Notes under the pieces: model-generated
What the model was told of the DNA's origin: nothing
The model's input: the letters and a program-made list of their open reading frames with translations, nothing else
The model's database searches: none
From: Flavobacteriales bacterium
GTDB taxonomy: Bacteria > Bacteroidota > Bacteroidia > Flavobacteriales > BACL11
Length of the DNA stretch: 64,000 nucleotides
Assembly (NCBI GenBank): GCA_014381465.1
Contig: JACNLP010000042.1
Coordinates: forward strand, 64,220-128,219
Direction: 5' to 3'
Program-made: the position numbers and the translations under genes
Shown: piece after piece, positions 1 through 64,000 of the stretch
How positions within the stretch are numbered: the first letter of the stretch is position 1
Layout: each line of letters opens with the position of its first letter

Positions 1-804
1 CTAAGGTTTATTAATGATATTCATTCAGATTTTTGCGATTATATCTCAATTGAAAAAATTGATTTGAATTTGATCTTTAAATATTTGCAGAATGAACTCT
101 CTTTCAATGTGATACAGCTTATAAATTTGAAAGCAAATTCTTTAATGTATTCTAATTTTGAGAAAAACCAACCGCTTATTCTTTCACAGCCATTGGAGAA
201 GTACTCAGTTGTTCATTTAAGCAAAGGAGTATTCCCTGAAAATTATCAAGAATTAAAATCTAAACAAAAAACGGGGTTTAGAAGGGTGCATAAGAAGAAC
301 AAAAATAAAACTCACCTTATTTTAAAGGTTGCTCAAGCTCCTTTTCCAAAAGAAGATATAATTCTATTAAAACAAAATATGATTTCTTTAGGATTCAGAA
401 ATAAGAATTTCCTTCCAGAAAACCAAATAAATCTTATTGAGAATTTATATAATTCAAAGAAGATAATGATTAGTGTTATAAAAAGTACTAATAAAATAAA
501 CGCTATTTCTTTAGTATTAGAAAAAGAAAATGAATATCTGTTTTGGATTGATATGTTTGATGATAGTAAAATGGTGAATATTTTTAATTATATTTCATTA
601 ATGCAAAAACTTTCGGCAATGAATCCAGTTGTAATGAATTTAGGGAGAGGCTTATATAATTACAAAACATCTAACTTCAAACCTTCTATCAAGCAGCTGT
701 TTGCTATTTACATTTTCTCTAATAAATTAGAGAAAATAAAATTTCAACTTAGAAATAGAATAATAGCTATTCTAAAACCAATTTACAAGAAAATAAAAGG
801 ATGA
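1..804 (+). CDS. GNAT/FemAB-like (CelD/BcsL-type) acyltransferase, 5'-partial
   Basis: Frame 1 is open from nt 1 to the stop at 802-804, so the listed TTG at 64 is probably internal and the gene starts upstream of the window. The C-terminal ...NLGRGLYNYKTSNFKP... resembles FemAB/CelD-type folds. ATGA overlap with the next gene in a polysaccharide locus. Confidence 0.4.
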   Translation, partial: LRFINDIHSDFCDYISIEKIDLNLIFKYLQNELSFNVIQLINLKANSLMYSNFEKNQPLILSQPLEKYSVVHLSKGVFPENYQELKSKQKTGFRRVHKKNKNKTHLILKVAQAPFPKEDIILLKQNMISLGFRNKNFLPENQINLIENLYNSKKIMISVIKSTNKINAISLVLEKENEYLFWIDMFDDSKMVNIFNYISLMQKLSAMNPVVMNLGRGLYNYKTSNFKPSIKQLFAIYIFSNKLEKIKFQLRNRIIAILKPIYKKIKG

Positions 805-1853
805 AAGTATTTGCCTATTTTGTAGAACCAGCTTCTTATAGCATTGATCTGATTAGAAATATACACCAGGAAAAATCCATTTTGTTTTGTTTTATAAAGG
901 GTAAAACTAAAGCCAAATCATCTGAAAATATTGATGCTATATATTTATCAGAACTTTCTAATTTTGCTAAAATTCGATTTGTTTTTAACATTTGGAAATC
1001 TAATGATTTAATAATTGTGAATGGCTATAATAATTATGTTTTTATCTTCACTTTCTTATTCAATCTACTTTCTTTTAGAAAAAGGTTCTTAGCTACCGAA
1101 TCAGATACTAAATTAAGAGTTCCTAGAAATGCTTTTAGAAGATTGTTTAAAAGTATTTATCTGAGTATTATTTTTCAAAATAAAAGCGTTTTAGGCTTTG
1201 CAGGAGGAAGCAAAACTCATAAAGATTTATTTCGTCATTATGGCATGGCTGAAAAACGAATTTTCTTAATGCCAATGGTGGTTGATAATCAGAAATATTA
1301 TCACATTCACAAAAATCCTAATACTGTTACTTTTTTGTTTGTAGGAAGATTACTGAAAACTAAAAATGTAGATGTTTTATGTGAGAAATTTATAAGTAAC
1401 TTTTCTGATAAAAAGACAAAACTAATTATAGTAGGGGCAGGAGATGGCTTAAGCAAACTAGAGAAAAAGTTTCCTCAAAAAAAGATTGAATTTAAAGGTG
1501 AAGTTTTTGGTGATGATTTGATAAAAATATATCAAAACTCATCTGTTTTAGTTTTTCCTTCTACATGGGAGCAATGGGGATTGGTTGTAAATGAGGCATT
1601 GGCATCTTCATTGCCTGTAATTGCTCATAAAGAAGTTGGTTCTATACATGATTTGATAATTGGTAAAGAAACAGGATTTGTTATTGAAAATTGGGAAGAG
1701 TTAGAAGAAAAAATGTTAGAATTATTTTACAATAAAGAGTTATGTAATCAATTCTCAGAAAATGCAGTAGATTTGATGAAAAATAATTGGAATTATGATT
1801 TGTATAACAAATGCTTAAATAAAGCAATTGAAAAAGTAAAATCATGGCAGTAA
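801..1853 (+). CDS. Glycosyltransferase family 4 (GT-B)
   Basis: 350 aa. C-terminal GT4 signature EQWGLVVNEALASSLPVIAHKEVGS (E-x7-E-type motif). Translationally coupled on both sides. Confidence 0.8.
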   Translation: MKVFAYFVEPASYSIDLIRNIHQEKSILFCFIKGKTKAKSSENIDAIYLSELSNFAKIRFVFNIWKSNDLIIVNGYNNYVFIFTFLFNLLSFRKRFLATESDTKLRVPRNAFRRLFKSIYLSIIFQNKSVLGFAGGSKTHKDLFRHYGMAEKRIFLMPMVVDNQKYYHIHKNPNTVTFLFVGRLLKTKNVDVLCEKFISNFSDKKTKLIIVGAGDGLSKLEKKFPQKKIEFKGEVFGDDLIKIYQNSSVLVFPSTWEQWGLVVNEALASSLPVIAHKEVGSIHDLIIGKETGFVIENWEELEEKMLELFYNKELCNQFSENAVDLMKNNWNYDLYNKCLNKAIEKVKSWQ

Positions 1854-2575
1854 GCACTCAAATTAAAATAATCCTTATCCGTTTTGCTTCTATGTTTTGT
1901 TGTAGTAAAAAAAGTAAAGCAATTTTTTATCATGATATTCATTCTGATCAAAGGTTTACTAATATGTCAACTTCTGTAGAGTTGTTTAAAAAACATATCC
2001 AAATTATAAGAGAAAGTGGGCACGAAATTGTTTCCAAAATAAGCAAAGAAACAGGGCAAATCGAGATTTCATTTGATGATGCATATTTAGGTTTGTATTG
2101 TAATTTTAATGTGATTAAAGAATTAGATATCCCAATTCAATTATTTGTTGTTTCATCCTTTTTAGAGAAAGATAATCACATTAATAAAACACAACTTTTG
2201 GAACTTAATAAATCAGACTTAATTACGATTTCTTCTCATACGAATTCGCATAAAATATTGAGTGAAATTGATGCTGAAACTTGTCGTTTTGAATTGACTG
2301 AATCAAAGAAAGGATTGGAAGAATTGCTAGATACTGAAGTAAATTCTCTTTGTTTCCCTGAAGGAAAGTTTAACAATCAAACTATTAAAATAGCTAATGA
2401 AGTGGGTTATGAAAAAAAATACTCATCATTACCTGGATTTTATTTTGATGAATTTACACAAGGCGTGAAGAAAAGAAGCTTAGTACAATTTGCTAGAGAA
2501 AAAGAGTTTAAGGCAATCTTAAAAGGTGGGGATCATATTTTATCTTTATGGTATAAATTAAAACATTTTAAATGA
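1844..2575 (+). CDS. Polysaccharide deacetylase (NodB-homology domain)
   Basis: 243 aa. Has ISFDDAY (TFDD-like motif 1) and SSHTNSHKIL (H-S/T-x-x-H motif 2). Confidence 0.75.
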   Translation: MAVSTQIKIILIRFASMFCCSKKSKAIFYHDIHSDQRFTNMSTSVELFKKHIQIIRESGHEIVSKISKETGQIEISFDDAYLGLYCNFNVIKELDIPIQLFVVSSFLEKDNHINKTQLLELNKSDLITISSHTNSHKILSEIDAETCRFELTESKKGLEELLDTEVNSLCFPEGKFNNQTIKIANEVGYEKKYSSLPGFYFDEFTQGVKKRSLVQFAREKEFKAILKGGDHILSLWYKLKHFK

Positions 2576-3726
2576 TGAGAATTTGTTTAGTGTCATCTTC
2601 ATTTTATCCAGCTACCTTTTATGGTGGCCCTATTTCTGCTACTTGGGATTTATCAAAAGAAATAGCTCGTAATAATATTGAAGTTTATGTATCTACAACA
2701 AATGCAAATGGCTTTAAGCAGCTTAATGTAAATACCAATAAATTTATCAAGAAAAAAGAAAACCTCCAAGTTAAATATTACAATGAACAAATAATCAATA
2801 AATTTTCTATCGCTTTTATCTTTGGAATATGGAGCGATCTCAAAAAAGCAAATATAGTTTATATCCAGTATTTATTTCATTATACTGTTTTATTTTCTTT
2901 AGTATTTAGTGCTATTCAAAACAAGAGAATTATTATATGTCCTAGAGGAAGCTTCTCTCAATTTACTTTATCAAATAAATTAGCATTTATCAAATCAATT
3001 TGGATTACAATTTTTATTAAACCATTTATCAAGAATACAAAATGGCAAGCATCATCCTATTTAGAAAAAGCGGATATTAAAAGAGAATTTCCTAAAGCAA
3101 AAATTACTATTGTTAATGATGGTGTTGATTTTAATGCTTTTCAGGATGCAGTAATTCTACCAAAAACCGATTTAGTAAATAAATATACCAATAAATCATT
3201 TGATAAAGTTTCTACTGTTTTTTTCTCTATGGGAAGATTGCATAAAATAAAAGGATTTGATGTGATTATTGATGCCTTTGCTTTATTTCTGAAAGAGCAT
3301 CCTAATTCAAAGCTCCTTATTGCAGGTGCAGATGATGGTGTACAGTTAGAATTAGAAAACCAAATTAAAAAATTAGATTTATCAGAGTCTGTTTTTTTGA
3401 TTGGAATGGTAAATCATGAGCAAAAATGCGAATTACTAAGTAGCTGTACTGCATTTGCTTTAGCATCAGAATTTGAAAGCTTTGGAATTGTAATTGCTGA
3501 AGCATTAGCTTGTGGATGCCCTGTTATAGCATCTAACAAAACTCCTTGGAAGGAGCTTGAAATAAATAATTGTGGTATTTTAGCAGAAAACCAAAAGAGG
3601 GATTTCTATAAAGCATTTATAAGGATAATTGCTAAAAAGTATAATAAAAATCAGATAAAGGAGTATGTGAAAAGTAGATATGATTTGAAAATTATTACTA
3701 AAGGGTTTATAAATATTTTTAAATGA
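2572..3726 (+). CDS. Glycosyltransferase family 4
   Basis: 384 aa. Has SEFESFGIVIAEALACGCPVIAS. ATGA overlaps at both ends. Confidence 0.8.
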   Translation: MMRICLVSSSFYPATFYGGPISATWDLSKEIARNNIEVYVSTTNANGFKQLNVNTNKFIKKKENLQVKYYNEQIINKFSIAFIFGIWSDLKKANIVYIQYLFHYTVLFSLVFSAIQNKRIIICPRGSFSQFTLSNKLAFIKSIWITIFIKPFIKNTKWQASSYLEKADIKREFPKAKITIVNDGVDFNAFQDAVILPKTDLVNKYTNKSFDKVSTVFFSMGRLHKIKGFDVIIDAFALFLKEHPNSKLLIAGADDGVQLELENQIKKLDLSESVFLIGMVNHEQKCELLSSCTAFALASEFESFGIVIAEALACGCPVIASNKTPWKELEINNCGILAENQKRDFYKAFIRIIAKKYNKNQIKEYVKSRYDLKIITKGFINIFK

Positions 3727-4280
3727 AAACAGATTTATCAAAATATAATAATGATTGGTATAAGGCAGGAAACAAAATAAAAAGAGTTCTTTGGTATTTT
3801 ATAAATATTGCCTTTTTCCAGTGTAAATTAAATCTTTTTAATGGTATTAAAGTTATATTGCTTAGGATGTTTGGAACAAAAATAGGGAAAGGTGTAGTGA
3901 TAAAACCAGGAGTAAATATTAAATGCCCATGGAGATTAGAAATAGGAGATAATGTGTGGATAGGAGAGGATGTTTGGATTGATAATGTAGACAAAGTAGT
4001 TATAGGTAATAATGTGTGTATTTCTCAAGGAGCTTTGTTGCTTTGTGCAAATCATAATTATAAAAAACCAAATTTTGACTTATTACTTGGGAAGATAATT
4101 TTAAAAGAGGGCGTTTGGATTGGAGCAAAAGCAATAGTAACCCAAAATGTTACTTGTTATTCGCACGCTATATTATCTGTTGGCTCAGTAGCATCTTCTA
4201 ATTTACAAGAGTATTCAATTTATAAAGGAATCCCTGCCATAAAAATTAGAGAAAGAAAAATTGATGAATTACAACCCTAA
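3723..4280 (+). CDS. Hexapeptide-repeat O-acetyltransferase, WcaF-like
   Basis: 185 aa. N-terminus (DLSKYNNDWYKAGNKIKRVLWYFIN) is typical of colanic-acid-type WcaF. Left-handed beta-helix repeats IGDNVWIGEDVWID...VIGNNVCIS. Confidence 0.75.
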   Translation: MKTDLSKYNNDWYKAGNKIKRVLWYFINIAFFQCKLNLFNGIKVILLRMFGTKIGKGVVIKPGVNIKCPWRLEIGDNVWIGEDVWIDNVDKVVIGNNVCISQGALLLCANHNYKKPNFDLLLGKIILKEGVWIGAKAIVTQNVTCYSHAILSVGSVASSNLQEYSIYKGIPAIKIRERKIDELQP

Positions 4281-5043
4281 AATATCAATTATTACAGTTT
4301 GTTTTAATAGCCAAAACACCTTAAGACAAACTATTGAAAGTGTTAACTCTCAGGATTATAACAATATTGAATACATTATTATTGATGGAGAATCAACCGA
4401 TAATACATTAAAAATTATTCAAGAGTGTGATGAAATGATTGATTATTTCGTTTCAGAGAAAGATAATGGAATTTATGATGCTATGAATAAAGGAATAAAA
4501 GCTGCTACAGGTAATATTATTGGAATTTTAAATTCTGATGATTTTTATAATTCAACTAAAGTAATTAGTGATGTAGTAAGTGCGTTTGTAGAACATCAGT
4601 GCGACAGTGTATATGGGGATTTAGTATATGTAAAAGAGAAGAATACTAAAAAAATTGTTCGTTATTGGCAATCAGGTGAATTTACTATCAAAAAGCTAAA
4701 ACAAGGATGGATGTTGCCTCACCCTACATTTTTTGTAAGAAAATTTATGTACGATAAATTTGGGCTTTATGATGAAAAGCTAAAAAATGCTGCTGATTAT
4801 GAAATGATACTAAGATTATTATATAAGCATAATATTTCAGTCAGTTATTTACCAAAAACACTTGTTAGAATGAGGCAAGGTGGCCAAAGTAATTTATCTA
4901 TATCCAACAGGCTAAAAGCAAATAAAGAAGATAGTACAGCTTGGACAAAAAACCAATTAAATAAGCCAATACTAATTAGATTTAAGAAACCATTATTAAA
5001 AATTAAGCAGTTTTTTAAAAGACCAACAAATGAACAAAACTGA
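4264..5043 (+). CDS. Glycosyltransferase family 2
   Basis: [42 protein letters not shown] plus a DxD-like NSDD motif. ATG at 4264 preferred over the track's TTG at 4261. Confidence 0.8.
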
Positions 5044-5968
5044 TAATATATATATTGCTGGACACAATGGAATGGTTGGTTCGGCTATTGTTCGTAAGTT
5101 GAAATCAGAAGGTTTTTGTAATTTAATTACTAGAAACTCTAATGAGCTAGATTTAAGAAATCAAAATGCAGTTAATCAGTTTTTTAAAAAAGAAAAACCA
5201 GATTTTGTTTTTCTAGCGGCAGCAAAAGTAGGAGGGATTCTTGCCAATAATACTTTTAGGGCAGAGTTTTTATATGATAATTTGATGATTGAAGCAAATA
5301 TTATCAATTCTGCTTATCAAAATAAGGTAGAGAAGTTATTGTTTTTAGGAAGCTCTTGTATTTATCCGAAAATGGCAAAGCAGCCAATGAAAGAGGATGC
5401 TCTTTTATCTGGTTTTTTAGAGCAAACTAATGAGCCCTATGCCATTGCTAAAATTGCAGGAATAAAACTTTGTGAAACTTACCATGAGCAATACGGATGT
5501 AATTTTATTTCTGCTATGCCGACTAATTTGTACGGTCCAAATGATAATTACGATTTAAAAAACTCACATATTATTCCAGCACTGTTAAGGAAGTTCTTTG
5601 AGGCAAAAAAACAAAATTTACAAGAGGTAGAGGTGTGGGGAGATGGCTCTCCTGTTAGAGAGTTTTTACATGTTGATGATTGTGCAGATGCCTGTGTTTT
5701 CTTAATGAAAAATTATGATGAAAATCAATTTGTAAATGTTGGAAGTGGAGAGGAAAAAAGTATAAAAGAGGTTGCAGAAATTATCAAGCAAAAGATTGGC
5801 TTTCAAGGGGATATTAAGTACAATTCTTTATATCCAAACGGTACTCCTAGGAAATTAATGGATGTTTCGAAAATTCATAAGTTGGGCTGGAAACATCAAA
5901 TATCTTTTCAAAAGGGGATTGACAAAACAATTGCTATTCTGGAAGAAGAACTTCAAAAATTTCAATAA
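5030..5968 (+). CDS. fcl: GDP-L-fucose synthase (GDP-4-keto-6-deoxymannose epimerase/reductase)
   Basis: 312 aa. N-terminal [14 protein letters not shown] Rossmann motif, YAIAKIAG (YxxxK), and full-length resemblance to Fcl/WcaG. Confidence 0.9.
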
Positions 5969-5971
5969 AAT

Positions 5972-6535
5972 TTGAGAATTCTAATAGTTGATAATTACGA
6001 TTCTTTTACGCACAATCTTTTTCATTATGTAAAACAGTTTGAAGATGATGTTGATGTAATAAAGAATGATAAAATTTCACTATCAAAAGTTGATAGATAC
6101 GATAAAATAATTCTCTCTCCAGGCCCTGGGCTGCCTGATGAACATAAAAATTTAAAAGAAATTATCAAGCAATTTTCCTCTGTTAAAAGCATTTTAGGGG
6201 TTTGTTTAGGTCATCAGGCAATTGGCGAATATTTTGGAGCAAAACTTATAAATTTAAAGGAGGTAATGCATGGTGTTTCTTCCAAAATTATTTTAACAAA
6301 AGACGACTTAATTTTTAAAAATATTCCAGATAATTTTAATGTTGGACATTATCATTCTTGGGTAATTGATGAAAAAACTTTGCCTTGTTGTTTTGATGTT
6401 ACTTCCAAAAATGAAAATGGAATTATCATGTCCATTGCACATAAAGTATATGATTTGAAAGGGGTGCAATTTCATCCGGAATCTATTTTGACTCAGCATG
6501 GGCATTTGATAATAAAAAATTGGCTTAATTCCTAA
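5972..6535 (+). CDS. pabA: Aminodeoxychorismate/anthranilate synthase component II (class I glutamine amidotransferase)
   Basis: 187 aa. Has RILIVDNYDSFTHNLFHYV, GVCLGHQAIG (nucleophile Cys) and FHPES. The TTG start sits exactly where the family N-terminus begins and there is no in-frame ATG nearby. No trp genes are adjacent, hence pabA rather than trpG. Confidence 0.8.
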   Translation: MRILIVDNYDSFTHNLFHYVKQFEDDVDVIKNDKISLSKVDRYDKIILSPGPGLPDEHKNLKEIIKQFSSVKSILGVCLGHQAIGEYFGAKLINLKEVMHGVSSKIILTKDDLIFKNIPDNFNVGHYHSWVIDEKTLPCCFDVTSKNENGIIMSIAHKVYDLKGVQFHPESILTQHGHLIIKNWLNS

Positions 6536-9051
6536 TAATCTATATCAATCCAATCTTTCTTTTTTTCTAATTTTAGATCTTTAAGTACTGATGCTTTTAC
6601 TCTTATAGTGAGGGTGTAGCTTTTATGAAAACCTATAGGAATCCAATTAAAAAGCATTTCCCAACAATGCAAATCACGATAGACATCTACAGAGGAATAG
6701 GTAAGTTCTTTTTCCTTAAAATCATAACCAGAACGGAAACCGATTTTCCACTTTTTTGTGATTTTTATATTTCCAGAAAAATTCAATGATTGAGTAGGTT
6801 CTACTTCAGATGATGGGAGATTTCCTTTATTATAAGAGATGGTATAATTCATGTTTAGATTCCAAGGGATTTTATAAAAATCATCTTCCTTTTTTTCTGA
6901 CTTTTCTTCCTCATCTTTATTTTCCTCTTTGTTAAAGAAACTTTCAGAAACATTTAAACCTAATGAGGCATTTGAGTTTGTAAATCGGGCTAATCTACCA
7001 TTATTAATCTCAAATTGATTAATTCTTTTACCATTGCTATTTATGATGTAAGGGTCGTAACTGCTTGAAAATGTTACATCTAAAAGTCCTAAAAGTTTTG
7101 TTCTTGCATTTAAACCTATAGTAGAAAAGTTGAGCGAATCGGCAAAAATATTATAGCCAGAAGAAATTCCCATACTTTGTAAAATTGTAACTTTTTTTAA
7201 AGTTTCAGTAGTATCTTTTTTACTTCTTATTTTCATATCAAAAAGGTTACCTAAACTAAAATTGATATTACCCTGCCTGTTTTGTCCAGGGCTTCCATAT
7301 ATTCCGTTTTGCATTATTGAATAAGTTTGCAAATTGCCCAAAGTATCAGATTGTACACTTTTGTAGTACCCAAACTTCTCTTTGCTAAAATCAGGACGAA
7401 ATGTTAGGCTTACATTTGGCGTAAGTACATGTCTAAATGCTGCAATTTTTCCTTTTTTGAATTGGGCAATTCCATACAATTTTGTGTTTAATGATGTTGA
7501 AATACTGTAATCATGTGCTCTTGTGAATTTATGTAGAGTATCTGTTATAATAGTATTTCCATCCCATCTTTTTTCAATTTGAGATAAATACCATCTTTCT
7601 GACAAACTAAATTTTGGAGAGAGAGTAAAATGTTTTAAAACTTTTATAGATGTAGAAATTGGAATAGAATGTTTCATTCCGTTTCTAAATTTTGAAAATG
7701 AGTCTTTTGTAAATAACAAGGAATCAGTAGTAGAAATCGTATTTTTAGTATTCAAATTATAACTTATACCAATTTTATCATACCAGTGTTTTTTAGCAGA
7801 TTTTCCCATGTTTTTAAATGGGAAAATTCTATTCATACTAAAGGTGATTTCAGGTAGCGTAAGATTTACTTTTTTAGTTGTAGTGTTTTGGTTGTGCCGT
7901 AAGTTTGTAGATAGATTAAAAGGAGTCCCTTCCCATTTTTTATTTAAACTAACACTTGATTGAAATGTGTTACTTAAATAATCATTTGCATTATAGGAGT
8001 TATTTCTATGATAAGTACTGCTTCCTGCATTTACATTTGCCGAGAATAACAAAGAAGGGTTTGCTTTTGGGTCTTGCTTATGACTCCATCTGATAAAAAA
8101 ATCTTTTTTTATGCTATAATCAGGTAATTCTATTTCACTATTTATTATCCTCCCATAGCTTAAATTAAAATTCCCATTATATTTATATCGTTTTTTGTAT
8201 CTGAAAAATGATCGAGTTGCCCAACTTCCTTTTGTGTAAATATCCCCTTTTACTGATAAATCCATTTTATTATTTAATACAAAATAATAACCACCATCTT
8301 TTAAGAAAAATCCTAGGTTAGCGGATTCTCCATAAGAAGGAATAAGTACACCTGAACTTTGTTTTGTAGTATTTGGAAAAAAGCCGAAAGGCAAAAAAAG
8401 TGGAGTAGGAATGTTAAAAAAAGTAAGGTAAGCAGGCCCTGTAATTATTTTTTTTCCAGGAATAACTTTTATTCTATTTGCTCTTATTGCATAATGTGGC
8501 TTTTGGGCATTACAAGTTGTATAATCTCCTTTATGAAGATAAAATACATCATCTTCCATCTTTTTAACGATCTTTCCAAGAATATATCCTTCCCCTTCTT
8601 TTGTAGAGATTTTCTTTATTCTACACTTTTTACTTTTATAATTATAAGTCATTTCCTCTGCTTTAAAACTTTCATTCCCTTCCTTAAATTCAGGATTGCC
8701 AATCATTTTTCCAGAAGTATCTATTCTTCCTCTAGCATAAATTTGATTTAAAGCCCAATCAATTTCTATAAAATCTGCTATTATTTCTGTATTTTCATAT
8801 TTGATAAAAGCATCTCCATAAAGTAAAACTTTTTGATTTTTAATGTCAAAACGCATAGAGTCAGAAGCGTCATATAAGATGTTATCATTAATGAATGTAC
8901 TTTTTGTTGTGTCATTTATTTCAAGAGTATCTGAAATAATAATTGAAGAACTTCCCCAAGAGTTATTAGAAAAACATGTTAAAAAGATAAGAGAGAGAAG
9001 GAAGTTTCTTCTTTTTAAATACAAATGAATAATGTTATTTTTGTGTGTCAA
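6532..9051 (-). CDS. Large outer-membrane protein, LptD/OstA-like (putative LPS assembly protein)
   Basis: 839 aa with a signal peptide. N-terminal OstA-like segment (...KVLLYGDAFIKYENTEIIADFIEIDW...), then a long Y/F/N/S-rich beta-barrel-type sequence. Size and architecture match flavobacterial LptD-like proteins. Confidence 0.6.
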   Translation of the reverse strand: MTHKNNIIHLYLKRRNFLLSLIFLTCFSNNSWGSSSIIISDTLEINDTTKSTFINDNILYDASDSMRFDIKNQKVLLYGDAFIKYENTEIIADFIEIDWALNQIYARGRIDTSGKMIGNPEFKEGNESFKAEEMTYNYKSKKCRIKKISTKEGEGYILGKIVKKMEDDVFYLHKGDYTTCNAQKPHYAIRANRIKVIPGKKIITGPAYLTFFNIPTPLFLPFGFFPNTTKQSSGVLIPSYGESANLGFFLKDGGYYFVLNNKMDLSVKGDIYTKGSWATRSFFRYKKRYKYNGNFNLSYGRIINSEIELPDYSIKKDFFIRWSHKQDPKANPSLLFSANVNAGSSTYHRNNSYNANDYLSNTFQSSVSLNKKWEGTPFNLSTNLRHNQNTTTKKVNLTLPEITFSMNRIFPFKNMGKSAKKHWYDKIGISYNLNTKNTISTTDSLLFTKDSFSKFRNGMKHSIPISTSIKVLKHFTLSPKFSLSERWYLSQIEKRWDGNTIITDTLHKFTRAHDYSISTSLNTKLYGIAQFKKGKIAAFRHVLTPNVSLTFRPDFSKEKFGYYKSVQSDTLGNLQTYSIMQNGIYGSPGQNRQGNINFSLGNLFDMKIRSKKDTTETLKKVTILQSMGISSGYNIFADSLNFSTIGLNARTKLLGLLDVTFSSSYDPYIINSNGKRINQFEINNGRLARFTNSNASLGLNVSESFFNKEENKDEEEKSEKKEDDFYKIPWNLNMNYTISYNKGNLPSSEVEPTQSLNFSGNIKITKKWKIGFRSGYDFKEKELTYSSVDVYRDLHCWEMLFNWIPIGFHKSYTLTIRVKASVLKDLKLEKKKDWIDIDY

Positions 9052-9060
9052 ATACTTTGA

Positions 9061-10245
9061 ATGTTTATTCTGCCAAAACTAAATAAAAAATACAATTATA
9101 CTTTGCTAAACCTTAAACGCATAATAGGTGTTTTTCTTTTAATTATAACTATAGTTTTTACTGCCAAATCTCAAAATGCAAATAACGGAATAAAAAAGAT
9201 AGTAATTGACCCAGGACATGGTGGAAAAGACCCTGGTAATTTAGGTACTGGGAGATATAAAATAACCGAGAAACATATTGCATTAGATATTTCTTTACTT
9301 TTTGGTAAATATGTAAACGAATCTTTCCCAGAAATTGAAGTGATTTATACTAGAACTACAAATGAGGAATATCCTACCTTAAAAGAGAGAACTGAACTTG
9401 CTAATAAAGTGAAAGCAGATTTATTTATCTCTATTCATTGTGATGCTTTTACTAATCCAAATGCTTATGGGGCTGGGGTTTTTGTAATGGGAATGAGTAA
9501 ATTAAAAGCCAATATGGATATTGCAATGAAAGAAAATGCTGTGATTTATCTGGAGGACGATTACAAACAAAACTATGATGGTTTTGATCCGAATACCCCA
9601 GAAAGTTATATCGTTTTTAGCTTAACTCAAAATACTCATTTAGGACAAAGTTTGCAAATAGCAGAAGAGGTGGAAGAACAGTTTTCTAGTAGAGCAAATC
9701 GAAAAAGTAGAGGAGTAAAACAAGCTCCTTTTTATGTGATAAGTAGAGCAAATATGCCATCAATTTTAATTGAATGTGGTTTTCTTACCAATCCAAAGGA
9801 AGAAGATTATTTAAATTCTAAAGAGGGGAAAGTGTATTTAGCATCTGCTATTTTTAGAGCTTTCAGAAGTTATAAAATGAGTATTGACCAAGCATCCGTG
9901 CAAATAGAAAATAAAGAAGCGCCAAAAAACAAAAAAGAAAATAAAAAGGTAGTTGAAAAAAGAGAAGTAAATACAAAACCAAGTCCAAAGATTATTTTTA
10001 AAGTGCAAATAGGTACTTATCTTAAAAACATGACAAATACCAAAAAGTTTCTAGAAATAAATACTGAAGAAATAATTATACATGGAACTTATAAATATTT
10101 TGTAGGGAACACATCTAGTAAAGTAGAAGCAGATAAGCTAAGAAAAAGTATGGTAGAAAAAGGATTTAAAGGTGCTTTTGTAATAGCTTTTAATGATGGA
10201 ATTCAAATAAATGTTAAAGAAGCATTAAGTTTGCAGAAACAATAA
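9061..10245 (+). CDS. N-acetylmuramoyl-L-alanine amidase (Amidase_3) with C-terminal SPOR-like domain
   Basis: IVIDPGHGGKDPG, SIHCDA and ILIECGFLTN motifs. The C-terminal ~80 aa (FKVQIGTY...GFKGAFVIAF) looks SPOR-like. Confidence 0.85.
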   Translation: MFILPKLNKKYNYTLLNLKRIIGVFLLIITIVFTAKSQNANNGIKKIVIDPGHGGKDPGNLGTGRYKITEKHIALDISLLFGKYVNESFPEIEVIYTRTTNEEYPTLKERTELANKVKADLFISIHCDAFTNPNAYGAGVFVMGMSKLKANMDIAMKENAVIYLEDDYKQNYDGFDPNTPESYIVFSLTQNTHLGQSLQIAEEVEEQFSSRANRKSRGVKQAPFYVISRANMPSILIECGFLTNPKEEDYLNSKEGKVYLASAIFRAFRSYKMSIDQASVQIENKEAPKNKKENKKVVEKREVNTKPSPKIIFKVQIGTYLKNMTNTKKFLEINTEEIIIHGTYKYFVGNTSSKVEADKLRKSMVEKGFKGAFVIAFNDGIQINVKEALSLQKQ

Positions 10246-10253
10246 ATAAAATT

Positions 10254-11222
10254 ATGAAAAATTTATCAAAAGAAATTAAGGTTGGGATATTAGCCTTTAT
10301 CTCGGTAGTAATCCTTGTGTGGGGTATGAATTATTTGAAAGGAAGTAACCTTTTTGAAAATAATCGAACTTTTTATGCTGTTTATAAGGATATTGGAGGA
10401 TTGCAAGAAGGAAGTAGTGTAATGGTAAATGGTTATCAAGTTGGGATTGTAAAGGAAATAAAACTTTTAACAAAGCAAAATTTCTCTTTGCTTGTTTTAT
10501 TAAGTATTGAAAAAAATATTGACATTCCTAAAAACAGTGTTTCAAAGATTGTAAATGAGGATATTATGGGCTCTAAAGGTATTGCTCTACTTTTGGGTGA
10601 TTCTGATATAAATATTGAAGTTGGTGATACGCTAGTATCTGATATAGAAACTAGTTTGAAAGAGGAAGTAAATAAGCAGGTATTACCTTTAAAAAACAAA
10701 GCGGAAGAGTTGATTGGTTCTGTAGATTCTGTAATGATGATAGTTACTGCAGTTTTAAATAAAGATACAAGAGAGAATTTGAGAAATAGCCTTAAAAGTT
10801 TAGATGAGACATTTCTTCTTATGTCAAAATCCATGATTATGGTTGATAGTATGATTAATCAAAATGATGAAAGAATAGGCAATGTAATTGCTAATTTAGA
10901 ATCTATTACTACTAACCTAAATGGTAGTAATAATGAGATTAAAACAATACTTACAAATTTTGCTTCAATTTCTGATTCTCTTGCAAAAGCTGATATTGCT
11001 ACAGCATTAAAGAATGTAAGTGATATTACTGCTAAAATAAATAATGGGGAAGGAAGTATAGGGTTATTAATGAAGGACGATAAACTATATCAGAATTTTG
11101 AGAAATCAACTCGTGAGCTGGCTGAGTTATTGGAAGATATTAAGAAAAACCCAAGTAGATATGTTAATTTCTCAATTATAGGGGGAAGCAAAGGGTATCA
11201 AGCTCCAAAAATAAAAGAGTAA
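10254..11222 (+). CDS. MlaD/MCE-family protein
   Basis: 322 aa. N-terminal TM anchor (KVGILAFISVVILVWGMNYLKG), an MCE beta-barrel-like segment, then a long helical tail. Confidence 0.7.
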   Translation: MKNLSKEIKVGILAFISVVILVWGMNYLKGSNLFENNRTFYAVYKDIGGLQEGSSVMVNGYQVGIVKEIKLLTKQNFSLLVLLSIEKNIDIPKNSVSKIVNEDIMGSKGIALLLGDSDINIEVGDTLVSDIETSLKEEVNKQVLPLKNKAEELIGSVDSVMMIVTAVLNKDTRENLRNSLKSLDETFLLMSKSMIMVDSMINQNDERIGNVIANLESITTNLNGSNNEIKTILTNFASISDSLAKADIATALKNVSDITAKINNGEGSIGLLMKDDKLYQNFEKSTRELAELLEDIKKNPSRYVNFSIIGGSKGYQAPKIKE

Positions 11223-12535
11223 TGGGTATTTCAAACATTGTATTTTTAGTTGTATTTGCAATTGCAATTGGGTTTTTTACTAGAAACTTAAATAGGATTA
11301 TAGCAAATATAAAACTTGGAAGAGATATTGATAGATCAGATAGAACAAGGGATAGATGGAAAAATATGTTTCGAGTAGCAATGGGACAATCCAAAATGAC
11401 AAGAAGGCCAGTTGCTGGGATTTTACATATCATAGTTTATTTAGGTTTTCTTATCATCAATATTGAGATGATTGAAATTGTAGTTGATGGTATTTTTGGT
11501 ACACATAGATTTTTAGCTTCAGTACTACCAATTGGCTTATATAATTTCCTTATTGGTTCTTTTGAAGTATTAGCTATTTTAGTGCTTTTAGCATGTGCAA
11601 TCTTCTTGGTAAGAAGAAACATTATAAGAATAAAGCGTTTTTGGAGTAAGGAAATGACTTCTTGGCCAAGAACAGATGCGAACCTTATTCTTGTTTTTGA
11701 AATATTATTAATGTCAGCTTTCTTGATTATGAATGCTACTGATAGTTTATTAATTGCAGCTGGTGCTGAACATTATACCACTTCATTTTCTAATCCTATT
11801 AGTCAACATTTTCAGTTCTTTTTTAGTGGTTTAGAAACCTCAACTTTAGTTTTTATTGAGCGATTTGCTTGGTGGTTTCATATTCTAGGTATTTTAGGAT
11901 TTATGAATTATGTATTGATTTCTAAACACTTACATATTTTCTTTGCTTTCCCAAGTACATATTTTGCTAATTTAAATCCTTTAGGGCAGTTCAATAATTT
12001 AGAATCGGTTACTAATGAAGTGAAATTAATGATGGATCCTAATGCTGATCCGTATGCAGCACCACCTGCTGATGCTCCTGCACCAGAATCATTTGGAGCA
12101 AAGGATGCAACTGATTTAAATTGGGTTCAGTTATTAAATTCTTATAGTTGTACGGAATGTGGTAGATGTACTGATAATTGTCCTGCAAACCAGACTGGAA
12201 AATTACTTTCTCCAAGAAAAGTAATGATGGACACAAGAGATAGAATTACTGAAATAGCAGACAACAAAAGAAAAGGAGTAGAGGATACTAAAGCTTTATT
12301 AGGGGATTATATTACTGCAGAGGAATTATGGGCATGTACAAGTTGTAATGCTTGTACAGATGCTTGCCCGATTGAGTTAGATCCACTTTCTATCATTTTA
12401 GATATGAGAAGGTATTTAGTGATGGAAGAATCAGCTGCACCAACTGAGCTGAATATGATGTTTACAAATGTAGAAAATAATGGTGCTCCTTGGCAGTTCC
12501 CTGCATCAGATAGATTAAATTGGAAAGATGAGTAA
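11222..12535 (+). CDS. Membrane-integral Fe-S oxidoreductase subunit (NarI/DsrM-like TM domain fused to 2x[4Fe-4S] ferredoxin domain)
   Basis: 437 aa. About 5-6 hydrophobic helices with conserved His, followed by CTECGRCTDNCP and CTSCNACTDACP cluster motifs. Confidence 0.7.
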   Translation: MGISNIVFLVVFAIAIGFFTRNLNRIIANIKLGRDIDRSDRTRDRWKNMFRVAMGQSKMTRRPVAGILHIIVYLGFLIINIEMIEIVVDGIFGTHRFLASVLPIGLYNFLIGSFEVLAILVLLACAIFLVRRNIIRIKRFWSKEMTSWPRTDANLILVFEILLMSAFLIMNATDSLLIAAGAEHYTTSFSNPISQHFQFFFSGLETSTLVFIERFAWWFHILGILGFMNYVLISKHLHIFFAFPSTYFANLNPLGQFNNLESVTNEVKLMMDPNADPYAAPPADAPAPESFGAKDATDLNWVQLLNSYSCTECGRCTDNCPANQTGKLLSPRKVMMDTRDRITEIADNKRKGVEDTKALLGDYITAEELWACTSCNACTDACPIELDPLSIILDMRRYLVMEESAAPTELNMMFTNVENNGAPWQFPASDRLNWKDE

Positions 12536-12944
12536 GTTAGTAGAGAAAATTGTGGATGGAGAGCATATTTCTCCTGTTTTGCCAGATGATATTAAGAATT
12601 ATTTGATTGATATTGATGGTACAATTTGTGATGATATTCCGAATGAAGAGCCAGAAAGGATGGTAACTGCAAAGTTATATCCTGATGCATTGGAAACTTT
12701 GAATAAATGGCATGAACAGGGGCATTACATTACTTTTTTTACATCTAGAGTTGAAGAACATAGGGAAGTAACGGAGGTGTGGTTGAAAGAAAATGGGTTT
12801 AAGTACCATGGACTGCTAATGGGTAAACCAAGAGGAGGAAATTACCATTGGGTAGATAATCATATTGTAAGAGCTACTAGGTTTGATGGGAAGTTTACTG
12901 ATTTGGTAGAAAAAGATGTAACAATTCAAGTTTTTAAATCATAA
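12528..12944 (+). CDS. HAD-superfamily phosphatase-like protein
   Basis: 138 aa. IDIDGTICDD matches the HAD motif I DxDxT. Its start overlaps the upstream stop by 8 nt, and it sits between the two Fe-S subunit genes. Confidence 0.45.
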   Translation: MSKLVEKIVDGEHISPVLPDDIKNYLIDIDGTICDDIPNEEPERMVTAKLYPDALETLNKWHEQGHYITFFTSRVEEHREVTEVWLKENGFKYHGLLMGKPRGGNYHWVDNHIVRATRFDGKFTDLVEKDVTIQVFKS

Positions 12945-12948
12945 AGGA

Positions 12949-13728
12949 ATGAGTGAATTACAAGTAAAAACAATGGCCGAGTTTATGGCTGAAGGGAAAG
13001 AAGCTGAACTTCTTTTTTGGGTAGGAAGTGCAGGTAGTTTTGATGATAGAGCAAAAAAGATTACAAAAGCTTTTGTTCAAATTATGAATAAAGCAAATGT
13101 AAACTTTGGTGTATTAGGTTCAGAAGAATCATCAAGTGGAGATGCTGCAAAGCGTGCCGGAAATGAGTTTTTGTTCCAAATGCAAGCCATGATGAATATT
13201 GAGGTGATGAACGGCTATAATGTAAAACGAATTGTAACGACTTGCCCGCATTCGTATAATACTCTTAAAAACGAGTATAAAGGTTTGGGTGGTGATTATA
13301 AAGTACAGCATCACACTGAGTTTATAGCTGAACTTTTAGCTGAAGGGAAACTAAAGATTACAGGAAATTTAAACGGAACAAAGATTACTTATCATGACCC
13401 ATGTTATTTAGGGAGAGCCAATAATGTATATGATATCCCTAGGGAGTTGATTAAATCATTGGGTGTTGAGTTGGTGGAAATGAAAAGAAGTAAGCGTAAA
13501 TCATTCTGTTGTGGTGCAGGTGGTGCGCAAATGTTTAAAGAACCTGAAAATGGAGCGCAAGACATTAACATCAACCGTACAGAAGAAGCTTTAGGATTGA
13601 AACCAGATATTATTGCTACTGCTTGTCCGTTTTGTAATACTATGATGACAGATGGTGTGAAATCTGTAGATGAAGGAGCTGCAGAGGTAAAAGATATTGC
13701 TGAACTGATTGCAGAAAATATTTTGTAG
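12949..13728 (+). CDS. (Fe-S)-binding protein with two CCG (cysteine-rich) domains, HdrD/GlpC/DsrK C-terminal type
   Basis: 259 aa. Has TTCPHSYNT...DPCYLGR and FCCGAGG...TACPFCN motifs. Confidence 0.7.
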   Translation: MSELQVKTMAEFMAEGKEAELLFWVGSAGSFDDRAKKITKAFVQIMNKANVNFGVLGSEESSSGDAAKRAGNEFLFQMQAMMNIEVMNGYNVKRIVTTCPHSYNTLKNEYKGLGGDYKVQHHTEFIAELLAEGKLKITGNLNGTKITYHDPCYLGRANNVYDIPRELIKSLGVELVEMKRSKRKSFCCGAGGAQMFKEPENGAQDININRTEEALGLKPDIIATACPFCNTMMTDGVKSVDEGAAEVKDIAELIAENIL

Positions 13729-13731
13729 TTT

Positions 13732-13759
13732 GTCATCCTGAATGAAATGAAGGATCTCG
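13732..13759 (+). repeat. REP-like 28-nt unit (GTCATCCTGAATGAAATGAAGGATCTCG)
   Basis: Member of a dispersed family seen at seven or more positions in this window. Has an internal ATCCT/AGGAT stem. Starts 4 nt after the stop of the upstream gene. Confidence 0.7.
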
Positions 13760-13826
13760 TTTTTTAATATGAATAATTTTAACTGAGATGTTTAGACAAT
13801 ATCAACATGACAAAAACACAATAACT

Positions 13827-14291
13827 ATGCTAACTGACTTTAACAACCTACCAGATTCCTCTCGTATTTGGGTGTATGCATCAGATGCTGCTCTTTCTGA
13901 GGAACAACAAAGAGTTATTTCTACAAAAATAGGGGAATATCTAAAAACTTGGGAGTACCATAAAAATCCACTTACTGCAGCTGTTACTATCTTAGAAAAC
14001 CACTTTATTATTATTGCATTAGATGACTCAGAATATGGAGTAGGAGGTTGTTCTATTGACTCTTTACAGAGAATAATTTTGGATTTAGAGAAAGAGTTAT
14101 CCTTGTCTTTTTTGAATAGGTTGAATGTATTTTGCAAAATTGATAATGAAATACAATGTATTCCTTCTTTTAAATTAGGAACTATTGCAAAAGCTGATAC
14201 CCTTTTTTATGACCTTACCATACTTACCAAAAGTGATTTGAACACTTATTTAAAACCAATTAGTAAGGGTTGGTGTGTACATTTGCTATAA
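13827..14291 (+). CDS. Conserved Bacteroidota hypothetical protein (family often mislabelled 'ABC transporter ATPase')
   Basis: The MLTDFNNLPDSSRIWVY... start at 13827 is preferred because the track's 13788 start lies in repeat-derived sequence. The last 39 codons are duplicated as a remnant at 15857-15973. Confidence 0.6.
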   Translation: MLTDFNNLPDSSRIWVYASDAALSEEQQRVISTKIGEYLKTWEYHKNPLTAAVTILENHFIIIALDDSEYGVGGCSIDSLQRIILDLEKELSLSFLNRLNVFCKIDNEIQCIPSFKLGTIAKADTLFYDLTILTKSDLNTYLKPISKGWCVHLL

Positions 14292-14365
14292 GTTAAGTTT
14301 AGCCTGTATAAGTAGTGTAACCTACTGAAAACCAAAACTTCCATTTTTTTTTACTCTTTTTTGTA

Positions 14366-14373
14366 TATCTTTG
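14366..14373 (+). promoter_or_regulatory. Candidate Bacteroidota -7 promoter box TATCTTTG
   Basis: Matches TAnnTTTG, 28 nt upstream of the ATG at 14402. Confidence 0.35.
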
Positions 14374-14401
14374 GCATACAATAACCAATACATATATTGA
14401 G

Positions 14402-15187
14402 ATGAAAAAACTATTTACCCTTTTAGCAGCAGTACTTTTTACAATTCAGATACAGGCACAATGCATTACAGGGATGCCAAATGACACAGCTATTTGTAGT
14501 TATAATCTTGGTGGGGGCAATAGCCTTCCTTTTACATTAGGTGGTAACCCAAGTATTGTTGGGGGAGTAGCTCCTTTTAATTATTCTTGGTCTATTGATA
14601 CATTTACTGCATTTCCTTTCTCGCCAACTCTTAATTATGTTGTTTATGCTTCTCATTTTTTAGATGATACTACTTCTTCAAACCCAACTTTAAACTCTTT
14701 GTTTTATAGTGGTGGTTCTCAAGTTTTCTATCTTACTATTACAGATGCAAATGGACTAAGTTGTGTTGATACCTTTAGATGTCATAGTTCTGAGTGGATG
14801 ATTACTATGTGGGATGCTGGGGATAATGTAATTCTAGGAGATAGTATTGAAATATTTCCAAATGTTGGGATGGAAGGTGCAATTGCTCCATTTACTTATG
14901 TATGGTCACCATCAACCTTTCTTTCTGATACAACTGTGTGTTGTCCTTGGTCAAGTCCAACTACTTTTATTAGTTATTCGGTAGTTGTTACAGACTCTAT
15001 TGGTTGCCAGATTAGTTCGTCTTTTGATGTTTTTGTATTGCCGACATCAATTGAAGAACAAAGTCAAAACAAAACCCTTTTAAAAGTAACTGATGTACTG
15101 GGTAGAAAATCAAAGGGAACAAAAAACACACCTCTCTTTTACATATATGATGACGGAACTGTAGAAAAGAAAATAATAATAGAGTAA
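14402..15187 (+). CDS. Secreted protein with T9SS type-A C-terminal sorting domain
   Basis: Signal peptide MKKLFTLLAAVLFTIQIQAQ. Cys-containing repeats (APFNYSWS, APFTYVWSPSTFLSD). The C-terminal ...KTLLKVTDVLGRKSKGTKNTPLFYIYDDGTVEKKIIIE is a typical Por-secretion tail. Confidence 0.7.
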   Translation: MKKLFTLLAAVLFTIQIQAQCITGMPNDTAICSYNLGGGNSLPFTLGGNPSIVGGVAPFNYSWSIDTFTAFPFSPTLNYVVYASHFLDDTTSSNPTLNSLFYSGGSQVFYLTITDANGLSCVDTFRCHSSEWMITMWDAGDNVILGDSIEIFPNVGMEGAIAPFTYVWSPSTFLSDTTVCCPWSSPTTFISYSVVVTDSIGCQISSSFDVFVLPTSIEEQSQNKTLLKVTDVLGRKSKGTKNTPLFYIYDDGTVEKKIIIE

Positions 15188-15188
15188 T

Positions 15189-15261
15189 GTCATTGCGAAC
15201 AAAGTGAAGCATCTACAGTTATAAAAGTATATGTAGATTTTTCGGCTAACGCTAAAATGAC
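15189..15261. repeat. REP-like hairpin, two inverted units of the GTCAT...ATCTAC family
   Basis: GTCATTGCGAACAAAGTGAAGCATCTACA (15189-15217) faces its inverted partner TGTAGATTTTTCGGCTAACGCTAAAATGAC (15232-15261). Begins 2 nt after the stop of the upstream gene. Confidence 0.7.
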
Positions 15262-15280
15262 ATTCTTTAATAAAGTAATT

Positions 15281-15351
15281 GTCATTCTGAATGAAATGAA
15301 GAATCTACAGTTAATTGCATTTTTAGTTTCTTCACAAGTGCTCAGGAAGAC
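15281..15351. repeat. REP-like hairpin, second inverted pair of the same family
   Basis: GTCATTCTGAATGAAATGAAGAATCTAC (15281-15308) faces a partner at 15323-15351, whose reverse complement is GTCTTCCTGAGCACTTGTGAAGAAACTA. Confidence 0.65.
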
Positions 15352-15383
15352 ATTTTTTAGTTGATTTTTTTTAGAAATAAAAC

Positions 15384-15692
15384 ATGAAAGACCATAATTA
15401 CTTTGTCTATGTCATAACGAATAAAAGCAAATCAGTTTTATATACTGGCGTTACGAATGATTTAATTGTTAGATTACATCAACACAGGGAAGATGCTCTT
15501 GGTAATCAAAAACATTTTGCAGGAAGATATTCATGTTATTATCTTTTATTCTTTGAAAGGTTTGGAAATATTGACCAAGCAATTGCAAGGGAAAAACAAA
15601 TTAAAGGTTGGAAAAGAGAAAGAAAAATTGATTTAATATCATCCTTTAATAAGGATTGGAAATTTTTAAATGATACTATTGAAGAATTATAA
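15384..15692 (+). CDS. GIY-YIG nuclease family protein (small stand-alone URI-domain type)
   Basis: 102 aa. Has YFVYVITNKSKSVLYTGVTNDLIVRLHQHR, then ...REKQIKGWKRERK, the classic GIY-(x10)-YTG plus R and E core. Confidence 0.85.
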   Translation: MKDHNYFVYVITNKSKSVLYTGVTNDLIVRLHQHREDALGNQKHFAGRYSCYYLLFFERFGNIDQAIAREKQIKGWKRERKIDLISSFNKDWKFLNDTIEEL

Positions 15693-15702
15693 ATAAGGAA
15701 TT

Positions 15703-15733
15703 TGTAGATCCGTTCACATTCGTTCAGGATGAC
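15703..15733 (-). repeat. REP-like unit in inverted orientation
   Basis: The reverse complement reads GTCATCCTGAACGAATGTGAACGGATCTACA. With the 15281 unit it brackets the GIY-YIG gene as an inverted repeat. Confidence 0.65.
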
Positions 15734-15856
15734 ACCTTTTTTTACAACTCAGAAAATCTCTTTATTTCTTTAATCTTGTTCTTTAAAAGAATACTGAAAT
15801 TTACCTTTTCTTTTAAGTTGTTTTTCTGTTTTATCTTTTGTCGTTTTGCTATTAAT

Positions 15857-15973
15857 TTAGGAACTATTGCAAATGCTGACACCCTTTTTTACGACCTTAC
15901 CATACTTACAAAAAGTGATTTGAACACTTATTTAAAACCTATAGAAGAGGGGTGGTGTAGTTGCTTTCTATAA
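15857..15973 (+). pseudogene. Orphan 3'-end fragment duplicating the last 39 codons of the 13827-14291 gene
   Basis: Ungapped hand alignment with 14175-14291 gives 99/117 identical nt, and 79/83 over the first 83 nt. Same frame and same stop position. Translation LGTIANADTLFYDLTILTKSDLNTYLKPIEEGWCSCFL versus LGTIAKADTLFYDLTILTKSDLNTYLKPISKGWCVHLL. The upstream part of the listed 65-aa ORF has no homology. Confidence 0.75.
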
Positions 15974-16020
15974 TGTTTATTTGCTTGTCGTTACGATTAA
16001 CTCGTTTTATAGAATTCGCC

Positions 16021-16785
16021 TTAACAAATGCTTTTTATCAACCTCAATTTATGTGTGTGATTTCCAATTTCAGTATTAAAAATTCCTTGTTGGTCAATCC
16101 TATCAATTCTAACTTTTCCTGATGCATGAATAATATGGTTATCCTCTAAGATAATACCAACATGAGTGATTTTTCCTTCATTGTTATCAAAAAAAGCTAA
16201 ATCACCAGCTTCTGATTCTTCTACAAAACTTAATGTAGTACCTACTTCAGCTTGTTGATATGCATCCCTTGGCAGATCAACTCCTTGCAATCTGTAAACC
16301 ATTTGAGTAAAACCAGAACAATCAATTCCTAGAGGAGAACGACCTCCCCATAAATAAGGGGCGTTTAAATACATTAAAGCATTTTCAACTATTTTTTCTT
16401 TTTTTATAAATCCTGGAGTTGTTAATCCATCAAATTGATACATTTCATTATTGATAAGAGCATGACCACTTTTGTAGGATGGTAATATGCTTCCAATAAC
16501 AATTGGTTGATGATGAGTTTTTGTAATAATGTCTAGGATATCTGTGGTGATTGTGGCAACCTCTTTATCTAATTGTTTGTAAATATCTTCCTGAATTTCC
16601 ACCCATTGCTTGTTGCATACCCATCCTTCATAGCTGTCATGAGCTAAACGGATTCTGCTCCATTTTTTTCGAACTTCTAAAACTTTAAAATGCTCCCCAA
16701 AAATAATTTGGTTCACCATTTCTGCCTGATCAGCAGCCTCAGCCCTCATTGGAACAATTGAAAGGTTAGAAATTCCGTATTTCAT
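16021..16785 (-). CDS. C40 (NlpC/P60) peptidoglycan endopeptidase with N-terminal SH3b-like domains
   Basis: 254 aa. Catalytic GIDCSGFTQMVY and ...ITHVGIILEDNHIIHASG motifs. Confidence 0.85.
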   Translation of the reverse strand: MKYGISNLSIVPMRAEAADQAEMVNQIIFGEHFKVLEVRKKWSRIRLAHDSYEGWVCNKQWVEIQEDIYKQLDKEVATITTDILDIITKTHHQPIVIGSILPSYKSGHALINNEMYQFDGLTTPGFIKKEKIVENALMYLNAPYLWGGRSPLGIDCSGFTQMVYRLQGVDLPRDAYQQAEVGTTLSFVEESEAGDLAFFDNNEGKITHVGIILEDNHIIHASGKVRIDRIDQQGIFNTEIGNHTHKLRLIKSIC

Positions 16786-17963
16786 TATATCAACTCAATA
16801 ACCATTGCAGAAGCACCACCACCACCATTACAAATTCCTGCAGCACCAACTTTACCACCATTTTGTTTTAAAACATTAATAAGTGTAACGATAATTCTTG
16901 ATCCTGAACTTCCTAGTGGATGTCCTAAAGAAACTGCACCACCATTTACATTTACCTTACTAGCATCTAAATCTAAAATTTTCATATTTGCTAAACCAAC
17001 TACTGAAAATGCTTCATTTAGTTCGCAATAATCAACATCAGTTGTTGTTAATCCTGCTTTTTTTAAAGCAATTGGTAATGCTTTAGCAGGAGCAGTAGTA
17101 AACCATTCTGGTTCATGAGCTGCATCAGCATAACTTACAATCTTAGCAAGAGGAGTAATGTTTAATTCTGCAGCTTTTTCAGCACTCATAAGTACTAATG
17201 CTGAGGCACCATCATTTAGTGTTGAAGCGTTAGCAGCTGTAACAGTTCCTTCTTTATCAAATACTGGGCGTAAAGCTGGGATTTTCTCCATTTTCACATT
17301 TTTATACTCCTCATCTTCAGTGATAACTAAAGCATCACCTCTTCTTTGAGGAACTTCAACAGAAACAATTTCATCAGAGAATTTTCCATCTTTCCATGAT
17401 TGTGTACTTCTGTTATATGATTCAATTGCAAAGGCATCTTGTTCTTCTCTTGTAAACTCCATTTCAGTAGCACATTTCTCTGCACAAACTCCCATGTGAA
17501 CTCTATTGTATACATCAGTTAAGCCATCTTTTACAAGACCATCAACTAACTTCATGTCTCCTAATTTCTGTCCTGTTCTTCCTTTTGCAAAATAATGAGG
17601 CACACTTGACATATTTTCCATTCCACCAGCAATTACAACATCATTATCTCCAGATAAAATTGTTTGTGCAGCAATCATTATCGATTTCATTCCTGAAGAA
17701 CATACTTTATTTATTGTAGTACAAGGTACATCTTGTGAAAGACCAGCAAACATTGCAGCTTGCCTAGCTGGGGCTTGCCCTAGATTTGCTTGCAAAACAT
17801 TTCCCATAAAAACTTCATCAACAATTTTATTGTCAATTCCTGCTTTTTTAATTGCTCCTTTTATTGCTGATGCTCCTAATTTTGTAGCAGATACTGATGA
17901 TAAACTTCCTCCAAAACTTCCCATTGGAGTACGCACTGCTGATACAATTACTACTTCTTTCAT
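16785..17963 (-). CDS. Acetyl-CoA C-acetyltransferase (thiolase II)
   Basis: 392 aa. Has NKVCSSGMKS (active-site Cys), NEAF, GHPLGSSG and GICNGGGGASAMVIE signatures. Confidence 0.95.
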   Translation of the reverse strand: MKEVVIVSAVRTPMGSFGGSLSSVSATKLGASAIKGAIKKAGIDNKIVDEVFMGNVLQANLGQAPARQAAMFAGLSQDVPCTTINKVCSSGMKSIMIAAQTILSGDNDVVIAGGMENMSSVPHYFAKGRTGQKLGDMKLVDGLVKDGLTDVYNRVHMGVCAEKCATEMEFTREEQDAFAIESYNRSTQSWKDGKFSDEIVSVEVPQRRGDALVITEDEEYKNVKMEKIPALRPVFDKEGTVTAANASTLNDGASALVLMSAEKAAELNITPLAKIVSYADAAHEPEWFTTAPAKALPIALKKAGLTTTDVDYCELNEAFSVVGLANMKILDLDASKVNVNGGAVSLGHPLGSSGSRIIVTLINVLKQNGGKVGAAGICNGGGGASAMVIELI

Positions 17964-18042
17964 TATATAAATATTTAGATTTTTAGATTTGGTGCGAATT
18001 TAGGTAAATTATACTTATTTTCGCTACTGACATTAACTCATT

Positions 18043-20151
18043 ATGAAAAAGGTTTTTTCTTCAATTCGTGACAATCACGACTCCATTTTTAAAGCACTAT
18101 TATTTTTTATTACGCTTTTTATTATTGTTTACTTTTTCCCTAGACAAGTAAATTTTAAATACGAATACTCAAAAGGAAAACCTTGGTTACAAGAAACAAT
18201 AATAACTCCTTTTGATTTTTCAATTTTAAAATCTCAGGAGCATTTAAAAAAAGAAATAGAGGAAGTAAAAAAAGAAAATCTACCCATTTTTGTTTTTAAT
18301 GAAGATGTTTTTGAAAAAAAAGGAGTAGAATTTATTGAAAATTTTGAGCAGAAATGGTCGGAAGACAAAAAAATAAAGAAAGATAAAGGATTTACTTTTT
18401 TTAATCTTTTTAAGAAAAAAGAAGAGAAACATTTAACTGCTAAATATACTTTAGCTAATTATGGATTAAGTGTTTTAGATTATCTCTATACAAATGGAAT
18501 AGTACAATTATCTGATGATTTGCAATGGAAAGAGGAGGATTTTCAGTTGCTAGTACAAAAGAAAAATATTGCAGAAAAAAGGACATTAGATAAACTTTTT
18601 ACCATTAATTCTGCTGTGGATTATATTAATTCAATAGGAAAATTATCATCCCAAAAATCGGATTTTATTGTTCCACTTCTTTTGGATGCGATAAATCATA
18701 ATGTGTTTTATGATAAACTAGCAACAGAAAAGATGTTAGCTTACGAATTAGAAAATATTGTAATTTCAAGAGGGATGCTGCAAAAAGGACAAATTGTAAT
18801 TCAAAAAGGAGAATTGATAAATGAAGATAAATTTCAAATATTATCTTCATATCAGAAGGAATTTGAAAATCAGCATTGGAGTAATGCCTCTGTGAATTTT
18901 GTATTGCTTGGGCAAGTACTTTTAGTTTTTGTTGCTTTTTTAATATTTTTCCTTTTTTTAAAACAATACAGGCCTGAGGTGTTGCAGGATAGCACAAAAG
19001 TAACGCTCATTTTATTTTTAATTATTGCTATGATTGTACTTACTTCATTTGTTGTAAAATGGAATGCAAAGTTCTTATATATTATTCCATTTTGTTTTTT
19101 ACCTATTGTTTTAAAAGCATTTTTTGATACGCGTCTAGCACTCTTTACTCACCTTATTACTATTCTGATAATTGGCTTTATTGTGCCTAATGGTTTTGAG
19201 TTTGTGTATCTGCAACTTATTGCAGGAATTGTATCAATCCTAACTGTTTTGCAGATGTACAAACGAGCTCATTTATTTGTGTCAGTCATAAAAATTGTAG
19301 GTATATATTGGCTTACATATTTTGCTTTGGAGATAACTCATGAGGGAAGTATCCTTCATATAAATTGGGTTAACTTTTTATATTTTGCTGGAAGTGGAGT
19401 GCTTACACTTTTTACTTATCCGCTTATTTTTGCTTTTGAAAAAGTATTTTCTTTAGTTTCTGATGTTTCTCTTTTGGAGCTTTCGGATACCAATAGTCCA
19501 CTTTTAAGAAAATTGGCGAATCAGGCGCCTGGTACTTTTCAGCATAGCTTACAAGTAGCTAATTTAGCAGAAGAAGGGATAATTCAGATTGAAGGAAATG
19601 CTTTACTTACAAGGGCAGGGGCACTTTATCATGATATTGGAAAGCTAAAAAGTCCTATGTATTTTATTGAAAATCAAAGCTCAGGACTAAATCCTCATGA
19701 TGAACTTGAGTTTGATGAAAGCACTGATATTATTATTAATCATGTAAGAAACGGGATAGAAATTGCAAATGAATATAATCTACCTGAAGAACTGATTGAT
19801 TTTATACGTACTCACCATGGAACTACTACTGTTCATTATTTTTACAAGCAATTTATTTCCAATTTCCCTGAGGAAGAGGTGGATATTAAAGATTTTACAT
19901 ATCCTGGTCCAAAGCCATTTTCAAAAGAAACTGCTGTACTAATGATGGCAGATTCAGTGGAGGCAGCAGCAAGAAGTTTAAAGAAACCTAATGCAGATAA
20001 TATCAATGATTTGGTGGAAAATATAATAGGCAAACAAATTGATAGTGGGCAATTTGTAAATGCCGATATTACCCTAAAAGAAATTACCCATATAAAGAAA
20101 CTCTACAAAAAGAAATTAGTAAATATCCATCATGCTAGAGTAGAGTATTGA
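18043..20151 (+). CDS. 7TM-receptor/HD-domain phosphohydrolase (HDIG; PgpH-like)
   Basis: 702 aa. Extracellular N-domain, about 7 TM helices, and a C-terminal HD domain (FQHSLQVANLAE...GALYHDIGK...HHG). Confidence 0.75.
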   Translation: MKKVFSSIRDNHDSIFKALLFFITLFIIVYFFPRQVNFKYEYSKGKPWLQETIITPFDFSILKSQEHLKKEIEEVKKENLPIFVFNEDVFEKKGVEFIENFEQKWSEDKKIKKDKGFTFFNLFKKKEEKHLTAKYTLANYGLSVLDYLYTNGIVQLSDDLQWKEEDFQLLVQKKNIAEKRTLDKLFTINSAVDYINSIGKLSSQKSDFIVPLLLDAINHNVFYDKLATEKMLAYELENIVISRGMLQKGQIVIQKGELINEDKFQILSSYQKEFENQHWSNASVNFVLLGQVLLVFVAFLIFFLFLKQYRPEVLQDSTKVTLILFLIIAMIVLTSFVVKWNAKFLYIIPFCFLPIVLKAFFDTRLALFTHLITILIIGFIVPNGFEFVYLQLIAGIVSILTVLQMYKRAHLFVSVIKIVGIYWLTYFALEITHEGSILHINWVNFLYFAGSGVLTLFTYPLIFAFEKVFSLVSDVSLLELSDTNSPLLRKLANQAPGTFQHSLQVANLAEEGIIQIEGNALLTRAGALYHDIGKLKSPMYFIENQSSGLNPHDELEFDESTDIIINHVRNGIEIANEYNLPEELIDFIRTHHGTTTVHYFYKQFISNFPEEEVDIKDFTYPGPKPFSKETAVLMMADSVEAAARSLKKPNADNINDLVENIIGKQIDSGQFVNADITLKEITHIKKLYKKKLVNIHHARVEY

Positions 20152-20229
20152 TTTAATTACTAAATTGTTTGTTGAGTTGAACAAATCAATGTTATTACTC
20201 ATATTTAATATATGTTAAAGAAGCCCAAC

Positions 20230-21279
20230 CTACATTAAACTACTTTCAATTGCTTTATGATCTGAAAGTTTTTGCTTGTGAGTTGTAAAGGTATTTGTTT
20301 TAAAATCAGGACTATGCAAGATATAGTCAATTCGTAAAAAAGGAATTTTACTAAAAAAAGTGCTACCAAAACCATTTCCCTTATTTAAAAACGAATCTTG
20401 TAATCCTTTCGAGATTTTATGGTACGCAAAGGAGTTTGGCGTATCATTAAAATCACCGCAAACAATAATTTTGTAGGGGGATTTTTCTATATGTTGTTTT
20501 ATCACTTCTACTTGCATGGCTCGTTTCTGGAAAGATTTTTTTAATCTTTTAGCGATTCCAATCACTCCATTTTTTATCGCTTCTTTGCTCATTTCAGGAT
20601 TTTCCATAAAAGCCAAATCACTTTTATCGAACCAATTGGAAGCCAGATGAATATTGTAAACCCTAAAGGTATCTTTTTTAAAAATCATATCCGAAAAAAT
20701 ACAAGTGTTGTTCATTCTCTCTCCTTTTATACTAACTGTTCCTTTATTTATTTGCGGAAACTTGCTGTAAATTGCCATGTGCCACTGGCTTTTTTTATTT
20801 TGCAATCCGATATGCTGAAAAGGATAATCCAATTTTGGCAACTTTTTTGGAGCATAAAACTCCTGAATACAAAGAATATCCGTATTTCTTTTTCTAAATA
20901 AATCAAAAATCTCATTTTTAACTCCATCTTTTTTTATCCAATTGTAGGCATTAAAAAGTCGTACATTATAACTCATTATGCTAAATGTATTTTTATTTTC
21001 ATTTACTGCTTCTGGACTTCCTATTAATGTGCCAATAGAATTCATGCCGATTAAAAGCACTATTAGGTTAGCCCAAAATGGTTTTTTCATTACAATAAGC
21101 CAAAAGGTAAGGAAAAGGATATTTAAAATAAAAAAAACAGGAAACAAAAGACCAAAAAAAGCAATTGGCCAAAAAATACTTGGGCTAACAAAAGGAGCTA
21201 AATAGGAGAGGAGTTGCCCTATTAAAAATAAGGAGTTTATCAGAAAAAGAATCTTATTTATAATAGATAATTTCTTCAA
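20230..21279 (-). CDS. Membrane-anchored endonuclease/exonuclease/phosphatase (EEP) family protein
   Basis: 349 aa. Three N-terminal TM helices, then EEP motifs (SYNVRLFN, CIQEF, GDFNDTPNS, SDHKAI). Confidence 0.7.
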   Translation of the reverse strand: MKKLSIINKILFLINSLFLIGQLLSYLAPFVSPSIFWPIAFFGLLFPVFFILNILFLTFWLIVMKKPFWANLIVLLIGMNSIGTLIGSPEAVNENKNTFSIMSYNVRLFNAYNWIKKDGVKNEIFDLFRKRNTDILCIQEFYAPKKLPKLDYPFQHIGLQNKKSQWHMAIYSKFPQINKGTVSIKGERMNNTCIFSDMIFKKDTFRVYNIHLASNWFDKSDLAFMENPEMSKEAIKNGVIGIAKRLKKSFQKRAMQVEVIKQHIEKSPYKIIVCGDFNDTPNSFAYHKISKGLQDSFLNKGNGFGSTFFSKIPFLRIDYILHSPDFKTNTFTTHKQKLSDHKAIESSLM

Positions 21280-21282
21280 GCT

Positions 21283-22161
21283 TTACTTTTTACTTTCTTT
21301 AAATAAAATATCTTTCTCTTGTTTTGTTAGTCCTTCATAGCCAGATTTAGCAATCTTATCTAAAATCTTATCAATTTTAGCTTGGTTTAGTACTTTTTGA
21401 TTCCTAAAGTCTTGATCTGATTTTCTTCTACTATATGTCTTTCTTAGTTTTGGTTTTCTTGTAAAATAGACAGCCAAATAATCCATTATTTTATTAAAGC
21501 CACTTGCAATATCATTTCCTCCATTTAGTTGCTTTACATACAAATATCCAAAAAATGCACCTCCCAAATGTGCTATATGTCCGCCCGCATTTCCCTTTGG
21601 AATACTTAAAATATCTAAAATAATACTTAAAATAGCGATATGTTTTAATTTTACATTTCCAATAAGAAACAACCTAATAGAATAATTGGGCGATTTGGTA
21701 GCAATAGCCATAATAATAGCCAGCACTGAGGCAGAAGCCCCCATTGCTATAGCATTTGGCAAAGCAGTAGCAAAAACAGGAAAAAGATTAAAGGAAATGA
21801 TAAAAAGAACAGCACCAGATATTCCGCCAAGTACATAAGTGCTTATTAGTTTTTTGTTATCGAAAAAGGAGAGGAAAATTTGACCTCCAAAATAGAGCCA
21901 AAGCATATTAAAAAGTAAATGAATAAAGTTTTTATGCAAAAACATATAACTTATTATGCTCCATGGTTTTGTTATAAAACTTGGGATATTTGCTGGCAGA
22001 GTAAAGTAGTTTAAAAACTCCCATGAATTTACCATAAAAAGAAATGATAAGACACTTAAAACACTAGTAATCAGGAAAGCACCTACATTTATGTAGATGA
22101 GTTTGGTAAGCGAATCTCCTCCCTTAAAGTTCTTTTTTATATCCTCCAATATAGTACTCAT
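21283..22161 (-). CDS. Rhomboid-family intramembrane serine protease with C-terminal soluble extension
   Basis: Has HLLFNMLWLYFGG, GASASV (Ser motif) and HIAHLGGAFFG (His motif). Confidence 0.8.
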   Translation of the reverse strand: MSTILEDIKKNFKGGDSLTKLIYINVGAFLITSVLSVLSFLFMVNSWEFLNYFTLPANIPSFITKPWSIISYMFLHKNFIHLLFNMLWLYFGGQIFLSFFDNKKLISTYVLGGISGAVLFIISFNLFPVFATALPNAIAMGASASVLAIIMAIATKSPNYSIRLFLIGNVKLKHIAILSIILDILSIPKGNAGGHIAHLGGAFFGYLYVKQLNGGNDIASGFNKIMDYLAVYFTRKPKLRKTYSRRKSDQDFRNQKVLNQAKIDKILDKIAKSGYEGLTKQEKDILFKESKK

Positions 22162-22878
22162 TTAGTAAAAAGTATTTGAGCTTTTACGCCAATATTTTAT
22201 CAAAAGAAAACCAAAAATCATACCTCCCAAATGAGCAAAATGTGCTACATTATCAGCTGGATTATTACTAATTCCAGCATACAATTCTAATAAACCATAA
22301 ATAATTACAAAATACTTTGCCTTGATGGGGAAAGCAAAATAGATATATAAAAGTGCATTGGGGAAAAGCATTCCAAAAGCCAATAACACGCCAAATACTG
22401 CACCAGAAGCACCAACAGTTGGGGTGTGAATTAATTGAGTTAATTTTAAAGAATTTGGATTAGATCGATTATAAAGCCCTTCTTTAGCTAATTCTAAAAT
22501 TTCAGGGATCCCATTGGCGAGTTCAAATATTTGATATTGACTTACTCCTAAATGAATGGCTGCAGCTCCTAATCCTGTAATCATGTAATAAATGAGAAAC
22601 TTCTTAGCTCCCCATACATTTTCTAGCACTTTACCAAACATCCAAAGAGCAAACATATTAAAGAAAAGATGGGTAAAATTACCATGCATAAAAAGATGAG
22701 TAACTAATTGGTGTGGCATAAAATCAGCTGACTGGAATTGGTGAAGTCCGAAAAATCGGTACATATCAAATCCCATACGACCTAAGGTGATGGTTGCTAA
22801 AAAGAATAAGCCATTAATGATTAGTAAATTCTTAACTACTTCTGGTAAATGCCTAAAACTGCTTGGTCTGTAATTCAT
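22162..22878 (-). CDS. Rhomboid-family intramembrane serine protease
   Basis: Has HLFFNMFALWMFG, GASGAVFG and HFAHLGGMIFG. Confidence 0.85.
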   Translation of the reverse strand: MNYRPSSFRHLPEVVKNLLIINGLFFLATITLGRMGFDMYRFFGLHQFQSADFMPHQLVTHLFMHGNFTHLFFNMFALWMFGKVLENVWGAKKFLIYYMITGLGAAAIHLGVSQYQIFELANGIPEILELAKEGLYNRSNPNSLKLTQLIHTPTVGASGAVFGVLLAFGMLFPNALLYIYFAFPIKAKYFVIIYGLLELYAGISNNPADNVAHFAHLGGMIFGFLLIKYWRKSSNTFY

Positions 22879-22887
22879 TTAAGGTGT

Positions 22888-24648
22888 TTAAAATTGTTCT
22901 GAAATATCGCTTAAAGCAAGGTTAATAATTATTGGGTTTCCATTAGGACATATATTTGTTATATTACAAACAAACAGGTTATTTACAAGTAAATTTATTT
23001 CTTCTTCCTTTAATTGTTTTCCTTTTTTTATTGCTAAGCTTTTTGCCAACCCTTTTGCAATTTTCTCTTTTGTTGAAACTGTTAAATTTTCATTATTCTT
23101 TTCTTGCTCCAAAATTTCATCAAAAATTATCTCCAAATTTTCTTTAGTACATTCAGTGGGTATTCCGTTTATTTCAACCTTGTTTTCTTCTTTTAACTCA
23201 AATCTAAAGCCTAAATTGTATAAAATTTCCTGCATTTGTTTTATCAATGTAAAATCAGTATTGGAGAAAGTAAGGCTATAAGGAAAAGCCAATTGTTGCG
23301 ACTGAGCCTTTCCTTTTTCTAATAAATTCTTATAATATTCAAAAAGCACCCTTTCATGTGCCCTTTGCTGATGAATAATGACAATACCATTTTCTTGCTC
23401 AAAAAGGATAAACTGATTAGCTATTTGAATCATTTTTTTATTTTCCAACTGAGTTTCCCATTTTACTTCCAACTTTTGCTGACTTGCAATTTCCGTTTCC
23501 CTAATCACATCTCCCCATAAAAAGATTTCGGTAGGATTTTCTTCTTCAAAAGGATTGTAATTAGGATTAACTTTTATAGTTGGTTGTTTATAAGCAGTTC
23601 CTTTTTCTTTTTTAGGGGTATTAAATGTTATTTCCTGATTAAAATCTATAGTTGGAGCTACATTATACTTTCCTAAGGAATGCTTTACTGCTGAACGAAT
23701 TATAGCGTAAATGGATCTTTCATCCTCAAACTTTATTTCCGTTTTTGTAGGATGAATATTAATATCAATCAATTTTGGATCAATATCTAAATACAAAAAA
23801 TAAGAAGGAAAATAATTATCGGGAATTAAGCCTTCATAAGCTTTTTTAACGGCATGATGCAGATAAGCACTTTTGATAAATCGATTATTTACAAAAAAGT
23901 ATTGTTCTCCACGCGTTCGTTTGCAAAATTCAGGCTTTCCTATAAAGCCGCTTAAATCTACCAAAGTTGTTTCTTCCTTAATCGGTACTAATTTCTGATT
24001 ATTTTTTGCTCCAGTAATATTTACAATTCTTTGTCTTTTATTTGATTTTTCTAAATGAAAATGTTCTATATCATCTAAATACAAACTCATATTAATTTCT
24101 GGATTTGCTAAAGCAACTCGGCTAAATTGCTCGATTATATGTTTTGTTTCTACTTTTTCTGATTTTAAGAAATTTCTACGAGCTGGCACATTGTAAAAAA
24201 GATTTTTAATGGAGATACTCGTTCCATTAGCACAGGAGCAATCCTCTTGTTTTTTTAGCTCACTTCCCTCAATTATAATATGTGTTCCTAATTCCTTATC
24301 TATTAGTTTGCTTTTTAACTCAACATGGGAAATTGCCGCCATTGATGCCATAGCTTCTCCTCTAAATCCCATAGTTTTTAGAGCAAACAAATCATCTGCT
24401 TTATTTATTTTTGAAGTTGCATGCCTCTCAAAACTCATACGAGCATCTGTTTGGCTCATTCCACAACCATTATCTACTACTTGTAAAAGGGTTTTTCCAG
24501 CATCTTTTATATAAAGCTTGATATTTGTTGCTCCAGAATCAAGTGCATTTTCCAACATTTCTTTTACAGCAGAAGCTGGGCGAGAGATAACCTCACCAGC
24601 GGCAATTTGGTTTGCTACATGTTCTGGAAGTAGTTGAATAATATCCAA
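22888..24648 (-). CDS. mutL: DNA mismatch repair protein MutL
   Basis: 586 aa. N-terminal GHKL ATPase (IAAGEVISRPASAVKEMLENALDSGATNI, DNGCGM) plus a C-terminal dimerisation domain. Confidence 0.95.
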   Translation of the reverse strand: MDIIQLLPEHVANQIAAGEVISRPASAVKEMLENALDSGATNIKLYIKDAGKTLLQVVDNGCGMSQTDARMSFERHATSKINKADDLFALKTMGFRGEAMASMAAISHVELKSKLIDKELGTHIIIEGSELKKQEDCSCANGTSISIKNLFYNVPARRNFLKSEKVETKHIIEQFSRVALANPEINMSLYLDDIEHFHLEKSNKRQRIVNITGAKNNQKLVPIKEETTLVDLSGFIGKPEFCKRTRGEQYFFVNNRFIKSAYLHHAVKKAYEGLIPDNYFPSYFLYLDIDPKLIDINIHPTKTEIKFEDERSIYAIIRSAVKHSLGKYNVAPTIDFNQEITFNTPKKEKGTAYKQPTIKVNPNYNPFEEENPTEIFLWGDVIRETEIASQQKLEVKWETQLENKKMIQIANQFILFEQENGIVIIHQQRAHERVLFEYYKNLLEKGKAQSQQLAFPYSLTFSNTDFTLIKQMQEILYNLGFRFELKEENKVEINGIPTECTKENLEIIFDEILEQEKNNENLTVSTKEKIAKGLAKSLAIKKGKQLKEEEINLLVNNLFVCNITNICPNGNPIIINLALSDISEQF

Positions 24649-24658
24649 TTTTCTTTTT

Positions 24659-24901
24659 TTAAAAAGTCAGTATTAAATAGGTCAACAAAAATAATCCAAT
24701 AATGATAATAACTAACCTTTTTGTTCTGTTTCCTTTTGCAATTTGCTTGTTATTTCTTTTAAAAAATAGCCCCTTTGTTCTTTTTCCTGTTTTTTTTAAT
24801 TGTTCCAATTCCTCTTTTCTTTTGTCATAATACCTTGGTTTATAGTCAAATATTTTTGATTTAGGTGTTTTTAAAAAAGATGGTATTCTAGGTGCTATCA
24901 T
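24659..24901 (-). CDS. Small basic protein with C-terminal TM anchor (conserved upstream partner of mutL in flavobacteria)
   Basis: 80 aa, Lys/Arg-rich, ending in LVIIIIGLFLLTYLILTF. A TAATTTTG box sits 4 nt upstream of its ATG. Confidence 0.4.
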   Translation of the reverse strand: MIAPRIPSFLKTPKSKIFDYKPRYYDKRKEELEQLKKTGKRTKGLFFKRNNKQIAKGNRTKRLVIIIIGLFLLTYLILTF

Positions 24902-24905
24902 TTTG

Positions 24906-24913
24906 CAAAATTA
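24906..24913 (-). promoter_or_regulatory. Candidate -7 box TAATTTTG, leaderless geometry
   Basis: The minus strand reads TAATTTTG-CAAA-ATG, leaving only 4 nt between the box and the start codon at 24901. Confidence 0.4.
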
Positions 24914-25016
24914 AAGAAATATTCATCTTATCAAATAGAAAAAATATTTAATATTGCTGATAATTGACAAATTATATCGTTAGTTAAAAAACATAAATAT
25001 TTATTTTTACCAAAAT

Positions 25017-27941
25017 ATGACAAAACGAGATATTTTAATAGTTTTTTTAGTTATTTTTTTTACAAAATGTGTTTTTTCGCAAGGGTTATGGAAGCCAGTA
25101 TTTCATACAAATGATAATTATTGGGTTGATAGCGTTTTAGCTAATTTATCAGAAGATGAACGCATTGCACAACTTTTTATGGTTGCCACTTATTCCAATA
25201 AAGAAGCTTCTGAAAAAGAGAAAATTTCTGCACTAATAAAAGAGTATAAAATTGGCGGATTGATGTTTTTGCAGGGCAGCCCTACAAAGCAAATAAATCT
25301 TACAAATTATTTCCAATCTATTTCCAAAACTCCACTGATGATTGCCTTAGATGCCGAATGGGGAGTTGCCATGCGACTAGATTCTGTAATGCGATTTCCA
25401 TGGCAGATGACTTTGGGTGCAGTACAAAATGAAGATTTGATTTATAAAATGGGGGTTGAGATTGCAAATCAGTGCAAATTATTGGGTGTGAATATCAATT
25501 TTGCACCAGTTGCGGACATTAACAGTAATCCAAAAAATCCAATTATAGGAAATCGTTCCTTTGGAGAATCAATTCAGAAAGTATCCAGTTTTTCTGCTGC
25601 TTATATGAAGGGAATGCAAGATAATGGTGTTTTGGCTTGTGCTAAGCATTTTCCAGGACATGGCGATACGGATTCTGATTCGCACAAAACTCTTCCTGTT
25701 ATTCGTCATAGTAAATATCATTTAAACAAAATAGAAATAGTGCCATTTAGGCGATTGATTACAAAAGGATTGGGAAGTGTGATGGTAGCTCATTTAAGAA
25801 TTCCAGCCATTGATGTTACCAAAAATTTAGCTTCTTCATTATCTAAAAAAGTAGTAACTAATCTCTTGAAGAAAGAACTTGGTTTCCAAGGGTTAATTTT
25901 TACAGATGCATTAAACATGAAAGGCGTAAGTAAATATTTTGAGGCAGGAGAACTAGATGTGAAAGCACTTCTAGCTGGAAATGACATTTTACTTATGTCA
26001 GAAGATGTGCCGGTAGCAATAGAGAAAATAAAAGAAGCAATTTTAGATGGGAAAATTACGCAAGAGGATATTGATAATAGATGCAGGAAAATATTGATGG
26101 CAAAAAAATGGATGGGGTTAGATGATTTTCAGCAAATAAAGAAGCATAATATAACGGCAAGAATTAATAATTCTGATGCAGAATTAATAAATAGAAATTT
26201 GGTAGAAAATTCGCTCACGCTTTTGCAGAACTATGAAAATATTATTCCACTTGAACGCTTAGATACCCTAAAAATAGCATCTATTACAATAGGAGAAAAA
26301 GGAAGTTATTTTACTCAGATGCTTTCGAATTATTCTCCAATTACCCACTTTACAATTAAGGAAAATCCAACTGCAAAAATGCAGAAAGAATTATTAGACA
26401 AATTAATAGGGTACAACCTAGTAATTATAGGGATTCACAAATCAAATGAAAGCCCTTGGAAAAAACATAAAATTGAAAGAAATACCGATTTATTTTTACA
26501 AACTTTAGCGATACAATCAAAAATAGTAGTTACTTTATTTGCAAACCCTTACACCATAAACGATTTTTTGTTTACTAATAATTTTGATGGATTGATAATG
26601 GCATATCAAAATAGCAAAATTGCACAAGAGTTTGCAGCTCAATCTATTTTTGGGGGTATAGGTTTGAGTGGAAAATTGCCAATTTCTACTCAGCATTATA
26701 AAATAAATTTTGGGGTAAAAACAAATGCTTTTCGCTTAAAATACACTATTCCAAAAGAGGTAGGGATTAGAGAAGATCTTCTATATAAAATTGATAGTTT
26801 AGCAGAAAATGCAATTAAACAAAAGGCAACTCCCGGCTGTCAGATTCTTATTGCAAAAGAGGGGAAAGTATTTTTTCAAAAATCTTACGGACATCATACT
26901 TACGCCAATAAAATTAAAGTAAAAAATTCAGATTTATATGATTTAGCCTCTATTACTAAGATTGCAGCAACTATGCCTATGCTTATGAAAATGCAAGAAG
27001 ATGGAGGTTTTGGTTTGGGTTACAAATTAGGTAAACTTAATCAATATCTTTATCATACAAATAAAGGACATTTAAGGGTAAGAGATGTGTTGGCTCATCA
27101 AGCTGGTTTGCAAGCTTGGATACCTTTTTATAAGCAAACTATTGATAAGGATAATATATTAAGAGACACTCTTTATAGTATTAAATATTCTGAAAAATAT
27201 TCAATAAAAGTAGCTGAAGATTTGTATTTGCACCATTCTTATTCTGATAGTATTTTGTTGCAAATTAGTGAGAGTGAATTATTAGAAAATAAAGAATATC
27301 AGTATTCGGATTTGGGGTATTATTTATTTAAAGATATTATAGAAAAAAAACATAACAAAGCATTAAATCTTTTGGTAGAAGATGAGTTTTATAAGCCATT
27401 GGGCTTAGCTACAATGGGCTATTTGCCAAAGTTAAAATTTAATAAAAACAGAATAATACCAACTGAGAATGATGATTACTTTAGAGATCAACTCCTGATT
27501 GGAGATGTACATGATATGGGAGCAGCAATGCTTGGAGGTGTTGGTGGGCATGCAGGGCTTTTTTCTAATGCCAATGATTTAGCAATTTTAATGCAAATGT
27601 ATTTGCAAAATGGAAGTTATGCTGATAGACAATATCTTTATCAATCCACTATAAAAGAATACACAAAATGTCAGTTTTGCAGAGATGAAAATAGAAGAGG
27701 AGCTGGTTTTGATAAGCCTGCATTACAAAGCCAAGATGGTGGACCAACTTGCAGATGTGTTTCTTATTTAAGTTTTGGGCATTCTGGTTTTACCGGAACA
27801 TTAGCTTGGGCAGATCCTGAAACTAAAATAGTTTATGTATTTTTATCCAATAGAATTCATCCGACAGCCGATAATAAAAAACTACTGGATATGGATGTTA
27901 GAACTAATATTATGCAAGTAATTTTTGATGCAAACCAATAA
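25017..27941 (+). CDS. Fusion protein: glycoside hydrolase family 3 (NagZ-like beta-N-acetylhexosaminidase) + class-C-type serine beta-lactamase/transpeptidase-fold hydrolase
   Basis: 974 aa with a signal peptide. GH3 motifs are NFAPVADIN and KHFPGHGDTDSDSHK. The C-terminal half has LASITKIAAT (SxxK) and HSGFTGT. Confidence 0.8.
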   Translation: MTKRDILIVFLVIFFTKCVFSQGLWKPVFHTNDNYWVDSVLANLSEDERIAQLFMVATYSNKEASEKEKISALIKEYKIGGLMFLQGSPTKQINLTNYFQSISKTPLMIALDAEWGVAMRLDSVMRFPWQMTLGAVQNEDLIYKMGVEIANQCKLLGVNINFAPVADINSNPKNPIIGNRSFGESIQKVSSFSAAYMKGMQDNGVLACAKHFPGHGDTDSDSHKTLPVIRHSKYHLNKIEIVPFRRLITKGLGSVMVAHLRIPAIDVTKNLASSLSKKVVTNLLKKELGFQGLIFTDALNMKGVSKYFEAGELDVKALLAGNDILLMSEDVPVAIEKIKEAILDGKITQEDIDNRCRKILMAKKWMGLDDFQQIKKHNITARINNSDAELINRNLVENSLTLLQNYENIIPLERLDTLKIASITIGEKGSYFTQMLSNYSPITHFTIKENPTAKMQKELLDKLIGYNLVIIGIHKSNESPWKKHKIERNTDLFLQTLAIQSKIVVTLFANPYTINDFLFTNNFDGLIMAYQNSKIAQEFAAQSIFGGIGLSGKLPISTQHYKINFGVKTNAFRLKYTIPKEVGIREDLLYKIDSLAENAIKQKATPGCQILIAKEGKVFFQKSYGHHTYANKIKVKNSDLYDLASITKIAATMPMLMKMQEDGGFGLGYKLGKLNQYLYHTNKGHLRVRDVLAHQAGLQAWIPFYKQTIDKDNILRDTLYSIKYSEKYSIKVAEDLYLHHSYSDSILLQISESELLENKEYQYSDLGYYLFKDIIEKKHNKALNLLVEDEFYKPLGLATMGYLPKLKFNKNRIIPTENDDYFRDQLLIGDVHDMGAAMLGGVGGHAGLFSNANDLAILMQMYLQNGSYADRQYLYQSTIKEYTKCQFCRDENRRGAGFDKPALQSQDGGPTCRCVSYLSFGHSGFTGTLAWADPETKIVYVFLSNRIHPTADNKKLLDMDVRTNIMQVIFDANQ

Positions 27942-29067
27942 AAAATATAAAATAGGAATTATTTGCTACCCTACTTATGGAGGAAGTGGGGTAGTGGCTA
28001 CTGAGCTTGGTATGGCACTTGCTGAGAAAGGGCATGAAGTACACTTTATTTCCTATAATCAACCATTCCGACTAGATGTTTTTTGTGATAAAATAAGCTT
28101 TCATGAAGTAAGTGTGCCTGATTATCCTTTATTTGAATACATTCCTTACGAACATAACCTTACTGCCAAATTAGTGGATGTGGTTTTGCACGAAAAGTTA
28201 AATTTATTGCATGTTCACTATGCGATTCCTCATGCCTCAGCTGCACTTTCGGCAAAGCAGATTTTAGCATCACAAGGGATTCATATTCCTATTATTACTA
28301 CCTTGCACGGAACAGATATTACCCTCTTAGGAAAAGATAAATCTTTTAAATCAGTGATAGAGTTTGCAATTAATAATTCAGATGTGGTAACGGCTGTTTC
28401 TAAGAGTTTAAAACAGGAAACGCTTGACTCTTTCAATATCAAAAAAGAAATTCAAGTAGTGCCTAATTTTATTGATTCCAGCTTGTATAAGTATGAAAAT
28501 AATCCCAATTTAAGAAGGAGTCTTGCAAAGGATGATGAAAAGATTATTATTCATATTTCTAATTTTAGAAAAGTGAAAAGGGTACAAGATGTGCTGAAAG
28601 TATTTGCAAAAATTAAAAAAGAAATACCTTCTAAATTACTATTAATAGGAGATGGTCCTGAAAGATTAGAAATGGAGGAGTTATGTAGAAACCTAGATTT
28701 ATGCGATCATATTCGTTTTATTGGGAAGCTAAAAGCAGTTGAGAAAATTTTATCTGTTTCCGATCTTTTCCTTTTGCCTTCTGAAACTGAGAGTTTTGGT
28801 TTGGTTGCTTTGGAGGCAATGGCATCTAAAGTTCCAGTTATTTCTACAAATACTGGCGGTTTACCAGAGGTAAATAAAGATGGAAAAACAGGTTTTCTAC
28901 TAAACATGGGAGATGTTGATGGAATGGCTGAAAAGGCCATTTTTCTTTTGAGTAATAAGGATAAATTAAAAGAATTTAAAGAGTGTGCTTACAAACATGC
29001 CATGCAGTTTGATTTACCAAATATCTTACCAATGTATGAAGATATTTATGAGAATTTAAGTAAATGA
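27928..29067 (+). CDS. bshA: N-acetyl-alpha-D-glucosaminyl L-malate synthase (bacillithiol biosynthesis glycosyltransferase)
   Basis: N-terminus YKIGIICYPTYGGSGVVATELGMALAEKGHEVHFISY and the C-terminal ESFGLVALEAMASKVPVISTNTGGLPEV are typical BshA-type GT4. ATG at 27928 preferred over TTG at 27925. Confidence 0.8.
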   Translation: MQTNKKYKIGIICYPTYGGSGVVATELGMALAEKGHEVHFISYNQPFRLDVFCDKISFHEVSVPDYPLFEYIPYEHNLTAKLVDVVLHEKLNLLHVHYAIPHASAALSAKQILASQGIHIPIITTLHGTDITLLGKDKSFKSVIEFAINNSDVVTAVSKSLKQETLDSFNIKKEIQVVPNFIDSSLYKYENNPNLRRSLAKDDEKIIIHISNFRKVKRVQDVLKVFAKIKKEIPSKLLLIGDGPERLEMEELCRNLDLCDHIRFIGKLKAVEKILSVSDLFLLPSETESFGLVALEAMASKVPVISTNTGGLPEVNKDGKTGFLLNMGDVDGMAEKAIFLLSNKDKLKEFKECAYKHAMQFDLPNILPMYEDIYENLSK

Positions 29068-29645
29068 AAAAAATAGGATTAACAGGAGGGATTGGTGTTG
29101 GAAAAACTTTTGTGAGTAATGTTTTTTCTAAATTGGGTATTCCTGTTTTTTTAGCAGATATTCAGGCAAAAAAGTGTATGTCAGAATCTGATGATTTGAA
29201 AAAAGCAATTGCTATAAATTTCGGAAATAATATTTATAAAGAAGGAATTTTACAAAAGGATATATTAGCCAATATTGTATTTAATGATGCAGAAAAATTA
29301 ACACAGTTAAATAAATTGGTTCATCCAATTGTACAAAATAAATTTGAAATATGGCAAAAAGAGCAAACTGCTCCTTTTGTTTTGAAGGAAGCGGCTATAT
29401 TATTTGAAAGTAATGCTCATATTGGTTTAGATGGGGTAATTTGCGTTACTGCTCCTTTGGAAACGAGAATAAAAAGGGTGATACAAAGGGATAATTGCAC
29501 AAAAGAGTCAGTGTTAAAGCGCATTGAAAATCAGATGCCACAATTTGAAAAAGAACAGCTTTCCGATTTTGTAATTGTAAATGATGAAGACAAAAAACTA
29601 TTGCCTCAAATACTAGCTATTTGTAAAAAGATTAACGCTCTTTAA
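29064..29645 (+). CDS. coaE: Dephospho-CoA kinase
   Basis: 193 aa. P-loop IGLTGGIGVGKT and family-typical length. ATGA overlap with bshA. Confidence 0.9.
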   Translation: MKKIGLTGGIGVGKTFVSNVFSKLGIPVFLADIQAKKCMSESDDLKKAIAINFGNNIYKEGILQKDILANIVFNDAEKLTQLNKLVHPIVQNKFEIWQKEQTAPFVLKEAAILFESNAHIGLDGVICVTAPLETRIKRVIQRDNCTKESVLKRIENQMPQFEKEQLSDFVIVNDEDKKLLPQILAICKKINAL

Positions 29646-29761
29646 GCAATTAAATACCGAATTAGGAAAAACACAATCATCAAATCGAGAAAAAGTAGAA
29701 TCCCAAAAACTGTTGGATTCATATCGTATAACTCTTTTAGTTTTTCCCAAATATTCTTCAT
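29642..29761 (-). CDS. Possible 39-aa small membrane protein (not in ORF track)
   Basis: Hand translation gives MKNIWEKLKELYDMNPTVFGILLFLDLMIVFFLIRYLIA*. It starts 1 nt after the stop of the 62-aa ORF and has one hydrophobic helix. There is no homology evidence. Confidence 0.3.
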   Translation of the reverse strand: MKNIWEKLKELYDMNPTVFGILLFLDLMIVFFLIRYLIA

Positions 29762-29762
29762 C

Positions 29763-29951
29763 TTACTCTTTTAGCTTGCATAAATGATAAGCCAAGATTG
29801 CAGGGAGGATTGTTCCCAAAATACTTGCCCATTGCGGAACAGAGCAGTTATTTATTGTGAGTTCCCACCCAAGAACATAACGCAATAAATGCAAAACAGC
29901 TACCATTGTAAAGATAAGGCAAGCTAGGTTTAATGTTGTTTTTTTGTTCAT
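29763..29951 (-). CDS. Small two-helix membrane protein
   Basis: 62 aa with two hydrophobic segments. Packed 1 nt downstream of the DUF899-like gene. Confidence 0.4.
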   Translation of the reverse strand: MNKKTTLNLACLIFTMVAVLHLLRYVLGWELTINNCSVPQWASILGTILPAILAYHLCKLKE

Positions 29952-29952
29952 A

Positions 29953-30537
29953 TTAGTAGGTGTATTTAGGTTGCCAATTATTGATGCCTTTTGGAAGGAT
30001 ACTTACAAAATCCCACATGTTGCAATAGTTATCTCCTGGTCCGAAATAGGAGCGGTGGTGTACATAAATTTCATCCCCTTTTTTACTGAATGTAGCAACT
30101 CCTGGAAGCGGATTTTCTTCTTCTCCAACAAATCCTAAATCCTCACCAAAAGAGTTGTTTTTTCTGCTAAACATATCAAAGTTCCAACTTCTATCTTTTC
30201 TAATTTTTTGCTGCTGCTGTGGGGTTTCATTAGATACCACTACAAATGCAGCTCTGTCGGAAAGTGGTTTTGCAATGCCATTGTAATTATCGCCCCAAAG
30301 GGTGCAATATTTGCAATGTATTCCCATGTAGAATACAATAATAAGTTCTTCTTTTTCTCTAAACATATCAGATAATAAAATATCATTTCCACTCTTATCT
30401 TGAAAAGTATAGTCAGTAATTATTGTGCCTTTTTCGACTGCTATAAGTTTTGCTAGCTCCTCTTTTTTAGCAGAAATTTCGTCTTCTACTTTTCTTATTT
30501 TAGGATTTGTCTCTGGATGTGATATGATTAAAGGCAT
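29953..30537 (-). CDS. DUF899-like thioredoxin-fold protein
   Basis: 194 aa. An N-terminal helical segment, then ...LIIVFYMGIHCKYCTLWGDNYNG... (CxxC in a Trx-like context), as in the DUF899 family. Confidence 0.55.
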   Translation of the reverse strand: MPLIISHPETNPKIRKVEDEISAKKEELAKLIAVEKGTIITDYTFQDKSGNDILLSDMFREKEELIIVFYMGIHCKYCTLWGDNYNGIAKPLSDRAAFVVVSNETPQQQQKIRKDRSWNFDMFSRKNNSFGEDLGFVGEEENPLPGVATFSKKGDEIYVHHRSYFGPGDNYCNMWDFVSILPKGINNWQPKYTY

Positions 30538-30586
30538 GATATTTTTGGTATAAAACTACAAAAATATTTTTAAACAAAAAAGAGGT

Positions 30587-31168
30587 TTACATTCTCATCT
30601 TTTGTATTGCAATAGCCCATCTTTTTAATAGAGGTCCTCTTCTTCCTTTTTTACTGCCTTTTCTAAAACTATCAAACCACATTTTGGTGTAAATACTTGC
30701 AAATAAAGCACAATTCACATGATTAAACTTTTTACCTACTTTGCGTAATTTTACGGTTTTACTCCCATTTTCTTTCATCTTTTTATGGGCAACCAAAGCA
30801 TTTTCGTACAATACAATTATATCGGCATTACAATAGCAAAGTTGGGTAGGAGATTCTGGTTTCCAGTCCAATAAATCATTTTCTTTTAAGGCATTATTAA
30901 ATTTAAAATCTGGATTGTTTTTGTATTCTTCCAATAAATCAGGATGTACAACATTGGCAGGAATCTCTGGTAAAAATGTATTAATCTCATACATTTTAAT
31001 TCCATTATTAATAGGCACAATCCATTGGGAGATTTTATTCTCCTTCCACATTCCTTCCAATTCATTTTCGGTATAATGATGGATAAGGTTATGAGAAATT
31101 AGGTTTTGTGCATTTGATTGAATGGATAAGCAAAGACCTACAATCAGGAGGGAAAGGCGTAAAAACAT
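30587..31168 (-). CDS. Secreted hypothetical protein, possibly an internally deleted alpha/beta-hydrolase (lipase-like) remnant
   Basis: 193 aa with a signal peptide. The N- and C-terminal stretches recall flavobacterial secreted lipase-like proteins, but no GxSxG nucleophile elbow is present. Confidence 0.35.
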   Translation of the reverse strand: MFLRLSLLIVGLCLSIQSNAQNLISHNLIHHYTENELEGMWKENKISQWIVPINNGIKMYEINTFLPEIPANVVHPDLLEEYKNNPDFKFNNALKENDLLDWKPESPTQLCYCNADIIVLYENALVAHKKMKENGSKTVKLRKVGKKFNHVNCALFASIYTKMWFDSFRKGSKKGRRGPLLKRWAIAIQKMRM

Positions 31169-31205
31169 AAAAATAGTTGGCTAATTTTTTAAAAAGCCAA
31201 ATGTA

Positions 31206-31230
31206 ATAAAAAACACTATGCACGCATAGT
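31206..31230 (-). terminator. Candidate intrinsic terminator after rlmD
   Basis: The minus strand reads ACTATGC-GT-GCATAGT followed by GTTTTTTATT, 8 nt downstream of the rlmD stop. Confidence 0.45.
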
Positions 31231-31237
31231 AAAAAGT

Positions 31238-32650
31238 TTATTTTAATTCCAAAACTACAATATTTTCTACATGATGTGTCTGTGGGAACATATCCACTGG
31301 TTGAATATGGCTTACTTTAAAAAGTTCATCCATCAAAGCTAAATCACGAGCTTGGGTAGCTGAATTACAACTGACATATACAATTCGTTTAGCTCCAATT
31401 TTCAGGATTTTTTCCACTACTTTTTTATGCATTCCATCTCTTGGAGGGTCGGTAATAATTACATCAGGAGTTCCATTTTTTGCAATAAACTCATCTGTAA
31501 AAATCTCTTTCATATCTCCAGTGTAGAAAGTGCAGTTTTCAATATTGTTGCGTTCTGCATTTTCGTAAGCAGCTTTTATTCCTTCTTCCACAGAGTCAAT
31601 TCCTACTACCTTTTTTGCGGATGTAGCAACATATTGTGCAATGGTTCCAGTTCCTGTATAAAGGTCGTACACCAAATCATTTTCTGTAATTTGGGCCAAT
31701 TCTTTTGTTTTGCGGTACAATACTTTTGCTTGTTCACTATTGGTTTGGAAAAAGGATTTTGCTCCAATTTTAAAATAGAGTCCATCCATTTCTTCCATAA
31801 TATGATCTTTTCCGTTATAGCAAACTACCTCTTGGTCGTACATGGTATTGTTTGCTTTTTGGTTGATGATGTACAATAAAGAAGTAATTTCTGGGAAAGA
31901 AGTTTTAATGTGTTCCATCAGCAAATTGATGTTCTTTTCATCTTTTTCGTAAAACTGAACCAAGACCATTAAATCATTTGTGGAAGAAGTTCGAATCATT
32001 AGGTTTCTTAATAATCCTTCCTGATTTCTGATGTCAAAATAAGTTAGTCCGTTTTCATCAGCAAATTGTTTTACCGATAAACGAATAGCGTTTGAGGGTT
32101 CTTTTTGTAGATGACAATTGTTTAGGTTGATGACTTTATCAAACATACCCGGAACATGAAATCCTAAAGCATCTTTATCTGCAATATCTGCTTCCGACTG
32201 TACTTCTTCTGTGGTTAGCCATCTTTTGTTGGAGAAGGTGAATTCCATTTTATTTCGGTAAAAATATTCATTATTACTTCCTAAAATTTCTTCATGTTTT
32301 GGTAGTTCAATCCCTCCAATTCTTTTCAGATTGTTGAGTACTTGCGTTTGTTTAAAATCTAATTGGGATTCGTACTTCATGTTTTGCCATTTGCAACCAC
32401 CACAAGTTCCAAAATGTTCGCATTTAGGCTCTGTTCTCCTATCAGAATAAGTATGGATTTTCTCAATACGGGCTTCCCAAAATTTCTTTCGTCTTTTAAA
32501 AACTACAATATCACAAATATCTCCGGGTACACCTCCTTGTACAAATATGGCTCTACCATCATGTTTGGCTACTGATTTTCCTTTGCTGGCCGTGTCAATT
32601 ATCTCAATGTTTTCAATTAAAATTGGTTTTCTTCTTTTTTGTCTTGCCAT
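31238..32650 (-). CDS. rlmD: 23S rRNA (uracil-C5)-methyltransferase RlmD/RumA family
   Basis: 470 aa. TRAM domain, Fe-S Cys cluster CEHFGTCGGCKWQ, SAM motif DLYTGTGTI and catalytic YVSCN. Confidence 0.85.
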   Translation of the reverse strand: MARQKRRKPILIENIEIIDTASKGKSVAKHDGRAIFVQGGVPGDICDIVVFKRRKKFWEARIEKIHTYSDRRTEPKCEHFGTCGGCKWQNMKYESQLDFKQTQVLNNLKRIGGIELPKHEEILGSNNEYFYRNKMEFTFSNKRWLTTEEVQSEADIADKDALGFHVPGMFDKVINLNNCHLQKEPSNAIRLSVKQFADENGLTYFDIRNQEGLLRNLMIRTSSTNDLMVLVQFYEKDEKNINLLMEHIKTSFPEITSLLYIINQKANNTMYDQEVVCYNGKDHIMEEMDGLYFKIGAKSFFQTNSEQAKVLYRKTKELAQITENDLVYDLYTGTGTIAQYVATSAKKVVGIDSVEEGIKAAYENAERNNIENCTFYTGDMKEIFTDEFIAKNGTPDVIITDPPRDGMHKKVVEKILKIGAKRIVYVSCNSATQARDLALMDELFKVSHIQPVDMFPQTHHVENIVVLELK

Positions 32651-32652
32651 AA

Positions 32653-35097
32653 CTAAAAACTAAAAATCAACTTGGCATTTATTTGCCTTGCTGTTAGGTA
32701 ATTTGGTACGGCATATTGTCTACCACTAATATCAGAAACCCAAAGGTAAGAAACAGTATTATTTATTTGCAAAAGGTTGAACACTTCCAAACTCAGCCAT
32801 ATAGAATTAAAATGTTTAAAGAATCCTTTTTTCTTTTCCCCTTCTTTTATTATCTCTTTTGAAAAGCCAATATCCACTCTTCTGTAAGGCGGTATGCGCA
32901 AAATATCTTGGTGTTTTTCTGATTTTGGAGGCCCAAAAGTAAGCCCTGTTCCATATACCAAATTTAGGTGCATTTTATAGCTTGGGTTTCTAGGAATATA
33001 ATCCTGAAAAAACAAGGAAAAATTTACTCTTTGGTCAGTAGGGCGGGGGATAAAACCTGCTTCTTTCTTATTACCATTCGCATCTGTATAATAGTCGCCA
33101 ACAATATCTTCTTCTGTTTTCATTACCGATAAACTTGCCCATGATTCTATTCCGGGAACAAACTCACCATTTATTTTCATATCAATTCCGCCAGCATAGC
33201 CATTTGAAACCTCATTAGGTAAATACCGGATTCGTACATTATCTACTTTATAAGGAATCAAATTTTCCAATTGCTTGTAGTAAATCTCACTCACCCATTT
33301 AAAAGGTCTTCCCCAACTATAAAACAAATAGTCTGCACCCAATATATAGTGTGTCGATTTCTGTGCTTTTATATCTCTATTGATATTTCCATCAAAATCC
33401 CTTAGTTCTTTATAAAAGGCCGGTTGATAATAAATTCCTGCTGCCCCTTTAAAAACCACATCTTTTTCCCAATTTGGAATATAAGAAACAGATATCCTAG
33501 GGCTAAGGATTAGCTCCTCATTAAAACTCCAATAATTTCCTCTCATTCCACTTGTGAGCGAGAAGTTGCCAATATCCTTGGCGTACTGTATATAAGCAGA
33601 GTTTCTAAAAGAAGATAAATTGATGGTAGTTTTCAGTAAATCATTTACTGATACTATAAGTGGCGGTTGTAAATTCGGATTTTCATACCCAACAGAATCA
33701 GGCGTATGTGGAAGCGTAAAGCCAGCAGAATCAATTAAATTCCATTCGCTTATTTTGTCTTCTATTTCTTCCCTCTGCATTCTAAACCCCCATTGTATAT
33801 TTGCTTCTTTTTTATTGAAAATTCCACTATGTTGGAAATTTATTACTGTGGCATTCAAACTATTTCTGGCATGGTTAATATAAGTGCCAACCCCTCTGTT
33901 AAACTTTACATCTCCAAAATTCTCAGAGCCCAAACTATTATCCAATTGAAAGAGCCAATACTGCCCCATAATATCAAAGTTCTCCTGTTCAAATGTGCGG
34001 AAAGCAGAAGTCGTAAATTTTAATTGTAATTTCTCATTAGGATGGAAAGAAGTATTTAATGCCCCAAAATAAGTTTTGTAAGTATCTATTTCTTGTCCAT
34101 CAAAAAAGATGGTAAGTTTAAGCGCTTCATTTAGCGTACCAAACTCTGTATCTCTGTTCTCAGGAATCATTTGGTAAGTATTATTAGAAATATTTCCTAA
34201 GAAACTTACCGACCAATTGCTGCTAATATCAAACTTTAAAAAACTTTGCACATCTGTAAAAACTGGTTTGTAGTCGGCTTCTGTATCCAAACTTCCTAAA
34301 ATATATTGTGTGGTTTTTCTCCTTATCCCTGTAAGAAAGGAGAAACGATTATTTTTGCTTGTGCCTTCAAAATGAGCTGAGCCACCGAGCAATGATAAGT
34401 TTGCAGAGGCACCAAATCGTTTTGGATTTTTGTATTTTATATCCAATACAGAGGACATTTTATCTCCATATTTTGCATCAAATCCTCCTGCCGAAAATAG
34501 TATGCTTCCCACCAAATCAGGATTAATAAAACTGAGTCCTTCTTGCTGTCCGGAACGAACTAAAAAAGGGCGATACACCTCTATACCATTTACATACACT
34601 AAATTTTCATCAAAATTTCCTCCTCTTACAGAGTATTGTGAGCTCAACTCATTGGCAGAACTAACCCCTGGAAGTGTTTTTAAAAGAGCTTCCACACCAC
34701 CAGCTGAGCTTGGAATAATTGCGGCATGTTTTGGTTTTATTCTTGTTAGGGTTTTCTTTCTGCTTTGCTTGTCCTGAATTATTATCTCATCTTTTATAAA
34801 ACTTTGCTTTATCATTTGTTGGTTCAGCACATAATCTTGCCCCATTTTAAGCATAGGAATTCTAATCTTAATCGGCTCATAACCAATAAAAGTAAAACTA
34901 ATTATAAAGGATCGGTTTGCTTTTAAGTTGAGTTGATATTCTCCTTTTTCATTAGTGCTACTTCCCATTTGTTTCCCAATTACAGAAACATTTACTGCCT
35001 CAATTGGGTTGTTATTTTTATCGGTTACTATTCCTTTCAATGTTTGGGCAAACATTAATTTTGGAAGAAAGAAAATAAGTATGAAAATTCGTTTTAG
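32653..35097 (-). CDS. TonB-dependent receptor with N-terminal carboxypeptidase-regulatory-like domain
   Basis: Start moved to MLKRIFILIFF...AQTLKGIVTD, since the track's 35172 start would overlap the upstream gene. Has a CarbopepD_reg segment, a plug (LPGVSSANELSSQYSVRGG), and a beta-barrel ending in ...AKLIFSF. Confidence 0.8.
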   Translation of the reverse strand, partial: LKRIFILIFFLPKLMFAQTLKGIVTDKNNNPIEAVNVSVIGKQMGSSTNEKGEYQLNLKANRSFIISFTFIGYEPIKIRIPMLKMGQDYVLNQQMIKQSFIKDEIIIQDKQSRKKTLTRIKPKHAAIIPSSAGGVEALLKTLPGVSSANELSSQYSVRGGNFDENLVYVNGIEVYRPFLVRSGQQEGLSFINPDLVGSILFSAGGFDAKYGDKMSSVLDIKYKNPKRFGASANLSLLGGSAHFEGTSKNNRFSFLTGIRRKTTQYILGSLDTEADYKPVFTDVQSFLKFDISSNWSVSFLGNISNNTYQMIPENRDTEFGTLNEALKLTIFFDGQEIDTYKTYFGALNTSFHPNEKLQLKFTTSAFRTFEQENFDIMGQYWLFQLDNSLGSENFGDVKFNRGVGTYINHARNSLNATVINFQHSGIFNKKEANIQWGFRMQREEIEDKISEWNLIDSAGFTLPHTPDSVGYENPNLQPPLIVSVNDLLKTTINLSSFRNSAYIQYAKDIGNFSLTSGMRGNYWSFNEELILSPRISVSYIPNWEKDVVFKGAAGIYYQPAFYKELRDFDGNINRDIKAQKSTHYILGADYLFYSWGRPFKWVSEIYYKQLENLIPYKVDNVRIRYLPNEVSNGYAGGIDMKINGEFVPGIESWASLSVMKTEEDIVGDYYTDANGNKKEAGFIPRPTDQRVNFSLFFQDYIPRNPSYKMHLNLVYGTGLTFGPPKSEKHQDILRIPPYRRVDIGFSKEIIKEGEKKKGFFKHFNSIWLSLEVFNLLQINNTVSYLWVSDISGRQYAVPNYLTARQINAKLIFSF

Positions 35098-35113
35098 CAT
35101 TTGGTTGGCAAAT

Positions 35114-35734
35114 TTAATCTTTTCGTTTGAAGTCGCCATCTCTCCATGCTTGAATAAATTTAGCCCAAGCAAAAGGGTTTAATATAGGAATTAAGGTAGG
35201 GTTTCCCATCATGATGTACTGTTGCTGTTCCATATCATTCATAAAATACTTGAAATTTTCTTTTCCATCATTTGGCATTTGAGCAATCATAATATCTACA
35301 AAGGCATTATCTATATTCTTTTTTGCTCTTTCAATCGCATCATCTGGAATGTCAGCTGTAAGAAACGCTTGCTTAAATTGATCTCTACTTGGCCAAGGAT
35401 ATACCTTTGTTTCTTTTAGCATTATAGTATCTGGTTCTAATTTTTGTACTACTGTTATAAAATTTTCATTTGTCAGTTTTGGAACAATATATGTTGCCTT
35501 TTTATAGCCCAAACAAGAAAAAACAATGGTATCTCCTTTATTGGCAACAAGAGAAAAATAACCATAAAAATCACTTATTGTTCCTTTTTGATAATTTTTA
35601 ATAAGGACATTAGCAAAAGGGATTGTAAGCAAGCTATCGGTAGATACAAGTATGCCCGTAAGTTGTATACTTTTATCTTGCGAAAAGGCAGAAAAGCAAA
35701 TTGGAAAAAGGAAAATTAGTAGTAAATTCTTCAT
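35114..35734 (-). CDS. Carboxypeptidase-regulatory-like domain protein
   Basis: Signal peptide MKNLLLIFLFPICFSAFSQ, then IQLTGILVSTDS...PFANVLIKNYQKGTISDFYGYFSL. Confidence 0.6.
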   Translation of the reverse strand: MKNLLLIFLFPICFSAFSQDKSIQLTGILVSTDSLLTIPFANVLIKNYQKGTISDFYGYFSLVANKGDTIVFSCLGYKKATYIVPKLTNENFITVVQKLEPDTIMLKETKVYPWPSRDQFKQAFLTADIPDDAIERAKKNIDNAFVDIMIAQMPNDGKENFKYFMNDMEQQQYIMMGNPTLIPILNPFAWAKFIQAWRDGDFKRKD

Positions 35735-35817
35735 AATAAAAAGCAACCAAAAATAAATTAATTTCGATTGCTATTCCTAAAACACAGAAACTTCTTTTAT
35801 ATTGTTTTTATTTACCT

Positions 35818-35825
35818 TATTTTTG
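35818..35825 (+). promoter_or_regulatory. Candidate -7 box TATTTTTG
   Basis: TAnnTTTG match 11 nt upstream of the ATG at 35837. This supports the shorter start. Confidence 0.4.
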
Positions 35826-35836
35826 CAATCAAATTT

Positions 35837-36217
35837 ATGAAGAAAGAATATTTTATATCAGCATTTCTTATTCCAATTTTCTATGTAATAGTCGGTATTA
35901 TTTTTATATTCTTTCCTGAGTTGCCTCAAACAGATATTTCACCAAATAATTTAGATAATAAGCTGGCTTTACTTTTCACACAGGAAGTAGGGGCTTTGTT
36001 TGTTATTATTGCTCTTTTAGTTTGGCAAATTCATAATAAATCAAAAGAATTGTACTCAGCACTCAATGGTACTATGATAGTAGTAATGATACTATTATCA
36101 CTTATTGAGCCCTATTTTTATTCTTACACAAAAGCCCCAGAACTTTTAGTAATCTTATTAATAAACTTGTTTTTTATATTTCTTTTATTATATGAAAGGC
36201 GCCCTAGAAAATTATGA
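35837..36217 (+). CDS. Four-helix integral membrane protein, unknown function
   Basis: About 126 aa from MKKEYFISAFLIPIFYV..., almost entirely hydrophobic helices. ATGA overlap with the ArsC-VOC gene. Confidence 0.45.
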   Translation: MKKEYFISAFLIPIFYVIVGIIFIFFPELPQTDISPNNLDNKLALLFTQEVGALFVIIALLVWQIHNKSKELYSALNGTMIVVMILLSLIEPYFYSYTKAPELLVILLINLFFIFLLLYERRPRKL

Positions 36218-37002
36218 AAAAAATATTAGTAGTTTGTACAGGTAATTCTTGCCGTTCGCAAATGATGGAGGCATGGATTAGAAAATTTGCTGGTGATAAG
36301 GTGCAAGTATTTAGTGCTGGTACAAAGCCAGAAAATGTAAATACAAAAGCCATACATGTAATGAAACTATCTGGCATTGAGATTTCGCATCATAAATCTA
36401 ATTTGGTAGATGAAGTTATTAATATGGATTTAGATTTTGTTATTACCGTATGTGATCAGGCAAACGAGAATTGTCCTTATTTCCCTACAGTTGCAAAGAA
36501 AATTCATAAAAGTTTCCCTGATCCAGCAAAAGCAAAAGGTACGGAAACCGAGATTTTGACAGTTTACAGAGATGTTCGGGATTCTCTTAAAGAATTCGCT
36601 ATGGATTTTGTAGAGAAAGAATTAGGAATTCTTGTAAGGAAAGAGATTTTGTCTTGGTTTGAAATTCCTGTTTTGGATTTTAATAGAGCAATGCAGTTTT
36701 ATCAAAATGTAATGGAAATAAAAATTCAAGAATTAGAATTTGCAGGCATACAGCATGGATTTTTTGAACATTCTTATGGAGGAGTAAATGGTGCGATAGT
36801 CAAAGGAGAAGGAGAGCCGTCCAACAAAGGTACTCTTCTTTATTTTAATGGTGGAGAGGATTTGAATAAGTACCTGAAAAATGTAGAAAAGCAAGGAGGG
36901 GAGATATTGAAAGAAAAAACGCTTATTTCTGATGATATCGGTTATTTTGCTTTGTTTTTAGATACGGAAGGAAATCGTTTGGGGATTTGGTCAAAAAACT
37001 AA
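36214..37002 (+). CDS. Fusion: LMW-PTPase-type (thioredoxin-coupled) arsenate reductase ArsC + VOC/glyoxalase-fold domain
   Basis: The N-terminal ~138 aa have VVCTGNSCRSQM (CX5R P-loop) and VCDQANENCPYF, the Cys8/Cys80/Cys87 triad. The C-terminal ~120 aa (WFEIPVLDFNRAMQFY...GYFALFLDTEGNRLGIWS) are VOC-like. Confidence 0.75.
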   Translation: MKKILVVCTGNSCRSQMMEAWIRKFAGDKVQVFSAGTKPENVNTKAIHVMKLSGIEISHHKSNLVDEVINMDLDFVITVCDQANENCPYFPTVAKKIHKSFPDPAKAKGTETEILTVYRDVRDSLKEFAMDFVEKELGILVRKEILSWFEIPVLDFNRAMQFYQNVMEIKIQELEFAGIQHGFFEHSYGGVNGAIVKGEGEPSNKGTLLYFNGGEDLNKYLKNVEKQGGEILKEKTLISDDIGYFALFLDTEGNRLGIWSKN

Positions 37003-38696
37003 CGAATAAATTCTGCATTATAAACTGTGGTATTGTTTAGTTTATCTATTACCTCTAATTTGAAAATATGTTTTCCTTTTTCTAATTTCTTCTGTATTTT
37101 ATAAGTCAATAATTTTCTTTTATAGTCGTATTCCATCAAAATCCATTTTCCATCAATTTCAGCTCTATAAGTTTTAATGCCACTTTCTTTATCTTCTATG
37201 GTGCATTTGATAGTTTTTTGAGTATTCAGCTTTTTTCCAGGATAAATATTTACGCCTTTAATAGTAGGATTAATAGTGTCTGCAACAATACAAAAATCTC
37301 CAAATTCTCGAACTTTTGCCGATAACATTCCATTTCGCCAAAACCCTCCCATATACCAGAAACGATTATTATCATCAACTTTGGCAATATAAGCTTTGTC
37401 TTTTAGTTTTTCTGGAACTTTTCCCCTTATCGAAATTACAAACTTTTTATGAATGGGCACAAAATCATGGTGAGCATGATGCACTTTTCCAAAAACCCCT
37501 TTTATAGAATCTTTCTCAAAGTATTCAAAGTTGAAATCTTTATATAAAGAATAACTTTCCATGTGGAGTTGAAAATCGTTTTCTTTAAATATATTGGGTT
37601 TCATATAGCTAAAGTATTGAGAAAAAGGAGCAAAAAGAATTGCTTTCTCATTTTCAGTCTTAGTAGTTATGCTATTTACTTCAAAAGATAAATTTGATGT
37701 ATTGTTGTAAATATCCTTTACCTGAAATTGCACTAAATGAGTAGTATCATCTTTAAATTCAAACACTCCTTTTTTTATCATTTCTTTATACACAGAAAGG
37801 CGATTGTTTGGTAATTTATAACATCTATGAAATTTTGTTCTGCTTATTTTCTTCTCTTTATAATCGATATGAGCATTTAGATATCTACTTTCTGCAAAAT
37901 CGAATTCATCCATTTGGAAATGATAAATCAAATTGCTATCTACAAAAAGCTTAATAGAATAAACTCCGTTTTTATTGTACGCCCCATTTAGCTTGTCAAA
38001 GGTAGAAATGCTAAAAGCAACTTTACCTTTTACCGTAGGCGTTGTTCCGCTTAAAGTGTATTTTCCCCCACTATTTTTAAGGTTAAAACTTTTTTCTATT
38101 TTTTGTCCATTCACTTCTCCATCAATAGGGTATATTTTAATTTTACTAATTGTTGGTTTAATATCATCAATAATATCAAAGCCAAATTGTAGCGGATTTA
38201 TTGGGTGTTCTGTTTTTGTATTACGAATTTCAAAATGAAGATGTGCCCCAGCACTTCCTCCTGTATTTCCTGAAAGGGCTATCACTTCACCTTTTTTAAT
38301 TTGAAACTTATCTTTTGGAGGGTAAAGCTGGATTTCATAACTTTCTTTTTTGTGCTGGTTTTCTATAACATAATCGTTAATAGCCTTGTTAAAATCCTTT
38401 AAATGTGCATAAACGGAAGTGTTTCCATCAGGATGCGTGATATAAAGAGCTTTACCATACCCCCAAGTAGAAACCTTTATTCTAGAGACATATCCATCAG
38501 CAATAGAATATACTTTTTGCCCCTGAACTCCTTCTGTTTTTATATCAATCCCAGAATGAAAATGATTACTTCTTAACTCCCCAAAGGTGCCAGAAAGTAG
38601 TAGTTTAAAATCAAGCGGAGGGTGGTAATCCTGTGCTAAGATGGAAGTGCATAAAACACTAAAAATGATATAAAAGAAAATGTTTTTAAAACTCAT
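36999..38696 (-). CDS. M23 family metallopeptidase (LytM-type) with large C-terminal domain
   Basis: Start taken at MSFKNIFFYIIFSVL... Has HFHSGIDIKT and GGSAGAHLHFEIR zinc motifs. Confidence 0.85.
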   Translation of the reverse strand: MSFKNIFFYIIFSVLCTSILAQDYHPPLDFKLLLSGTFGELRSNHFHSGIDIKTEGVQGQKVYSIADGYVSRIKVSTWGYGKALYITHPDGNTSVYAHLKDFNKAINDYVIENQHKKESYEIQLYPPKDKFQIKKGEVIALSGNTGGSAGAHLHFEIRNTKTEHPINPLQFGFDIIDDIKPTISKIKIYPIDGEVNGQKIEKSFNLKNSGGKYTLSGTTPTVKGKVAFSISTFDKLNGAYNKNGVYSIKLFVDSNLIYHFQMDEFDFAESRYLNAHIDYKEKKISRTKFHRCYKLPNNRLSVYKEMIKKGVFEFKDDTTHLVQFQVKDIYNNTSNLSFEVNSITTKTENEKAILFAPFSQYFSYMKPNIFKENDFQLHMESYSLYKDFNFEYFEKDSIKGVFGKVHHAHHDFVPIHKKFVISIRGKVPEKLKDKAYIAKVDDNNRFWYMGGFWRNGMLSAKVREFGDFCIVADTINPTIKGVNIYPGKKLNTQKTIKCTIEDKESGIKTYRAEIDGKWILMEYDYKRKLLTYKIQKKLEKGKHIFKLEVIDKLNNTTVYNAEFIR

Positions 38697-38775
38697 TACT
38701 ACCTTAAAAATTAGGGTTTGTGTAAAAGATGACAAATATAACATCAAAAAAGCACAGAAAGTATAAAGAAAAACC

Positions 38776-38783
38776 TAAATTTG
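38776..38783 (+). promoter_or_regulatory. Candidate -7 box TAAATTTG
   Basis: TAnnTTTG match 23 nt upstream of the ATG at 38807. Confidence 0.4.
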
Positions 38784-38806
38784 TAACAATAATTTTTAAC
38801 AATAAA

Positions 38807-39088
38807 ATGGAAGCAATTGTTGATAGTTTGGCAGTTAAGATAAAAAAGTTAATATCTTTGTATGGTAAAGCTAAACAAAAGGTGGGAGTAGTCGTAAATG
38901 AAAACGAAAAACTTAAAGAAGAACTTGCCAAAAAACAAGAAACTGTTGAAAAATTAGAAGAAAAGATAAAAGTAATTAAGATTTCAAAGTTGGTATCAAT
39001 AGATAAAGAAGATAATAAAAAAACGAAACAAAAAATAAATGAATATGTGCGGGAGATTGATAAATGTATTGGATTGTTAAATAAATAG
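38807..39088 (+). CDS. Coiled-coil protein upstream of zapA (ZapB-like in position and composition)
   Basis: About 93 aa from MEAIVDSLAVKIKKLISLYG..., heptad-rich and K/E-rich (NEKLKEELAKKQETVEKLEEKIKV). Confidence 0.45.
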   Translation: MEAIVDSLAVKIKKLISLYGKAKQKVGVVVNENEKLKEELAKKQETVEKLEEKIKVIKISKLVSIDKEDNKKTKQKINEYVREIDKCIGLLNK

Positions 39089-39101
39089 AAAGCAGTTTTT
39101 G

Positions 39102-39386
39102 ATGAGTAAATTATCAATAAAAATAAATATTGCAGGTAGGATTTATCCTATGAAAATTGAAAGAGATTCGGAAGAGGGGATAAGAAAATCAGTAAAGGTA
39201 ATTGAGGAAAGATTAAAATTTTACCAGCAAAATTACGCAATAAAGGATAAGCAAGATTTACTAGCTATGTGCCTTATTGAGTTTGCAGCAAAGTACGAAA
39301 CTGTTAAAGATAAAAAAGTGATAGAAGATGATGGCATGGAAGTTCAATTAAAGATGCTTGACTCTCTTTTAGCAGACAATATTTAA
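39102..39386 (+). CDS. zapA: Cell division protein ZapA
   Basis: 94 aa. The N-terminal IKINIAGRIYPMKIERDSEEGIRKSVKVIEERL pattern is typical of ZapA. Conserved position upstream of rny. Confidence 0.7.
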   Translation: MSKLSIKINIAGRIYPMKIERDSEEGIRKSVKVIEERLKFYQQNYAIKDKQDLLAMCLIEFAAKYETVKDKKVIEDDGMEVQLKMLDSLLADNI

Positions 39387-39420
39387 GTTCTTTTACATAA
39401 AATAAATTACCCGCATTAAT

Positions 39421-39591
39421 TAAAACTGTTAAACTCAACAGATAAAATATTGGAGTTTGACTCATTAAGTTCAGAGTAGGCCTCAACCATTATTGGTTTC
39501 TAATTTATTAGAACAGTGGACATTCGATATTTAATGGCAGGCTCCACCCATGCTAAAATGGAGTTTAACAAATAGTTGGTGTGGGTTTTTT
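39421..39591 (+). ncRNA. Candidate structured small RNA (6S/SsrS-like by position and rod-like fold), alternatively the rny 5' leader
   Basis: The 228-nt non-coding spacer holds four nested helices: 39428-36/39561-69 (9 bp), 39451-59/39538-46 (9 bp, 2 GU), 39487-92/39532-37 (6 bp) and 39498-503/39508-13 (6 bp, loop TTTA). A T6 run follows at 39586-91. ssrS lies directly downstream of zapA in E. coli. Confidence 0.45.
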
Positions 39592-39614
39592 ATTAATTAA
39601 AACTAAAGAAGAAA

Positions 39615-41150
39615 ATGGAAATAATGATAATAATAGTAATAATTGCTTTTTTGATAGGTGGTGGAATTTCGTATTTTGTGTTTAATAATATGGCACAAAA
39701 CAAAGGAAATGTAATAATAAAAGAGGCAAAAAAAGAAGCAGAACAAATAAAAAAAGAAAAACTTCTGCAAGCCAAAGAAAAGTTTTTGGAGCTAAAATCA
39801 GAGCATGAAAAGGTTATAAATAAAAAGAATTTTGAAATTGCTAAAATTGAAAACAGAGTAAAGGATAAAGAATATTCTTTATCTACAAAGTTAGGAAAAA
39901 CAAATGAAAAAGAGAAAGAATTAGAACAACAAAAAAGCAATCTTTCTCAACAAAAAGATGTCCTACAAAAAAAGCAAGATGAACTTGCTAAATCACACAA
40001 GAAACAAGTTGAGCAACTTGAAGTTATCTCCAAATTATCGGCTGAAGAGGCAAAAGAACAATTGATTGAAGCCCTAAAAGATGAAGCAAAAACAAAGGCA
40101 TTGGAAATTATTCAAGAAACAATTGAAGATGCAAAACTCACTGCTAATCAAGAGGCAAAAAAGATTGTAATCCAGAGTATTCAAAGAACAGCAACCGAAC
40201 AAGCTATAGAGAATGCTGTTTCTGTTTTTAATATTGAAAGTGATGACATAAAGGGGAGAATTATTGGAAGGGAAGGTAGAAATATCCGAGCTATTGAAGC
40301 AGCAACTGGAGTAGATATTGTAGTAGATGATACGCCAGAGGCAATTATTATTTCTTGTTTTGACTCTGTTAGAAGAGAAGTTGCACGATTATCTTTGCAT
40401 AAATTAGTAACTGATGGCAGAATTCATCCTGCAAGAATTGAAGAGGTTGTAAGAAAAACAGAAAAAGAAATAAATCAGGAGATTATTGAAATTGGTAAAA
40501 AAACAACTATTGATTTAGGAATTCATGGGCTTCATCCTGAACTTATTAGAATGGTAGGAAGGATGAGATATCGTTCTTCTTATGGACAAAACCTTCTACA
40601 GCATTCTAGAGAAACTGCTAACCTTTGTGCTACTATGGCAGCTGAATTAGGTCTTAATGTGAAAATGGCAAAAAGGGCTGGGCTTTTGCACGATATTGGT
40701 AAAGTCCCAGAAGATAATGCAGAAACTCCACATGCTTTATTAGGTATGCAATTGGCTGAAAAATATGGAGAAAAACCAGAAGTTTGTAATGCGATAGGCG
40801 CACACCATGATGAGATTGAAATGACATCCTTACTCTCTCCAATTATTCAAGTTTGTGATGCAGTTTCAGGGGCAAGACCTGGAGCTAGAAGGCAGCAACT
40901 AGACTCTTATATAAGCAGAATAAAAGAATTAGAAGAAACAGCATTAGCTTATCCTGGGGTATTAAAATCCTACGCAATTCAAGCAGGAAGAGAGTTAAGA
41001 GTAGTAGTGGAAAGTGAGAAAGTAACGGATGCAGAGGCGACTAAGTTGTCTTTTGAAATTTCAGAGAAAATACAAAATGAAATGACTTATCCAGGGCAAG
41101 TAAAAGTTACTGTTATTAGAGAAACAAGAGCAATTAGTTATGCTAAATAA
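39615..41150 (+). CDS. rny: Ribonuclease Y
   Basis: 511 aa. N-terminal TM helix, K/E coiled coil, KH domain ([13 protein letters not shown]) and HD domain (LLHDIGK...GAHHD). Confidence 0.95.
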
Positions 41151-41159
41151 ATACTAGTT

Positions 41160-42020
41160 TTATAGCATTTCAAGTACACTAACTATCAATCTATCCACCG
41201 TTTGCTTATAGTTTTTACTGTGTTGTTTGGTAATTCTATTTCCAATTATTGCACAAATAGTAAGGGTATTGTGTCCAAGAGTTTTTCCTAAAAAATAAAG
41301 GGCTGAAGTTTCCATTTCGAAATTAGTTATCCTATTTTCCTCAAAATTAAAAGTATTCATTTTTTGATGTAAATCCTCAATAGCCGGCTTTATCCTTAAC
41401 TCTCTGCCTTGTGGGGCATAAAAACCTGGAGCAGTAGCAGTAATTCCACTATTAAAGCTAGAAAATTGTTCTAACAATTTGTTACTTGCACTAACTATAT
41501 ATGGATTTGCTAAATTCTTGGGCCAATTACTGTGTGCGGAAAATGCACTGCTCATTTTTTCATCTATAATATTCTCTGATTTGTAGAAATGGGCAAGTCC
41601 ATCAAAGCCAAGCCCATGAGTTGCCATTAAAAAACTATCCACTTCCACATCTTTTTGCAAAGCCCCAGAAGTTCCCAATCGAATAATGTTTAGTGATTTT
41701 TTTTCAGGATTTATTGTTCTTGTGTCAAAATCTATATTTACTATAGCATCTAATTCGTTTAGAACAATATCAATATTATCTGTTCCTATTCCTGTAGAAA
41801 GTGCTGAAATTCTTTTACCATTGTACTCTCCAGTATGAGTTACGAATTCTCTGTTCTCAATTTTATGATCTATTGTATCAAAATGTTTTGATATTTGCTG
41901 AACTCTTGATTGATCTCCAACAATTAAAATGTCATTAGCAATCTCATTTTTAGATAAGTTAAGGTGATATATATTTTTTTCAGGATTAAGTATTAATTCT
42001 GTATCTTTAATGACTTTCAT
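41160..42020 (-). CDS. Nucleoside phosphorylase (PNP/UDP family 1)
   Basis: 286 aa. Has GIGTDNIDIV, RLGTSGAL and NFEMETSALY motifs. Confidence 0.75.
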   Translation of the reverse strand: MKVIKDTELILNPEKNIYHLNLSKNEIANDILIVGDQSRVQQISKHFDTIDHKIENREFVTHTGEYNGKRISALSTGIGTDNIDIVLNELDAIVNIDFDTRTINPEKKSLNIIRLGTSGALQKDVEVDSFLMATHGLGFDGLAHFYKSENIIDEKMSSAFSAHSNWPKNLANPYIVSASNKLLEQFSSFNSGITATAPGFYAPQGRELRIKPAIEDLHQKMNTFNFEENRITNFEMETSALYFLGKTLGHNTLTICAIIGNRITKQHSKNYKQTVDRLIVSVLEML

Positions 42021-42031
42021 AAATAATGTAT

Positions 42032-42039
42032 TAGATTTG
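42032..42039 (+). promoter_or_regulatory. Candidate -7 box TAGATTTG
   Basis: TAnnTTTG match 21 nt upstream of the ATG at 42061. Confidence 0.4.
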
Positions 42040-42060
42040 CAAAATCAAAAATAACAAATT

Positions 42061-42939
42061 ATGTCAATAGTAACTAGTAAAATTTTAATTCCTACAGGTT
42101 TTTCTGATCAATCAATGATTGCTCTTGGGCAAGCCTTTAATTTGGCGAAAATTAAGAAATCGGAGATTATTCTACTTTCGGTAATTGAAGATCAAAATAT
42201 GATTGAGTCCCTATTTTTAGATGATAAAACCCATGAGTTACAGCAAAAGGTAAATGATAAATTGGTTGAGGTAGGTAAAGAGTATGCCGAAAAATATGGT
42301 GTTCATGTAGAAACTATGGTTGCTAAGGGGAGAGTTTATGAAAAAATAATTGATGTTGCTGAAATGGTAAACGCTAACTTAATTGTAATGGGAACTAATG
42401 GAACGCCAAAAGGAGTTATAAAAAAAGTGATTGGTTCGAATGCCGAAAGGGTTGTTCGCTTAGCTCATTGCCCTGTTATTACTATTAAGGGTAAAGACCA
42501 TAAAGACGGTTGTGAGAATATTATTTTACCACTTGATTTAGAAAAACAAACTAAAGAAAAAGTTACAATTGCTATTGAATATGCTCGATATTGGAATTCT
42601 GCTATTAGAATAGTTTCGGTTTTATTAAGAGACAATAATGATGTAAAGCAACATCTTCTTAGAAATTTAAAACAAGTAGAAGGATTTATCAATAATGCGG
42701 GATTAAGGTGTAGTGCAGAACTCCTAGAAGGAGAGAAAAATAAAAGCTTGGCGCAATCTATTTTAGATTATGAGAAAAAATTTGAATCAGATTTAATCCT
42801 GATAATGACAAGGCAAGAAGATGTGTTTTCTAATAAATTAGGAACTGCCGCTAGAGAAATTATTTATCAATCCGAAATTCCAGTAATGAGCATCAAACCA
42901 CACGAAAGAGAAAATACGCCTTCCCCTTTTACATATTAA
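42061..42939 (+). CDS. Universal stress protein, tandem UspA domains
   Basis: 292 aa, two Usp-like halves (ILIPTGFSD...LIVMGTNG...; IILPLDLEK...SEIPVMSI). Confidence 0.75.
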   Translation: MSIVTSKILIPTGFSDQSMIALGQAFNLAKIKKSEIILLSVIEDQNMIESLFLDDKTHELQQKVNDKLVEVGKEYAEKYGVHVETMVAKGRVYEKIIDVAEMVNANLIVMGTNGTPKGVIKKVIGSNAERVVRLAHCPVITIKGKDHKDGCENIILPLDLEKQTKEKVTIAIEYARYWNSAIRIVSVLLRDNNDVKQHLLRNLKQVEGFINNAGLRCSAELLEGEKNKSLAQSILDYEKKFESDLILIMTRQEDVFSNKLGTAAREIIYQSEIPVMSIKPHERENTPSPFTY

Positions 42940-43021
42940 GGAAAATAGTTTTTGATGTTTTTCTCTGAAGAAAGTAAACGGTTTGCTATAAAAAATAGGT
43001 CAGATATTAAGGGATAAAAAA

Positions 43022-43435
43022 ATGACGATTTCTACAGCTGAAAGTTGCACTTCTGGAAGTTTAGCCACAATTTTAACTTCTTTTCCTGGTAGCTCTGATT
43101 ATTTTGAGGGAGGAATTATTGCCTATTCTAATAAAGTAAAAATAAATCAACTTGGGGTATCAGTTGATGATATTCAAAAGTATTCTGCTGTATGTGAAAA
43201 AGTAGCAAAGCAAATGGCTGAAGGAGTAAGGGCTAATCTAAAAACAGATTATGCAATTGCCACAACAGGTTATGCTGGACCAAAAGGAGAAAGAGTTGGG
43301 CAAGTTTTTGTTGCATTAGCAAGCTCTAAAAAAACCATTATAAAAGAATACTTCTTTAAAGGAAATAGGAAGGAAATAATTTATAAAGCAGTCTGTGAAA
43401 CTTTAGCTATCTTACTTAGAGAAATAAAAAACTAA
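43022..43435 (+). CDS. CinA C-terminal-domain protein (PncC-type nicotinamide-nucleotide amidase); native N-terminus apparently displaced by a frameshift
   Basis: Has TISTAESCTSGSLA...GGIIAYSN...ATTGYAGP motifs. The expected first ~22 codons (MFFSEESKRFAIK-) lie in another frame starting at 42955. See the frameshift finding. Confidence 0.75.
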   Translation: MTISTAESCTSGSLATILTSFPGSSDYFEGGIIAYSNKVKINQLGVSVDDIQKYSAVCEKVAKQMAEGVRANLKTDYAIATTGYAGPKGERVGQVFVALASSKKTIIKEYFFKGNRKEIIYKAVCETLAILLREIKN

Positions 43436-43464
43436 AAAATACACTTAATAAAAAGAAAACTAAT

Positions 43465-43472
43465 TATATTTG
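43465..43472 (+). promoter_or_regulatory. Candidate -7 box TATATTTG for rpmB
   Basis: TAnnTTTG match 21 nt before the ATG at 43494, followed by a GCAGCCCAA leader shared with rpmG. Confidence 0.5.
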
Positions 43473-43493
43473 CAGCCCAAAAATAAAGAGAAA

Positions 43494-43733
43494 ATGTCAA
43501 GAATTTGTCAAATAACAGGAAAGAAAGTGATGGTGGGAAACAATGTTTCTCATGCCAAAAACAGAACAAAAAGAAAGTTCTATCCTAATCTTCAAACAAA
43601 GAAATTTTATATTCCAGAAGAAGATAAATGGATTACACTTAAGGTTTCAGCAAATGCTATTAGAACTATTAATAAAAATGGAATTTCTGCTGTTTTGGCT
43701 GATGCTAAAGCAAACGGAAATACATTAATTTAA
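43494..43733 (+). CDS. rpmB: 50S ribosomal protein L28
   Basis: 79 aa. [34 protein letters not shown] is canonical L28. The track's TTG start at 43470 lies inside the promoter. Confidence 0.9.
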
Positions 43734-43752
43734 TTCCTAATGATTAGTTTTT

Positions 43753-43786
43753 AAAAAGTTGCTATCTTTGATGGCAACTTTTTTTG
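43753..43786 (+). terminator. Intrinsic terminator after rpmB
   Basis: AAAAAGTTGC (43753-62) pairs perfectly with GCAACTTTTT (43774-83) across an 11-nt loop. A T-run extends to 43785. Confidence 0.7.
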
Positions 43787-43810
43787 TTTTATAACTTAAA
43801 ATTAATCACA

Positions 43811-44359
43811 ATGAAAAATTTATTTAAAATATCAGCTGTTTTATTGTTGGCTGTATTATTTACTGTTTCTTCTTGTAAAAAAGATGAGCAAATTATTGAA
43901 GGATGTACGGATAGTTCGGCAATGAACTATCAGTCTTTAGCAACAAGCAATAACGGAAGTTGTGAGTTTGCTTATGAAATTGCACAAGGAGATTGGGGAA
44001 TAAATTCTCAGTGCGATTCAGTATCTATTAGTATCCCTTTGCTTGGAGATTTTGAGATTCCTATGGCAGATATGTTTCCTGATAGCGTGGTGATTGGTGG
44101 GGAGGGTAATCAGAAAGTTTCTATTGATATAAATGGCAGTAAAATATTTGCTGATATTGATTATAATGGAATTATTACTGTTGAAAAGCAAACAATATCA
44201 ATGGAATTGGAAGAGCTTGGAGGTACCCAATTAGATGTTGAGGTTTCTGGAAATGGAATTATAGAATCGGCTACAAAAGGAAATTTAGATTTACACTTAT
44301 CATTTTCGGTTTTATCCATTCCGGCTGATTCCAATTGTGAAATAGTTTTTAGTCGATAA
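43811..44359 (+). CDS. Lipoprotein, unknown function
   Basis: Lipobox MKNLFKISAVLLLAVLFTVSSC. Has a GCTDSSAMNYQSLATSNNGSCEF motif common in Bacteroidota surface proteins. Confidence 0.6.
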   Translation: MKNLFKISAVLLLAVLFTVSSCKKDEQIIEGCTDSSAMNYQSLATSNNGSCEFAYEIAQGDWGINSQCDSVSISIPLLGDFEIPMADMFPDSVVIGGEGNQKVSIDINGSKIFADIDYNGIITVEKQTISMELEELGGTQLDVEVSGNGIIESATKGNLDLHLSFSVLSIPADSNCEIVFSR

Positions 44360-44378
44360 TTAAATAAAAAATAATTTT

Positions 44379-44403
44379 AACCCAATTTATATTGGGTTTT
44401 TTT
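44379..44403 (+). terminator. Intrinsic terminator-like hairpin abutting the next start codon
   Basis: AACCCAAT-TTAT-ATTGGGTT followed by a T-run ending at 44403. The ATG of the peptidase gene is at 44404. Confidence 0.55.
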
Positions 44404-46053
44404 ATGAAAAAAATAATCAGTATATTGATGATGTTTTTTGTGTTTTCAATTCAAGCACAAGAATTTAGTAGAAAGGATTCATTAAGAGGAAATTTAACGC
44501 CAGTCCGCACATGTTATGATGTTACATTTTATAATTTGTTTTTGATTATTGATATTCCAGAAAAATCCATTGAAAAATCATATAATGAAATACATTTTAC
44601 AGCTACTGAAAGCTTTGAAACTTTTCAAATTGATTTGGCGAATAATTTGGATGTAATGAAGATAGAATTTGAGGATGGAGAACTGAAATTTAAAAGAGAA
44701 TTTGATGCGGTTTTTGTTTACTTTCCAAGAATTATAAACAAGCAAGAACAAACAAAAATAAAAGTTTGGTATGCTGGCTATCCAAGAGAGGCGGTTAACG
44801 CTCCTTGGGATGGCGGTTTTTCTTGGGAAAAAGATAAAAATGGAAAGGATTGGATTGGGGTTTCTTGTCAAGGATTGGGCTCTAGCACATGGTGGCCTTG
44901 TAAAGACCATCAATCAGATGAACCAGATAGTATGCGAATTACTTGCTGTGCAAAATATCCGAACAAAATAATAGCTAATGGTAATTTAAGAAAGGATACC
45001 GCTATCTGGAGTAATTATCTAGAGTGTTGGCTTAACCAAAGTGAATGGTTTGTTTCTTATCCAATCAATAATTATAATGTTACGCTCAATATTGGTGATT
45101 ACACTCATTTTTCTGATGAGTATGTTTCAGATAAAGATACTCTACAATTGGATTATTATGTTTTAAGTGGAAATGAAGAAAAAGCAAAAGAGCATTTTAA
45201 ACAAGTAAAACCAATGATGAGTTGTTTTGAAAATTATTTTGGAAAATATCCTTTTTGGAATGATGGTTATGCACTTGTTGAAACACCTTATTTAGGCATG
45301 GAGCATCAATCAGCTATTGCTTATGGAAATGATTATTTACCAGGATATCATGGTAGTACTTCATTTATTGATGGTCTTACTTTTGATTTTATTATTGTGC
45401 ATGAAAGTGGGCATGAATGGTGGGGGAATTCAATTACTACAAATGATATTGCTGATATGTGGGTTCATGAAGGATTTTGTACTTACTCAGAAGTGTTGTA
45501 TGTGGAGTGTATGTATGGTTATGATGCTATGTTAAGTTATGTGAATAATCAGAAACGATCTGTAAGAAATGACAAGCCAGTTGTTGGGCATTATCATGTG
45601 AATCATGAGGGGAGTAGTGATATGTATAATAAAGGGTCGTTAATGTTGCATACACTTAGAAGTTTAATTGATGATGATAAATTATGGTTTGAGATTATTA
45701 TGGGAATCTCTAATGATTTTAAGTATCAAACAATAGATGGGCAAGATATTATTGATTATATCAATGAAAAAAGTGGAAAGGACTTTAAAGTTTTCTTTAA
45801 TCAATATTTGGAAAATAAAGAAATTCCTGAATTTCAATACAAATTAATAAAAAACGGAAGAGATATAACTTTGATGTATAGATGGGATGCAATTGCTAAA
45901 TTTGATATGCCGATACTGATTAATACTGGATTAGAAGATTTTTGGATTTATCCAAATAACAATTGGAAAGAGAGAAATTTGGGTAAATTTGATATGTACG
46001 ATTTTAGAGTTGTAGCTGAGCTGTTTTATATAAATATTAAAAAGATAAAATAA
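44404..46053 (+). CDS. M1-family zinc metallopeptidase (aminopeptidase N-like)
   Basis: Signal peptide MKKIISILMMFFVFSIQAQ. Gluzincin motif VHESGHEWWGN-x18-EGF (HExxH+E). Confidence 0.8.
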   Translation: MKKIISILMMFFVFSIQAQEFSRKDSLRGNLTPVRTCYDVTFYNLFLIIDIPEKSIEKSYNEIHFTATESFETFQIDLANNLDVMKIEFEDGELKFKREFDAVFVYFPRIINKQEQTKIKVWYAGYPREAVNAPWDGGFSWEKDKNGKDWIGVSCQGLGSSTWWPCKDHQSDEPDSMRITCCAKYPNKIIANGNLRKDTAIWSNYLECWLNQSEWFVSYPINNYNVTLNIGDYTHFSDEYVSDKDTLQLDYYVLSGNEEKAKEHFKQVKPMMSCFENYFGKYPFWNDGYALVETPYLGMEHQSAIAYGNDYLPGYHGSTSFIDGLTFDFIIVHESGHEWWGNSITTNDIADMWVHEGFCTYSEVLYVECMYGYDAMLSYVNNQKRSVRNDKPVVGHYHVNHEGSSDMYNKGSLMLHTLRSLIDDDKLWFEIIMGISNDFKYQTIDGQDIIDYINEKSGKDFKVFFNQYLENKEIPEFQYKLIKNGRDITLMYRWDAIAKFDMPILINTGLEDFWIYPNNNWKERNLGKFDMYDFRVVAELFYINIKKIK

Positions 46054-46077
46054 TATTTGTATTTTATTTATTTTGAT

Positions 46078-46085
46078 TAAATTTG
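46078..46085 (+). promoter_or_regulatory. Candidate -7 box TAAATTTG for rpmG
   Basis: TAnnTTTG match 22 nt before the ATG at 46108. ATTTGCAGCCCAA is identical to the rpmB upstream region. Confidence 0.5.
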
Positions 46086-46107
46086 CAGCCCAATAAATTA
46101 TAAGAAA

Positions 46108-46290
46108 ATGGCAAAGAAAGGAAATAGAGTTCAAGTTATTTTAGAATGTACTGAGCATAAGGCAAGCGGATTGTCAGGGACTTCTCGATACATTACAACT
46201 AAGAATAAAAAGAATACACCAGATAGAATGGAATTGAAGAAATTCAACCCTATCATGAGAAAAATGACTGTTCATAAAGAAATAAAATAA
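46108..46290 (+). CDS. rpmG: 50S ribosomal protein L33
   Basis: 60 aa. [18 protein letters not shown]...[22 protein letters not shown] is canonical L33. Confidence 0.9.
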
Positions 46291-46296
46291 AAGAAA

Positions 46297-46449
46297 ATGG
46301 CAAAGAAAACAGTAGCGTCACTGCAAAAAAAAGGAGCAAAAGCTTTTACAAAAGCTATAAAAATGGTAAAAAATGAAAAGGGTTCGTATTCATTCAAATC
46401 TGAAATTTTACCAAAAGACAAGGTAAACGATTTTTTAGCTAAAAAATAA
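46297..46449 (+). CDS. DUF4295-family small basic protein (not in ORF track)
   Basis: Hand translation gives MAKKTVASLQKKGAKAFTKAIKMVKNEKGSYSFKSEILPKDKVNDFLAKK*. It occupies the conserved position between rpmG and ftsY in Bacteroidota. Confidence 0.7.
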   Translation: MAKKTVASLQKKGAKAFTKAIKMVKNEKGSYSFKSEILPKDKVNDFLAKK

Positions 46450-46470
46450 ATTTATTTTAGGTTAAGTTTA

Positions 46471-46503
46471 AAGCTTCTTTCTATTTTTGAAAGGAGCTTT
46501 TTC
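46471..46503 (+). terminator. Intrinsic terminator after the rpmG-DUF4295 unit
   Basis: AAGCTTCTTTC (46471-81) pairs with GAAAGGAGCTT (46489-99), 11 bp with one GU, followed by TTTT. Confidence 0.6.
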
Positions 46504-46524
46504 TATTTATTAAAGCATATAATT

Positions 46525-47457
46525 ATGGGTATATTCGGTTTTTTTTCAAAAGATAAAAAAGAGAAACTTGATAAGGGTTTAGAAAAAACAAAGGAGAATG
46601 TTTTTGGTAAATTATCACGAGCAGTTGCGGGTAAATCAACTATTGATGAACTAGCGCTTGATGATATTGAGGAAGCATTAATTACCTCAGATATTGGAGT
46701 AGAAACTACTCTTAAGATTATTGAGAAATTAGAAGAAAGAGTAGCTAAGGATAAATACATAAATACTTCTGAATTAAATAGTTTTTTGAAAACTGAGATT
46801 TCATTATTAATGAAAGATAGTTATGATGAAATCCCAAAGGTAGATGGGCCTTATGTAATTATGGTAGTTGGTGTGAATGGTGTAGGAAAAACTACAACTA
46901 TTGGAAAGTTAGCTCATCAGTTTAAACAACAAGGTAAAAAAGTAGTATTAGGTGCAGCTGATACTTTTCGTGCAGCAGCAGTGGATCAGTTAGTAATTTG
47001 GGCTGATAGAGTAGAAGTTGAAATTGTAAAACAAGATATGGGTTCTGATCCAGCATCAGTTTGTTTTGATACTTTGCAGTCCGCCAAAGCAAGTGGTGCT
47101 GATGTAGTGATTATTGATACAGCAGGAAGGTTGCACAATAAAATCAATTTGATGAACGAATTGACTAAGATAAAGAATGTAATGAAAAAAGTAATCCCTG
47201 AAGCTCCACATGATGTAATGTTGGTGTTAGATGCATCAACAGGTCAAAATGCTATTGAACAGGCAGCTCAGTTTACTAAAGCAACAAAAGTAAATTCTTT
47301 GGCGCTTACCAAATTAGATGGTACTGCAAAAGGAGGGGTAGTTATTGGTATTTCTGATCAGTTTCAAATTCCTGTAAGGTATATTGGCGTAGGAGAAGGA
47401 ATGGAAGATTTACAAGTGTTTAATAAAAATGAGTTTGTGGACTCACTATTTAACTAA
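46525..47457 (+). CDS. ftsY: Signal recognition particle receptor FtsY
   Basis: 310 aa. Has GVNGVGKTTTIGKLA, DTAGR and TKLDGTAKGG motifs. Confidence 0.95.
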   Translation: MGIFGFFSKDKKEKLDKGLEKTKENVFGKLSRAVAGKSTIDELALDDIEEALITSDIGVETTLKIIEKLEERVAKDKYINTSELNSFLKTEISLLMKDSYDEIPKVDGPYVIMVVGVNGVGKTTTIGKLAHQFKQQGKKVVLGAADTFRAAAVDQLVIWADRVEVEIVKQDMGSDPASVCFDTLQSAKASGADVVIIDTAGRLHNKINLMNELTKIKNVMKKVIPEAPHDVMLVLDASTGQNAIEQAAQFTKATKVNSLALTKLDGTAKGGVVIGISDQFQIPVRYIGVGEGMEDLQVFNKNEFVDSLFN

Positions 47458-47514
47458 ACAGAAGTTAGACCGCTACGCTTTTAGATAATAGATATGATAA
47501 AAAGAAAAAATGCT

Positions 47515-47542
47515 GTCATCCTGAATGTAATGAAGGATCTCG
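47515..47542 (+). repeat. REP-like 28-nt unit (GTCATCCTGAATGTAATGAAGGATCTCG)
   Basis: 27/28 identical to the 13732 unit. Lies in the ftsY-rimO spacer. Confidence 0.7.
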
Positions 47543-47617
47543 TTTTTGAACATTTTTACAATTTAATGATTAAATAATCTATTGAGTTTTTATTCTTTCT
47601 CCTGATTCCTTTAAAAT

Positions 47618-48931
47618 ATGAGAACAAAATCAACAAAGAAAAATAAGATTAATGTCATCACATTGGGCTGCTCCAAAAATGTGTATGATTCAGAAGTGTT
47701 GATGGGGCAATTGACTGCAAATAAAATGGAGGTTGAGCATGAATCTGAAAAAGAGGATGCTAATATTGTTGTGATTAATACTTGTGGTTTTATTGATAAC
47801 GCAAAGGAAGAGTCCGTCAATACAATACTAGAACAAGCAGAGCGGAAAGAGGCAGGAATGATTGATAAACTCTATGTTACGGGTTGTCTATCAGAAAGAT
47901 ATAAGCCAGATTTAGAAAGAGATATTCCAAATGTTGATCAGTATTTTGGAACTACTGATTTGCCCAAATTATTAAAGGTTTTAGGTGCTGATTATAAGCA
48001 TGAGTTATTAGGAGAAAGGTTAACTACAACTCCTAAACACTATGCCTATTTAAAAATTGCTGATGGCTGTGATAGACCTTGTTCTTTTTGTGCAATTCCT
48101 CTTATGAGAGGGAAACATAAATCTACTCCTATTGAACAATTAGTAATTGAGGCTAAAAACTTAGCTAAAAATGGCGTTAAAGAATTAATTCTTATTGCTC
48201 AGGATTTAACTTTTTATGGTTTAGATATTTATAAAAAGAGAAGGCTAGCTGATTTGCTTATTAAGCTTTCTAAGGTTGAAGGAATAGAATGGATTCGTTT
48301 GCATTATGCTTTTCCAACAGGATTTCCGCAAGATGTATTGGATGTGATTAGAGATAATGATAAGGTGTGTAATTATATTGATATTCCTTTGCAGCATATT
48401 AATGATGAGATTTTAAAATCCATGAAAAGAGGAACTTCTCATCAGAAGACTAATGACTTGTTAAAAGCGTTTAGAGAAAAAGTGCCAAATATGGCAATTC
48501 GTACTTCTTTAATTGTGGGGTATCCTGGTGAAACTCAGGAGAGGTTTCAGGAACTAAAACAATGGGTGCAGGATACAAAGTTTGATAGACTAGGAGTATT
48601 TACTTATTCGCATGAAGAAAATACTTCTGCTCATGTTTTGGAGGATGATGTTTCTGATGAAATTAAAAAAGCAAGGCAAGAAGAAATTATGGACTTGCAA
48701 ACTCATATTTCTTGGGAATTGAATCAAAAGAAAATAGGAAAGACTTTTAAAGTATTGTTCGACCGTAAAGAAGGGGATTATTTTATTGGGCGTACTGAAT
48801 TTGACAGTCCTGATGTGGATAATGAAGTATTAATAAAAGCAACTGATACTTATATAAGAATGGGTGATTTTGCTAATGTGAAAATTGAAAAAACCGACCA
48901 TTTTGATTTGTATGGAGTAGTTGTTTCCTAA
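47618..48931 (+). CDS. rimO: Ribosomal protein S12 methylthiotransferase RimO
   Basis: 437 aa. MTTase N-domain (VITLGCSKN...NTCGF), radical-SAM CSFCAIPLMRG, and a C-terminal TRAM domain. Confidence 0.9.
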   Translation: MRTKSTKKNKINVITLGCSKNVYDSEVLMGQLTANKMEVEHESEKEDANIVVINTCGFIDNAKEESVNTILEQAERKEAGMIDKLYVTGCLSERYKPDLERDIPNVDQYFGTTDLPKLLKVLGADYKHELLGERLTTTPKHYAYLKIADGCDRPCSFCAIPLMRGKHKSTPIEQLVIEAKNLAKNGVKELILIAQDLTFYGLDIYKKRRLADLLIKLSKVEGIEWIRLHYAFPTGFPQDVLDVIRDNDKVCNYIDIPLQHINDEILKSMKRGTSHQKTNDLLKAFREKVPNMAIRTSLIVGYPGETQERFQELKQWVQDTKFDRLGVFTYSHEENTSAHVLEDDVSDEIKKARQEEIMDLQTHISWELNQKKIGKTFKVLFDRKEGDYFIGRTEFDSPDVDNEVLIKATDTYIRMGDFANVKIEKTDHFDLYGVVVS

Positions 48932-49839
48932 AAATCCCTCACCAACATAACAGAATAAGCATATTTATTAGCCAACTGATTGCCGTGCAAGTAGCGGTAA
49001 ATTGGGAAGTCTCCTAGTACAGAAAGATTCCATTTTTGGGCAATGGTATAATTAATTTGAGGAGCAATATACAATTGAGAACCCCCAGTAGTAATCATTT
49101 CTATTTCTCCCCAATTGTCTTTTTGTTTGTATTCTCCTCTAAGCTGCAGTATTCCCATCCAATTTTGGTTGATGGATTTTGCAGCAAACAATGAACTGTA
49201 ATAGGCATTTCCGTAACGATAGGATTCTACATTATAACCATTTGTTTCTAGTCGGTTAATCAAAAATAAATGCCACCCACTTTTAATGAATCCTTTGTAC
49301 AAAAAAGTTTGAGCCACCAAACCATAAGCCATTGTAGAGGGTTGAATATCTAGTGGTAAAGGAATATCATCTTCCATTTTATATTCTTGCGAAAAAGGTA
49401 TTTTACCACCTAATGATGCCGTAAATTCTACTTCATTAGTTGTGTGTTTGTAGAGTTGCGTTTTTACAGAAATTACGATATTACTGAGTCCAGAAGTAGT
49501 TTTTGTAGAACTCTTGTCGGCAGCATCTACTAAATATTGTGTTTTGTGCAGAAAATAACCTAACTCTGCTTCTACATTTATTTTTTCAGCCAAACCATAA
49601 CTAATGGTGCTTCCGAAAAAACTAAAATCGGCTTCTTTCAAATTCATCATGTTTTCCACAGGCTCACTACCACTATAACGGGTATCGGAAAAACTATAAC
49701 GATAATAGGAAATAGTCCGTAAAGTATTTTCAGGCACAATACCCATATTGGTAGAGCCGCCCACAGGATTTCCTGGTGAACAACATTGGCTCAATCCTAC
49801 AATTGGAAGACTTAGTAAAAGAATAATCAGATAACGCAC
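48928..49839 (-). CDS. Predicted outer-membrane beta-barrel (transporter/MetA-phenol-degradation-like) with N-terminal Cys-Cys
   Basis: 303 aa. Signal peptide, mature N-terminus QCCSPGNPVGG, alternating aromatic/polar beta-strand pattern, and a C-terminal ...YSVMLVRDF. Last gene of the mer-like operon. Confidence 0.5.
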   Translation of the reverse strand: MRYLIILLLSLPIVGLSQCCSPGNPVGGSTNMGIVPENTLRTISYYRYSFSDTRYSGSEPVENMMNLKEADFSFFGSTISYGLAEKINVEAELGYFLHKTQYLVDAADKSSTKTTSGLSNIVISVKTQLYKHTTNEVEFTASLGGKIPFSQEYKMEDDIPLPLDIQPSTMAYGLVAQTFLYKGFIKSGWHLFLINRLETNGYNVESYRYGNAYYSSLFAAKSINQNWMGILQLRGEYKQKDNWGEIEMITTGGSQLYIAPQINYTIAQKWNLSVLGDFPIYRYLHGNQLANKYAYSVMLVRDF

Positions 49840-49840
49840 C

Positions 49841-50323
49841 TTATTTTTGCTTGATGTATTTCACCCCATTTTGGATGTAGAAAGTTCCGATAGGTAAAGT
49901 ATTTAAATCTTTTATTTCTTTTCCCAAAAGGTCAAAAATCCTGTTATCCATTTCTTTTGCGCCATTAATATTTTCAATTCCGGAAATAGTTTGTGTATAA
50001 ATAACTCCAGTTGAACCACTATTGAAATCAAGGTGTAAATAAGTTCCTTCTACATTTATAACTACACTATAAATGCAGGAAGAGCAAGTAAAAGAGTAGT
50101 TCCAAGTATTTCCACCACTTGGAACGGAAGTTGTTTCAGAATAATGTATTCCATTTGCAGTATTCAAATTCAGGCTGAATTCGACAATATCATTCACCTC
50201 TACTAATAGAGAATCCTTTGAAAAACCATTACCCCCTACTTGTATGTAATGGGTAGTTTGTGCATTTACAGTTGCTACTAGAAATAGTAGTGCAATGAAA
50301 ATTGTTTGTTTAATTGTTTTCAT
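49841..50323 (-). CDS. Small secreted protein with T9SS type-A C-terminal tail and CxxC
   Basis: 160 aa. Signal peptide MKTIKQTIFIALLFLVATVNAQ, FTCSSCIY, and the tail ...NRIFDLLGKEIKDLNTLPIGTFYIQNGVKYIKQK. The N-domain is vaguely cupredoxin-like (weak). Confidence 0.5.
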   Translation of the reverse strand: MKTIKQTIFIALLFLVATVNAQTTHYIQVGGNGFSKDSLLVEVNDIVEFSLNLNTANGIHYSETTSVPSGGNTWNYSFTCSSCIYSVVINVEGTYLHLDFNSGSTGVIYTQTISGIENINGAKEMDNRIFDLLGKEIKDLNTLPIGTFYIQNGVKYIKQK

Positions 50324-50345
50324 AATTTTATGTTTTTAGTTAGTA

Positions 50346-50573
50346 TTAACAGCAATTATCACTACACGCTTTTGGGTCTAATTGAATAGGAGGACAAGGT
50401 ATTGTTCCGTAAGAACAATAGACACAACAATCATCATTTATTGGTTTGAGAATTTCTTTACAGCCCTTACACTCATAAAACCATTGGCAAGAATCGGTTG
50501 GCATGATTTCTGTTTCTTTATGCCCACATTTTGGACAACAAATCTCTGAGTTTAATTCTACTTTATTGTTCAT
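50346..50573 (-). CDS. GDCCVxC-domain protein (mer-operon-associated Cys-rich zinc-ribbon-like protein)
   Basis: 75 aa. Has ICCPKCGHKE...CQWFYECKGCKEILKP...DDCCVYCSYG. Confidence 0.7.
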   Translation of the reverse strand: MNNKVELNSEICCPKCGHKETEIMPTDSCQWFYECKGCKEILKPINDDCCVYCSYGTIPCPPIQLDPKACSDNCC

Positions 50574-51150
50574 CTTTTATCCCTATTACTTTAAAACTTG
50601 TTTTTTTACTGATTACTTTTTTGATTTTCTTCAATGTTAATTGCTCATTATCATAAACGATAGTTGCTGTACCTTCTTTTGCTGATGAGGAGCAACTTAT
50701 CACCCCTTTTGTATTGTTGAGTGCATGGTTGATGTGGTTTTCACAAGAGCCACAAGTCATTCCTTCAATGCTTAGTACTACTTTGCTGCTGTCTTCTGAA
50801 AATACACCTTGCTCTATTGGTGTATTATCATAAAAATTTCCTGAGAATGAAGGAAAGGATAACATGCCAATGGCAAAAATGCTTATGATAGTTAAAAAGG
50901 TTTTTGTTTCCATAAAATTGGTTTTTTGATTTATACAACAGTCTTTCTGTGGTTTTAGTTTTTGATACCAAGCATAGCCCAATACTAGTATTGTGAACCC
51001 TATTAAATAGGGACGAAACGGTTCCATCCAACTTAGATTGGTGGCTGCTCCAGTTCCTCCTGCAATAAGGGCTAAAAGCGGAACAATACAGCAAAGGGAA
51101 GAGGCAATGGCTGCAACTATTCCCGATCCTATTAGTGTCTTTTCTTTCAT
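50563..51150 (-). CDS. MerTP-like mercuric/thiophilic-metal transport protein (MerT-like membrane domain + HMA domain)
   Basis: 195 aa. IASSLCCIVPLLALIAGG...LSWMEPFRPYLIGFTILVLGYAWYQKL matches flavobacterial MerTP. C-terminal HMA LSIEGMTCGSCENHINHAL. Confidence 0.75.
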   Translation of the reverse strand: MKEKTLIGSGIVAAIASSLCCIVPLLALIAGGTGAATNLSWMEPFRPYLIGFTILVLGYAWYQKLKPQKDCCINQKTNFMETKTFLTIISIFAIGMLSFPSFSGNFYDNTPIEQGVFSEDSSKVVLSIEGMTCGSCENHINHALNNTKGVISCSSSAKEGTATIVYDNEQLTLKKIKKVISKKTSFKVIGIKDEQ

Positions 51151-51536
51151 TATATAGCGATTGATTTTAACACTTCCCCTTTTTCAATGCGCTTAAAAAT
51201 ATCCTTAAAAAGATCCGCAAATTCAGCCGTTAAGTAATAATGAATAAGTGTTCCTTTTTTTATACCGTTTATAATACCTCTGTCTTTCATCTTTCGCAAA
51301 TGTTGCGAGATGGCAGGAGCTTTCATAGCTAGTATATCACTCATGTCACAGACGCATAAGTTTGTATGCTGATTGAGTAAATACAAGATTTTTAATCGCA
51401 CATTATTCCCCACTAAATCAAGGGCGCTTGCCATTAAATTAAGGTTATTTTCTACTGCATCAATTTGTTTTTTGCAATCATCAATCTGCTCCAAATTGGC
51501 AAATGCTCTAATGCAATTTTCTGCTTTTGTTTTCAT
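51150..51536 (-). CDS. ArsR/SmtB-family metalloregulator
   Basis: 128 aa. Winged HTH with the alpha3 metal site NLCVCDMSDIL and recognition helix ISQHLRKMKDRG. TAATG overlap with the MerTP gene. Confidence 0.8.
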   Translation of the reverse strand: MKTKAENCIRAFANLEQIDDCKKQIDAVENNLNLMASALDLVGNNVRLKILYLLNQHTNLCVCDMSDILAMKAPAISQHLRKMKDRGIINGIKKGTLIHYYLTAEFADLFKDIFKRIEKGEVLKSIAI

Positions 51537-51540
51537 AATG

Positions 51541-51548
51541 CAAATGTA
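51541..51548 (-). promoter_or_regulatory. Candidate -7 box TACATTTG for the ArsR-led operon, leaderless geometry
   Basis: The minus strand reads TACATTTG-CATT-ATG, with 4 nt between the box and the start at 51536. Confidence 0.45.
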
Positions 51549-51552
51549 TATA

Positions 51553-51568
51553 AAATAATTTATTATTT
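51553..51568. promoter_or_regulatory. Candidate operator: perfect 7-2-7 palindrome AAATAAT-TT-ATTATTT
   Basis: Lies immediately upstream of the putative -7 box of the ArsR operon, in the arsR/bshC divergent spacer. AT-rich, so a chance occurrence is possible. Confidence 0.3.
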
Positions 51569-51631
51569 AAGCAAATACTTAAATATATTTTTGTTTATAT
51601 CAATAGTTAATACTATCTACTGCTTTTTGTA

Positions 51632-51639
51632 TATTTTTG
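51632..51639 (+). promoter_or_regulatory. Candidate -7 box TATTTTTG for bshC
   Basis: TAnnTTTG match 5 nt before the ATG at 51645 and 14 nt before the ATG at 51654. Confidence 0.45.
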
Positions 51640-51644
51640 CCAAG

Positions 51645-53177
51645 ATGAGAAGGATGAAAATTCCACATAAAAATACCAATAGTTTTTCAAAATTAGTTTT
51701 GGATTACTTGAATAAAGATGAGAAACTAAACTCTTTTGTTAATCATTTTCCATCTATTGAAAATTTTGAAAAGCAAATAAACGAAAAGCAGAATCATCCT
51801 GTAAATAGAAGTGTATTGGTTGAGGTTTTAAAAGAGCAAAACGCTAATTTTTCACTTTCAGAAAAAACGAAAAATAATATTGAGTCTCTTCTAAATGAGA
51901 ATACTTTTTCCATAACCACAGGGCATCAGTTGTGTTTGTTTACAGGGCCTTTATATTTTATTTACAAAATAATTTCTACTCTTAACTTATCAGAACAATT
52001 ACAAGAAAAGTATCCTAATAATAATTTTATTCCTGTTTTTTGGATGGCTACTGAAGACCATGATTTTAAGGAGATAAATCACATCAATTTATTTGGTAAA
52101 AAGATAGTTTGGGATAGTAAGCAAAGTGGCGGGGTTGGAAAAATGAGTTTGAGGGGCGTTGAAAGCGTCTTAACTGAGCTAAAATCAATATTAGGAAATT
52201 CAGAAAATGCGGATAAATTAATCTCTCTTTTTGAAAAAACATATTTAAAACATAATAATTTAGCTGATGCCACTCGCTATTTGGTAAATGAATTGTTTGG
52301 AAAAAATGGTTTAGTGATATTGGATGGGGATGACAAAAGATTTAAAAAGCAATTTATTCCAATTATTAAAAAGGATATTTTAGTGCAAGGATTTGAAAAA
52401 ACAATAACTGAATGCAGTAATGATTTAGCTGTAAATTATAAAACCCAAGCATTTGTTCGTTCAATCAATTTTTTCAGGCTATCTGATGGGAGCAGGGAAT
52501 TGATTAAAGGAGGTACTGATGAAAAAGAAATAGCTGAAAAGCCAGAAAAATTTAGCCCAAATGTGCTAATGCGCCCATTGTATCAAGAAATAATTTTGCC
52601 AAATATTGCTTATATTGGAGGTGGAGCAGAGGTGGCTTACTGGATGCAACTAAAAACTGCTTTTAAACAAGAGGAAATTCCATTTCCCATTTTGGTTTTG
52701 CGTAATTCAGCAATCTTATTAAATGAAAAGCAGATGCTAAAACTTAATAAATTAGGTATTGAAGTTGAAGATTTATTTTTAGAAGAAACAGAATTACACA
52801 AACAATATATTTTATCAGAAGCATCTTCTAAATTTTCTTTGGAAAAAGAAAAGAAAGAATTAGAGAAATTATTTTCAAAATTATTGAATAAAACAACAGA
52901 TAAAAGTTTGCAATCTACCATAAAAGCAGAACAACAAAAGCAGTTGAAATCATTCCAGAAAATGGAACAAAAGCTATTGAAATTTGAAAAGAAAAAACAT
53001 GAATCTGCACTGCAGCAAATCTCTAAATTAAAATCAAATTTATTTCCAAATAATTCTTTGCAGGAACGCTTTGATAATTTTATTCCTTATTATTTAAAAG
53101 ATGGGGAAAACTTTATTGAAATGTTAAAAGATAATTTTGACCCTCTAGATACAAATTTTGTAGTTTTGTCGCACTAA
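51645..53177 (+). CDS. bshC: Bacillithiol biosynthesis cysteine-adding enzyme BshC
   Basis: About 510 aa from [41 protein letters not shown]... (alternative start 51654). Has [18 protein letters not shown] and GGGAEVAYW motifs and a C-terminal coiled coil. The track's 51465 start runs through the divergent promoter region. Confidence 0.8.
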
Positions 53178-53190
53178 AAATAACCGCTTA

Positions 53191-54726
53191 ATGCAACACG
53201 AAAAAATACTAATTTTAGATTTTGGATCGCAATATACTCAGCTTATTGCTAGAAGAGTAAGGGAATTAAATATATATTCAGAGATTCATCCTTTCAATAA
53301 AATGCCTGAGATTGATGGCAGTTGGAAAGCAGTAATTTTATCAGGTTCACCTCATTCTGTTCGTGAAGAAAACGCTCCTATACCTGATTTAAGTGCTATT
53401 AAAGGTAAGTTGCCTTTACTTGGTGTTTGTTATGGCGCACAGCATTTGGCTCATGAGTTTGGTGGTGAGGTTTTGCCGTCTAATACAAGGGAATATGGCA
53501 GGGCAAACCTTTCATTTGTTGCTACTGAAAGTCATTTAATGAAAGGAGTTTCAGCCGACTCTCAAGTTTGGATGAGCCATGGAGATACAATAGCAACTAT
53601 ACCTGATAATTATAAAGTTGTTGCATCAACAAATGATGTAAAAGTTGCTGCTTATGAAATTGAAGATGAGCAAACTTATGCCTTACAATTTCATCCTGAG
53701 GTTTATCATTCAAAAGATGGTAGTACTATTCTAAAGAATTTTTTAGTTGATATTTGTGGTTTTTCACAAGACTGGACTCCTGCAACTTTTGTTGATGAAA
53801 CAGTTGCTGAATTGAAAGAAAAAATTGGAGATGATAAAGTTGTTCTTGGTCTTTCTGGTGGTGTAGATTCTACTGTTGCGGCTGTACTTTTAAATAAGGC
53901 AATAGGTGAAAATTTATATTGCATTTTTGTAGATAATGGGCTTTTAAGAAAGGATGAATTTGAAAGTGTTTTGGAACAATACAAAGGAATGGGATTAAAT
54001 GTAAAAGGGGTGAATGCAAAAGATCGTTTCTATGATGTGTTAGCTGGATTATCTGATCCTGAGAAAAAGCGTAAAGCAATTGGTAATAAATTTATTGATG
54101 TTTTTGATGATGAGGCACACAAAATAAAAGATGTAAAATGGTTGGCACAAGGTACAATTTACCCTGATGTTATTGAATCAGTTTCAGCAACTGGAGGGCC
54201 GTCTCAGACTATTAAATCCCACCATAATGTTGGTGGTTTACCTGATTATATGAAACTTAAAATTGTTGAGCCATTAAATACTTTATTTAAAGATGAGGTG
54301 AGAAGAATTGGTCATTCTTTATCAATTGATAAGGAAATTTTAGGAAGACATCCTTTTCCTGGCCCTGGTTTAGCAATTCGTATTTTAGGAGATATTACAA
54401 AAGAAAAAGTTAGAATCTTACAAGAAGTAGATCATATTTTTATTTCTTCATTAAAGTCATCAGGCTTGTATGATAAAGTATGGCAAGCAGGTGCAATATT
54501 TTTACCTGTTCAATCTGTTGGTGTAATGGGAGATGAGCGTACTTATGAAAATGCTGTTGCATTAAGAGCAGTTGAATCAACTGATGGTATGACAGCTGAT
54601 TGGGTGCATTTGCCCTATGATTTTTTAGCAAAAGTTTCTAATGATATTATCAATAAAGTAAAAGGAATTAACCGTGTGGTCTATGATATTTCATCAAAGC
54701 CACCAGCAACTATTGAATGGGAATAA
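53191..54726 (+). CDS. guaA: GMP synthase (glutamine-hydrolysing)
   Basis: 511 aa. GATase (GVCYGAQ), PP-loop [11 protein letters not shown], and the C-terminal ...PPATIEWE. Confidence 0.97.
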
Positions 54727-56057
54727 TAAAGAAAATAGTAATTGCTTTATTAATGGTTTTTGTTGTAAGTTTATCAGCACAAACTCAGAACGACAGCTTG
54801 CTTATCAAAGGCAAAATGTATATTCAGCATACGGTAAAACCAACTGAAACATATAAGATTATTTCAAAAAAATACAATGTAAGTATTAATGATTTAAAAT
54901 CTAGTAATAAGAATGTGAAACTATATTTTAATCAGCAATTACTGGTTCCTGTGAAATCTACTTTTTCTGAAAGAATATTATTTAAAAGCAGACAATTAGA
55001 AAGTACTTCTATAATAGGGGTGAAAAAGCAATCAGACACATTAAACATTGCTTTATTATTTCCATTTTACACTACAAAAAATGATTCTCTTTTATCTTTC
55101 TTGGCAAAATCTCAGCAATTGAAAGAAGATGTTTACAAAAAATCATATATGGCTCTCAGCTTCTTGGAAGGCGTAATTATAGCAATAGATTCTCTTAGTA
55201 AAACGGGAATGAAAATTAATTTATTTGTATATGATACTGAAAATGACACATCAAAAGTACAGCAAATAATAGCTGAGGAAAAACTTAAAAATATAGATTT
55301 GATTATAGGTCCAGCTTATCAAAAGAACTTATTAATAGTTGCAAAAGAGTATGGAAAAAATAGTGATAAAACTATTGTGTCTCCACTTTCAAAAAACAGT
55401 AATGTTTTAAAGTATGGAAGTAATATTTATCAAATTATTCCTCCTGAAAAAGTGCAAATCAAAAACATTTCTGATTACATATCAGAAAAATATAAAGATG
55501 AAAGAATTTTAATTCTTGCTCAAAAAAAGAATGAAAAACATGCAAAGGAATACAAAAAGGTTTTTAGGAAAAATAAAAGAAGGGTAAAAATTCGTTTGTT
55601 TGATGGATTTACTGATATTACAAAAGACACTATTTGCACTTTTTTAAGTAATAATAAATATATTGTTTTAATTCCATCTACCGATAGGTCTTTTGTATCT
55701 AAAATAATTCCAGTTTTAGGCACAATTGATACAAATATGACAGTATTTGGTTTGTATAATTGGGGCTCATTTGAAAATTTAGATATAGAGACCTTAATGA
55801 AATTAAATGTGCATTTTCCTAATCCTTATTTCTTTGATTATGAAAATAAGTTAAATAAAAGATTTGTTATGCTTTTTAAAGATAAATTTAGTGAGCTACC
55901 AGATAAATATGCGCAACTTGCATTTGCTGAATGTTTGTATTTCTGCACAAATAAAGGGGATTATAAATTTAAGAAGTATTATCAAAGAGGGGGGAAGCTG
56001 AATTATAATTTACCACTTGTAAAGTATTCTGATTACTCTATTAAAAAAGTTGATTAA
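54717..56057 (+). CDS. LysM domain protein with periplasmic-binding-protein (type 1)-like domain
   Basis: 446 aa with a signal peptide. LysM ([31 protein letters not shown]...LLVP), then a PBP1-like region (LLFPFY...IIGPAY). Confidence 0.65.
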
Positions 56058-56099
56058 CAACTATTTGTAAAACTCATTGATTCTAAACTGATTATTTTC

Positions 56100-56107
56100 T
56101 ATCTTTG
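56100..56107 (+). promoter_or_regulatory. Candidate -7 box TATCTTTG
   Basis: TAnnTTTG match 18 nt upstream of the ATG at 56126. Confidence 0.35.
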
Positions 56108-56125
56108 TAGAAACAAGTTTGTTGC

Positions 56126-57973
56126 ATGCGTATTTTTTTATTTAATATAATTATTAGTTATTTTTTTCTTGGTGTTTTTCAAGAATTACATGCCCAATGT
56201 GTAGTAAATGTTGATACTACAAATATATTACATATTGTCTGTCCAAATGGCGGAGCGGTGGGTTCTGCTCAAATTATTCAAGCAACTTACCTAAATTATT
56301 CTTGGCAAAATATTACCAATGGTCAAACGTATAATGGAGGAGGTGGAAGTGGTGGGCCAATAAGAAATGATTTGGATGCAGGTTTTTATGTAATTACTGC
56401 TTCTAATCCTTATAGTAGTGGATGTCCCTCTATTATTTACTCTGATACTTTTGAGATAATAGAAGCATCACCGTCATTTCAATTTTCTCCAACACAGGCA
56501 TGCCCAAATTTATGTAATGTTACAATCTCTGCAAGTATGGGGGTGGCTATACCGGCTGTAAACTATACAATTTCATGGGATAATGGAATTCAAAACTCTT
56601 TACCAATTACATTACAGAATCAATGTGGAGGAAGTCATACTTATGAGATTTTTGCAGATGGTGTGAGTTGTGGGGTTGAAATTATAGAGATAAGTCAGTT
56701 TGCTCAAATGAACCTAGCAACCTCTGTTACAAATGCAAGCTGTACACAAGCCGGAAGCGCTATAGTAACTATCACAGGTGTTGGTGCTTCTGCCGTAAAT
56801 ACTTATTGTAATTCCTATCCGCAATATAACAGTTACACAACTATTGATAATATTGTGCTGGTAGGGGATAATACTACTATATCAAATAATACATCAAGTA
56901 TTTGTGATGCTTATCAGGATTATACTACTCAGTCTGCTGATGTAACTCCAGGAAATTTATATAATTTGAATGTAGATTTAGGCACATGTCATACGGGTGG
57001 TGTTGCTTTAATGGATATAGCCAATGTATATATTGATTGGAATATTGATGGCGACTTTAATGATTTAAACGAGTGGGTCGGACAAGTAAGTCCAACTCAA
57101 AGTCCTTCAACACATACAATTCCAATTACTGTTCCAGTTGGAGCGATACCTGGACAAAGTAGAATGAGAATTGTTGCTCAAAACAACCAGTACCAAGCTA
57201 GTAATCAAGCATTACCCTGTGATGTAAATACAGCTTGGTTTGGCTCTACTGAAGATTATACAATCAATGTAAATGGTTCTGTTGCCAGTCCTGTCACTTA
57301 TTCTTGGTCAGATGGACAAGCTACTCAAACAGCCACTAACCTGAATTCTGGAGTATATTATATTACAATTACTGATGCCAATGGTTGTACCGCTACTGAT
57401 ACCGCTATAATATCTGGTAGTGGAAGTTCTTCTGTTTTGGCAGCATCTAATCAAACTATTTGTAATGGCGAAACGCCAAATTCTTTATCAGCAAATGGGA
57501 GTAGCTCTGGTAGTTATTCTTGGTCTCCACCATCTTCTTTTATCAACCCTAATTTACAGAATCCTACATTCAATGGAGGATTAAATTCATCCGGGATATT
57601 CACTGTAACTTTTACAGACAATAATGGATGTGTTTCTACAGATAATATAACAATTACAGTAAGTCCTGTACCAACTGTAATACTTACAGCTATTCCTTCT
57701 TCAGCTTGTGTTGGAGATGATATTACTTTAACAGCAAACACTTCTATTCCTGTAAACAGATATAGATTTCAGTATAATAGTGGAAGTGGATGGGTCAACA
57801 TAACAAATCCTATTTTTTCTACATCAAACCCATTAATTTTTTCAAATATTTCAAGCACCATACAGTTTAGAGTAAAAGTAAGAGAAGATATGGGTTGTAC
57901 TCCTAGTGTTTGGTCTTCAATTATAACAGTGCCAATTTCAACGGTGGCTACTCAACCAATAAATCATTATTAA
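56126..57973 (+). CDS. Secreted adhesin-like protein with GEVED-like domain and SprB/Ig-like repeats; no recognisable T9SS tail
   Basis: 615 aa with a signal peptide. GEVED-like core (IDWNIDGDFND...GQSRMRIV...GSTEDYTINV). Repeats VTYSWSDGQATQTATNLNSGVYYITITDANGCTATD. Ends ...TQPINHY. Confidence 0.65.
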   Translation: MRIFLFNIIISYFFLGVFQELHAQCVVNVDTTNILHIVCPNGGAVGSAQIIQATYLNYSWQNITNGQTYNGGGGSGGPIRNDLDAGFYVITASNPYSSGCPSIIYSDTFEIIEASPSFQFSPTQACPNLCNVTISASMGVAIPAVNYTISWDNGIQNSLPITLQNQCGGSHTYEIFADGVSCGVEIIEISQFAQMNLATSVTNASCTQAGSAIVTITGVGASAVNTYCNSYPQYNSYTTIDNIVLVGDNTTISNNTSSICDAYQDYTTQSADVTPGNLYNLNVDLGTCHTGGVALMDIANVYIDWNIDGDFNDLNEWVGQVSPTQSPSTHTIPITVPVGAIPGQSRMRIVAQNNQYQASNQALPCDVNTAWFGSTEDYTINVNGSVASPVTYSWSDGQATQTATNLNSGVYYITITDANGCTATDTAIISGSGSSSVLAASNQTICNGETPNSLSANGSSSGSYSWSPPSSFINPNLQNPTFNGGLNSSGIFTVTFTDNNGCVSTDNITITVSPVPTVILTAIPSSACVGDDITLTANTSIPVNRYRFQYNSGSGWVNITNPIFSTSNPLIFSNISSTIQFRVKVREDMGCTPSVWSSIITVPISTVATQPINHY

Positions 57974-57994
57974 CCAATTTTATTAATTAAAAAC

Positions 57995-58567
57995 ATGAAA
58001 ATCATGGAAACAACAAGCAACACATTAAAAGCATTACTTTTTGGAGTATTGTTTTTAGCAGGGAGTCAAATGATGGCTCAAGTAACAACAAATCCTGACA
58101 CAGTATGTGCAGGTGCAACAGGGGAAGCGTATCTAGTTGCAAATACTGCTGGATCTACCTATAACTGGGTAATTACTGGTGGGGGAGGTGCTCAAGTTAC
58201 AGGAAGTAATACCAGTTCCATTACAGTGGATTGGGGTAATACGCCAGGACTTTACCCTTCAGCAGTTAGTATAACTGAAACAGATGTTAATGGCTGTCCT
58301 GGAGCACCAATGGTATTAGATGTTAGGATTATCCAAGTGGCTTTATCTGCATTAGGACCTTTTTGTGCTGGTGATTCTCCTCAAATTTTAAGTCCAACCC
58401 CAACAGGAGGTACGCTTTCTGGTACTGGAGTAGTTGGTGGTAATTTTGATCCTGTAGCTGCTGGTACAGGAACACATATTATTACTTACGATTTGGCAGG
58501 TTGTATTACTACTATTAATGTAGTGGTAAATACAGGACCAACAACAGGACCTATTCAGCACTTCTAG
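57995..58567 (+). CDS. Secreted PKD-like/Ig-like two-domain protein; no recognisable T9SS tail
   Basis: 190 aa with a signal peptide. PKD-like pattern VCAGATGEAYLV...GSTYNWVITGG...ITVDWGN...ITETDVNGCPG. Ends ...TTGPIQHF. Confidence 0.6.
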   Translation: MKIMETTSNTLKALLFGVLFLAGSQMMAQVTTNPDTVCAGATGEAYLVANTAGSTYNWVITGGGGAQVTGSNTSSITVDWGNTPGLYPSAVSITETDVNGCPGAPMVLDVRIIQVALSALGPFCAGDSPQILSPTPTGGTLSGTGVVGGNFDPVAAGTGTHIITYDLAGCITTINVVVNTGPTTGPIQHF

Positions 58568-58573
58568 GAATAT

Positions 58574-59641
58574 ATGCTGAAACTAAGACACATTTTCTTT
58601 TTGTGTCTATCAGTAGTTTTTAGCAGTTCCTATTCGCAAAACATTTTACATTTATGTGAGGGTGTTGGTATAGAGAATTTTAAGGTTCCTTATTTGCAAG
58701 GGTCTTTTTACCAATGGCAAATAAATGGTTCGCTAGGAGTTGCTACCATTGTAGGCGGTAACGGTACAGAGGAGATTACTATTGATATACAATCGTCAGG
58801 GAGTTTTGTATTATTGGTTCAAGAAACTGATAGCAATGGCTGTAATGGTACTGATAGTATACAAGTGATAATTCATCCTTTACCACAAACTGATTTTTCA
58901 GTTAGTGGTAATTGTTTGGAAAATCCTACTATTTTTTCAGATAATTCTTATATCCTCACGGATAGTTTGGTAAACTATATTTGGGATTTTGGAGATGGAG
59001 AAATTAGTGCAGGAACACCTACCTCTCATTATTACCAAAGCTTGGGGTTTTATCCTGTGAAACTAATAGTAACATCCAATTTTGGTTGTAGGGATTCTAT
59101 TACAAAAAATGTGCAAATCTTTCCAAAACCAATTGTTGATTTTAGTTACAACCCTCTTTCAGCAAGTATTATAAATCCTATAATTGATTTCACCAACCAA
59201 AGTATAAGTGCCATACCTACAATTTGGGATTTTGATGATTCTACCCTCAGCTATAAAGAAAACCCCACTCACGAATTTACCTATCCTGGAAGTTTTAATG
59301 TGATGCTTGTTGCTTCTGATAGTAATAATTGTGTAGATTCTGCTGAACATATCATAAATATCTTTTATGAACTTTTGTTGTACACACCAAACTCCTTTAG
59401 CCCAAATGGGGATGGTGATAATGATATTTTCTTACCAAAGGGATATCGAATGAATAAATACAAAAGCTATCAATTTATGATTTATAACAGATGGGGAGAA
59501 GTAGTCTTTACTACCGACAATACTGCAAATGGCTGGGATGGAAATAATGCCAAAGCAGATGTTTTTACTTGGGTTATTATTCTTACTGATGAAATGGGTG
59601 CAATAAGAAAGCAAGTAGGAGAGGTTACTTTATTGAAATAA
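58574..59641 (+). CDS. T9SS type-B (gliding-motility-associated, CHU_C-type) C-terminal-domain protein with PKD domains
   Basis: 355 aa with a signal peptide. PKD repeats (WDFGDG...). C-terminal YTPNSFSPNGDGDNDIFLPKGY...FMIYNRWGEVVF...WDG... Confidence 0.8.
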   Translation: MLKLRHIFFLCLSVVFSSSYSQNILHLCEGVGIENFKVPYLQGSFYQWQINGSLGVATIVGGNGTEEITIDIQSSGSFVLLVQETDSNGCNGTDSIQVIIHPLPQTDFSVSGNCLENPTIFSDNSYILTDSLVNYIWDFGDGEISAGTPTSHYYQSLGFYPVKLIVTSNFGCRDSITKNVQIFPKPIVDFSYNPLSASIINPIIDFTNQSISAIPTIWDFDDSTLSYKENPTHEFTYPGSFNVMLVASDSNNCVDSAEHIINIFYELLLYTPNSFSPNGDGDNDIFLPKGYRMNKYKSYQFMIYNRWGEVVFTTDNTANGWDGNNAKADVFTWVIILTDEMGAIRKQVGEVTLLK

Positions 59642-59652
59642 ATCAAGAAGTA

Positions 59653-59674
59653 AAAACTTCATAAGTTTTGTTTT
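59653..59674 (+). terminator. Weak terminator-like hairpin between convergent genes
   Basis: AAAACTT-CAT-AAGTTTT followed by GTTTT. AT-only stem with a 3-nt loop. Confidence 0.3.
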
Positions 59675-59687
59675 ATTCCCAAATATT

Positions 59688-62216
59688 TTAGCAAGTTTTA
59701 GGCTTCTCTTTCGGTTTTGCTATCTTAATTTTTAGAGCCGATTTTTCTTTATTAATGCAAATTGTAATAGCATCCCCCTCTTTAATGCTGGTGTTAACAA
59801 TATCCTCTGCTAAAGGATCTTCAATGTATTTTTGAATTGCTCTTCTTAGTGGGCGAGCACCAAATTGTGCATCAAAGCCCTTTTCTGCTACAAAGTCCTT
59901 TGCTTTTTCAGAAATAGTAATAGTATAACCTAAAGTATTAATTCGCTTAAACAAACTATCTAGCTCTATATCAATTATATGCTTAATATTATCCTTAGAT
60001 AAGTTGTTAAAAATAATTACATCATCAATTCTATTTAAAAATTCTGGAGCAAAACTTTTCTTTAAAGCATTTTTAATTACTCCTTTGCTATGTTTATCAG
60101 CTCCCTTCTTTTTAGCAGAAGTATTAAAGCCAACACCTTGCCCAAAATCTTTCAATTGCCTACTTCCAATATTGGAAGTCATGATGATAACTGTATTTTT
60201 AAAATCAATTTTCCTTCCTAAACTATCAGTCATTTGCCCATCATCAAGTACTTGCAATAAAAGATTAAATACATCTGGATGTGCTTTTTCTATCTCATCT
60301 AATAATACAACCGAATAAGGTTTTCTCCTCACTTTTTCAGTTAGTTGACCGCCTTCTTCATAGCCAACATAACCAGGAGGAGCGCCTACTAATCGTGAAA
60401 CAGAAAACTTTTCCATATACTCACTCATGTCAATTCTTATTAGCGCTTCTGTAGTATCAAATAATTCTTTTGACAACTCTTTTGCTAAATGTGTTTTTCC
60501 AACTCCTGTTGCCCCCAAAAATATAAATGTCCCTATTGGTTTGTTCGGATCTTTTAAGCCAACTCTATTTCTTCTAATTGCTTTTACAATTTTTTCAACC
60601 GCATCATTCTGTCCAATAATTCGTTTTTTCAATTCATCACCCATACACAGCAGTTTATTACTTTCTTGTTCTGCAATTCTCTGTACAGGAATTCCAGTCA
60701 TCATAGAAATTACATCTGCAATATGGCTTTCTGTAACAGTCTCTTTATTGGATTTTAAGCTTTTTTCCCAAATATCTTTAGCATGTTCCAATTGAGAAAT
60801 GAGTAGTTTTTCTTTATCTCTTAATCTTCCAGCTTCTTCAAAATCCTGTTTTTTAACAACCTGGACTTTTTTCTTTTTTATATGTTCTAACTTCTCTTCT
60901 AAATGTAAAATGTTCTCAGGAACTTTTATGTTTGTGATATGAACTCTAGAGCCAGCTTCATCTAATGCATCAATGGCTTTATCAGGTAAAAATCTATCAT
61001 TCATATATCTATCAGTAAGAAGTACACATGCTTTTATAGCGTCAGCTGTATAGCTTACATTGTGGTGTTCCTCATATCTATCTTTGATATTTTGTAGAAT
61101 CTCTACCGTCTCATCAGGAGTTGTAGAGTTAATTATTACCTTTTGAAATCTTCTTTCCAATGCGCCATCCTTTTCAATATACTGCCTATATTCATCTAGT
61201 GTTGTTGCTCCAATACACTGTAACTCCCCTCTAGCTAAAGCAGGCTTAAACATATTAGATGCATCTAAAGAGCCAGAAGCACCACCAGCACCAACAAGGG
61301 TATGGATTTCATCAATAAATAGAATTACATCTGGGTTTTTTTCTAATTCTGTTATTACGGCTTTCATTCTTTCTTCAAATTGCCCTCTGTATTTTGTTCC
61401 AGCAACAAGCGCAGCTAAATCAAGCATAATGATTCTTTTATCAAAAAGCACTCTAGAAATTTTTCTATTAACAATTCTTAAAGCCAAACCTTCTGCAATA
61501 GCTGATTTACCAACTCCTGGTTCTCCAATTAAGATAGGATTGTTTTTCTTTCTTCTACTTAAAATTTGGGATACCCTTTCTATCTCATTTTTCCTTCCAA
61601 CTATAGGGTCTAACGATCCTTCTGCTGCCAATTTGGTTAAATCTCTACCAAAATTATCTAAAACAGGAGTGGAAGATTTTGCATTTCCAGTTGGGCTTTT
61701 TATATCTTCTTTTTCTTCAAAAATATCGTCATCATCATCTAACGGACTATCTAGTTCTGCTAATACTTCATCATAAAGTTCCAAATATTCATCAAGTACT
61801 ACATCATAAGTTATTTGAAAATTTTTAAGAGTTGTGCTAACTATATTATTCTCATCAAGAAGTATAGAGAGCAGCACATGAATTGTTTTTATTTCACTCT
61901 CTTTTAACTTCTTCATTTCCAATATAGATTTGGTAAATGCTCTTTTAGTTTGCTTTTTAACTTGTATTTTTTCCTCATCAGCAATTTCATTTCTTTGCTT
62001 TTTGGTCGGTTTAATGGTTTTTTCAATCACTTTTCGTAAATCTTTTACATTTAACCCTAAGCTTTTTAGTACTGTTATTGCCGTTCCATCACCATCTCTA
62101 ATGATTCCTAAAAGCAGATGTTCTGTGCCAATCGTATCATGCCCTAAGCGTAAAACTTCCTCTCTTACATAGGAAAGAACCTCTCGCATCCTGATTGAAA
62201 ATAATTTATTATCCAT
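59688..62216 (-). CDS. clpC: ATP-dependent Clp protease ATP-binding subunit ClpC (class I AAA+)
   Basis: 842 aa. Clp_N repeats, two Walker A sites (GEPGVGKS, GATGVGKT), and a UVR-like segment QDFEEAGRLRDKE between the AAA modules. Confidence 0.9.
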   Translation of the reverse strand: MDNKLFSIRMREVLSYVREEVLRLGHDTIGTEHLLLGIIRDGDGTAITVLKSLGLNVKDLRKVIEKTIKPTKKQRNEIADEEKIQVKKQTKRAFTKSILEMKKLKESEIKTIHVLLSILLDENNIVSTTLKNFQITYDVVLDEYLELYDEVLAELDSPLDDDDDIFEEKEDIKSPTGNAKSSTPVLDNFGRDLTKLAAEGSLDPIVGRKNEIERVSQILSRRKKNNPILIGEPGVGKSAIAEGLALRIVNRKISRVLFDKRIIMLDLAALVAGTKYRGQFEERMKAVITELEKNPDVILFIDEIHTLVGAGGASGSLDASNMFKPALARGELQCIGATTLDEYRQYIEKDGALERRFQKVIINSTTPDETVEILQNIKDRYEEHHNVSYTADAIKACVLLTDRYMNDRFLPDKAIDALDEAGSRVHITNIKVPENILHLEEKLEHIKKKKVQVVKKQDFEEAGRLRDKEKLLISQLEHAKDIWEKSLKSNKETVTESHIADVISMMTGIPVQRIAEQESNKLLCMGDELKKRIIGQNDAVEKIVKAIRRNRVGLKDPNKPIGTFIFLGATGVGKTHLAKELSKELFDTTEALIRIDMSEYMEKFSVSRLVGAPPGYVGYEEGGQLTEKVRRKPYSVVLLDEIEKAHPDVFNLLLQVLDDGQMTDSLGRKIDFKNTVIIMTSNIGSRQLKDFGQGVGFNTSAKKKGADKHSKGVIKNALKKSFAPEFLNRIDDVIIFNNLSKDNIKHIIDIELDSLFKRINTLGYTITISEKAKDFVAEKGFDAQFGARPLRRAIQKYIEDPLAEDIVNTSIKEGDAITICINKEKSALKIKIAKPKEKPKTC

Positions 62217-62413
62217 ACCTTATTATTTAAATTTATAGTACCCAACTTTCATTCCGCAATATATTAGATAAAACACAAATTATTCTACCAAATGTCTATT
62301 TGTTTTTTCAACAAAAAATGTTCATAACTTACAAACGAAATAAAGTAGCTTTTCTTATCCTAAAATACGCAAATTTGTTTTCTTTGTTTCTTTAATATAA
62401 AACAATCAAAAAT

Positions 62414-64000
62414 ATGCCGTTAGGAGAAAAAATTATTCCGATAAATATAGAGGAAGAAATGAAGTCAAAATACATTGACTATTCAATGTCAGTTATTGTA
62501 TCAAGGGCTTTACCAGATGTCCGAGATGGATTAAAGCCAGTTCACCGCAGAATTTTGTTCGGAATGCATGAATTAGGAGTAAGAGCAAACTCTTCTTACA
62601 AAAAATCAGCAAGAATAGTAGGGGAGGTATTGGGTAAATTCCACCCGCATGGAGATACTGCTGTATATGATGCTATGGTACGAATGGCACAAGAATGGAG
62701 TATGCGCTATATGCTTGTTGATGGGCAAGGTAATTTTGGCTCAATTGATGGTGATAATCCTGCTGCAATGAGATATACAGAAGCTAGAATGAGGAAGCTT
62801 TCTGAAGATATGCTTTTAGATATTGATAAAGATACCATTGACTTCAAATTAAATTTTGATGACTCCTTAAAAGAACCAACCGTTTTACCTTCTCGTCTTC
62901 CTAATCTTTTGCTAAATGGTGCAACAGGAATTGCAGTTGGAATGGCAACTAATATGCCCCCACATAATTTATCAGAGGTAGTGGATGCAACTATTGCTTA
63001 TATTAAAAGCAGAGGCGCTACTGATATCGCAGGATTAATGGAACATATTAAAGCACCTGATTTCCCAACGGGAGGTACAATATATGGATATGAAGGAGTA
63101 AGAGCAGCTTTTGAAACCGGAAGAGGAAGAGTTGTAGTTAGAGGAAAAGTACGATTTGAAGAAAAAGGAAATAGAGAAAGAATTATTGTAGAGGAGATTC
63201 CTTATATGGTGAATAAATCGGATTTGATAAAAAAGACAGCCGATTTAGTAAACAGCAAAAAGCTAGATGGAATATCTGATATAAGAGATGAATCGGACAG
63301 AAATGGAATGCGTATTGTTTATGAATTAAAGCGTGATGCTATTCCAAATATTGTACTGAATAAGCTCTATAAATTCACGCAACTACAATCTTCATTTAGC
63401 GTGAATAATATTGCGCTTGTAAAAGGAAGACCTCAGCTTTTAAATCTATTGCAACTTATTCAGCTTTTTGTGGCGCACAGACATGAAGTTCTAATTAGAA
63501 AAACAACATACGAGTTAGATCAGGCACAAAAAAGAGCTCATATTTTGGAAGGTTTATTAATTGCATTAGATAATTTGGATGCGGTTATAAAACTAATTCG
63601 TGCATCTAAAACACCTGAGGAAGCTAGAAATGGCTTAATGAGTAATTTCTCTTTATCAGAGTTACAAGCAAAAGCAATTCTAGATTTACGCCTTCAAAAA
63701 CTTACAGGTCTGGAAACAGAAAAAATAAAGCAGGAACATAAAGAAATAATGGAAAGAATTGATCATTATAACTTGATATTATCAGATGAGGATTTAAGGT
63801 TAAATATGCTTAGTGATGACCTTTTGGAAGTAAAAGAAAAATATGGGGACGAAAGAAGAACCAATATTGAGTATTCTTCATCAGAAGTAAGTATTGAGGA
63901 TATGATACCAAATGAGGAAGTGCTAATTACCATTTCACATTTAGGATATATTAAGCGAACTTCTCTCTCAGAATACAGGGCACAAGGTAGAGGAGGGGTT
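62414..64000 (+). CDS. gyrA: DNA gyrase subunit A, 3'-partial (runs off window)
   Basis: Not in the track because it stays open to the window edge. Hand translation from the ATG at 62414 gives [55 protein letters not shown]...[20 protein letters not shown]. The frame is open for all 529 codons. Confidence 0.97.

Follow-up and report, generated by a model that had tools for sequence, protein, structure and literature searches.

Within the window, by which we mean the whole 64-kb stretch of DNA analyzed here, a conserved gene (gene X) and a gene encoding an NlpC/P60 (C40) peptidase are separated by a secreted-cargo gene, several hairpins, a gene (ssn) for a small GIY-YIG protein, and a second copy of the 3′ end of gene X (Table 1). 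In an ungapped comparison, 99 of the 117 nt at 14175-14291 recur at 15857-15973, including 79 of the first 83 nt, and the longest identical run is 29 nt. A repeat search lengthens the pair by a few nucleotides on the left (125 nt, 84%; copies A and B in Table 1), while blastn inside the window returns it as 88 nt at 94% identity (E = 2.8e-33). Both copies share frame and stop position, with translations LGTIAKADTLFYDLTILTKSDLNTYLKPISKGWCVHLL and LGTIANADTLFYDLTILTKSDLNTYLKPIEEGWCSCFL, and similarity upstream of 14167 was not significant (best local score 25; shuffles 19.8 ± 2.5, maximum 28). These values reproduce the repeat reported in a preliminary description of the locus and establish its significance. 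That description's reading of copy B as an orphan 3′ fragment of X, its GIY-YIG call (PF01541, E = 2.3e-14), the hairpins and inverted units that it saw bracketing the GIY-YIG gene (real by pattern and fold), and the lack of an integrase or transposase between the copies likewise stood. The arrangement is not an assembly artefact: no fewer than 20 independent contigs, drawn from several samples, contain it, among them one of 118 kb with 178x coverage and others of 3 to 4 kb that run from X to C40.

Table 1. Features at the X-C40 locus and the related hairpin unit elsewhere in the window
Position	Strand	Feature	Basis
13731..13815	+	SRM-like hairpin pair, with the CCG gene on one side and gene X on the other	Pattern and fold
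13827..14291	+	Gene X, conserved 154-aa protein, always after CCG gene; central part is an outlier allele	
14167..14291	+	Repeat copy A, 3′ end of intact gene X; tail KPISKGWCVHLL	Direct comparison, repeat search
14292..14386	+	Leader 3′ of X, common to nearest relative except for poly-T length	
14387..15189	+	Secreted-cargo gene cassette (ORF 14402-15187, 261 aa), C-terminal sorting-type domain	
15188..15262	+	First SRM-like hairpin pair; its two TGTCAT...ATCT units are inverted	
15280..15352	+	Second SRM-like hairpin pair; its L119 orthologue lies 5′ of ssn	
15384..15692	+	ssn, 102-aa single-domain GIY-YIG protein, Neisseria SsnA homologue	PF01541, tblastn, pairwise
15706..15734	-	Single SRM-like unit 3′ of ssn, inverted relative to 15280-15306; conserved in L119	
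15745..15864	-	Remnant, last 40 codons of a family-2 glycosyltransferase (GT2) gene	tblastn, nucleotide alignment, C-terminal peptide comparison
15849..15864	.	Illegitimate joint of GT2 remnant and X fragment	Three-way alignment of window, L119 and X
15849..15973	+	Repeat copy B, orphan 3′ fragment, different X allele; tail KPIEEGWCSCFL	
15974..16020	.	47-nt spacer between copy B and C40 stop codon	
16021..16785	-	NlpC/P60 (C40) peptidase gene	
47514..47547	+	Isolated SRM-like unit separating ftsY from the gene after it; 97% identity with 13731-13764	

The tails of the two copies differ at 14 of 34 nt, with conserved residues retained in both. The tail of copy A is identical at 32 of 34 nt to those of L001 and L108, the latter being the nearest relative, while that of copy B (KPIEEGWCSCFL) is close to the KPISEGWCSSFL class of other lineages, yet equidistant from every sampled X allele. 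A search of 838 kb of related loci, including the lineages with the most similar protein tail, returned no match that could be the source of the copy B tail. Judged by these comparisons, A and B are distinct alleles of the X C terminus rather than a single copy that has decayed. The body of gene X is itself unusual. Its protein, for which we found no Pfam or NCBIfam match, has 100% matches only within its own species and a next best homologue at 71%, and nucleotides 60 to 300 of the gene are only 48 to 68% identical to L001, compared to 90 to 94% in the flanks. An early idea, which took A as necessarily native and B as foreign on account of the collinearity of A and its leader with L108, was downgraded, as the X body and the B tail are both outlier alleles. 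Copy B had previously been described as the displaced original 3′ end of X. The joint has a duplicative-insertion topology, and it is plausible that B represents the resident end and A the one that came in; however, because the nearest relative is collinear with both A and the leader, the term "replacement" end cannot be assigned to A or B.

Composition of the interval between the copies

The preliminary description treated 14175-15856 as a discrete inserted GIY-YIG cassette, a view that did not survive alignment to related loci, in which 14167-15848 is seen to be a mosaic of three parts. The first, the X 3′ end with its native leader, is collinear with the nearest relative until about 14373-14382. 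The second is the cargo gene, which is located elsewhere in another relative: the cassette is 84% identical in nucleotides to its counterpart in L112, which belongs to an array of genes with a C-terminal domain (CTD) adjoining a tRNA U5-methyltransferase gene, a third context. The third, of about 0.8 kb, comes from a second conserved locus (aroQ, cargo, hairpins, GIY-YIG, GT2) and comprises the CTD-coding end of a cargo gene, SRM hairpins, ssn, one further SRM unit, and the 40 codons that end the GT2 gene. Positions 15232-15873 are 85% identical to this aroQ-cargo-ssn-GT2 locus of relatives (over 648 nt against L119 7848-8489), GT2 codons included, and the CTD end matches too.

The interval contains only two ORFs, for the cargo protein and Ssn, and no integrase, excisionase, or transposase; nor was an integrase or excisionase found nearby, and an Rfam scan of the whole window returned no family. 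The C-terminal 47 aa of the cargo protein are common to many LRR, plastocyanin, and PKD proteins at 75 to 94%, and homologues sharing them carry PF18962. The earlier label of a T9SS-secreted protein is tentative, its support coming from these homologues and from a match to SprB that was below threshold; the protein had no NCBIfam match.

In relatives, the GT2 gene is convergent on ssn. Residues 299 to 338 of the 338-aa GT2 protein match the remnant at 75% identity (tblastn, E = 1e-12), so that the third part of the mosaic stops 40 codons inside the gene and is fused there to the 3′-terminal 38 codons of a second X allele. Both homologies overlap at the joint, with imperfect microhomology (TT.GG.A). 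The stretch upstream of copy B had been considered as residual X homology, which was not significant, and was later recognized as the GT2 remnant. As the GT2 end is fused to the X tail, sequence normally to the right has been joined back to X at -125, a topology that is that of a tandem-duplication joint or of integration by a circle or ends-in intermediate. We considered whether the interval might instead be a site-specific integrative island, an option left open by the preliminary description, with the two copies as attL and attR. Direct repeats at a gene 3′ end, a restored ORF, and a 29-nt longest identical run would be in keeping with an island, but there is no recombinase in or near the interval, which is only 1.7 kb long and a mosaic of chromosomal pieces, with X's native leader at its left and a chromosomal GT2 fragment as its right end. 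The GT2 remnant at the joint effectively refutes an island, whose probability we regard as negligible.

The putative Ssn-family nuclease and its hairpins

The PF01541 match spans residues 5 to 81 of the 102-aa Ssn protein, in which no other domain, and in particular no DNA-binding domain, was detected; searches for NCBIfam and PDB sequence matches returned none. A tblastn search against Neisseria gonorrhoeae found an ORF (E = 2e-12) around which 10 canonical NTS lie within 700 nt, and pairwise comparison with Neisseria SsnA gave 38% identity over 88 aa (E = 2e-21), the two proteins being homologous over their full length. SsnA of Neisseria is a site-specific nuclease of single-stranded DNA (ssDNA) (Chenal et al., Nat Commun 2025, PMC11893778), and the homologues tested so far cleave ssDNA only (PMC11893778). 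On the strength of its sequence, the ssn product is a putative member of the Ssn family of cd10448-type GIY-YIG nucleases, single-domain proteins of about 94 to 100 aa, and is predicted to cut ssDNA only, beside the hairpins.

As in the ssn homologues of L108, L119, L128, and L134, hairpins lie on both sides of the gene (15188-15352 upstream and 15706-15734 downstream). The SRM-like units have the outer GTCAT...ATC signature, and their stems covary. The published SRM pattern, HGTCWYN(0-2)YYVSBRHN(0-5)WNVSBRGN(0-2)RNCYNB, had no exact match in the window or in six Bacteroidota ssn loci; it had 7 matches in 1.65 kb of Neisseria, and the units of the window are 1 to 4 substitutions away from it. 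Seven of the eight SRM units of the 64-kb window are within 2 kb of X.

At the aroQ locus, orthologues of ssn with 93 to 94% identity are flanked by a cargo gene and GT2, both in the L108 genome and in at least four other contigs. In contigs of the same species with exact matches, ssn is single-copy and occurs only in the X/C40 context. A paralogous ssn adjoins X in L108, and a three-way alignment identifies the hairpin pair upstream of X in the window as the empty counterpart of the site holding this paralogue (filled in L108, empty in L110). The ssn unit of 383 nt that is present at this site in L108 and absent in L110 is delimited by direct repeats, 31 nt long, of an SRM arm. The SRM-ssn-SRM architecture resembles that of an insertion sequence, as has been remarked (PMC11893778), and such a unit might have transposed from the aroQ-GT2 locus to X, with imprecise read-through carrying flanking DNA along. 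The 383-nt unit with its repeats would fit transposition of this kind, as would a single-copy ssn at a locus different from that of its orthologues. However, the piece that moved does not have its junctions at SRM units, its right end being 115 to 130 nt past the last of them and inside GT2, and the difference between L108 and L110 may equally be a deletion between the 31-nt repeats. Furthermore, we know of no transposase chemistry for Ssn, and we consider such transposition quite unlikely.

History of the X-C40 site

About 70 relatives carry a block of approximately 5 to 6 kb, RarA-p670-DUF5723-kdsA, between X and C40 (6.1 kb in L108), which is absent from between these genes in the window. 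RarA is next to C40 in 70 of 80 C40 loci and p670 in 3, while kdsA abuts X in L001/L108, L004, L095, and L114-L118. Copy B therefore does not occupy, as was first supposed, a place where an intact X would ordinarily converge on C40. Alignment of the window to L108 breaks off at 14373 and resumes at 16020, such that 1,646 nt stand in place of 6,092 nt. Collinearity with relatives picks up again exactly at the C40 stop codon, and the 47-nt spacer preceding it was matched neither in 838 kb of related loci nor in the rest of the window. (Apparent synteny between the region upstream of X in L004 and 46.7-47.4 kb of the window was rejected as Ffh/FtsY paralogy.) We searched 80 C40-centered and about 20 X-centered loci for the empty site that the preliminary description expected in relatives, and in none of them does X converge directly on C40; same-species contigs were all occupied. 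Because no such genome was found, the pre-insertion state is hypothetical.

These results bear on the homing-like insertion proposed earlier, in which the GIY-YIG nuclease would have cleaved an X/C40 site that was still empty, and a 1.7-kb cassette with a replacement 3′ end would have been copied in during repair. A duplicative topology with a restored ORF, the absence of an integrase, and two ends that are different alleles are all consistent with homing, and the outlier status of both the X body and the B tail is compatible with B as resident. On the other hand, the protein is a single domain of 102 aa with full-length homology to SsnA and no DNA-binding extension, and its tested homologues act only on ssDNA (PMC11893778). 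The boundaries of the supposed cassette are inside the GT2 gene and the CTD of a cargo gene rather than at the ends of an element, the empty site is missing from the loci searched, and orthologous ssn is stable at another locus. Duplicated gene ends, which the preliminary description suggested might accompany other GIY-YIG genes, were found at none of six other ssn loci. Homing is accordingly a highly improbable origin of the repeat.

We think instead that the direct repeat is probably the scar of duplicative, largely illegitimate recombination at a rearrangement-prone site, with the Ssn/SRM module as a passenger. In the most economical two-step history, the lineage would already have been without the block, with an X that had a B-type tail 47 nt from C40. 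A 1.69-kb piece would then have been taken up and integrated through the conserved 83-nt stretch of X, so that the intact gene (A) would now have the tail and leader of the piece taken up, and the resident tail would survive as an orphan (B). The nuclease and its cognate hairpins would have moved along passively and at most have biased where incoming single strands ended. Since seven of the eight SRM units are near X and a paralogous ssn is beside X in L108, Ssn/SRM might have a causal role in the instability of the site.

The joint could also derive from an intragenomic tandem duplication with a novel GT2′/X′ joint, followed by deletions and by a gene conversion in which another strain supplied one X tail. 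Such a duplication would have exactly the joint topology observed (q/p), the L108 genome has X and the ssn-GT2 locus 101 kb apart in the same orientation, and the clade commonly shows mosaic recombination (HDIG, X allele dimorphism). Nevertheless, at least three further events would be needed, and ssn is single-copy in the species. In view of the 14 differences in 34 nt between the two tails, which both keep conserved residues, the later conversion would have to be confined to about 210 nt, and we hold this origin to be unlikely. A more active part for the nuclease is also conceivable, in which Ssn/SRM modules would be genome remodelers in marine Flavobacteriales, with nuclease-promoted, transposase-free mobility. 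Ssn would cut incoming or replicating ssDNA near SRM hairpins, the ends would be rescued by illegitimate joining, and ssn would hitchhike with neighboring cargo to new sites, duplicating or replacing host gene ends. If true, such remodeling would account for two different ssn copies and seven of eight SRM units beside a hyper-divergent X, but we consider it very unlikely.

Under the scar interpretation that we favor, a tidy "insertion with a replacement gene end" beside a nuclease gene can be an ordinary product of recombination, and the nuclease itself belongs to the recently described Ssn family, not to the homing endonucleases. Ssn/SRM modules are thereby extended to uncultured marine Flavobacteriales, in a hairpin variant that escapes the published search pattern. 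Two natural cases of variation in ssn modules among close relatives are now available, one in which the module is at different loci, having moved with fragments of its neighbors, and one in which it is present or absent between near-identical strains. The X-C40 interval stands out as a rearrangement hot spot, a setting in which to ask whether Ssn/SRM affects the end-points of recombination, an effect that has been proposed in Neisseria.

Comparison with known systems

The closest parallel is SsnA of N. meningitidis with its NTS/SRM repeats, which shares with the present module a single-domain GIY-YIG protein of about 100 aa (38% identity, whole-length homology), two-sided oriented hairpins with an outer signature of GTCAT plus stem and stem plus ATC, clustering of repeats around the gene, and unusually divergent adjacent genes. 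The Bacteroidota units differ from published SRM in their AT-rich 5-bp stems and 11- to 12-nt loops and in forming mostly inverted pairs, which make hairpins of 75 to 85 nt. The "minimal mobile elements" of Neisseria, reportedly described by Saunders and Snyder, and regions flanked by dRS3/NTS similarly show variable gene content between conserved genes with repeats at the edges, mosaic alleles in the adjacent gene, and exchange best explained by recombination of imported DNA. At the present locus, by contrast, a housekeeping block that is otherwise conserved is lacking, and one of the joints, at which two gene fragments are fused, is plainly illegitimate. Diversity adjacent to dRS3 in Neisseria has been noted (cited in PMC11893778).

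Free-standing GIY-YIG homing endonucleases (T4 Seg proteins, I-TevI) share the catalytic domain and a gene placed between host genes. However, they carry a separate DNA-binding domain, cut a defined double-stranded target, and spread by co-conversion without target duplication, whereas the ssn protein is a catalytic domain only and its gene is flanked by fragments of unrelated genes. REPtrons (RAYT, IS200/IS605-like, REP/REPIN) also consist of a single gene bracketed by inverted hairpins, with doublets elsewhere in the genome, but their enzyme is an HUH/Y1 transposase rather than a GIY-YIG nuclease, and to our knowledge no strand-transfer activity is known for a GIY-YIG Ssn enzyme. With regard to process, the locus may be compared to homology-facilitated illegitimate recombination, reportedly described by de Vries and Wackernagel in 2002, and to Campbell-type integration. 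The classical outcome is replacement plus deletion, whereas a circular or ends-in intermediate is required to duplicate the anchor as at this locus. Common to the locus and these processes are one end anchored by homology (83 nt of X) and the other at microhomology, and the juxtaposition of foreign and resident alleles.

A duplicated gene end in place of a conserved block

Gene X encodes a conserved 154-aa protein, and the preliminary description had held that its 3′ end is duplicated. This was borne out: 14175-14291 and 15857-15973 are identical at 99 of 117 nt (79 of the first 83), with a common reading frame and the same stop position. A repeat-finder search lengthened both members, copy A (the end of X itself) and copy B (an orphan fragment), to the limits listed in the table; the repeat is significant (E = 2.8e-33, blastn within the window), with no significant similarity between the copies 5′ of 14167. 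Misassembly does not account for the arrangement: it is reproduced in contigs of several independent samples, including a 118-kb contig at 178x coverage; short contigs running from X through the C40 peptidase gene also show it. Copies A and B are not a parent and its decayed derivative: mismatches between them are skewed, with only 4 in the first 83 nt yet 14 in the last 34, the family-conserved residues KPI.EGWC...L* are retained in both tails, and the B tail resembles the KPISEGWCSSFL class of other lineages. The B tail is equally distant from all sampled X alleles.

The nearest relative was found by a genome scan with X as the query (locus L001), and the same genome was recovered as L108, on a 1.1-Mb contig; its neighbor proteins are 92 to 97% identical to those of the window. 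Metagenomes queried with the C40 protein gave 80 loci. Gene order among these is consistent: CCG and X run toward a short variable stretch and face kdsA, DUF5723, p670, RarA, C40, and thiolase on the opposite strand, followed by HDIG in the direction of X. This is the ancestral order. RarA begins no more than a few bases from the C40 stop in 70 of the 80 loci (p670 instead in three), and in L001/L108, L004, L095, and L114 to L118, kdsA reaches the end of X or runs into it. Aligned with L108, the window is collinear to 14373 and resumes at 16020, exactly the C40 stop, so that 1,646 nt stand in place of 6,092 nt; none of kdsA, DUF5723, p670, and RarA is present within the 64-kb window. The predicted empty site, with X running straight into C40, was seen in no relative, and every same-species contig is occupied.

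RarA is deleted in L080 (4967-5090), where a remnant of its 5′ end is recognizable after the C40 stop and is followed by p670; L095 and L096 likewise lack RarA. Between a 110-aa gene and kdsA, the nearest relative carries a tandem array of ~42-nt units (L108:11049-11270; L001:7025-7280) in which KDRDIVTISKDM-type repeats can be read along one strand. In relative L003, X converges directly on the counterpart of the 839-aa gene that the window has at 32653-35172 (L003:6449-12447 versus window 32641-37592), and so the 18 kb at 14292-32640 are arranged differently there. This again points to a hot spot of rearrangement 3′ of X. Of five MAG contigs with X, three also end within 0.7 kb past it.

Composition of the interval and its joint

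The interval between the copies holds two real genes, for a 261-aa secreted-type protein (cargo) and a 102-aa GIY-YIG protein (ssn), and several hairpins made of inverted TGTCAT...ATCT units. It contains no recombinase, as first described for integrases and transposases. By alignment, it is a patchwork of three parts.

Features of the rearranged interval (window positions)
Feature	Position	Closest counterpart
Gene X (+)	13827-14291	
Copy A, lengthened	14167-14291	
Part 1: copy A and next ~90 nt (leader)		collinear with L108
Part 2: cargo gene	14387-15189	84% identical to L112 gene
Part 3: chunk from other locus	15232-15873	85% over 648 nt to aroQ-ssn-GT2 locus
ssn (+)	15384-15692	
Copy B, lengthened	15849-15973	
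C40 (NlpC/P60) peptidase gene (-)	16021-16785	

The tail of copy A equals L108 at 32 of 34 nt, and the leader is the same except for poly-T length. The L112 cargo homologue sits in an array of genes with a common C-terminal sorting-type domain, adjoining a tRNA methyltransferase. This array is tandem (L112:1607-3060), each gene ending in the same domain and having a conserved AATACATAATACT-ATG start context ahead of it, a layout that would allow cassette shuffling via recombination between common 3′ ends. The last part of the C-terminal domain of the cargo gene aligns with the aroQ-ssn-GT2 locus as well. Orthologues of ssn (93 to 94% identical) occur in the L108 genome and on other contigs at a different conserved locus: a XerD-like gene, aroQ, a variable cargo protein, hairpins, ssn, and then convergent GT2 (a family-2 glycosyltransferase) and LpxL. 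Just past ssn-GT2-LpxL in the L108 genome, a tyrosine integrase, a PD-(D/E)XK protein, and a type I methylase gene (L119:10883-16309) probably belong to an integrated island adjoining that locus. The stretch from the last hairpin to copy B, at first sight an anonymous spacer, is on the minus strand the final 40 codons of GT2 (aa 299 to 338 of 338, 75% identity, E = 1e-12).

The GT2 and X homologies overlap at 15849-15864 with only an imperfect TT.GG.A in common; copy B therefore begins, on its left, at an illegitimate joint of two gene fragments. The joint connects the GT2 remnant, which lies to the right, with position -125 of X. Such a connection marks a tandem duplication or a circular or ends-in integration; neither inversion nor simple replacement fits it. 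X with the B tail would have been resident, with the A tail and leader incoming. We infer this polarity, proposed at the outset, as the most economical; less economically, A may be native and B imported. Altogether, the interval is a lineage-specific patchwork made by recombination, with at least one illegitimate joint, and the same place lacks a conserved block that measures 6.1 kb in the nearest relative. The ssn gene was probably carried as a passenger.

Gene X as an outlier allele

X always lies 3′ of a CCG-domain gene, and neither Pfam nor NCBIfam assigns it to a family. It is an extreme outlier: in a collection of 5.8 billion clustered proteins, the sole 100% match to its product comes from the same species, and the runner-up is 71% identical. 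Divergence from L001 is restricted to nt 60 to 300 (48 to 68% identical, flanks 90 to 94%), amid neighbor proteins at 92 to 97%. X and HDIG alleles are strongly mosaic across the clade. The 7TM-HD receptor gene (18043-20151) is dimorphic in the clade, being 84 to 87% identical to a minority (L046, L058, L077 to L079, L082, and L088) and only 57 to 61% identical to the remaining relatives, including L108; the adjoining thiolase and C40 are at ~90%.

The nuclease, its hairpins, and their relatives

The GIY-YIG protein (PF01541, E = 2.3e-14) matched two 2.17-Mb Neisseria gonorrhoeae records in a tblastn search of plasmid records (E = 2e-12). These PLSDB "plasmid" records (NZ_CP119142.1 and NZ_CP119140.1) are nearly without annotation and evidently chromosomes. 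The gonococcal ORF aligns over its full length (38% identity, E = 2e-21), has ten canonical NTS repeats around it within 700 nt, and is the gonococcal counterpart of SsnA. The Ssn family, whose founding member is SsnA, consists of site-specific single-stranded DNA nucleases (PMC11893778). NTS/SRM hairpins typically flank ssn-family genes, and Neisseria SsnA cuts incoming single-stranded DNA and reduces integration of NTS-bearing DNA (PMC11893778). The window units share the outer NTS signature (GTCAT, stem, loop, complementary stem, ATC), with covarying 5-bp stems (ATCCT/AGGAT, ATTCT/AGAAT, ATGTT/AACAT, and ATTTT/AAAAT). Since the published SRM search pattern has seven exact matches in the Neisseria locus but none in the window or six Bacteroidota ssn loci, these repeats are a divergent hairpin variant. 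In Winogradskyella psychrotolerans, an ssn homologue lies between inverted TGTCATTCTGAACG.AGTGAAGAATCT units (L134:3959-4970), and a nearby unit, TGTCATTCCTGCGAAAGCAGGAATCT, has nearly the same design as the Neisseria NTS. The window gene adds a new member to the Ssn/SRM kind already known.

The homing-type GIY-YIG insertion first proposed is unsupported. Unlike homing endonucleases, this SsnA homologue has only the catalytic domain and therefore lacks the part used for duplex target recognition, and the moved piece ends within neighboring genes, not at hairpins. In this species ssn is single-copy, and no gene end is duplicated at six further ssn loci, which lie among unrelated housekeeping genes. 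Evidence for ssn as a driver of rearrangement is thin.

An ssn paralogue (62% identical) lies directly upstream of X in L108 and is absent at the same site in L110, whose X protein is identical and whose upstream DNA is 99.7% identical (3863/3876 nt). The difference (L108:9517-10000 versus L110:3876-3976) is a 383-nt unit of GTTAC, an SRM arm, and the 100-aa paralogue, with a direct repeat of 31 nt from a hairpin arm, TGAGATGTTTCGACTAACGCTCAACATGACA, at its boundaries; it could be an insertion or a deletion between repeats. The window counterpart, 13729-13826, is the empty form. Seven of the eight window hairpin units lie within 2 kb of X. A solitary SRM-like unit between ftsY and the next gene (47514-47547), with no ssn nearby, matches the unit that precedes X at 97% identity across 34 nt. 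Given the paralogue beside X, the hairpin clustering, and the mosaic X and HDIG alleles, a facilitating role for ssn is possible but unproven; these alleles recall the raised diversity of genes adjacent to dRS3/NTS in Neisseria.

Follow-up and report, generated by a model that had tools for sequence, protein, structure and literature searches.

Why would a mer-type operon with no reductase gene nearby continue into an exported protein and an outer-membrane (OM) channel? The question is raised by five minus-strand genes (51536-48928) of a flavobacterium, found in the ORF listing of the 64-kb stretch of DNA that was analyzed (the window). Our favored answer, to which we assign a probability of about one half, is that these genes constitute a single operon that ArsR represses and that handles a thiophilic metal, with Hg(II) the likeliest candidate, and represent a reductase-less mer variant joined to an OM thiol module.

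Regulator, MerTP and GDCCVxC genes

From arsR to the barrel gene, the first three genes overlap successively by 1 nt and 11 nt, and gaps of 22 nt and 1 nt precede the fourth and fifth; the ORF coordinates agree exactly with the co-directional packing in the original prediction. No terminator-like site was found between the GDCCVxC, 160-aa and barrel genes, and close relatives retain the same operon; judging by their arrangement, all five genes appear to belong to a single operon. Profile HMMs for the ArsR/SmtB, MerTP, GDCCVxC and barrel families each matched above cutoff, thus backing the predicted identities of four of the five products; for the fifth, a 160-aa protein, the assignment as an exported CxxC protein stood but no T9SS tail was detected. 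Vicinal-Cys or CxxC motifs had been ascribed to all five products, and every motif named was indeed found, the one in ArsR being CVC (CxC) rather than CC or CxxC. Given that, among the 50 remaining large ORFs of the window, just 10 contain CC or CxxC, five Cys-motif genes in a row are unlikely by chance (~0.2^5).

The first gene (51150..51536, minus strand) encodes a 128-aa ArsR/SmtB-family metalloregulator (PF01022; NF033788, 66.5 bits vs. a cutoff of 55), with Cys8, Cys61 and Cys63 (CIR...LCVCD) being invariant in alignments across MerA-linked and MerA-less operons. A perfect 8-6-8 inverted repeat, TATTTAAG-N6-CTTAAATA (51564..51585), found once in the window, precedes the ATG of arsR by 28-49 nt. 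We regard it as a putative ArsR operator; the same palindrome is found 5' of arsR in loci L001, L007, L010, L029, L036, L044, L052 and L057, and also in L061, L094/L096 and L116, with MerA-containing operons among them. As the operator and the three regulator Cys residues are held in common, the regulon appears to be of the same type as that of MerA-containing operons. Closer to the gene, TACATTTG (51541..51548, minus strand), read from the sequence as matching the -7 promoter box of Bacteroidetes (TAnnTTTG), lies 4 nt upstream of the ATG, and the same box with the same 4-nt spacing recurs in L001, L061, L094 and L116. We infer that TACATTTG is the promoter box of arsR, and the 4-nt spacing suggests a leaderless transcript. 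With its homology and the conservation of its operator established, the regulator, with its three Cys residues, would bind the palindrome by the promoter, and metal would then release it.

The second gene (50563..51150, minus strand) encodes a 195-aa MerTP, comprising a MerT membrane domain fused to a C-terminal HMA domain (PF02411, PF00403; equivalog NF033556, 220.8 bits vs. a cutoff of 180), with CC at residues 20-21, a second CC at residues 71-72 and GMTCGSC in the HMA domain. The third (50346..50573, minus strand) encodes a 75-aa GDCCVxC-domain protein with 13 Cys (NF041374, 94.5 bits vs. a cutoff of 40), devoid of a signal peptide and with only weak, zinc-ribbon matches in PDB; presumably, it is a cytoplasmic Cys-rich zinc-ribbon-like metal acceptor. 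As originally predicted, merA and merB were not found in the 64-kb window by tblastn with Bacteroidota MerA and MerB queries, the only match being the HMA domain of MerTP. The accompanying notion that a GDCCVxC front end is normally followed by MerA failed: MerA adjoins GDCCVxC in merely 2 of 80 metagenomic GDCCVxC loci, implying that MerA-less ArsR-MerTP-GDCCVxC units are common, and a free-standing unit of this kind is indeed common among these 80 loci. No barrel locus has both GDCCVxC and MerA, and in the mer operon of Tenacibaculum discolor 9A5 the third gene is reportedly MerP, not GDCCVxC. Import of Hg(II) without MerA sensitises cells, which counts against the favored answer.

The OM barrel and its exported partner

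The last gene (48928..49839, minus strand), with a GTG start and a product ending in ...VRDF, encodes a predicted 303-aa OM beta-barrel of the COG4313/FapF structural class, with a marginal match to PF13557 (24.5 bits vs. a cutoff of 22). Its AlphaFold2 model (pLDDT 86.8, pTM 0.81) has FapF (5o65, E 4e-13) as its best Foldseek match and aligns with Pput2725 (4rl8) at TM-scores of 0.70/0.78, with autotransporter barrels also among the structural matches; the model thus predicts a 12-stranded COG4313/FapF-like channel. The most conserved feature of the barrel is a Gly/Pro-rich arm starting with Gln-Cys-Cys, probably as pyroGlu-Cys-Cys, at the predicted mature N-terminus (QCCSPGNPVGG, residues 18-28; 49756..49788, minus strand). 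Q18 and C19 are invariant in the alignments, with CC at residues 19-20 of this barrel. The family numbers 344 representatives at E<=1e-30, and full-length representatives have QC in 135/138 cases and QCC in 90/138, in keeping with the conservation that had been anticipated, while all 13 mer-linked barrels have QCC. The arm is modeled with a pLDDT of <50. In a COG4313 channel of known structure, some 14 N-terminal residues reach in from the periplasm and occupy the lumen (PMC4493636), which renders a lumen-resident Cys arm plausible.

Upstream of the barrel gene, the fourth gene (49841..50323, minus strand) encodes the 160-aa partner, with a signal peptide ending in VNA and followed by Q, and a CSSC motif at residues 80-83 (50075..50086, minus strand). 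Both Cys of this motif are invariant in 8/8 homologues, as expected from the original prediction, and the full set of invariant residues comprises H25, H60, C80, C83, H97 and D99. The AlphaFold2 model (pLDDT 63.8) displays a cupredoxin-like beta-sandwich at ~residues 24-111, and the top Foldseek PDB matches are all cupredoxins (7pcy, E 2.9e-5, TM-score on target 0.70); we therefore predict a cupredoxin-like fold. Judged by hand alignment, the partner does not preserve the canonical ligand loop of type-1 copper sites. A 49-aa C-terminal extension follows the cupredoxin-like region. As to the supposed T9SS tail, none of the 8 homologues matched the T9SS domains PF18962 and TIGR04183, even at E<=10, and a T9SS CTD HMM built here scored them at 1.1-4.8 bits, within the 99th percentile of shuffled sequences (5.8; 95th percentile, 3.3).

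In known mercury systems, Hg(II) is passed along by ligand exchange through the vicinal Cys of MerT TM1, the vicinal Cys of the flexible MerA C-terminal tail and the MerP Cys pair. We propose that the exported Cys-bearing partner, here a cupredoxin-fold CxxC protein, would pick up the metal on or close to the cell surface, and that the Cys-Cys arm, in or under the barrel lumen, would hand it to the periplasmic HMA domain of MerTP, with the transfer occurring by thiol ligand exchange. The two CC pairs of MerTP would then carry the metal across the inner membrane, as established for MerT, and the 13-Cys GDCCVxC protein may accept and hold it in the cytoplasm in lieu of MerA. Such an outside-to-cytoplasm thiol relay for uptake is plausible, and the metal is probably Hg(II).

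Distribution of the pair and competing explanations

In a survey of 58 Bacteroidota species-level barrel loci with ~0.73 Mb of flanks, a small exported partner, its family varying, lies directly upstream of the barrel on the same strand in most loci, with gaps mostly of -53 to +18 nt. In 12-13 of the 58, the pair resides inside ArsR-MerTP operons, co-directional and mostly tightly packed; barrel homologues thus co-localise with merTP elsewhere, a point on which the original prediction had staked itself. A MerA homologue is nearby in 10 of these loci and MerB in 3, as exemplified by (spacings in angle brackets): 1) L057, ArsR<-4>MerTP<3>MerP<24>MerA<2>C4<3>barrel; 2) L007, MerP-C1-barrel<17>MerA; 3) L003, MerA...MerB<37>C1<-41>barrel. 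Mer-linked barrels are spread over at least 4 clades in a rough NJ tree and over several orders. As neither mer nor metal genes lie within 8 kb of ~78% of the pairs, the basic function of the module is not Hg-specific. The pair is portable, being mostly free-standing in Bacteroidota, with a minority drawn into MerA-less operons, as here, or into full ArsR-MerTP-MerP-MerA(-MerB) operons. An OM component of mer operons was not described in the literature searched, in line with the original view that the role of the last two genes is undescribed; newly described here is an OM barrel with a Cys-bearing partner, a pair that other Bacteroidota also carry within complete mercury-resistance operons. 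That the last two genes are merely an unrelated unit downstream of a three-gene metal operon is most improbable, for although ArsR-MerTP-GDCCVxC often stops after GDCCVxC elsewhere, with the barrel in 0/80 GDCCVxC loci, and although the pair usually stands alone, the genes here are just 22 nt and 1 nt apart and no terminator-like site separates them, and the 12-13 mer-linked cases come from ~0.73 Mb of flanks in several orders and barrel clades.

The partners themselves bear on what the barrel does. C1 partners are lipoproteins, and the C4 and C5 families bear T9SS C-terminal domains; partner family tracks barrel phylogeny, and barrels with QCC pair with partners having Cys pairs. Barrels without the second Cys form essentially one clade, and this covariation thus reflects few independent events. 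The T9SS domains, the tracking of barrel phylogeny and the pairing of Cys motifs, together with the upstream position of the partner gene and the structural matches to autotransporter barrels and, at the top, to FapF, a polypeptide secretion channel, would also fit a dedicated export pore or anchor for the partner, with surface thiols trapping Hg(II) outside, modeled on FapF for FapC and on PorP/SprF-type barrels for T9SS cargo; the N-terminal Cys of the barrel might then tether the partner via a disulfide or a shared metal site. We consider this doubtful: fap genes and a coiled-coil N-domain are both absent, the barrel gives no match to PF11751 (PorP/SprF), C1 lipoproteins and C4/C5 proteins with their own export signals have no need of a private pore, and exclusion leaves co-transcription with the importer MerTP unexplained.

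Somewhat less likely still is a generic small-molecule channel that raises OM permeability to neutral Hg(SR)2, HgCl2 or organomercurials, with the N-terminal Cys serving a structural or redox role instead of relaying metal. PF13557 membership, a model resembling Pput2725 (a presumed channel for hydrophobic substrates), MerB in 3 barrel loci and the non-metal context of most copies agree with such a channel, but it leaves unexplained the near-invariant QC(C)SPGNP arm, the obligatory Cys-bearing partner and the gain of CCGG (vicinal Cys), present in 5/5 mer-linked C1 partners vs. 1/17 non-mer ones. The metal could also be Cd, Zn, Cu(I) or As(III), for homeostasis or detoxification, with the MerTP name misleading. 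Consistent with this are the missing merA in the window, the P-type ATPase, RND efflux and MerR-type regulator genes adjoining GDCCVxC in metagenomic loci, the CsoR-like and RND genes flanking some barrel loci, and the cupredoxin-like fold of the partner as a hint at copper. We deem this more unlikely yet, as the regulator, its three Cys and the operator are common to MerA/MerB-encoding operons, MerTP scores as an NF033556 equivalog, and, by hand alignment, the type-1 copper ligand loop is not kept. A thiol relay for Hg(II) remains our preferred reading.

Comparison with known systems

The operon of T. discolor 9A5 is said to comprise an ArsR/SmtB-type regulator, MerTP, MerP and MerA. The likeness lies in the co-directional ArsR/SmtB-type regulator followed by a MerT-MerP fusion, MerTP; in contrast, the present operon has no MerP gene and no MerA but GDCCVxC, a cupredoxin-like CxxC protein and an OM barrel instead, and we know of no OM component described for T. 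discolor 9A5. ArsR-type control of Bacteroidetes mer operons has been described (PMC3466566). Canonical proteobacterial mer (Tn21/Tn501: MerR-T-P-(C/F)-A-D) likewise passes Hg(II) between Cys pairs (MerP to MerT to a cytoplasmic acceptor), with vicinal Cys on flexible or membrane segments (MerT TM1, MerA C-terminal tail), but it has a MerR activator and a MerA endpoint where an ArsR repressor is found here. In the canonical model, Hg simply diffuses through the OM and no protein of that membrane takes part.

Among channels, Pput2725 (PDB 4RL8; PMC4493636) shares with our barrel the PF13557 match, the predicted 12 strands and the model similarity given above, at ~11% sequence identity, and its lumen is blocked by a segment that precedes strand 1 (PMC4493636). 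The presumed cargo of COG4313 channels is hydrophobic molecules, not ions (PMC4493636), a point against the metal relay, and those described are linked to hydrophobic-compound catabolism, without a QC(C)SPGNP arm, an obligatory Cys-bearing upstream partner or mer linkage. FapF, the amyloid secretion channel (PDB 5O65; PMC5557850), is the best structural match, at 9-10% identity; here, neither fap genes nor a periplasmic coiled coil are present, and the partners are folded proteins with Cys residues, either lipoproteins or of the T9SS type. SusC/SusD-type systems of Bacteroidota offer the likeness of an OM barrel gene adjoining the gene for a probable substrate-binding protein, either a lipoprotein or one exposed on the surface; theirs is a 22-strand TonB-dependent barrel, whereas the barrel here is 12-stranded and of unrelated fold, lacks a TonB box and is preceded by its partner gene, the reverse of their gene order.

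Operon layout and transcriptional control

Five minus-strand genes make up the operon. Successive genes first overlap by 1 nt and 11 nt and are then spaced by 22 nt and 1 nt, in agreement with the original prediction. In order, these genes encode an ArsR/SmtB regulator (51536-51150, 128 aa; NF033788, 66.5 bits vs. a cutoff of 55; HTH_5 family PF01022), MerTP (51150-50563, 195 aa; NF033556 equivalog, 220.8 bits vs. 180; PF02411 and PF00403), a GDCCVxC-domain protein (50573-50346, 75 aa; NF041374, 94.5 bits vs. 40), a 160-aa exported protein (50323-49841; no Pfam or NCBIfam match) and a 303-aa outer-membrane (OM) protein with a GTG start, hereafter the barrel (49839-48928; PF13557, 24.5 bits vs. 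a gathering score of 22). Profile searches have thus identified four of the five products, namely ArsR/SmtB, MerTP, GDCCVxC and the PF13557 barrel. The prediction that each product carries a vicinal-Cys or CxxC motif was borne out in general, except that the motif of the regulator is CxC (LCVCD), neither CC nor CxxC. Since just 10 of the remaining 50 large ORFs of the window have CC or CxxC, we do not consider five Cys-motif genes in a row to be a chance pattern. Taken as a whole, the observation behind the original prediction is confirmed and its interpretation is supported in part.

The flanks of the operon are housekeeping genes, guaA among them, with a rimO-like gene (47618-48931) as the convergent neighbour and a bshC-like gene (51465-53177, plus strand) diverging from arsR. 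The GC content of the operon does not depart from that of the window, and neither the Rfam scan nor the tRNA scan of the window gave a match. The bshC homologue, belonging to bacillithiol synthesis (PF10079 in loci L141 and L142), diverges from arsR both in the window and in a subset of relatives (L141:2095-3630) and is not beside arsR in L001, L139 and L140; the proximity of a low-molecular-weight thiol gene to an operon for a thiophilic metal could have significance or be incidental. In L139 (7751-8110) and L140 (7751-8176), a 23S_rRNA_IVP/bAvd-family gene sits between rimO and ftsY beside the operon, and it is absent from that place in the window.

Upstream of arsR, we noticed a perfect 8-6-8 palindrome, TATTTAAG-N6-CTTAAATA, positioned 28-49 nt before the ATG and present as a single copy in the window. 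The same palindrome lies upstream of arsR in the related loci L001, L007, L010, L029, L036, L044 (twice), L052, L057, L061, L094/L096 and L116, in operons both with and without MerA. The window regulator is 35-48% identical to the regulators of MerA/MerB-containing operons; Cys8, Cys61 and Cys63 are invariant among the ArsR-type regulators aligned across operons, and the ArsR/SmtB sensor-type site (alpha3 CxC) is present as LCVCD, with both of its Cys residues invariant. Because this putative operator and the regulator cysteines are shared, and neither a second operator nor a plausible terminator was found between the five genes, we infer that one metal-derepressed transcript spans all five, under a regulator of the type found in MerA/MerB-encoding operons. 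A TAnnTTTG box, matching the Bacteroidetes -7 promoter element, is found at 51541-51548 on the minus strand, exactly 4 nt before the arsR ATG, with the same spacing in L001, L061, L094 and L116; this short distance suggests that arsR is transcribed with little or no leader, the operator lying immediately before the box. Scanning the window for sigma-70 promoters and terminators was uninformative, as expected for Bacteroidota.

The GDCCVxC protein and the missing reductase

As predicted, MerA and MerB are absent from the 64-kb window, where tblastn with MerA and MerB from related loci matched only the HMA domain of MerTP, a dedicated MerT/MerP-type uptake protein with two CC motifs and a C-terminal HMA CGSC. 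The GDCCVxC protein contains 13 Cys in 75 residues; its signature reads DDCCVYC in the window, and CCVYCSYG is invariant in the family alignment (A3). Its resemblance to zinc ribbons is weak, and a PDB sequence search with it returned nothing significant. With these features the protein resembles a small sink for metal; only its NCBIfam name, '(seleno)protein', implies selenocysteine variants.

The original prediction took the GDCCVxC front end to be one that normally precedes MerA. A metagenome scan with an alignment query for this family returned 80 loci from at least 527 confirmed matches. MerA adjoins GDCCVxC in just two of these 80 loci. One of the two is the sole case among the 50 loci whose sequence continues for at least 1.5 kb past GDCCVxC, and the other lies on a shorter contig, so the premise that MerA follows is unsupported. 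GDCCVxC follows MerT, MerTP or MerP in 25-31 of the 80 loci, with ArsR-MerTP-GDCCVxC recurring as a free-standing three-gene unit (L061, L094, L096, L098, L099, L109 and L116) and MerR-MerT-MerP-GDCCVxC as another recurring unit; some further copies lie beside P-type ATPases or RND efflux genes. The MerA-less MerT(P)-GDCCVxC unit is therefore the usual setting of this protein, which may replace MerA functionally as the cytoplasmic acceptor. None of the 80 metagenomic loci contained a barrel gene, and, among loci that do contain the barrel, GDCCVxC (the window, L001, L010 and L042) and MerA (10 loci) never occur together.

The barrel and its exported partners across Bacteroidota

The barrel has 54 close homologues, and an exhaustive profile search matched 344 cluster representatives (50% identity) at E<=1e-30, rising to 1336 at E<=1e-10. 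Its match to PF13557 (Phenol_MetA_deg, COG4313 OM channels) is marginal, with 14 of 31 family members matching as well, and it had no match to the PorP/SprF barrel family PF11751 at E<=1. The AlphaFold2 model (pLDDT 86.8, pTM 0.81) predicts a 12-stranded COG4313-type fold, the best Foldseek matches in the PDB being FapF (5o65, E 4e-13) and Pput2725 (4rl8, E 6e-13, TM-scores 0.70/0.78), both 12-stranded. A tblastn search of a plasmid collection retrieved one distant 'transporter' on a Candidatus Manganitrophus plasmid and no Bacteroidota mer plasmid.

The feature most strongly conserved in the family lies outside the barrel wall, in the predicted mature N-terminus, QCCSPGNPVGG (residues 18-28), which follows a predicted signal-peptidase I site and which we refer to as the arm. 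Among 138 full-length representatives from an unbiased search, Q-C starts the arm in 135 and Q-C-C in 90, the residue before the Gln being A, S or G. This sequence fits the Bacteroidetes 'Q-rule', by which an exposed N-terminal Gln is cyclised to pyroglutamate (PMC5837995, PMC10653852). Residues 9-27 of the model, including the arm, have a pLDDT below 50, so that the model does not define arm placement, and only about 20 residues precede strand 1. In Pput2725, the COG4313 member matched by the model, the N-terminal ~14 residues enter the lumen and occlude it from the periplasmic side (PMC4493636).

Scanning one genome per GTDB species with a narrower barrel alignment (A2), we obtained 58 loci, mostly titled as Bacteroidota lineages with a few MAG titles naming other phyla, in which ORFs were called and searched with the window proteins and the neighbours were clustered. 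In most of the 58, a small exported protein is encoded directly upstream of the barrel on the same strand, with gaps mostly between -53 and +18 nt. These partners belong to several apparently unrelated families: 1) C1, a lipoprotein of ~120 aa with an Ig-like domain (22 loci); 2) C4, of ~225 aa, with the motif SDNPxCFxGCxGDTR and a weak T9SS CTD (12 loci); 3) C5, of ~258 aa, with a thioredoxin-like CxxC and a T9SS CTD (11 loci); and 4) a cupredoxin-like type confined to the window and L001. A rough NJ tree of the barrel follows partner type, as would be expected of a co-evolving pair.

Of the 58 loci, 12-13 (12 of 48 among those with at least 3 kb of upstream flank) have the pair inside a co-directional ArsR-MerTP operon or as its 3' terminal part, with operon-like spacing. 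A MerA homologue is near the pair in 10 species-level loci, three of which also have MerB; MerA (HMA, Pyr_redox_2 and Pyr_redox_dim) and MerB (PF03243) were confirmed in barrel loci by Pfam and phmmer. The arrangements, with spacings in nt in parentheses, include ArsR(-4)MerTP(3)MerP(24)MerA(2)C4(3)barrel in L057, ArsR-MerTP-MerP-u131-MerA(9)C49(12)C4(1)barrel in L044, MerA(-11)C1(5)barrel in L029, MerP-C1(-4)barrel(17)MerA in L007 and MerA...MerB(37)C1(-41)barrel in L003. The mer-linked loci derive from MAGs labelled Cyclobacteriaceae, Flavobacteriales, Chitinophaga/Chitinophagaceae, Bacteroidia and Rhodothermales and fall into at least four barrel clades; by our estimate, thirteen mer clusters in 0.73 Mb of fetched DNA is far above the expectation for random Bacteroidota sequence. 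Uncharacterised barrels of predicted 12-stranded fold with a Q-C(-C) N-terminus, together with a Cys-bearing exported partner, are thus recurrent in Bacteroidota mer operons, including those encoding MerA and MerB.

Cys content varies with this context. All 13 mer-linked barrels have the QCC arm, a vicinal CCGG occurs in 5/5 mer-linked C1 partners vs. 1/17 non-mer C1 partners, and single-Cys barrels (QCL or QCF) pair almost only with C1 partners lacking the Cys pair; these correlations rest on few independent events because the QCx barrels form essentially one clade. About 78% of the pairs have no metal genes within 8 kb, lying instead after DUF1573 and Fib_succ_major genes or among housekeeping genes, and we therefore regard the module as a general one recruited by mer operons. 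As a separate observation, the eleven C5-linked barrels (L004-L014, L021, L026, L058) occupy housekeeping neighbourhoods, and their thioredoxin-fold partner carries N-C-x-P-C and GMGMPT motifs and a T9SS CTD; a surface thioredoxin-like partner beside a barrel with a Cys-Cys arm suggests an OM thiol/redox function independent of mercury.

For the 160-aa partner of the window, the search recovered only 8 homologues, of which seven share at least 66% identity and the eighth is more distant, with H25, H60, C80, C83, H97 and D99 invariant; in close relatives (87-88% identity), the gene is likewise part of this operon. A PDB sequence search found nothing significant. The model is of moderate confidence (pLDDT 63.8), and all 50 listed Foldseek matches in the PDB are cupredoxins or cupredoxin-domain proteins, the best being plastocyanin 7pcy (E 2.9e-5, TM-score on target 0.70, rmsd 2.7 A). 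Since H60 corresponds to plastocyanin His37 in a hand alignment and the C-terminal Cys/His/Met loop is replaced by YLHLDFNSG, the protein is best described as cupredoxin-like, with a non-canonical His/Cys set. The T9SS tail claimed for it in the original prediction found no support: none of the 8 proteins matched PF18962 or TIGR04183 at E<=10, hhalign against the CTD-bearing partner families gave a probability of 2%, and an HMM built from the CTDs of those partners scored the eight proteins at 1.1-4.8 bits vs. 95th and 99th percentiles of 3.3 and 5.8 for shuffled sequences. The protein ends in a 49-residue extension, whose last ~35 residues resemble the final CTD strands by eye only. Homology to C4 and C5 was considered and rejected, as only the signal peptides align; the position before the barrel is therefore filled by partner families that are not homologous. 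P0062, the homologue most distant from the 160-aa protein (L143:747-1952, L144:1289-2371), keeps the invariant His and Cys residues and is accompanied by a 184-aa protein without assigned identity and a PSCyt1 cytochrome-like protein, with no mer genes and no barrel; this context hints at an electron-transfer ancestry for the 160-aa partner.

Several other genes accompany these operons. In close relatives, the operon has six genes, with an extra gene for a 347-378-aa protein between GDCCVxC and the 160-aa gene (L001:6460-7504, L139:3945-4988, L140:3945-4988), and in L057 (12584-13651) a gene of this type sits between HMA and MerT-like genes. Its product has a predicted mature N-terminus of AQGCPACSNP, an OM-protein-like C-terminus and no Pfam match. 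As a candidate barrel homologue it reached an hhalign probability of only 16%, and homology is not claimed; this 'QGCPAC' protein could represent another family of OM barrels with an N-terminal Cys and a link to mer-like genes. Three further unannotated genes recur in Bacteroidota mer operons: 1) one for a 244-294-aa membrane protein with a GMMTGPPMGPMVGLFG motif, between MerA and MerB or C4 (L003:6200-6934, L048:1435-2319); 2) one for a 275-390-aa Cys-rich protein between MerP and MerA (L029:2448-3620, L052:2480-3307); and 3) one, between MerA and the C4 partner, for a 240-aa protein whose C-terminus is T9SS-like (L036:6543-7265, L044:6539-7261). In three mer-linked loci, L036 (8915-9295), L042 (8907-9215) and L057 (11093-11467), the gene after the barrel encodes a CsoR/RcnR-type repressor (PF02583) extended at its C-terminus by CPGNCG, and, with RND efflux genes nearby, these loci look like multi-metal islands.

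Possible functions of the module and its relation to known systems

The reading with most support is that of an ArsR-derepressed operon for a thiophilic metal, probably Hg(II). The analysis itself establishes the gene identities, the operon packing, the conserved Cys motifs, the shared operator and the repeated incorporation of the pair into MerA- and MerB-encoding operons. In established mer biochemistry, Hg(II) moves by ligand exchange between Cys pairs, with vicinal pairs in TM1 of MerT and in the flexible C-terminal tail of MerA. By analogy, we postulate that metal would derepress the operon, that the exported partner and the Cys-Cys arm of the barrel would mediate an OM step in which the partner binds and the arm is mobile and suitably positioned, that MerTP would carry the metal inward across the inner membrane and that the GDCCVxC protein would be the cytoplasmic endpoint. 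The Gln-Cys-Cys arm and the Cys-bearing surface partner might then constitute a new OM transport device, in which thiols pass on the cargo, covalently or by coordination, along a mobile arm within the 12-stranded barrel. The cargo would be Hg(II) in mer operons; where partners are thioredoxin-like, it could be a different metal or disulfide reducing equivalents. We hold this proposal tentatively, at roughly three chances in ten.

Among the alternatives, the barrel may instead anchor or secrete its partner, the complex being a surface thiol trap, and the presence of FapF and autotransporter barrels among the structural neighbours of the barrel speaks for this; the window barrel shares with FapF the fold only, having neither flanking fap-type genes nor an N-terminal periplasmic coiled coil. 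Alternatively, neutral or hydrophobic Hg species may pass through the barrel as a COG4313-type channel, the Cys residues being structural. The cargo could also be another soft metal. The main objection to reading the operon as a Hg importer is that merT/merP without merA makes cells hypersensitive; this would call for neutralisation of the incoming metal by GDCCVxC, a merA gene at another place in the genome, or a cargo other than mercury. Chance adjacency of the last two genes is effectively excluded.

If the thiol relay is real, it would bear on Hg uptake, sequestration and exchange by marine and soil Bacteroidota, offer parts for mercury bioaccumulation or biosensing, and give a function to a barrel family (344 representatives at E<=1e-30) now annotated as hypothetical or 'transporter'. 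If the barrel is indeed a new transport device, it would be the first dedicated OM step for mer systems, and GDCCVxC, as the cytoplasmic endpoint, would be what lets MerA-less mer operons work. We consider the comparative result, i.e., a recurrent barrel-partner component in Bacteroidota mer operons, to be the most valuable outcome, the functional readings being proposals.

In textbook mer models, mercury crosses the OM by diffusion and MerA is indispensable. A mer-operon barrel with a Cys-bearing surface partner bears on the diffusion-only view, and the widespread MerA-less unit of regulator, MerT/MerTP and GDCCVxC places a small 13-Cys protein where the reductase would be. The characterised flavobacterial mer operon, that of Tenacibaculum discolor 9A5, reportedly reads ArsR-MerTP-MerP-MerA. 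Reviews of mer operon diversity (PMC3466566, PMC8261052) depict or name no OM protein among mer functions. We found no description in a literature search on GDCCVxC, the OM part of Bacteroidetes mer operons, PF13557 with mercury and flavobacterial MerTP, most subscription journals being outside that search, and we provisionally regard the barrel-partner component as undescribed. The window operon shares MerT/MerP-type uptake with the canonical mer operon and falls outside its definition because MerA is lacking; we class it as an operon for mer-type transport and sensing that carries an additional OM/surface thiol module and has GDCCVxC as its putative endpoint.
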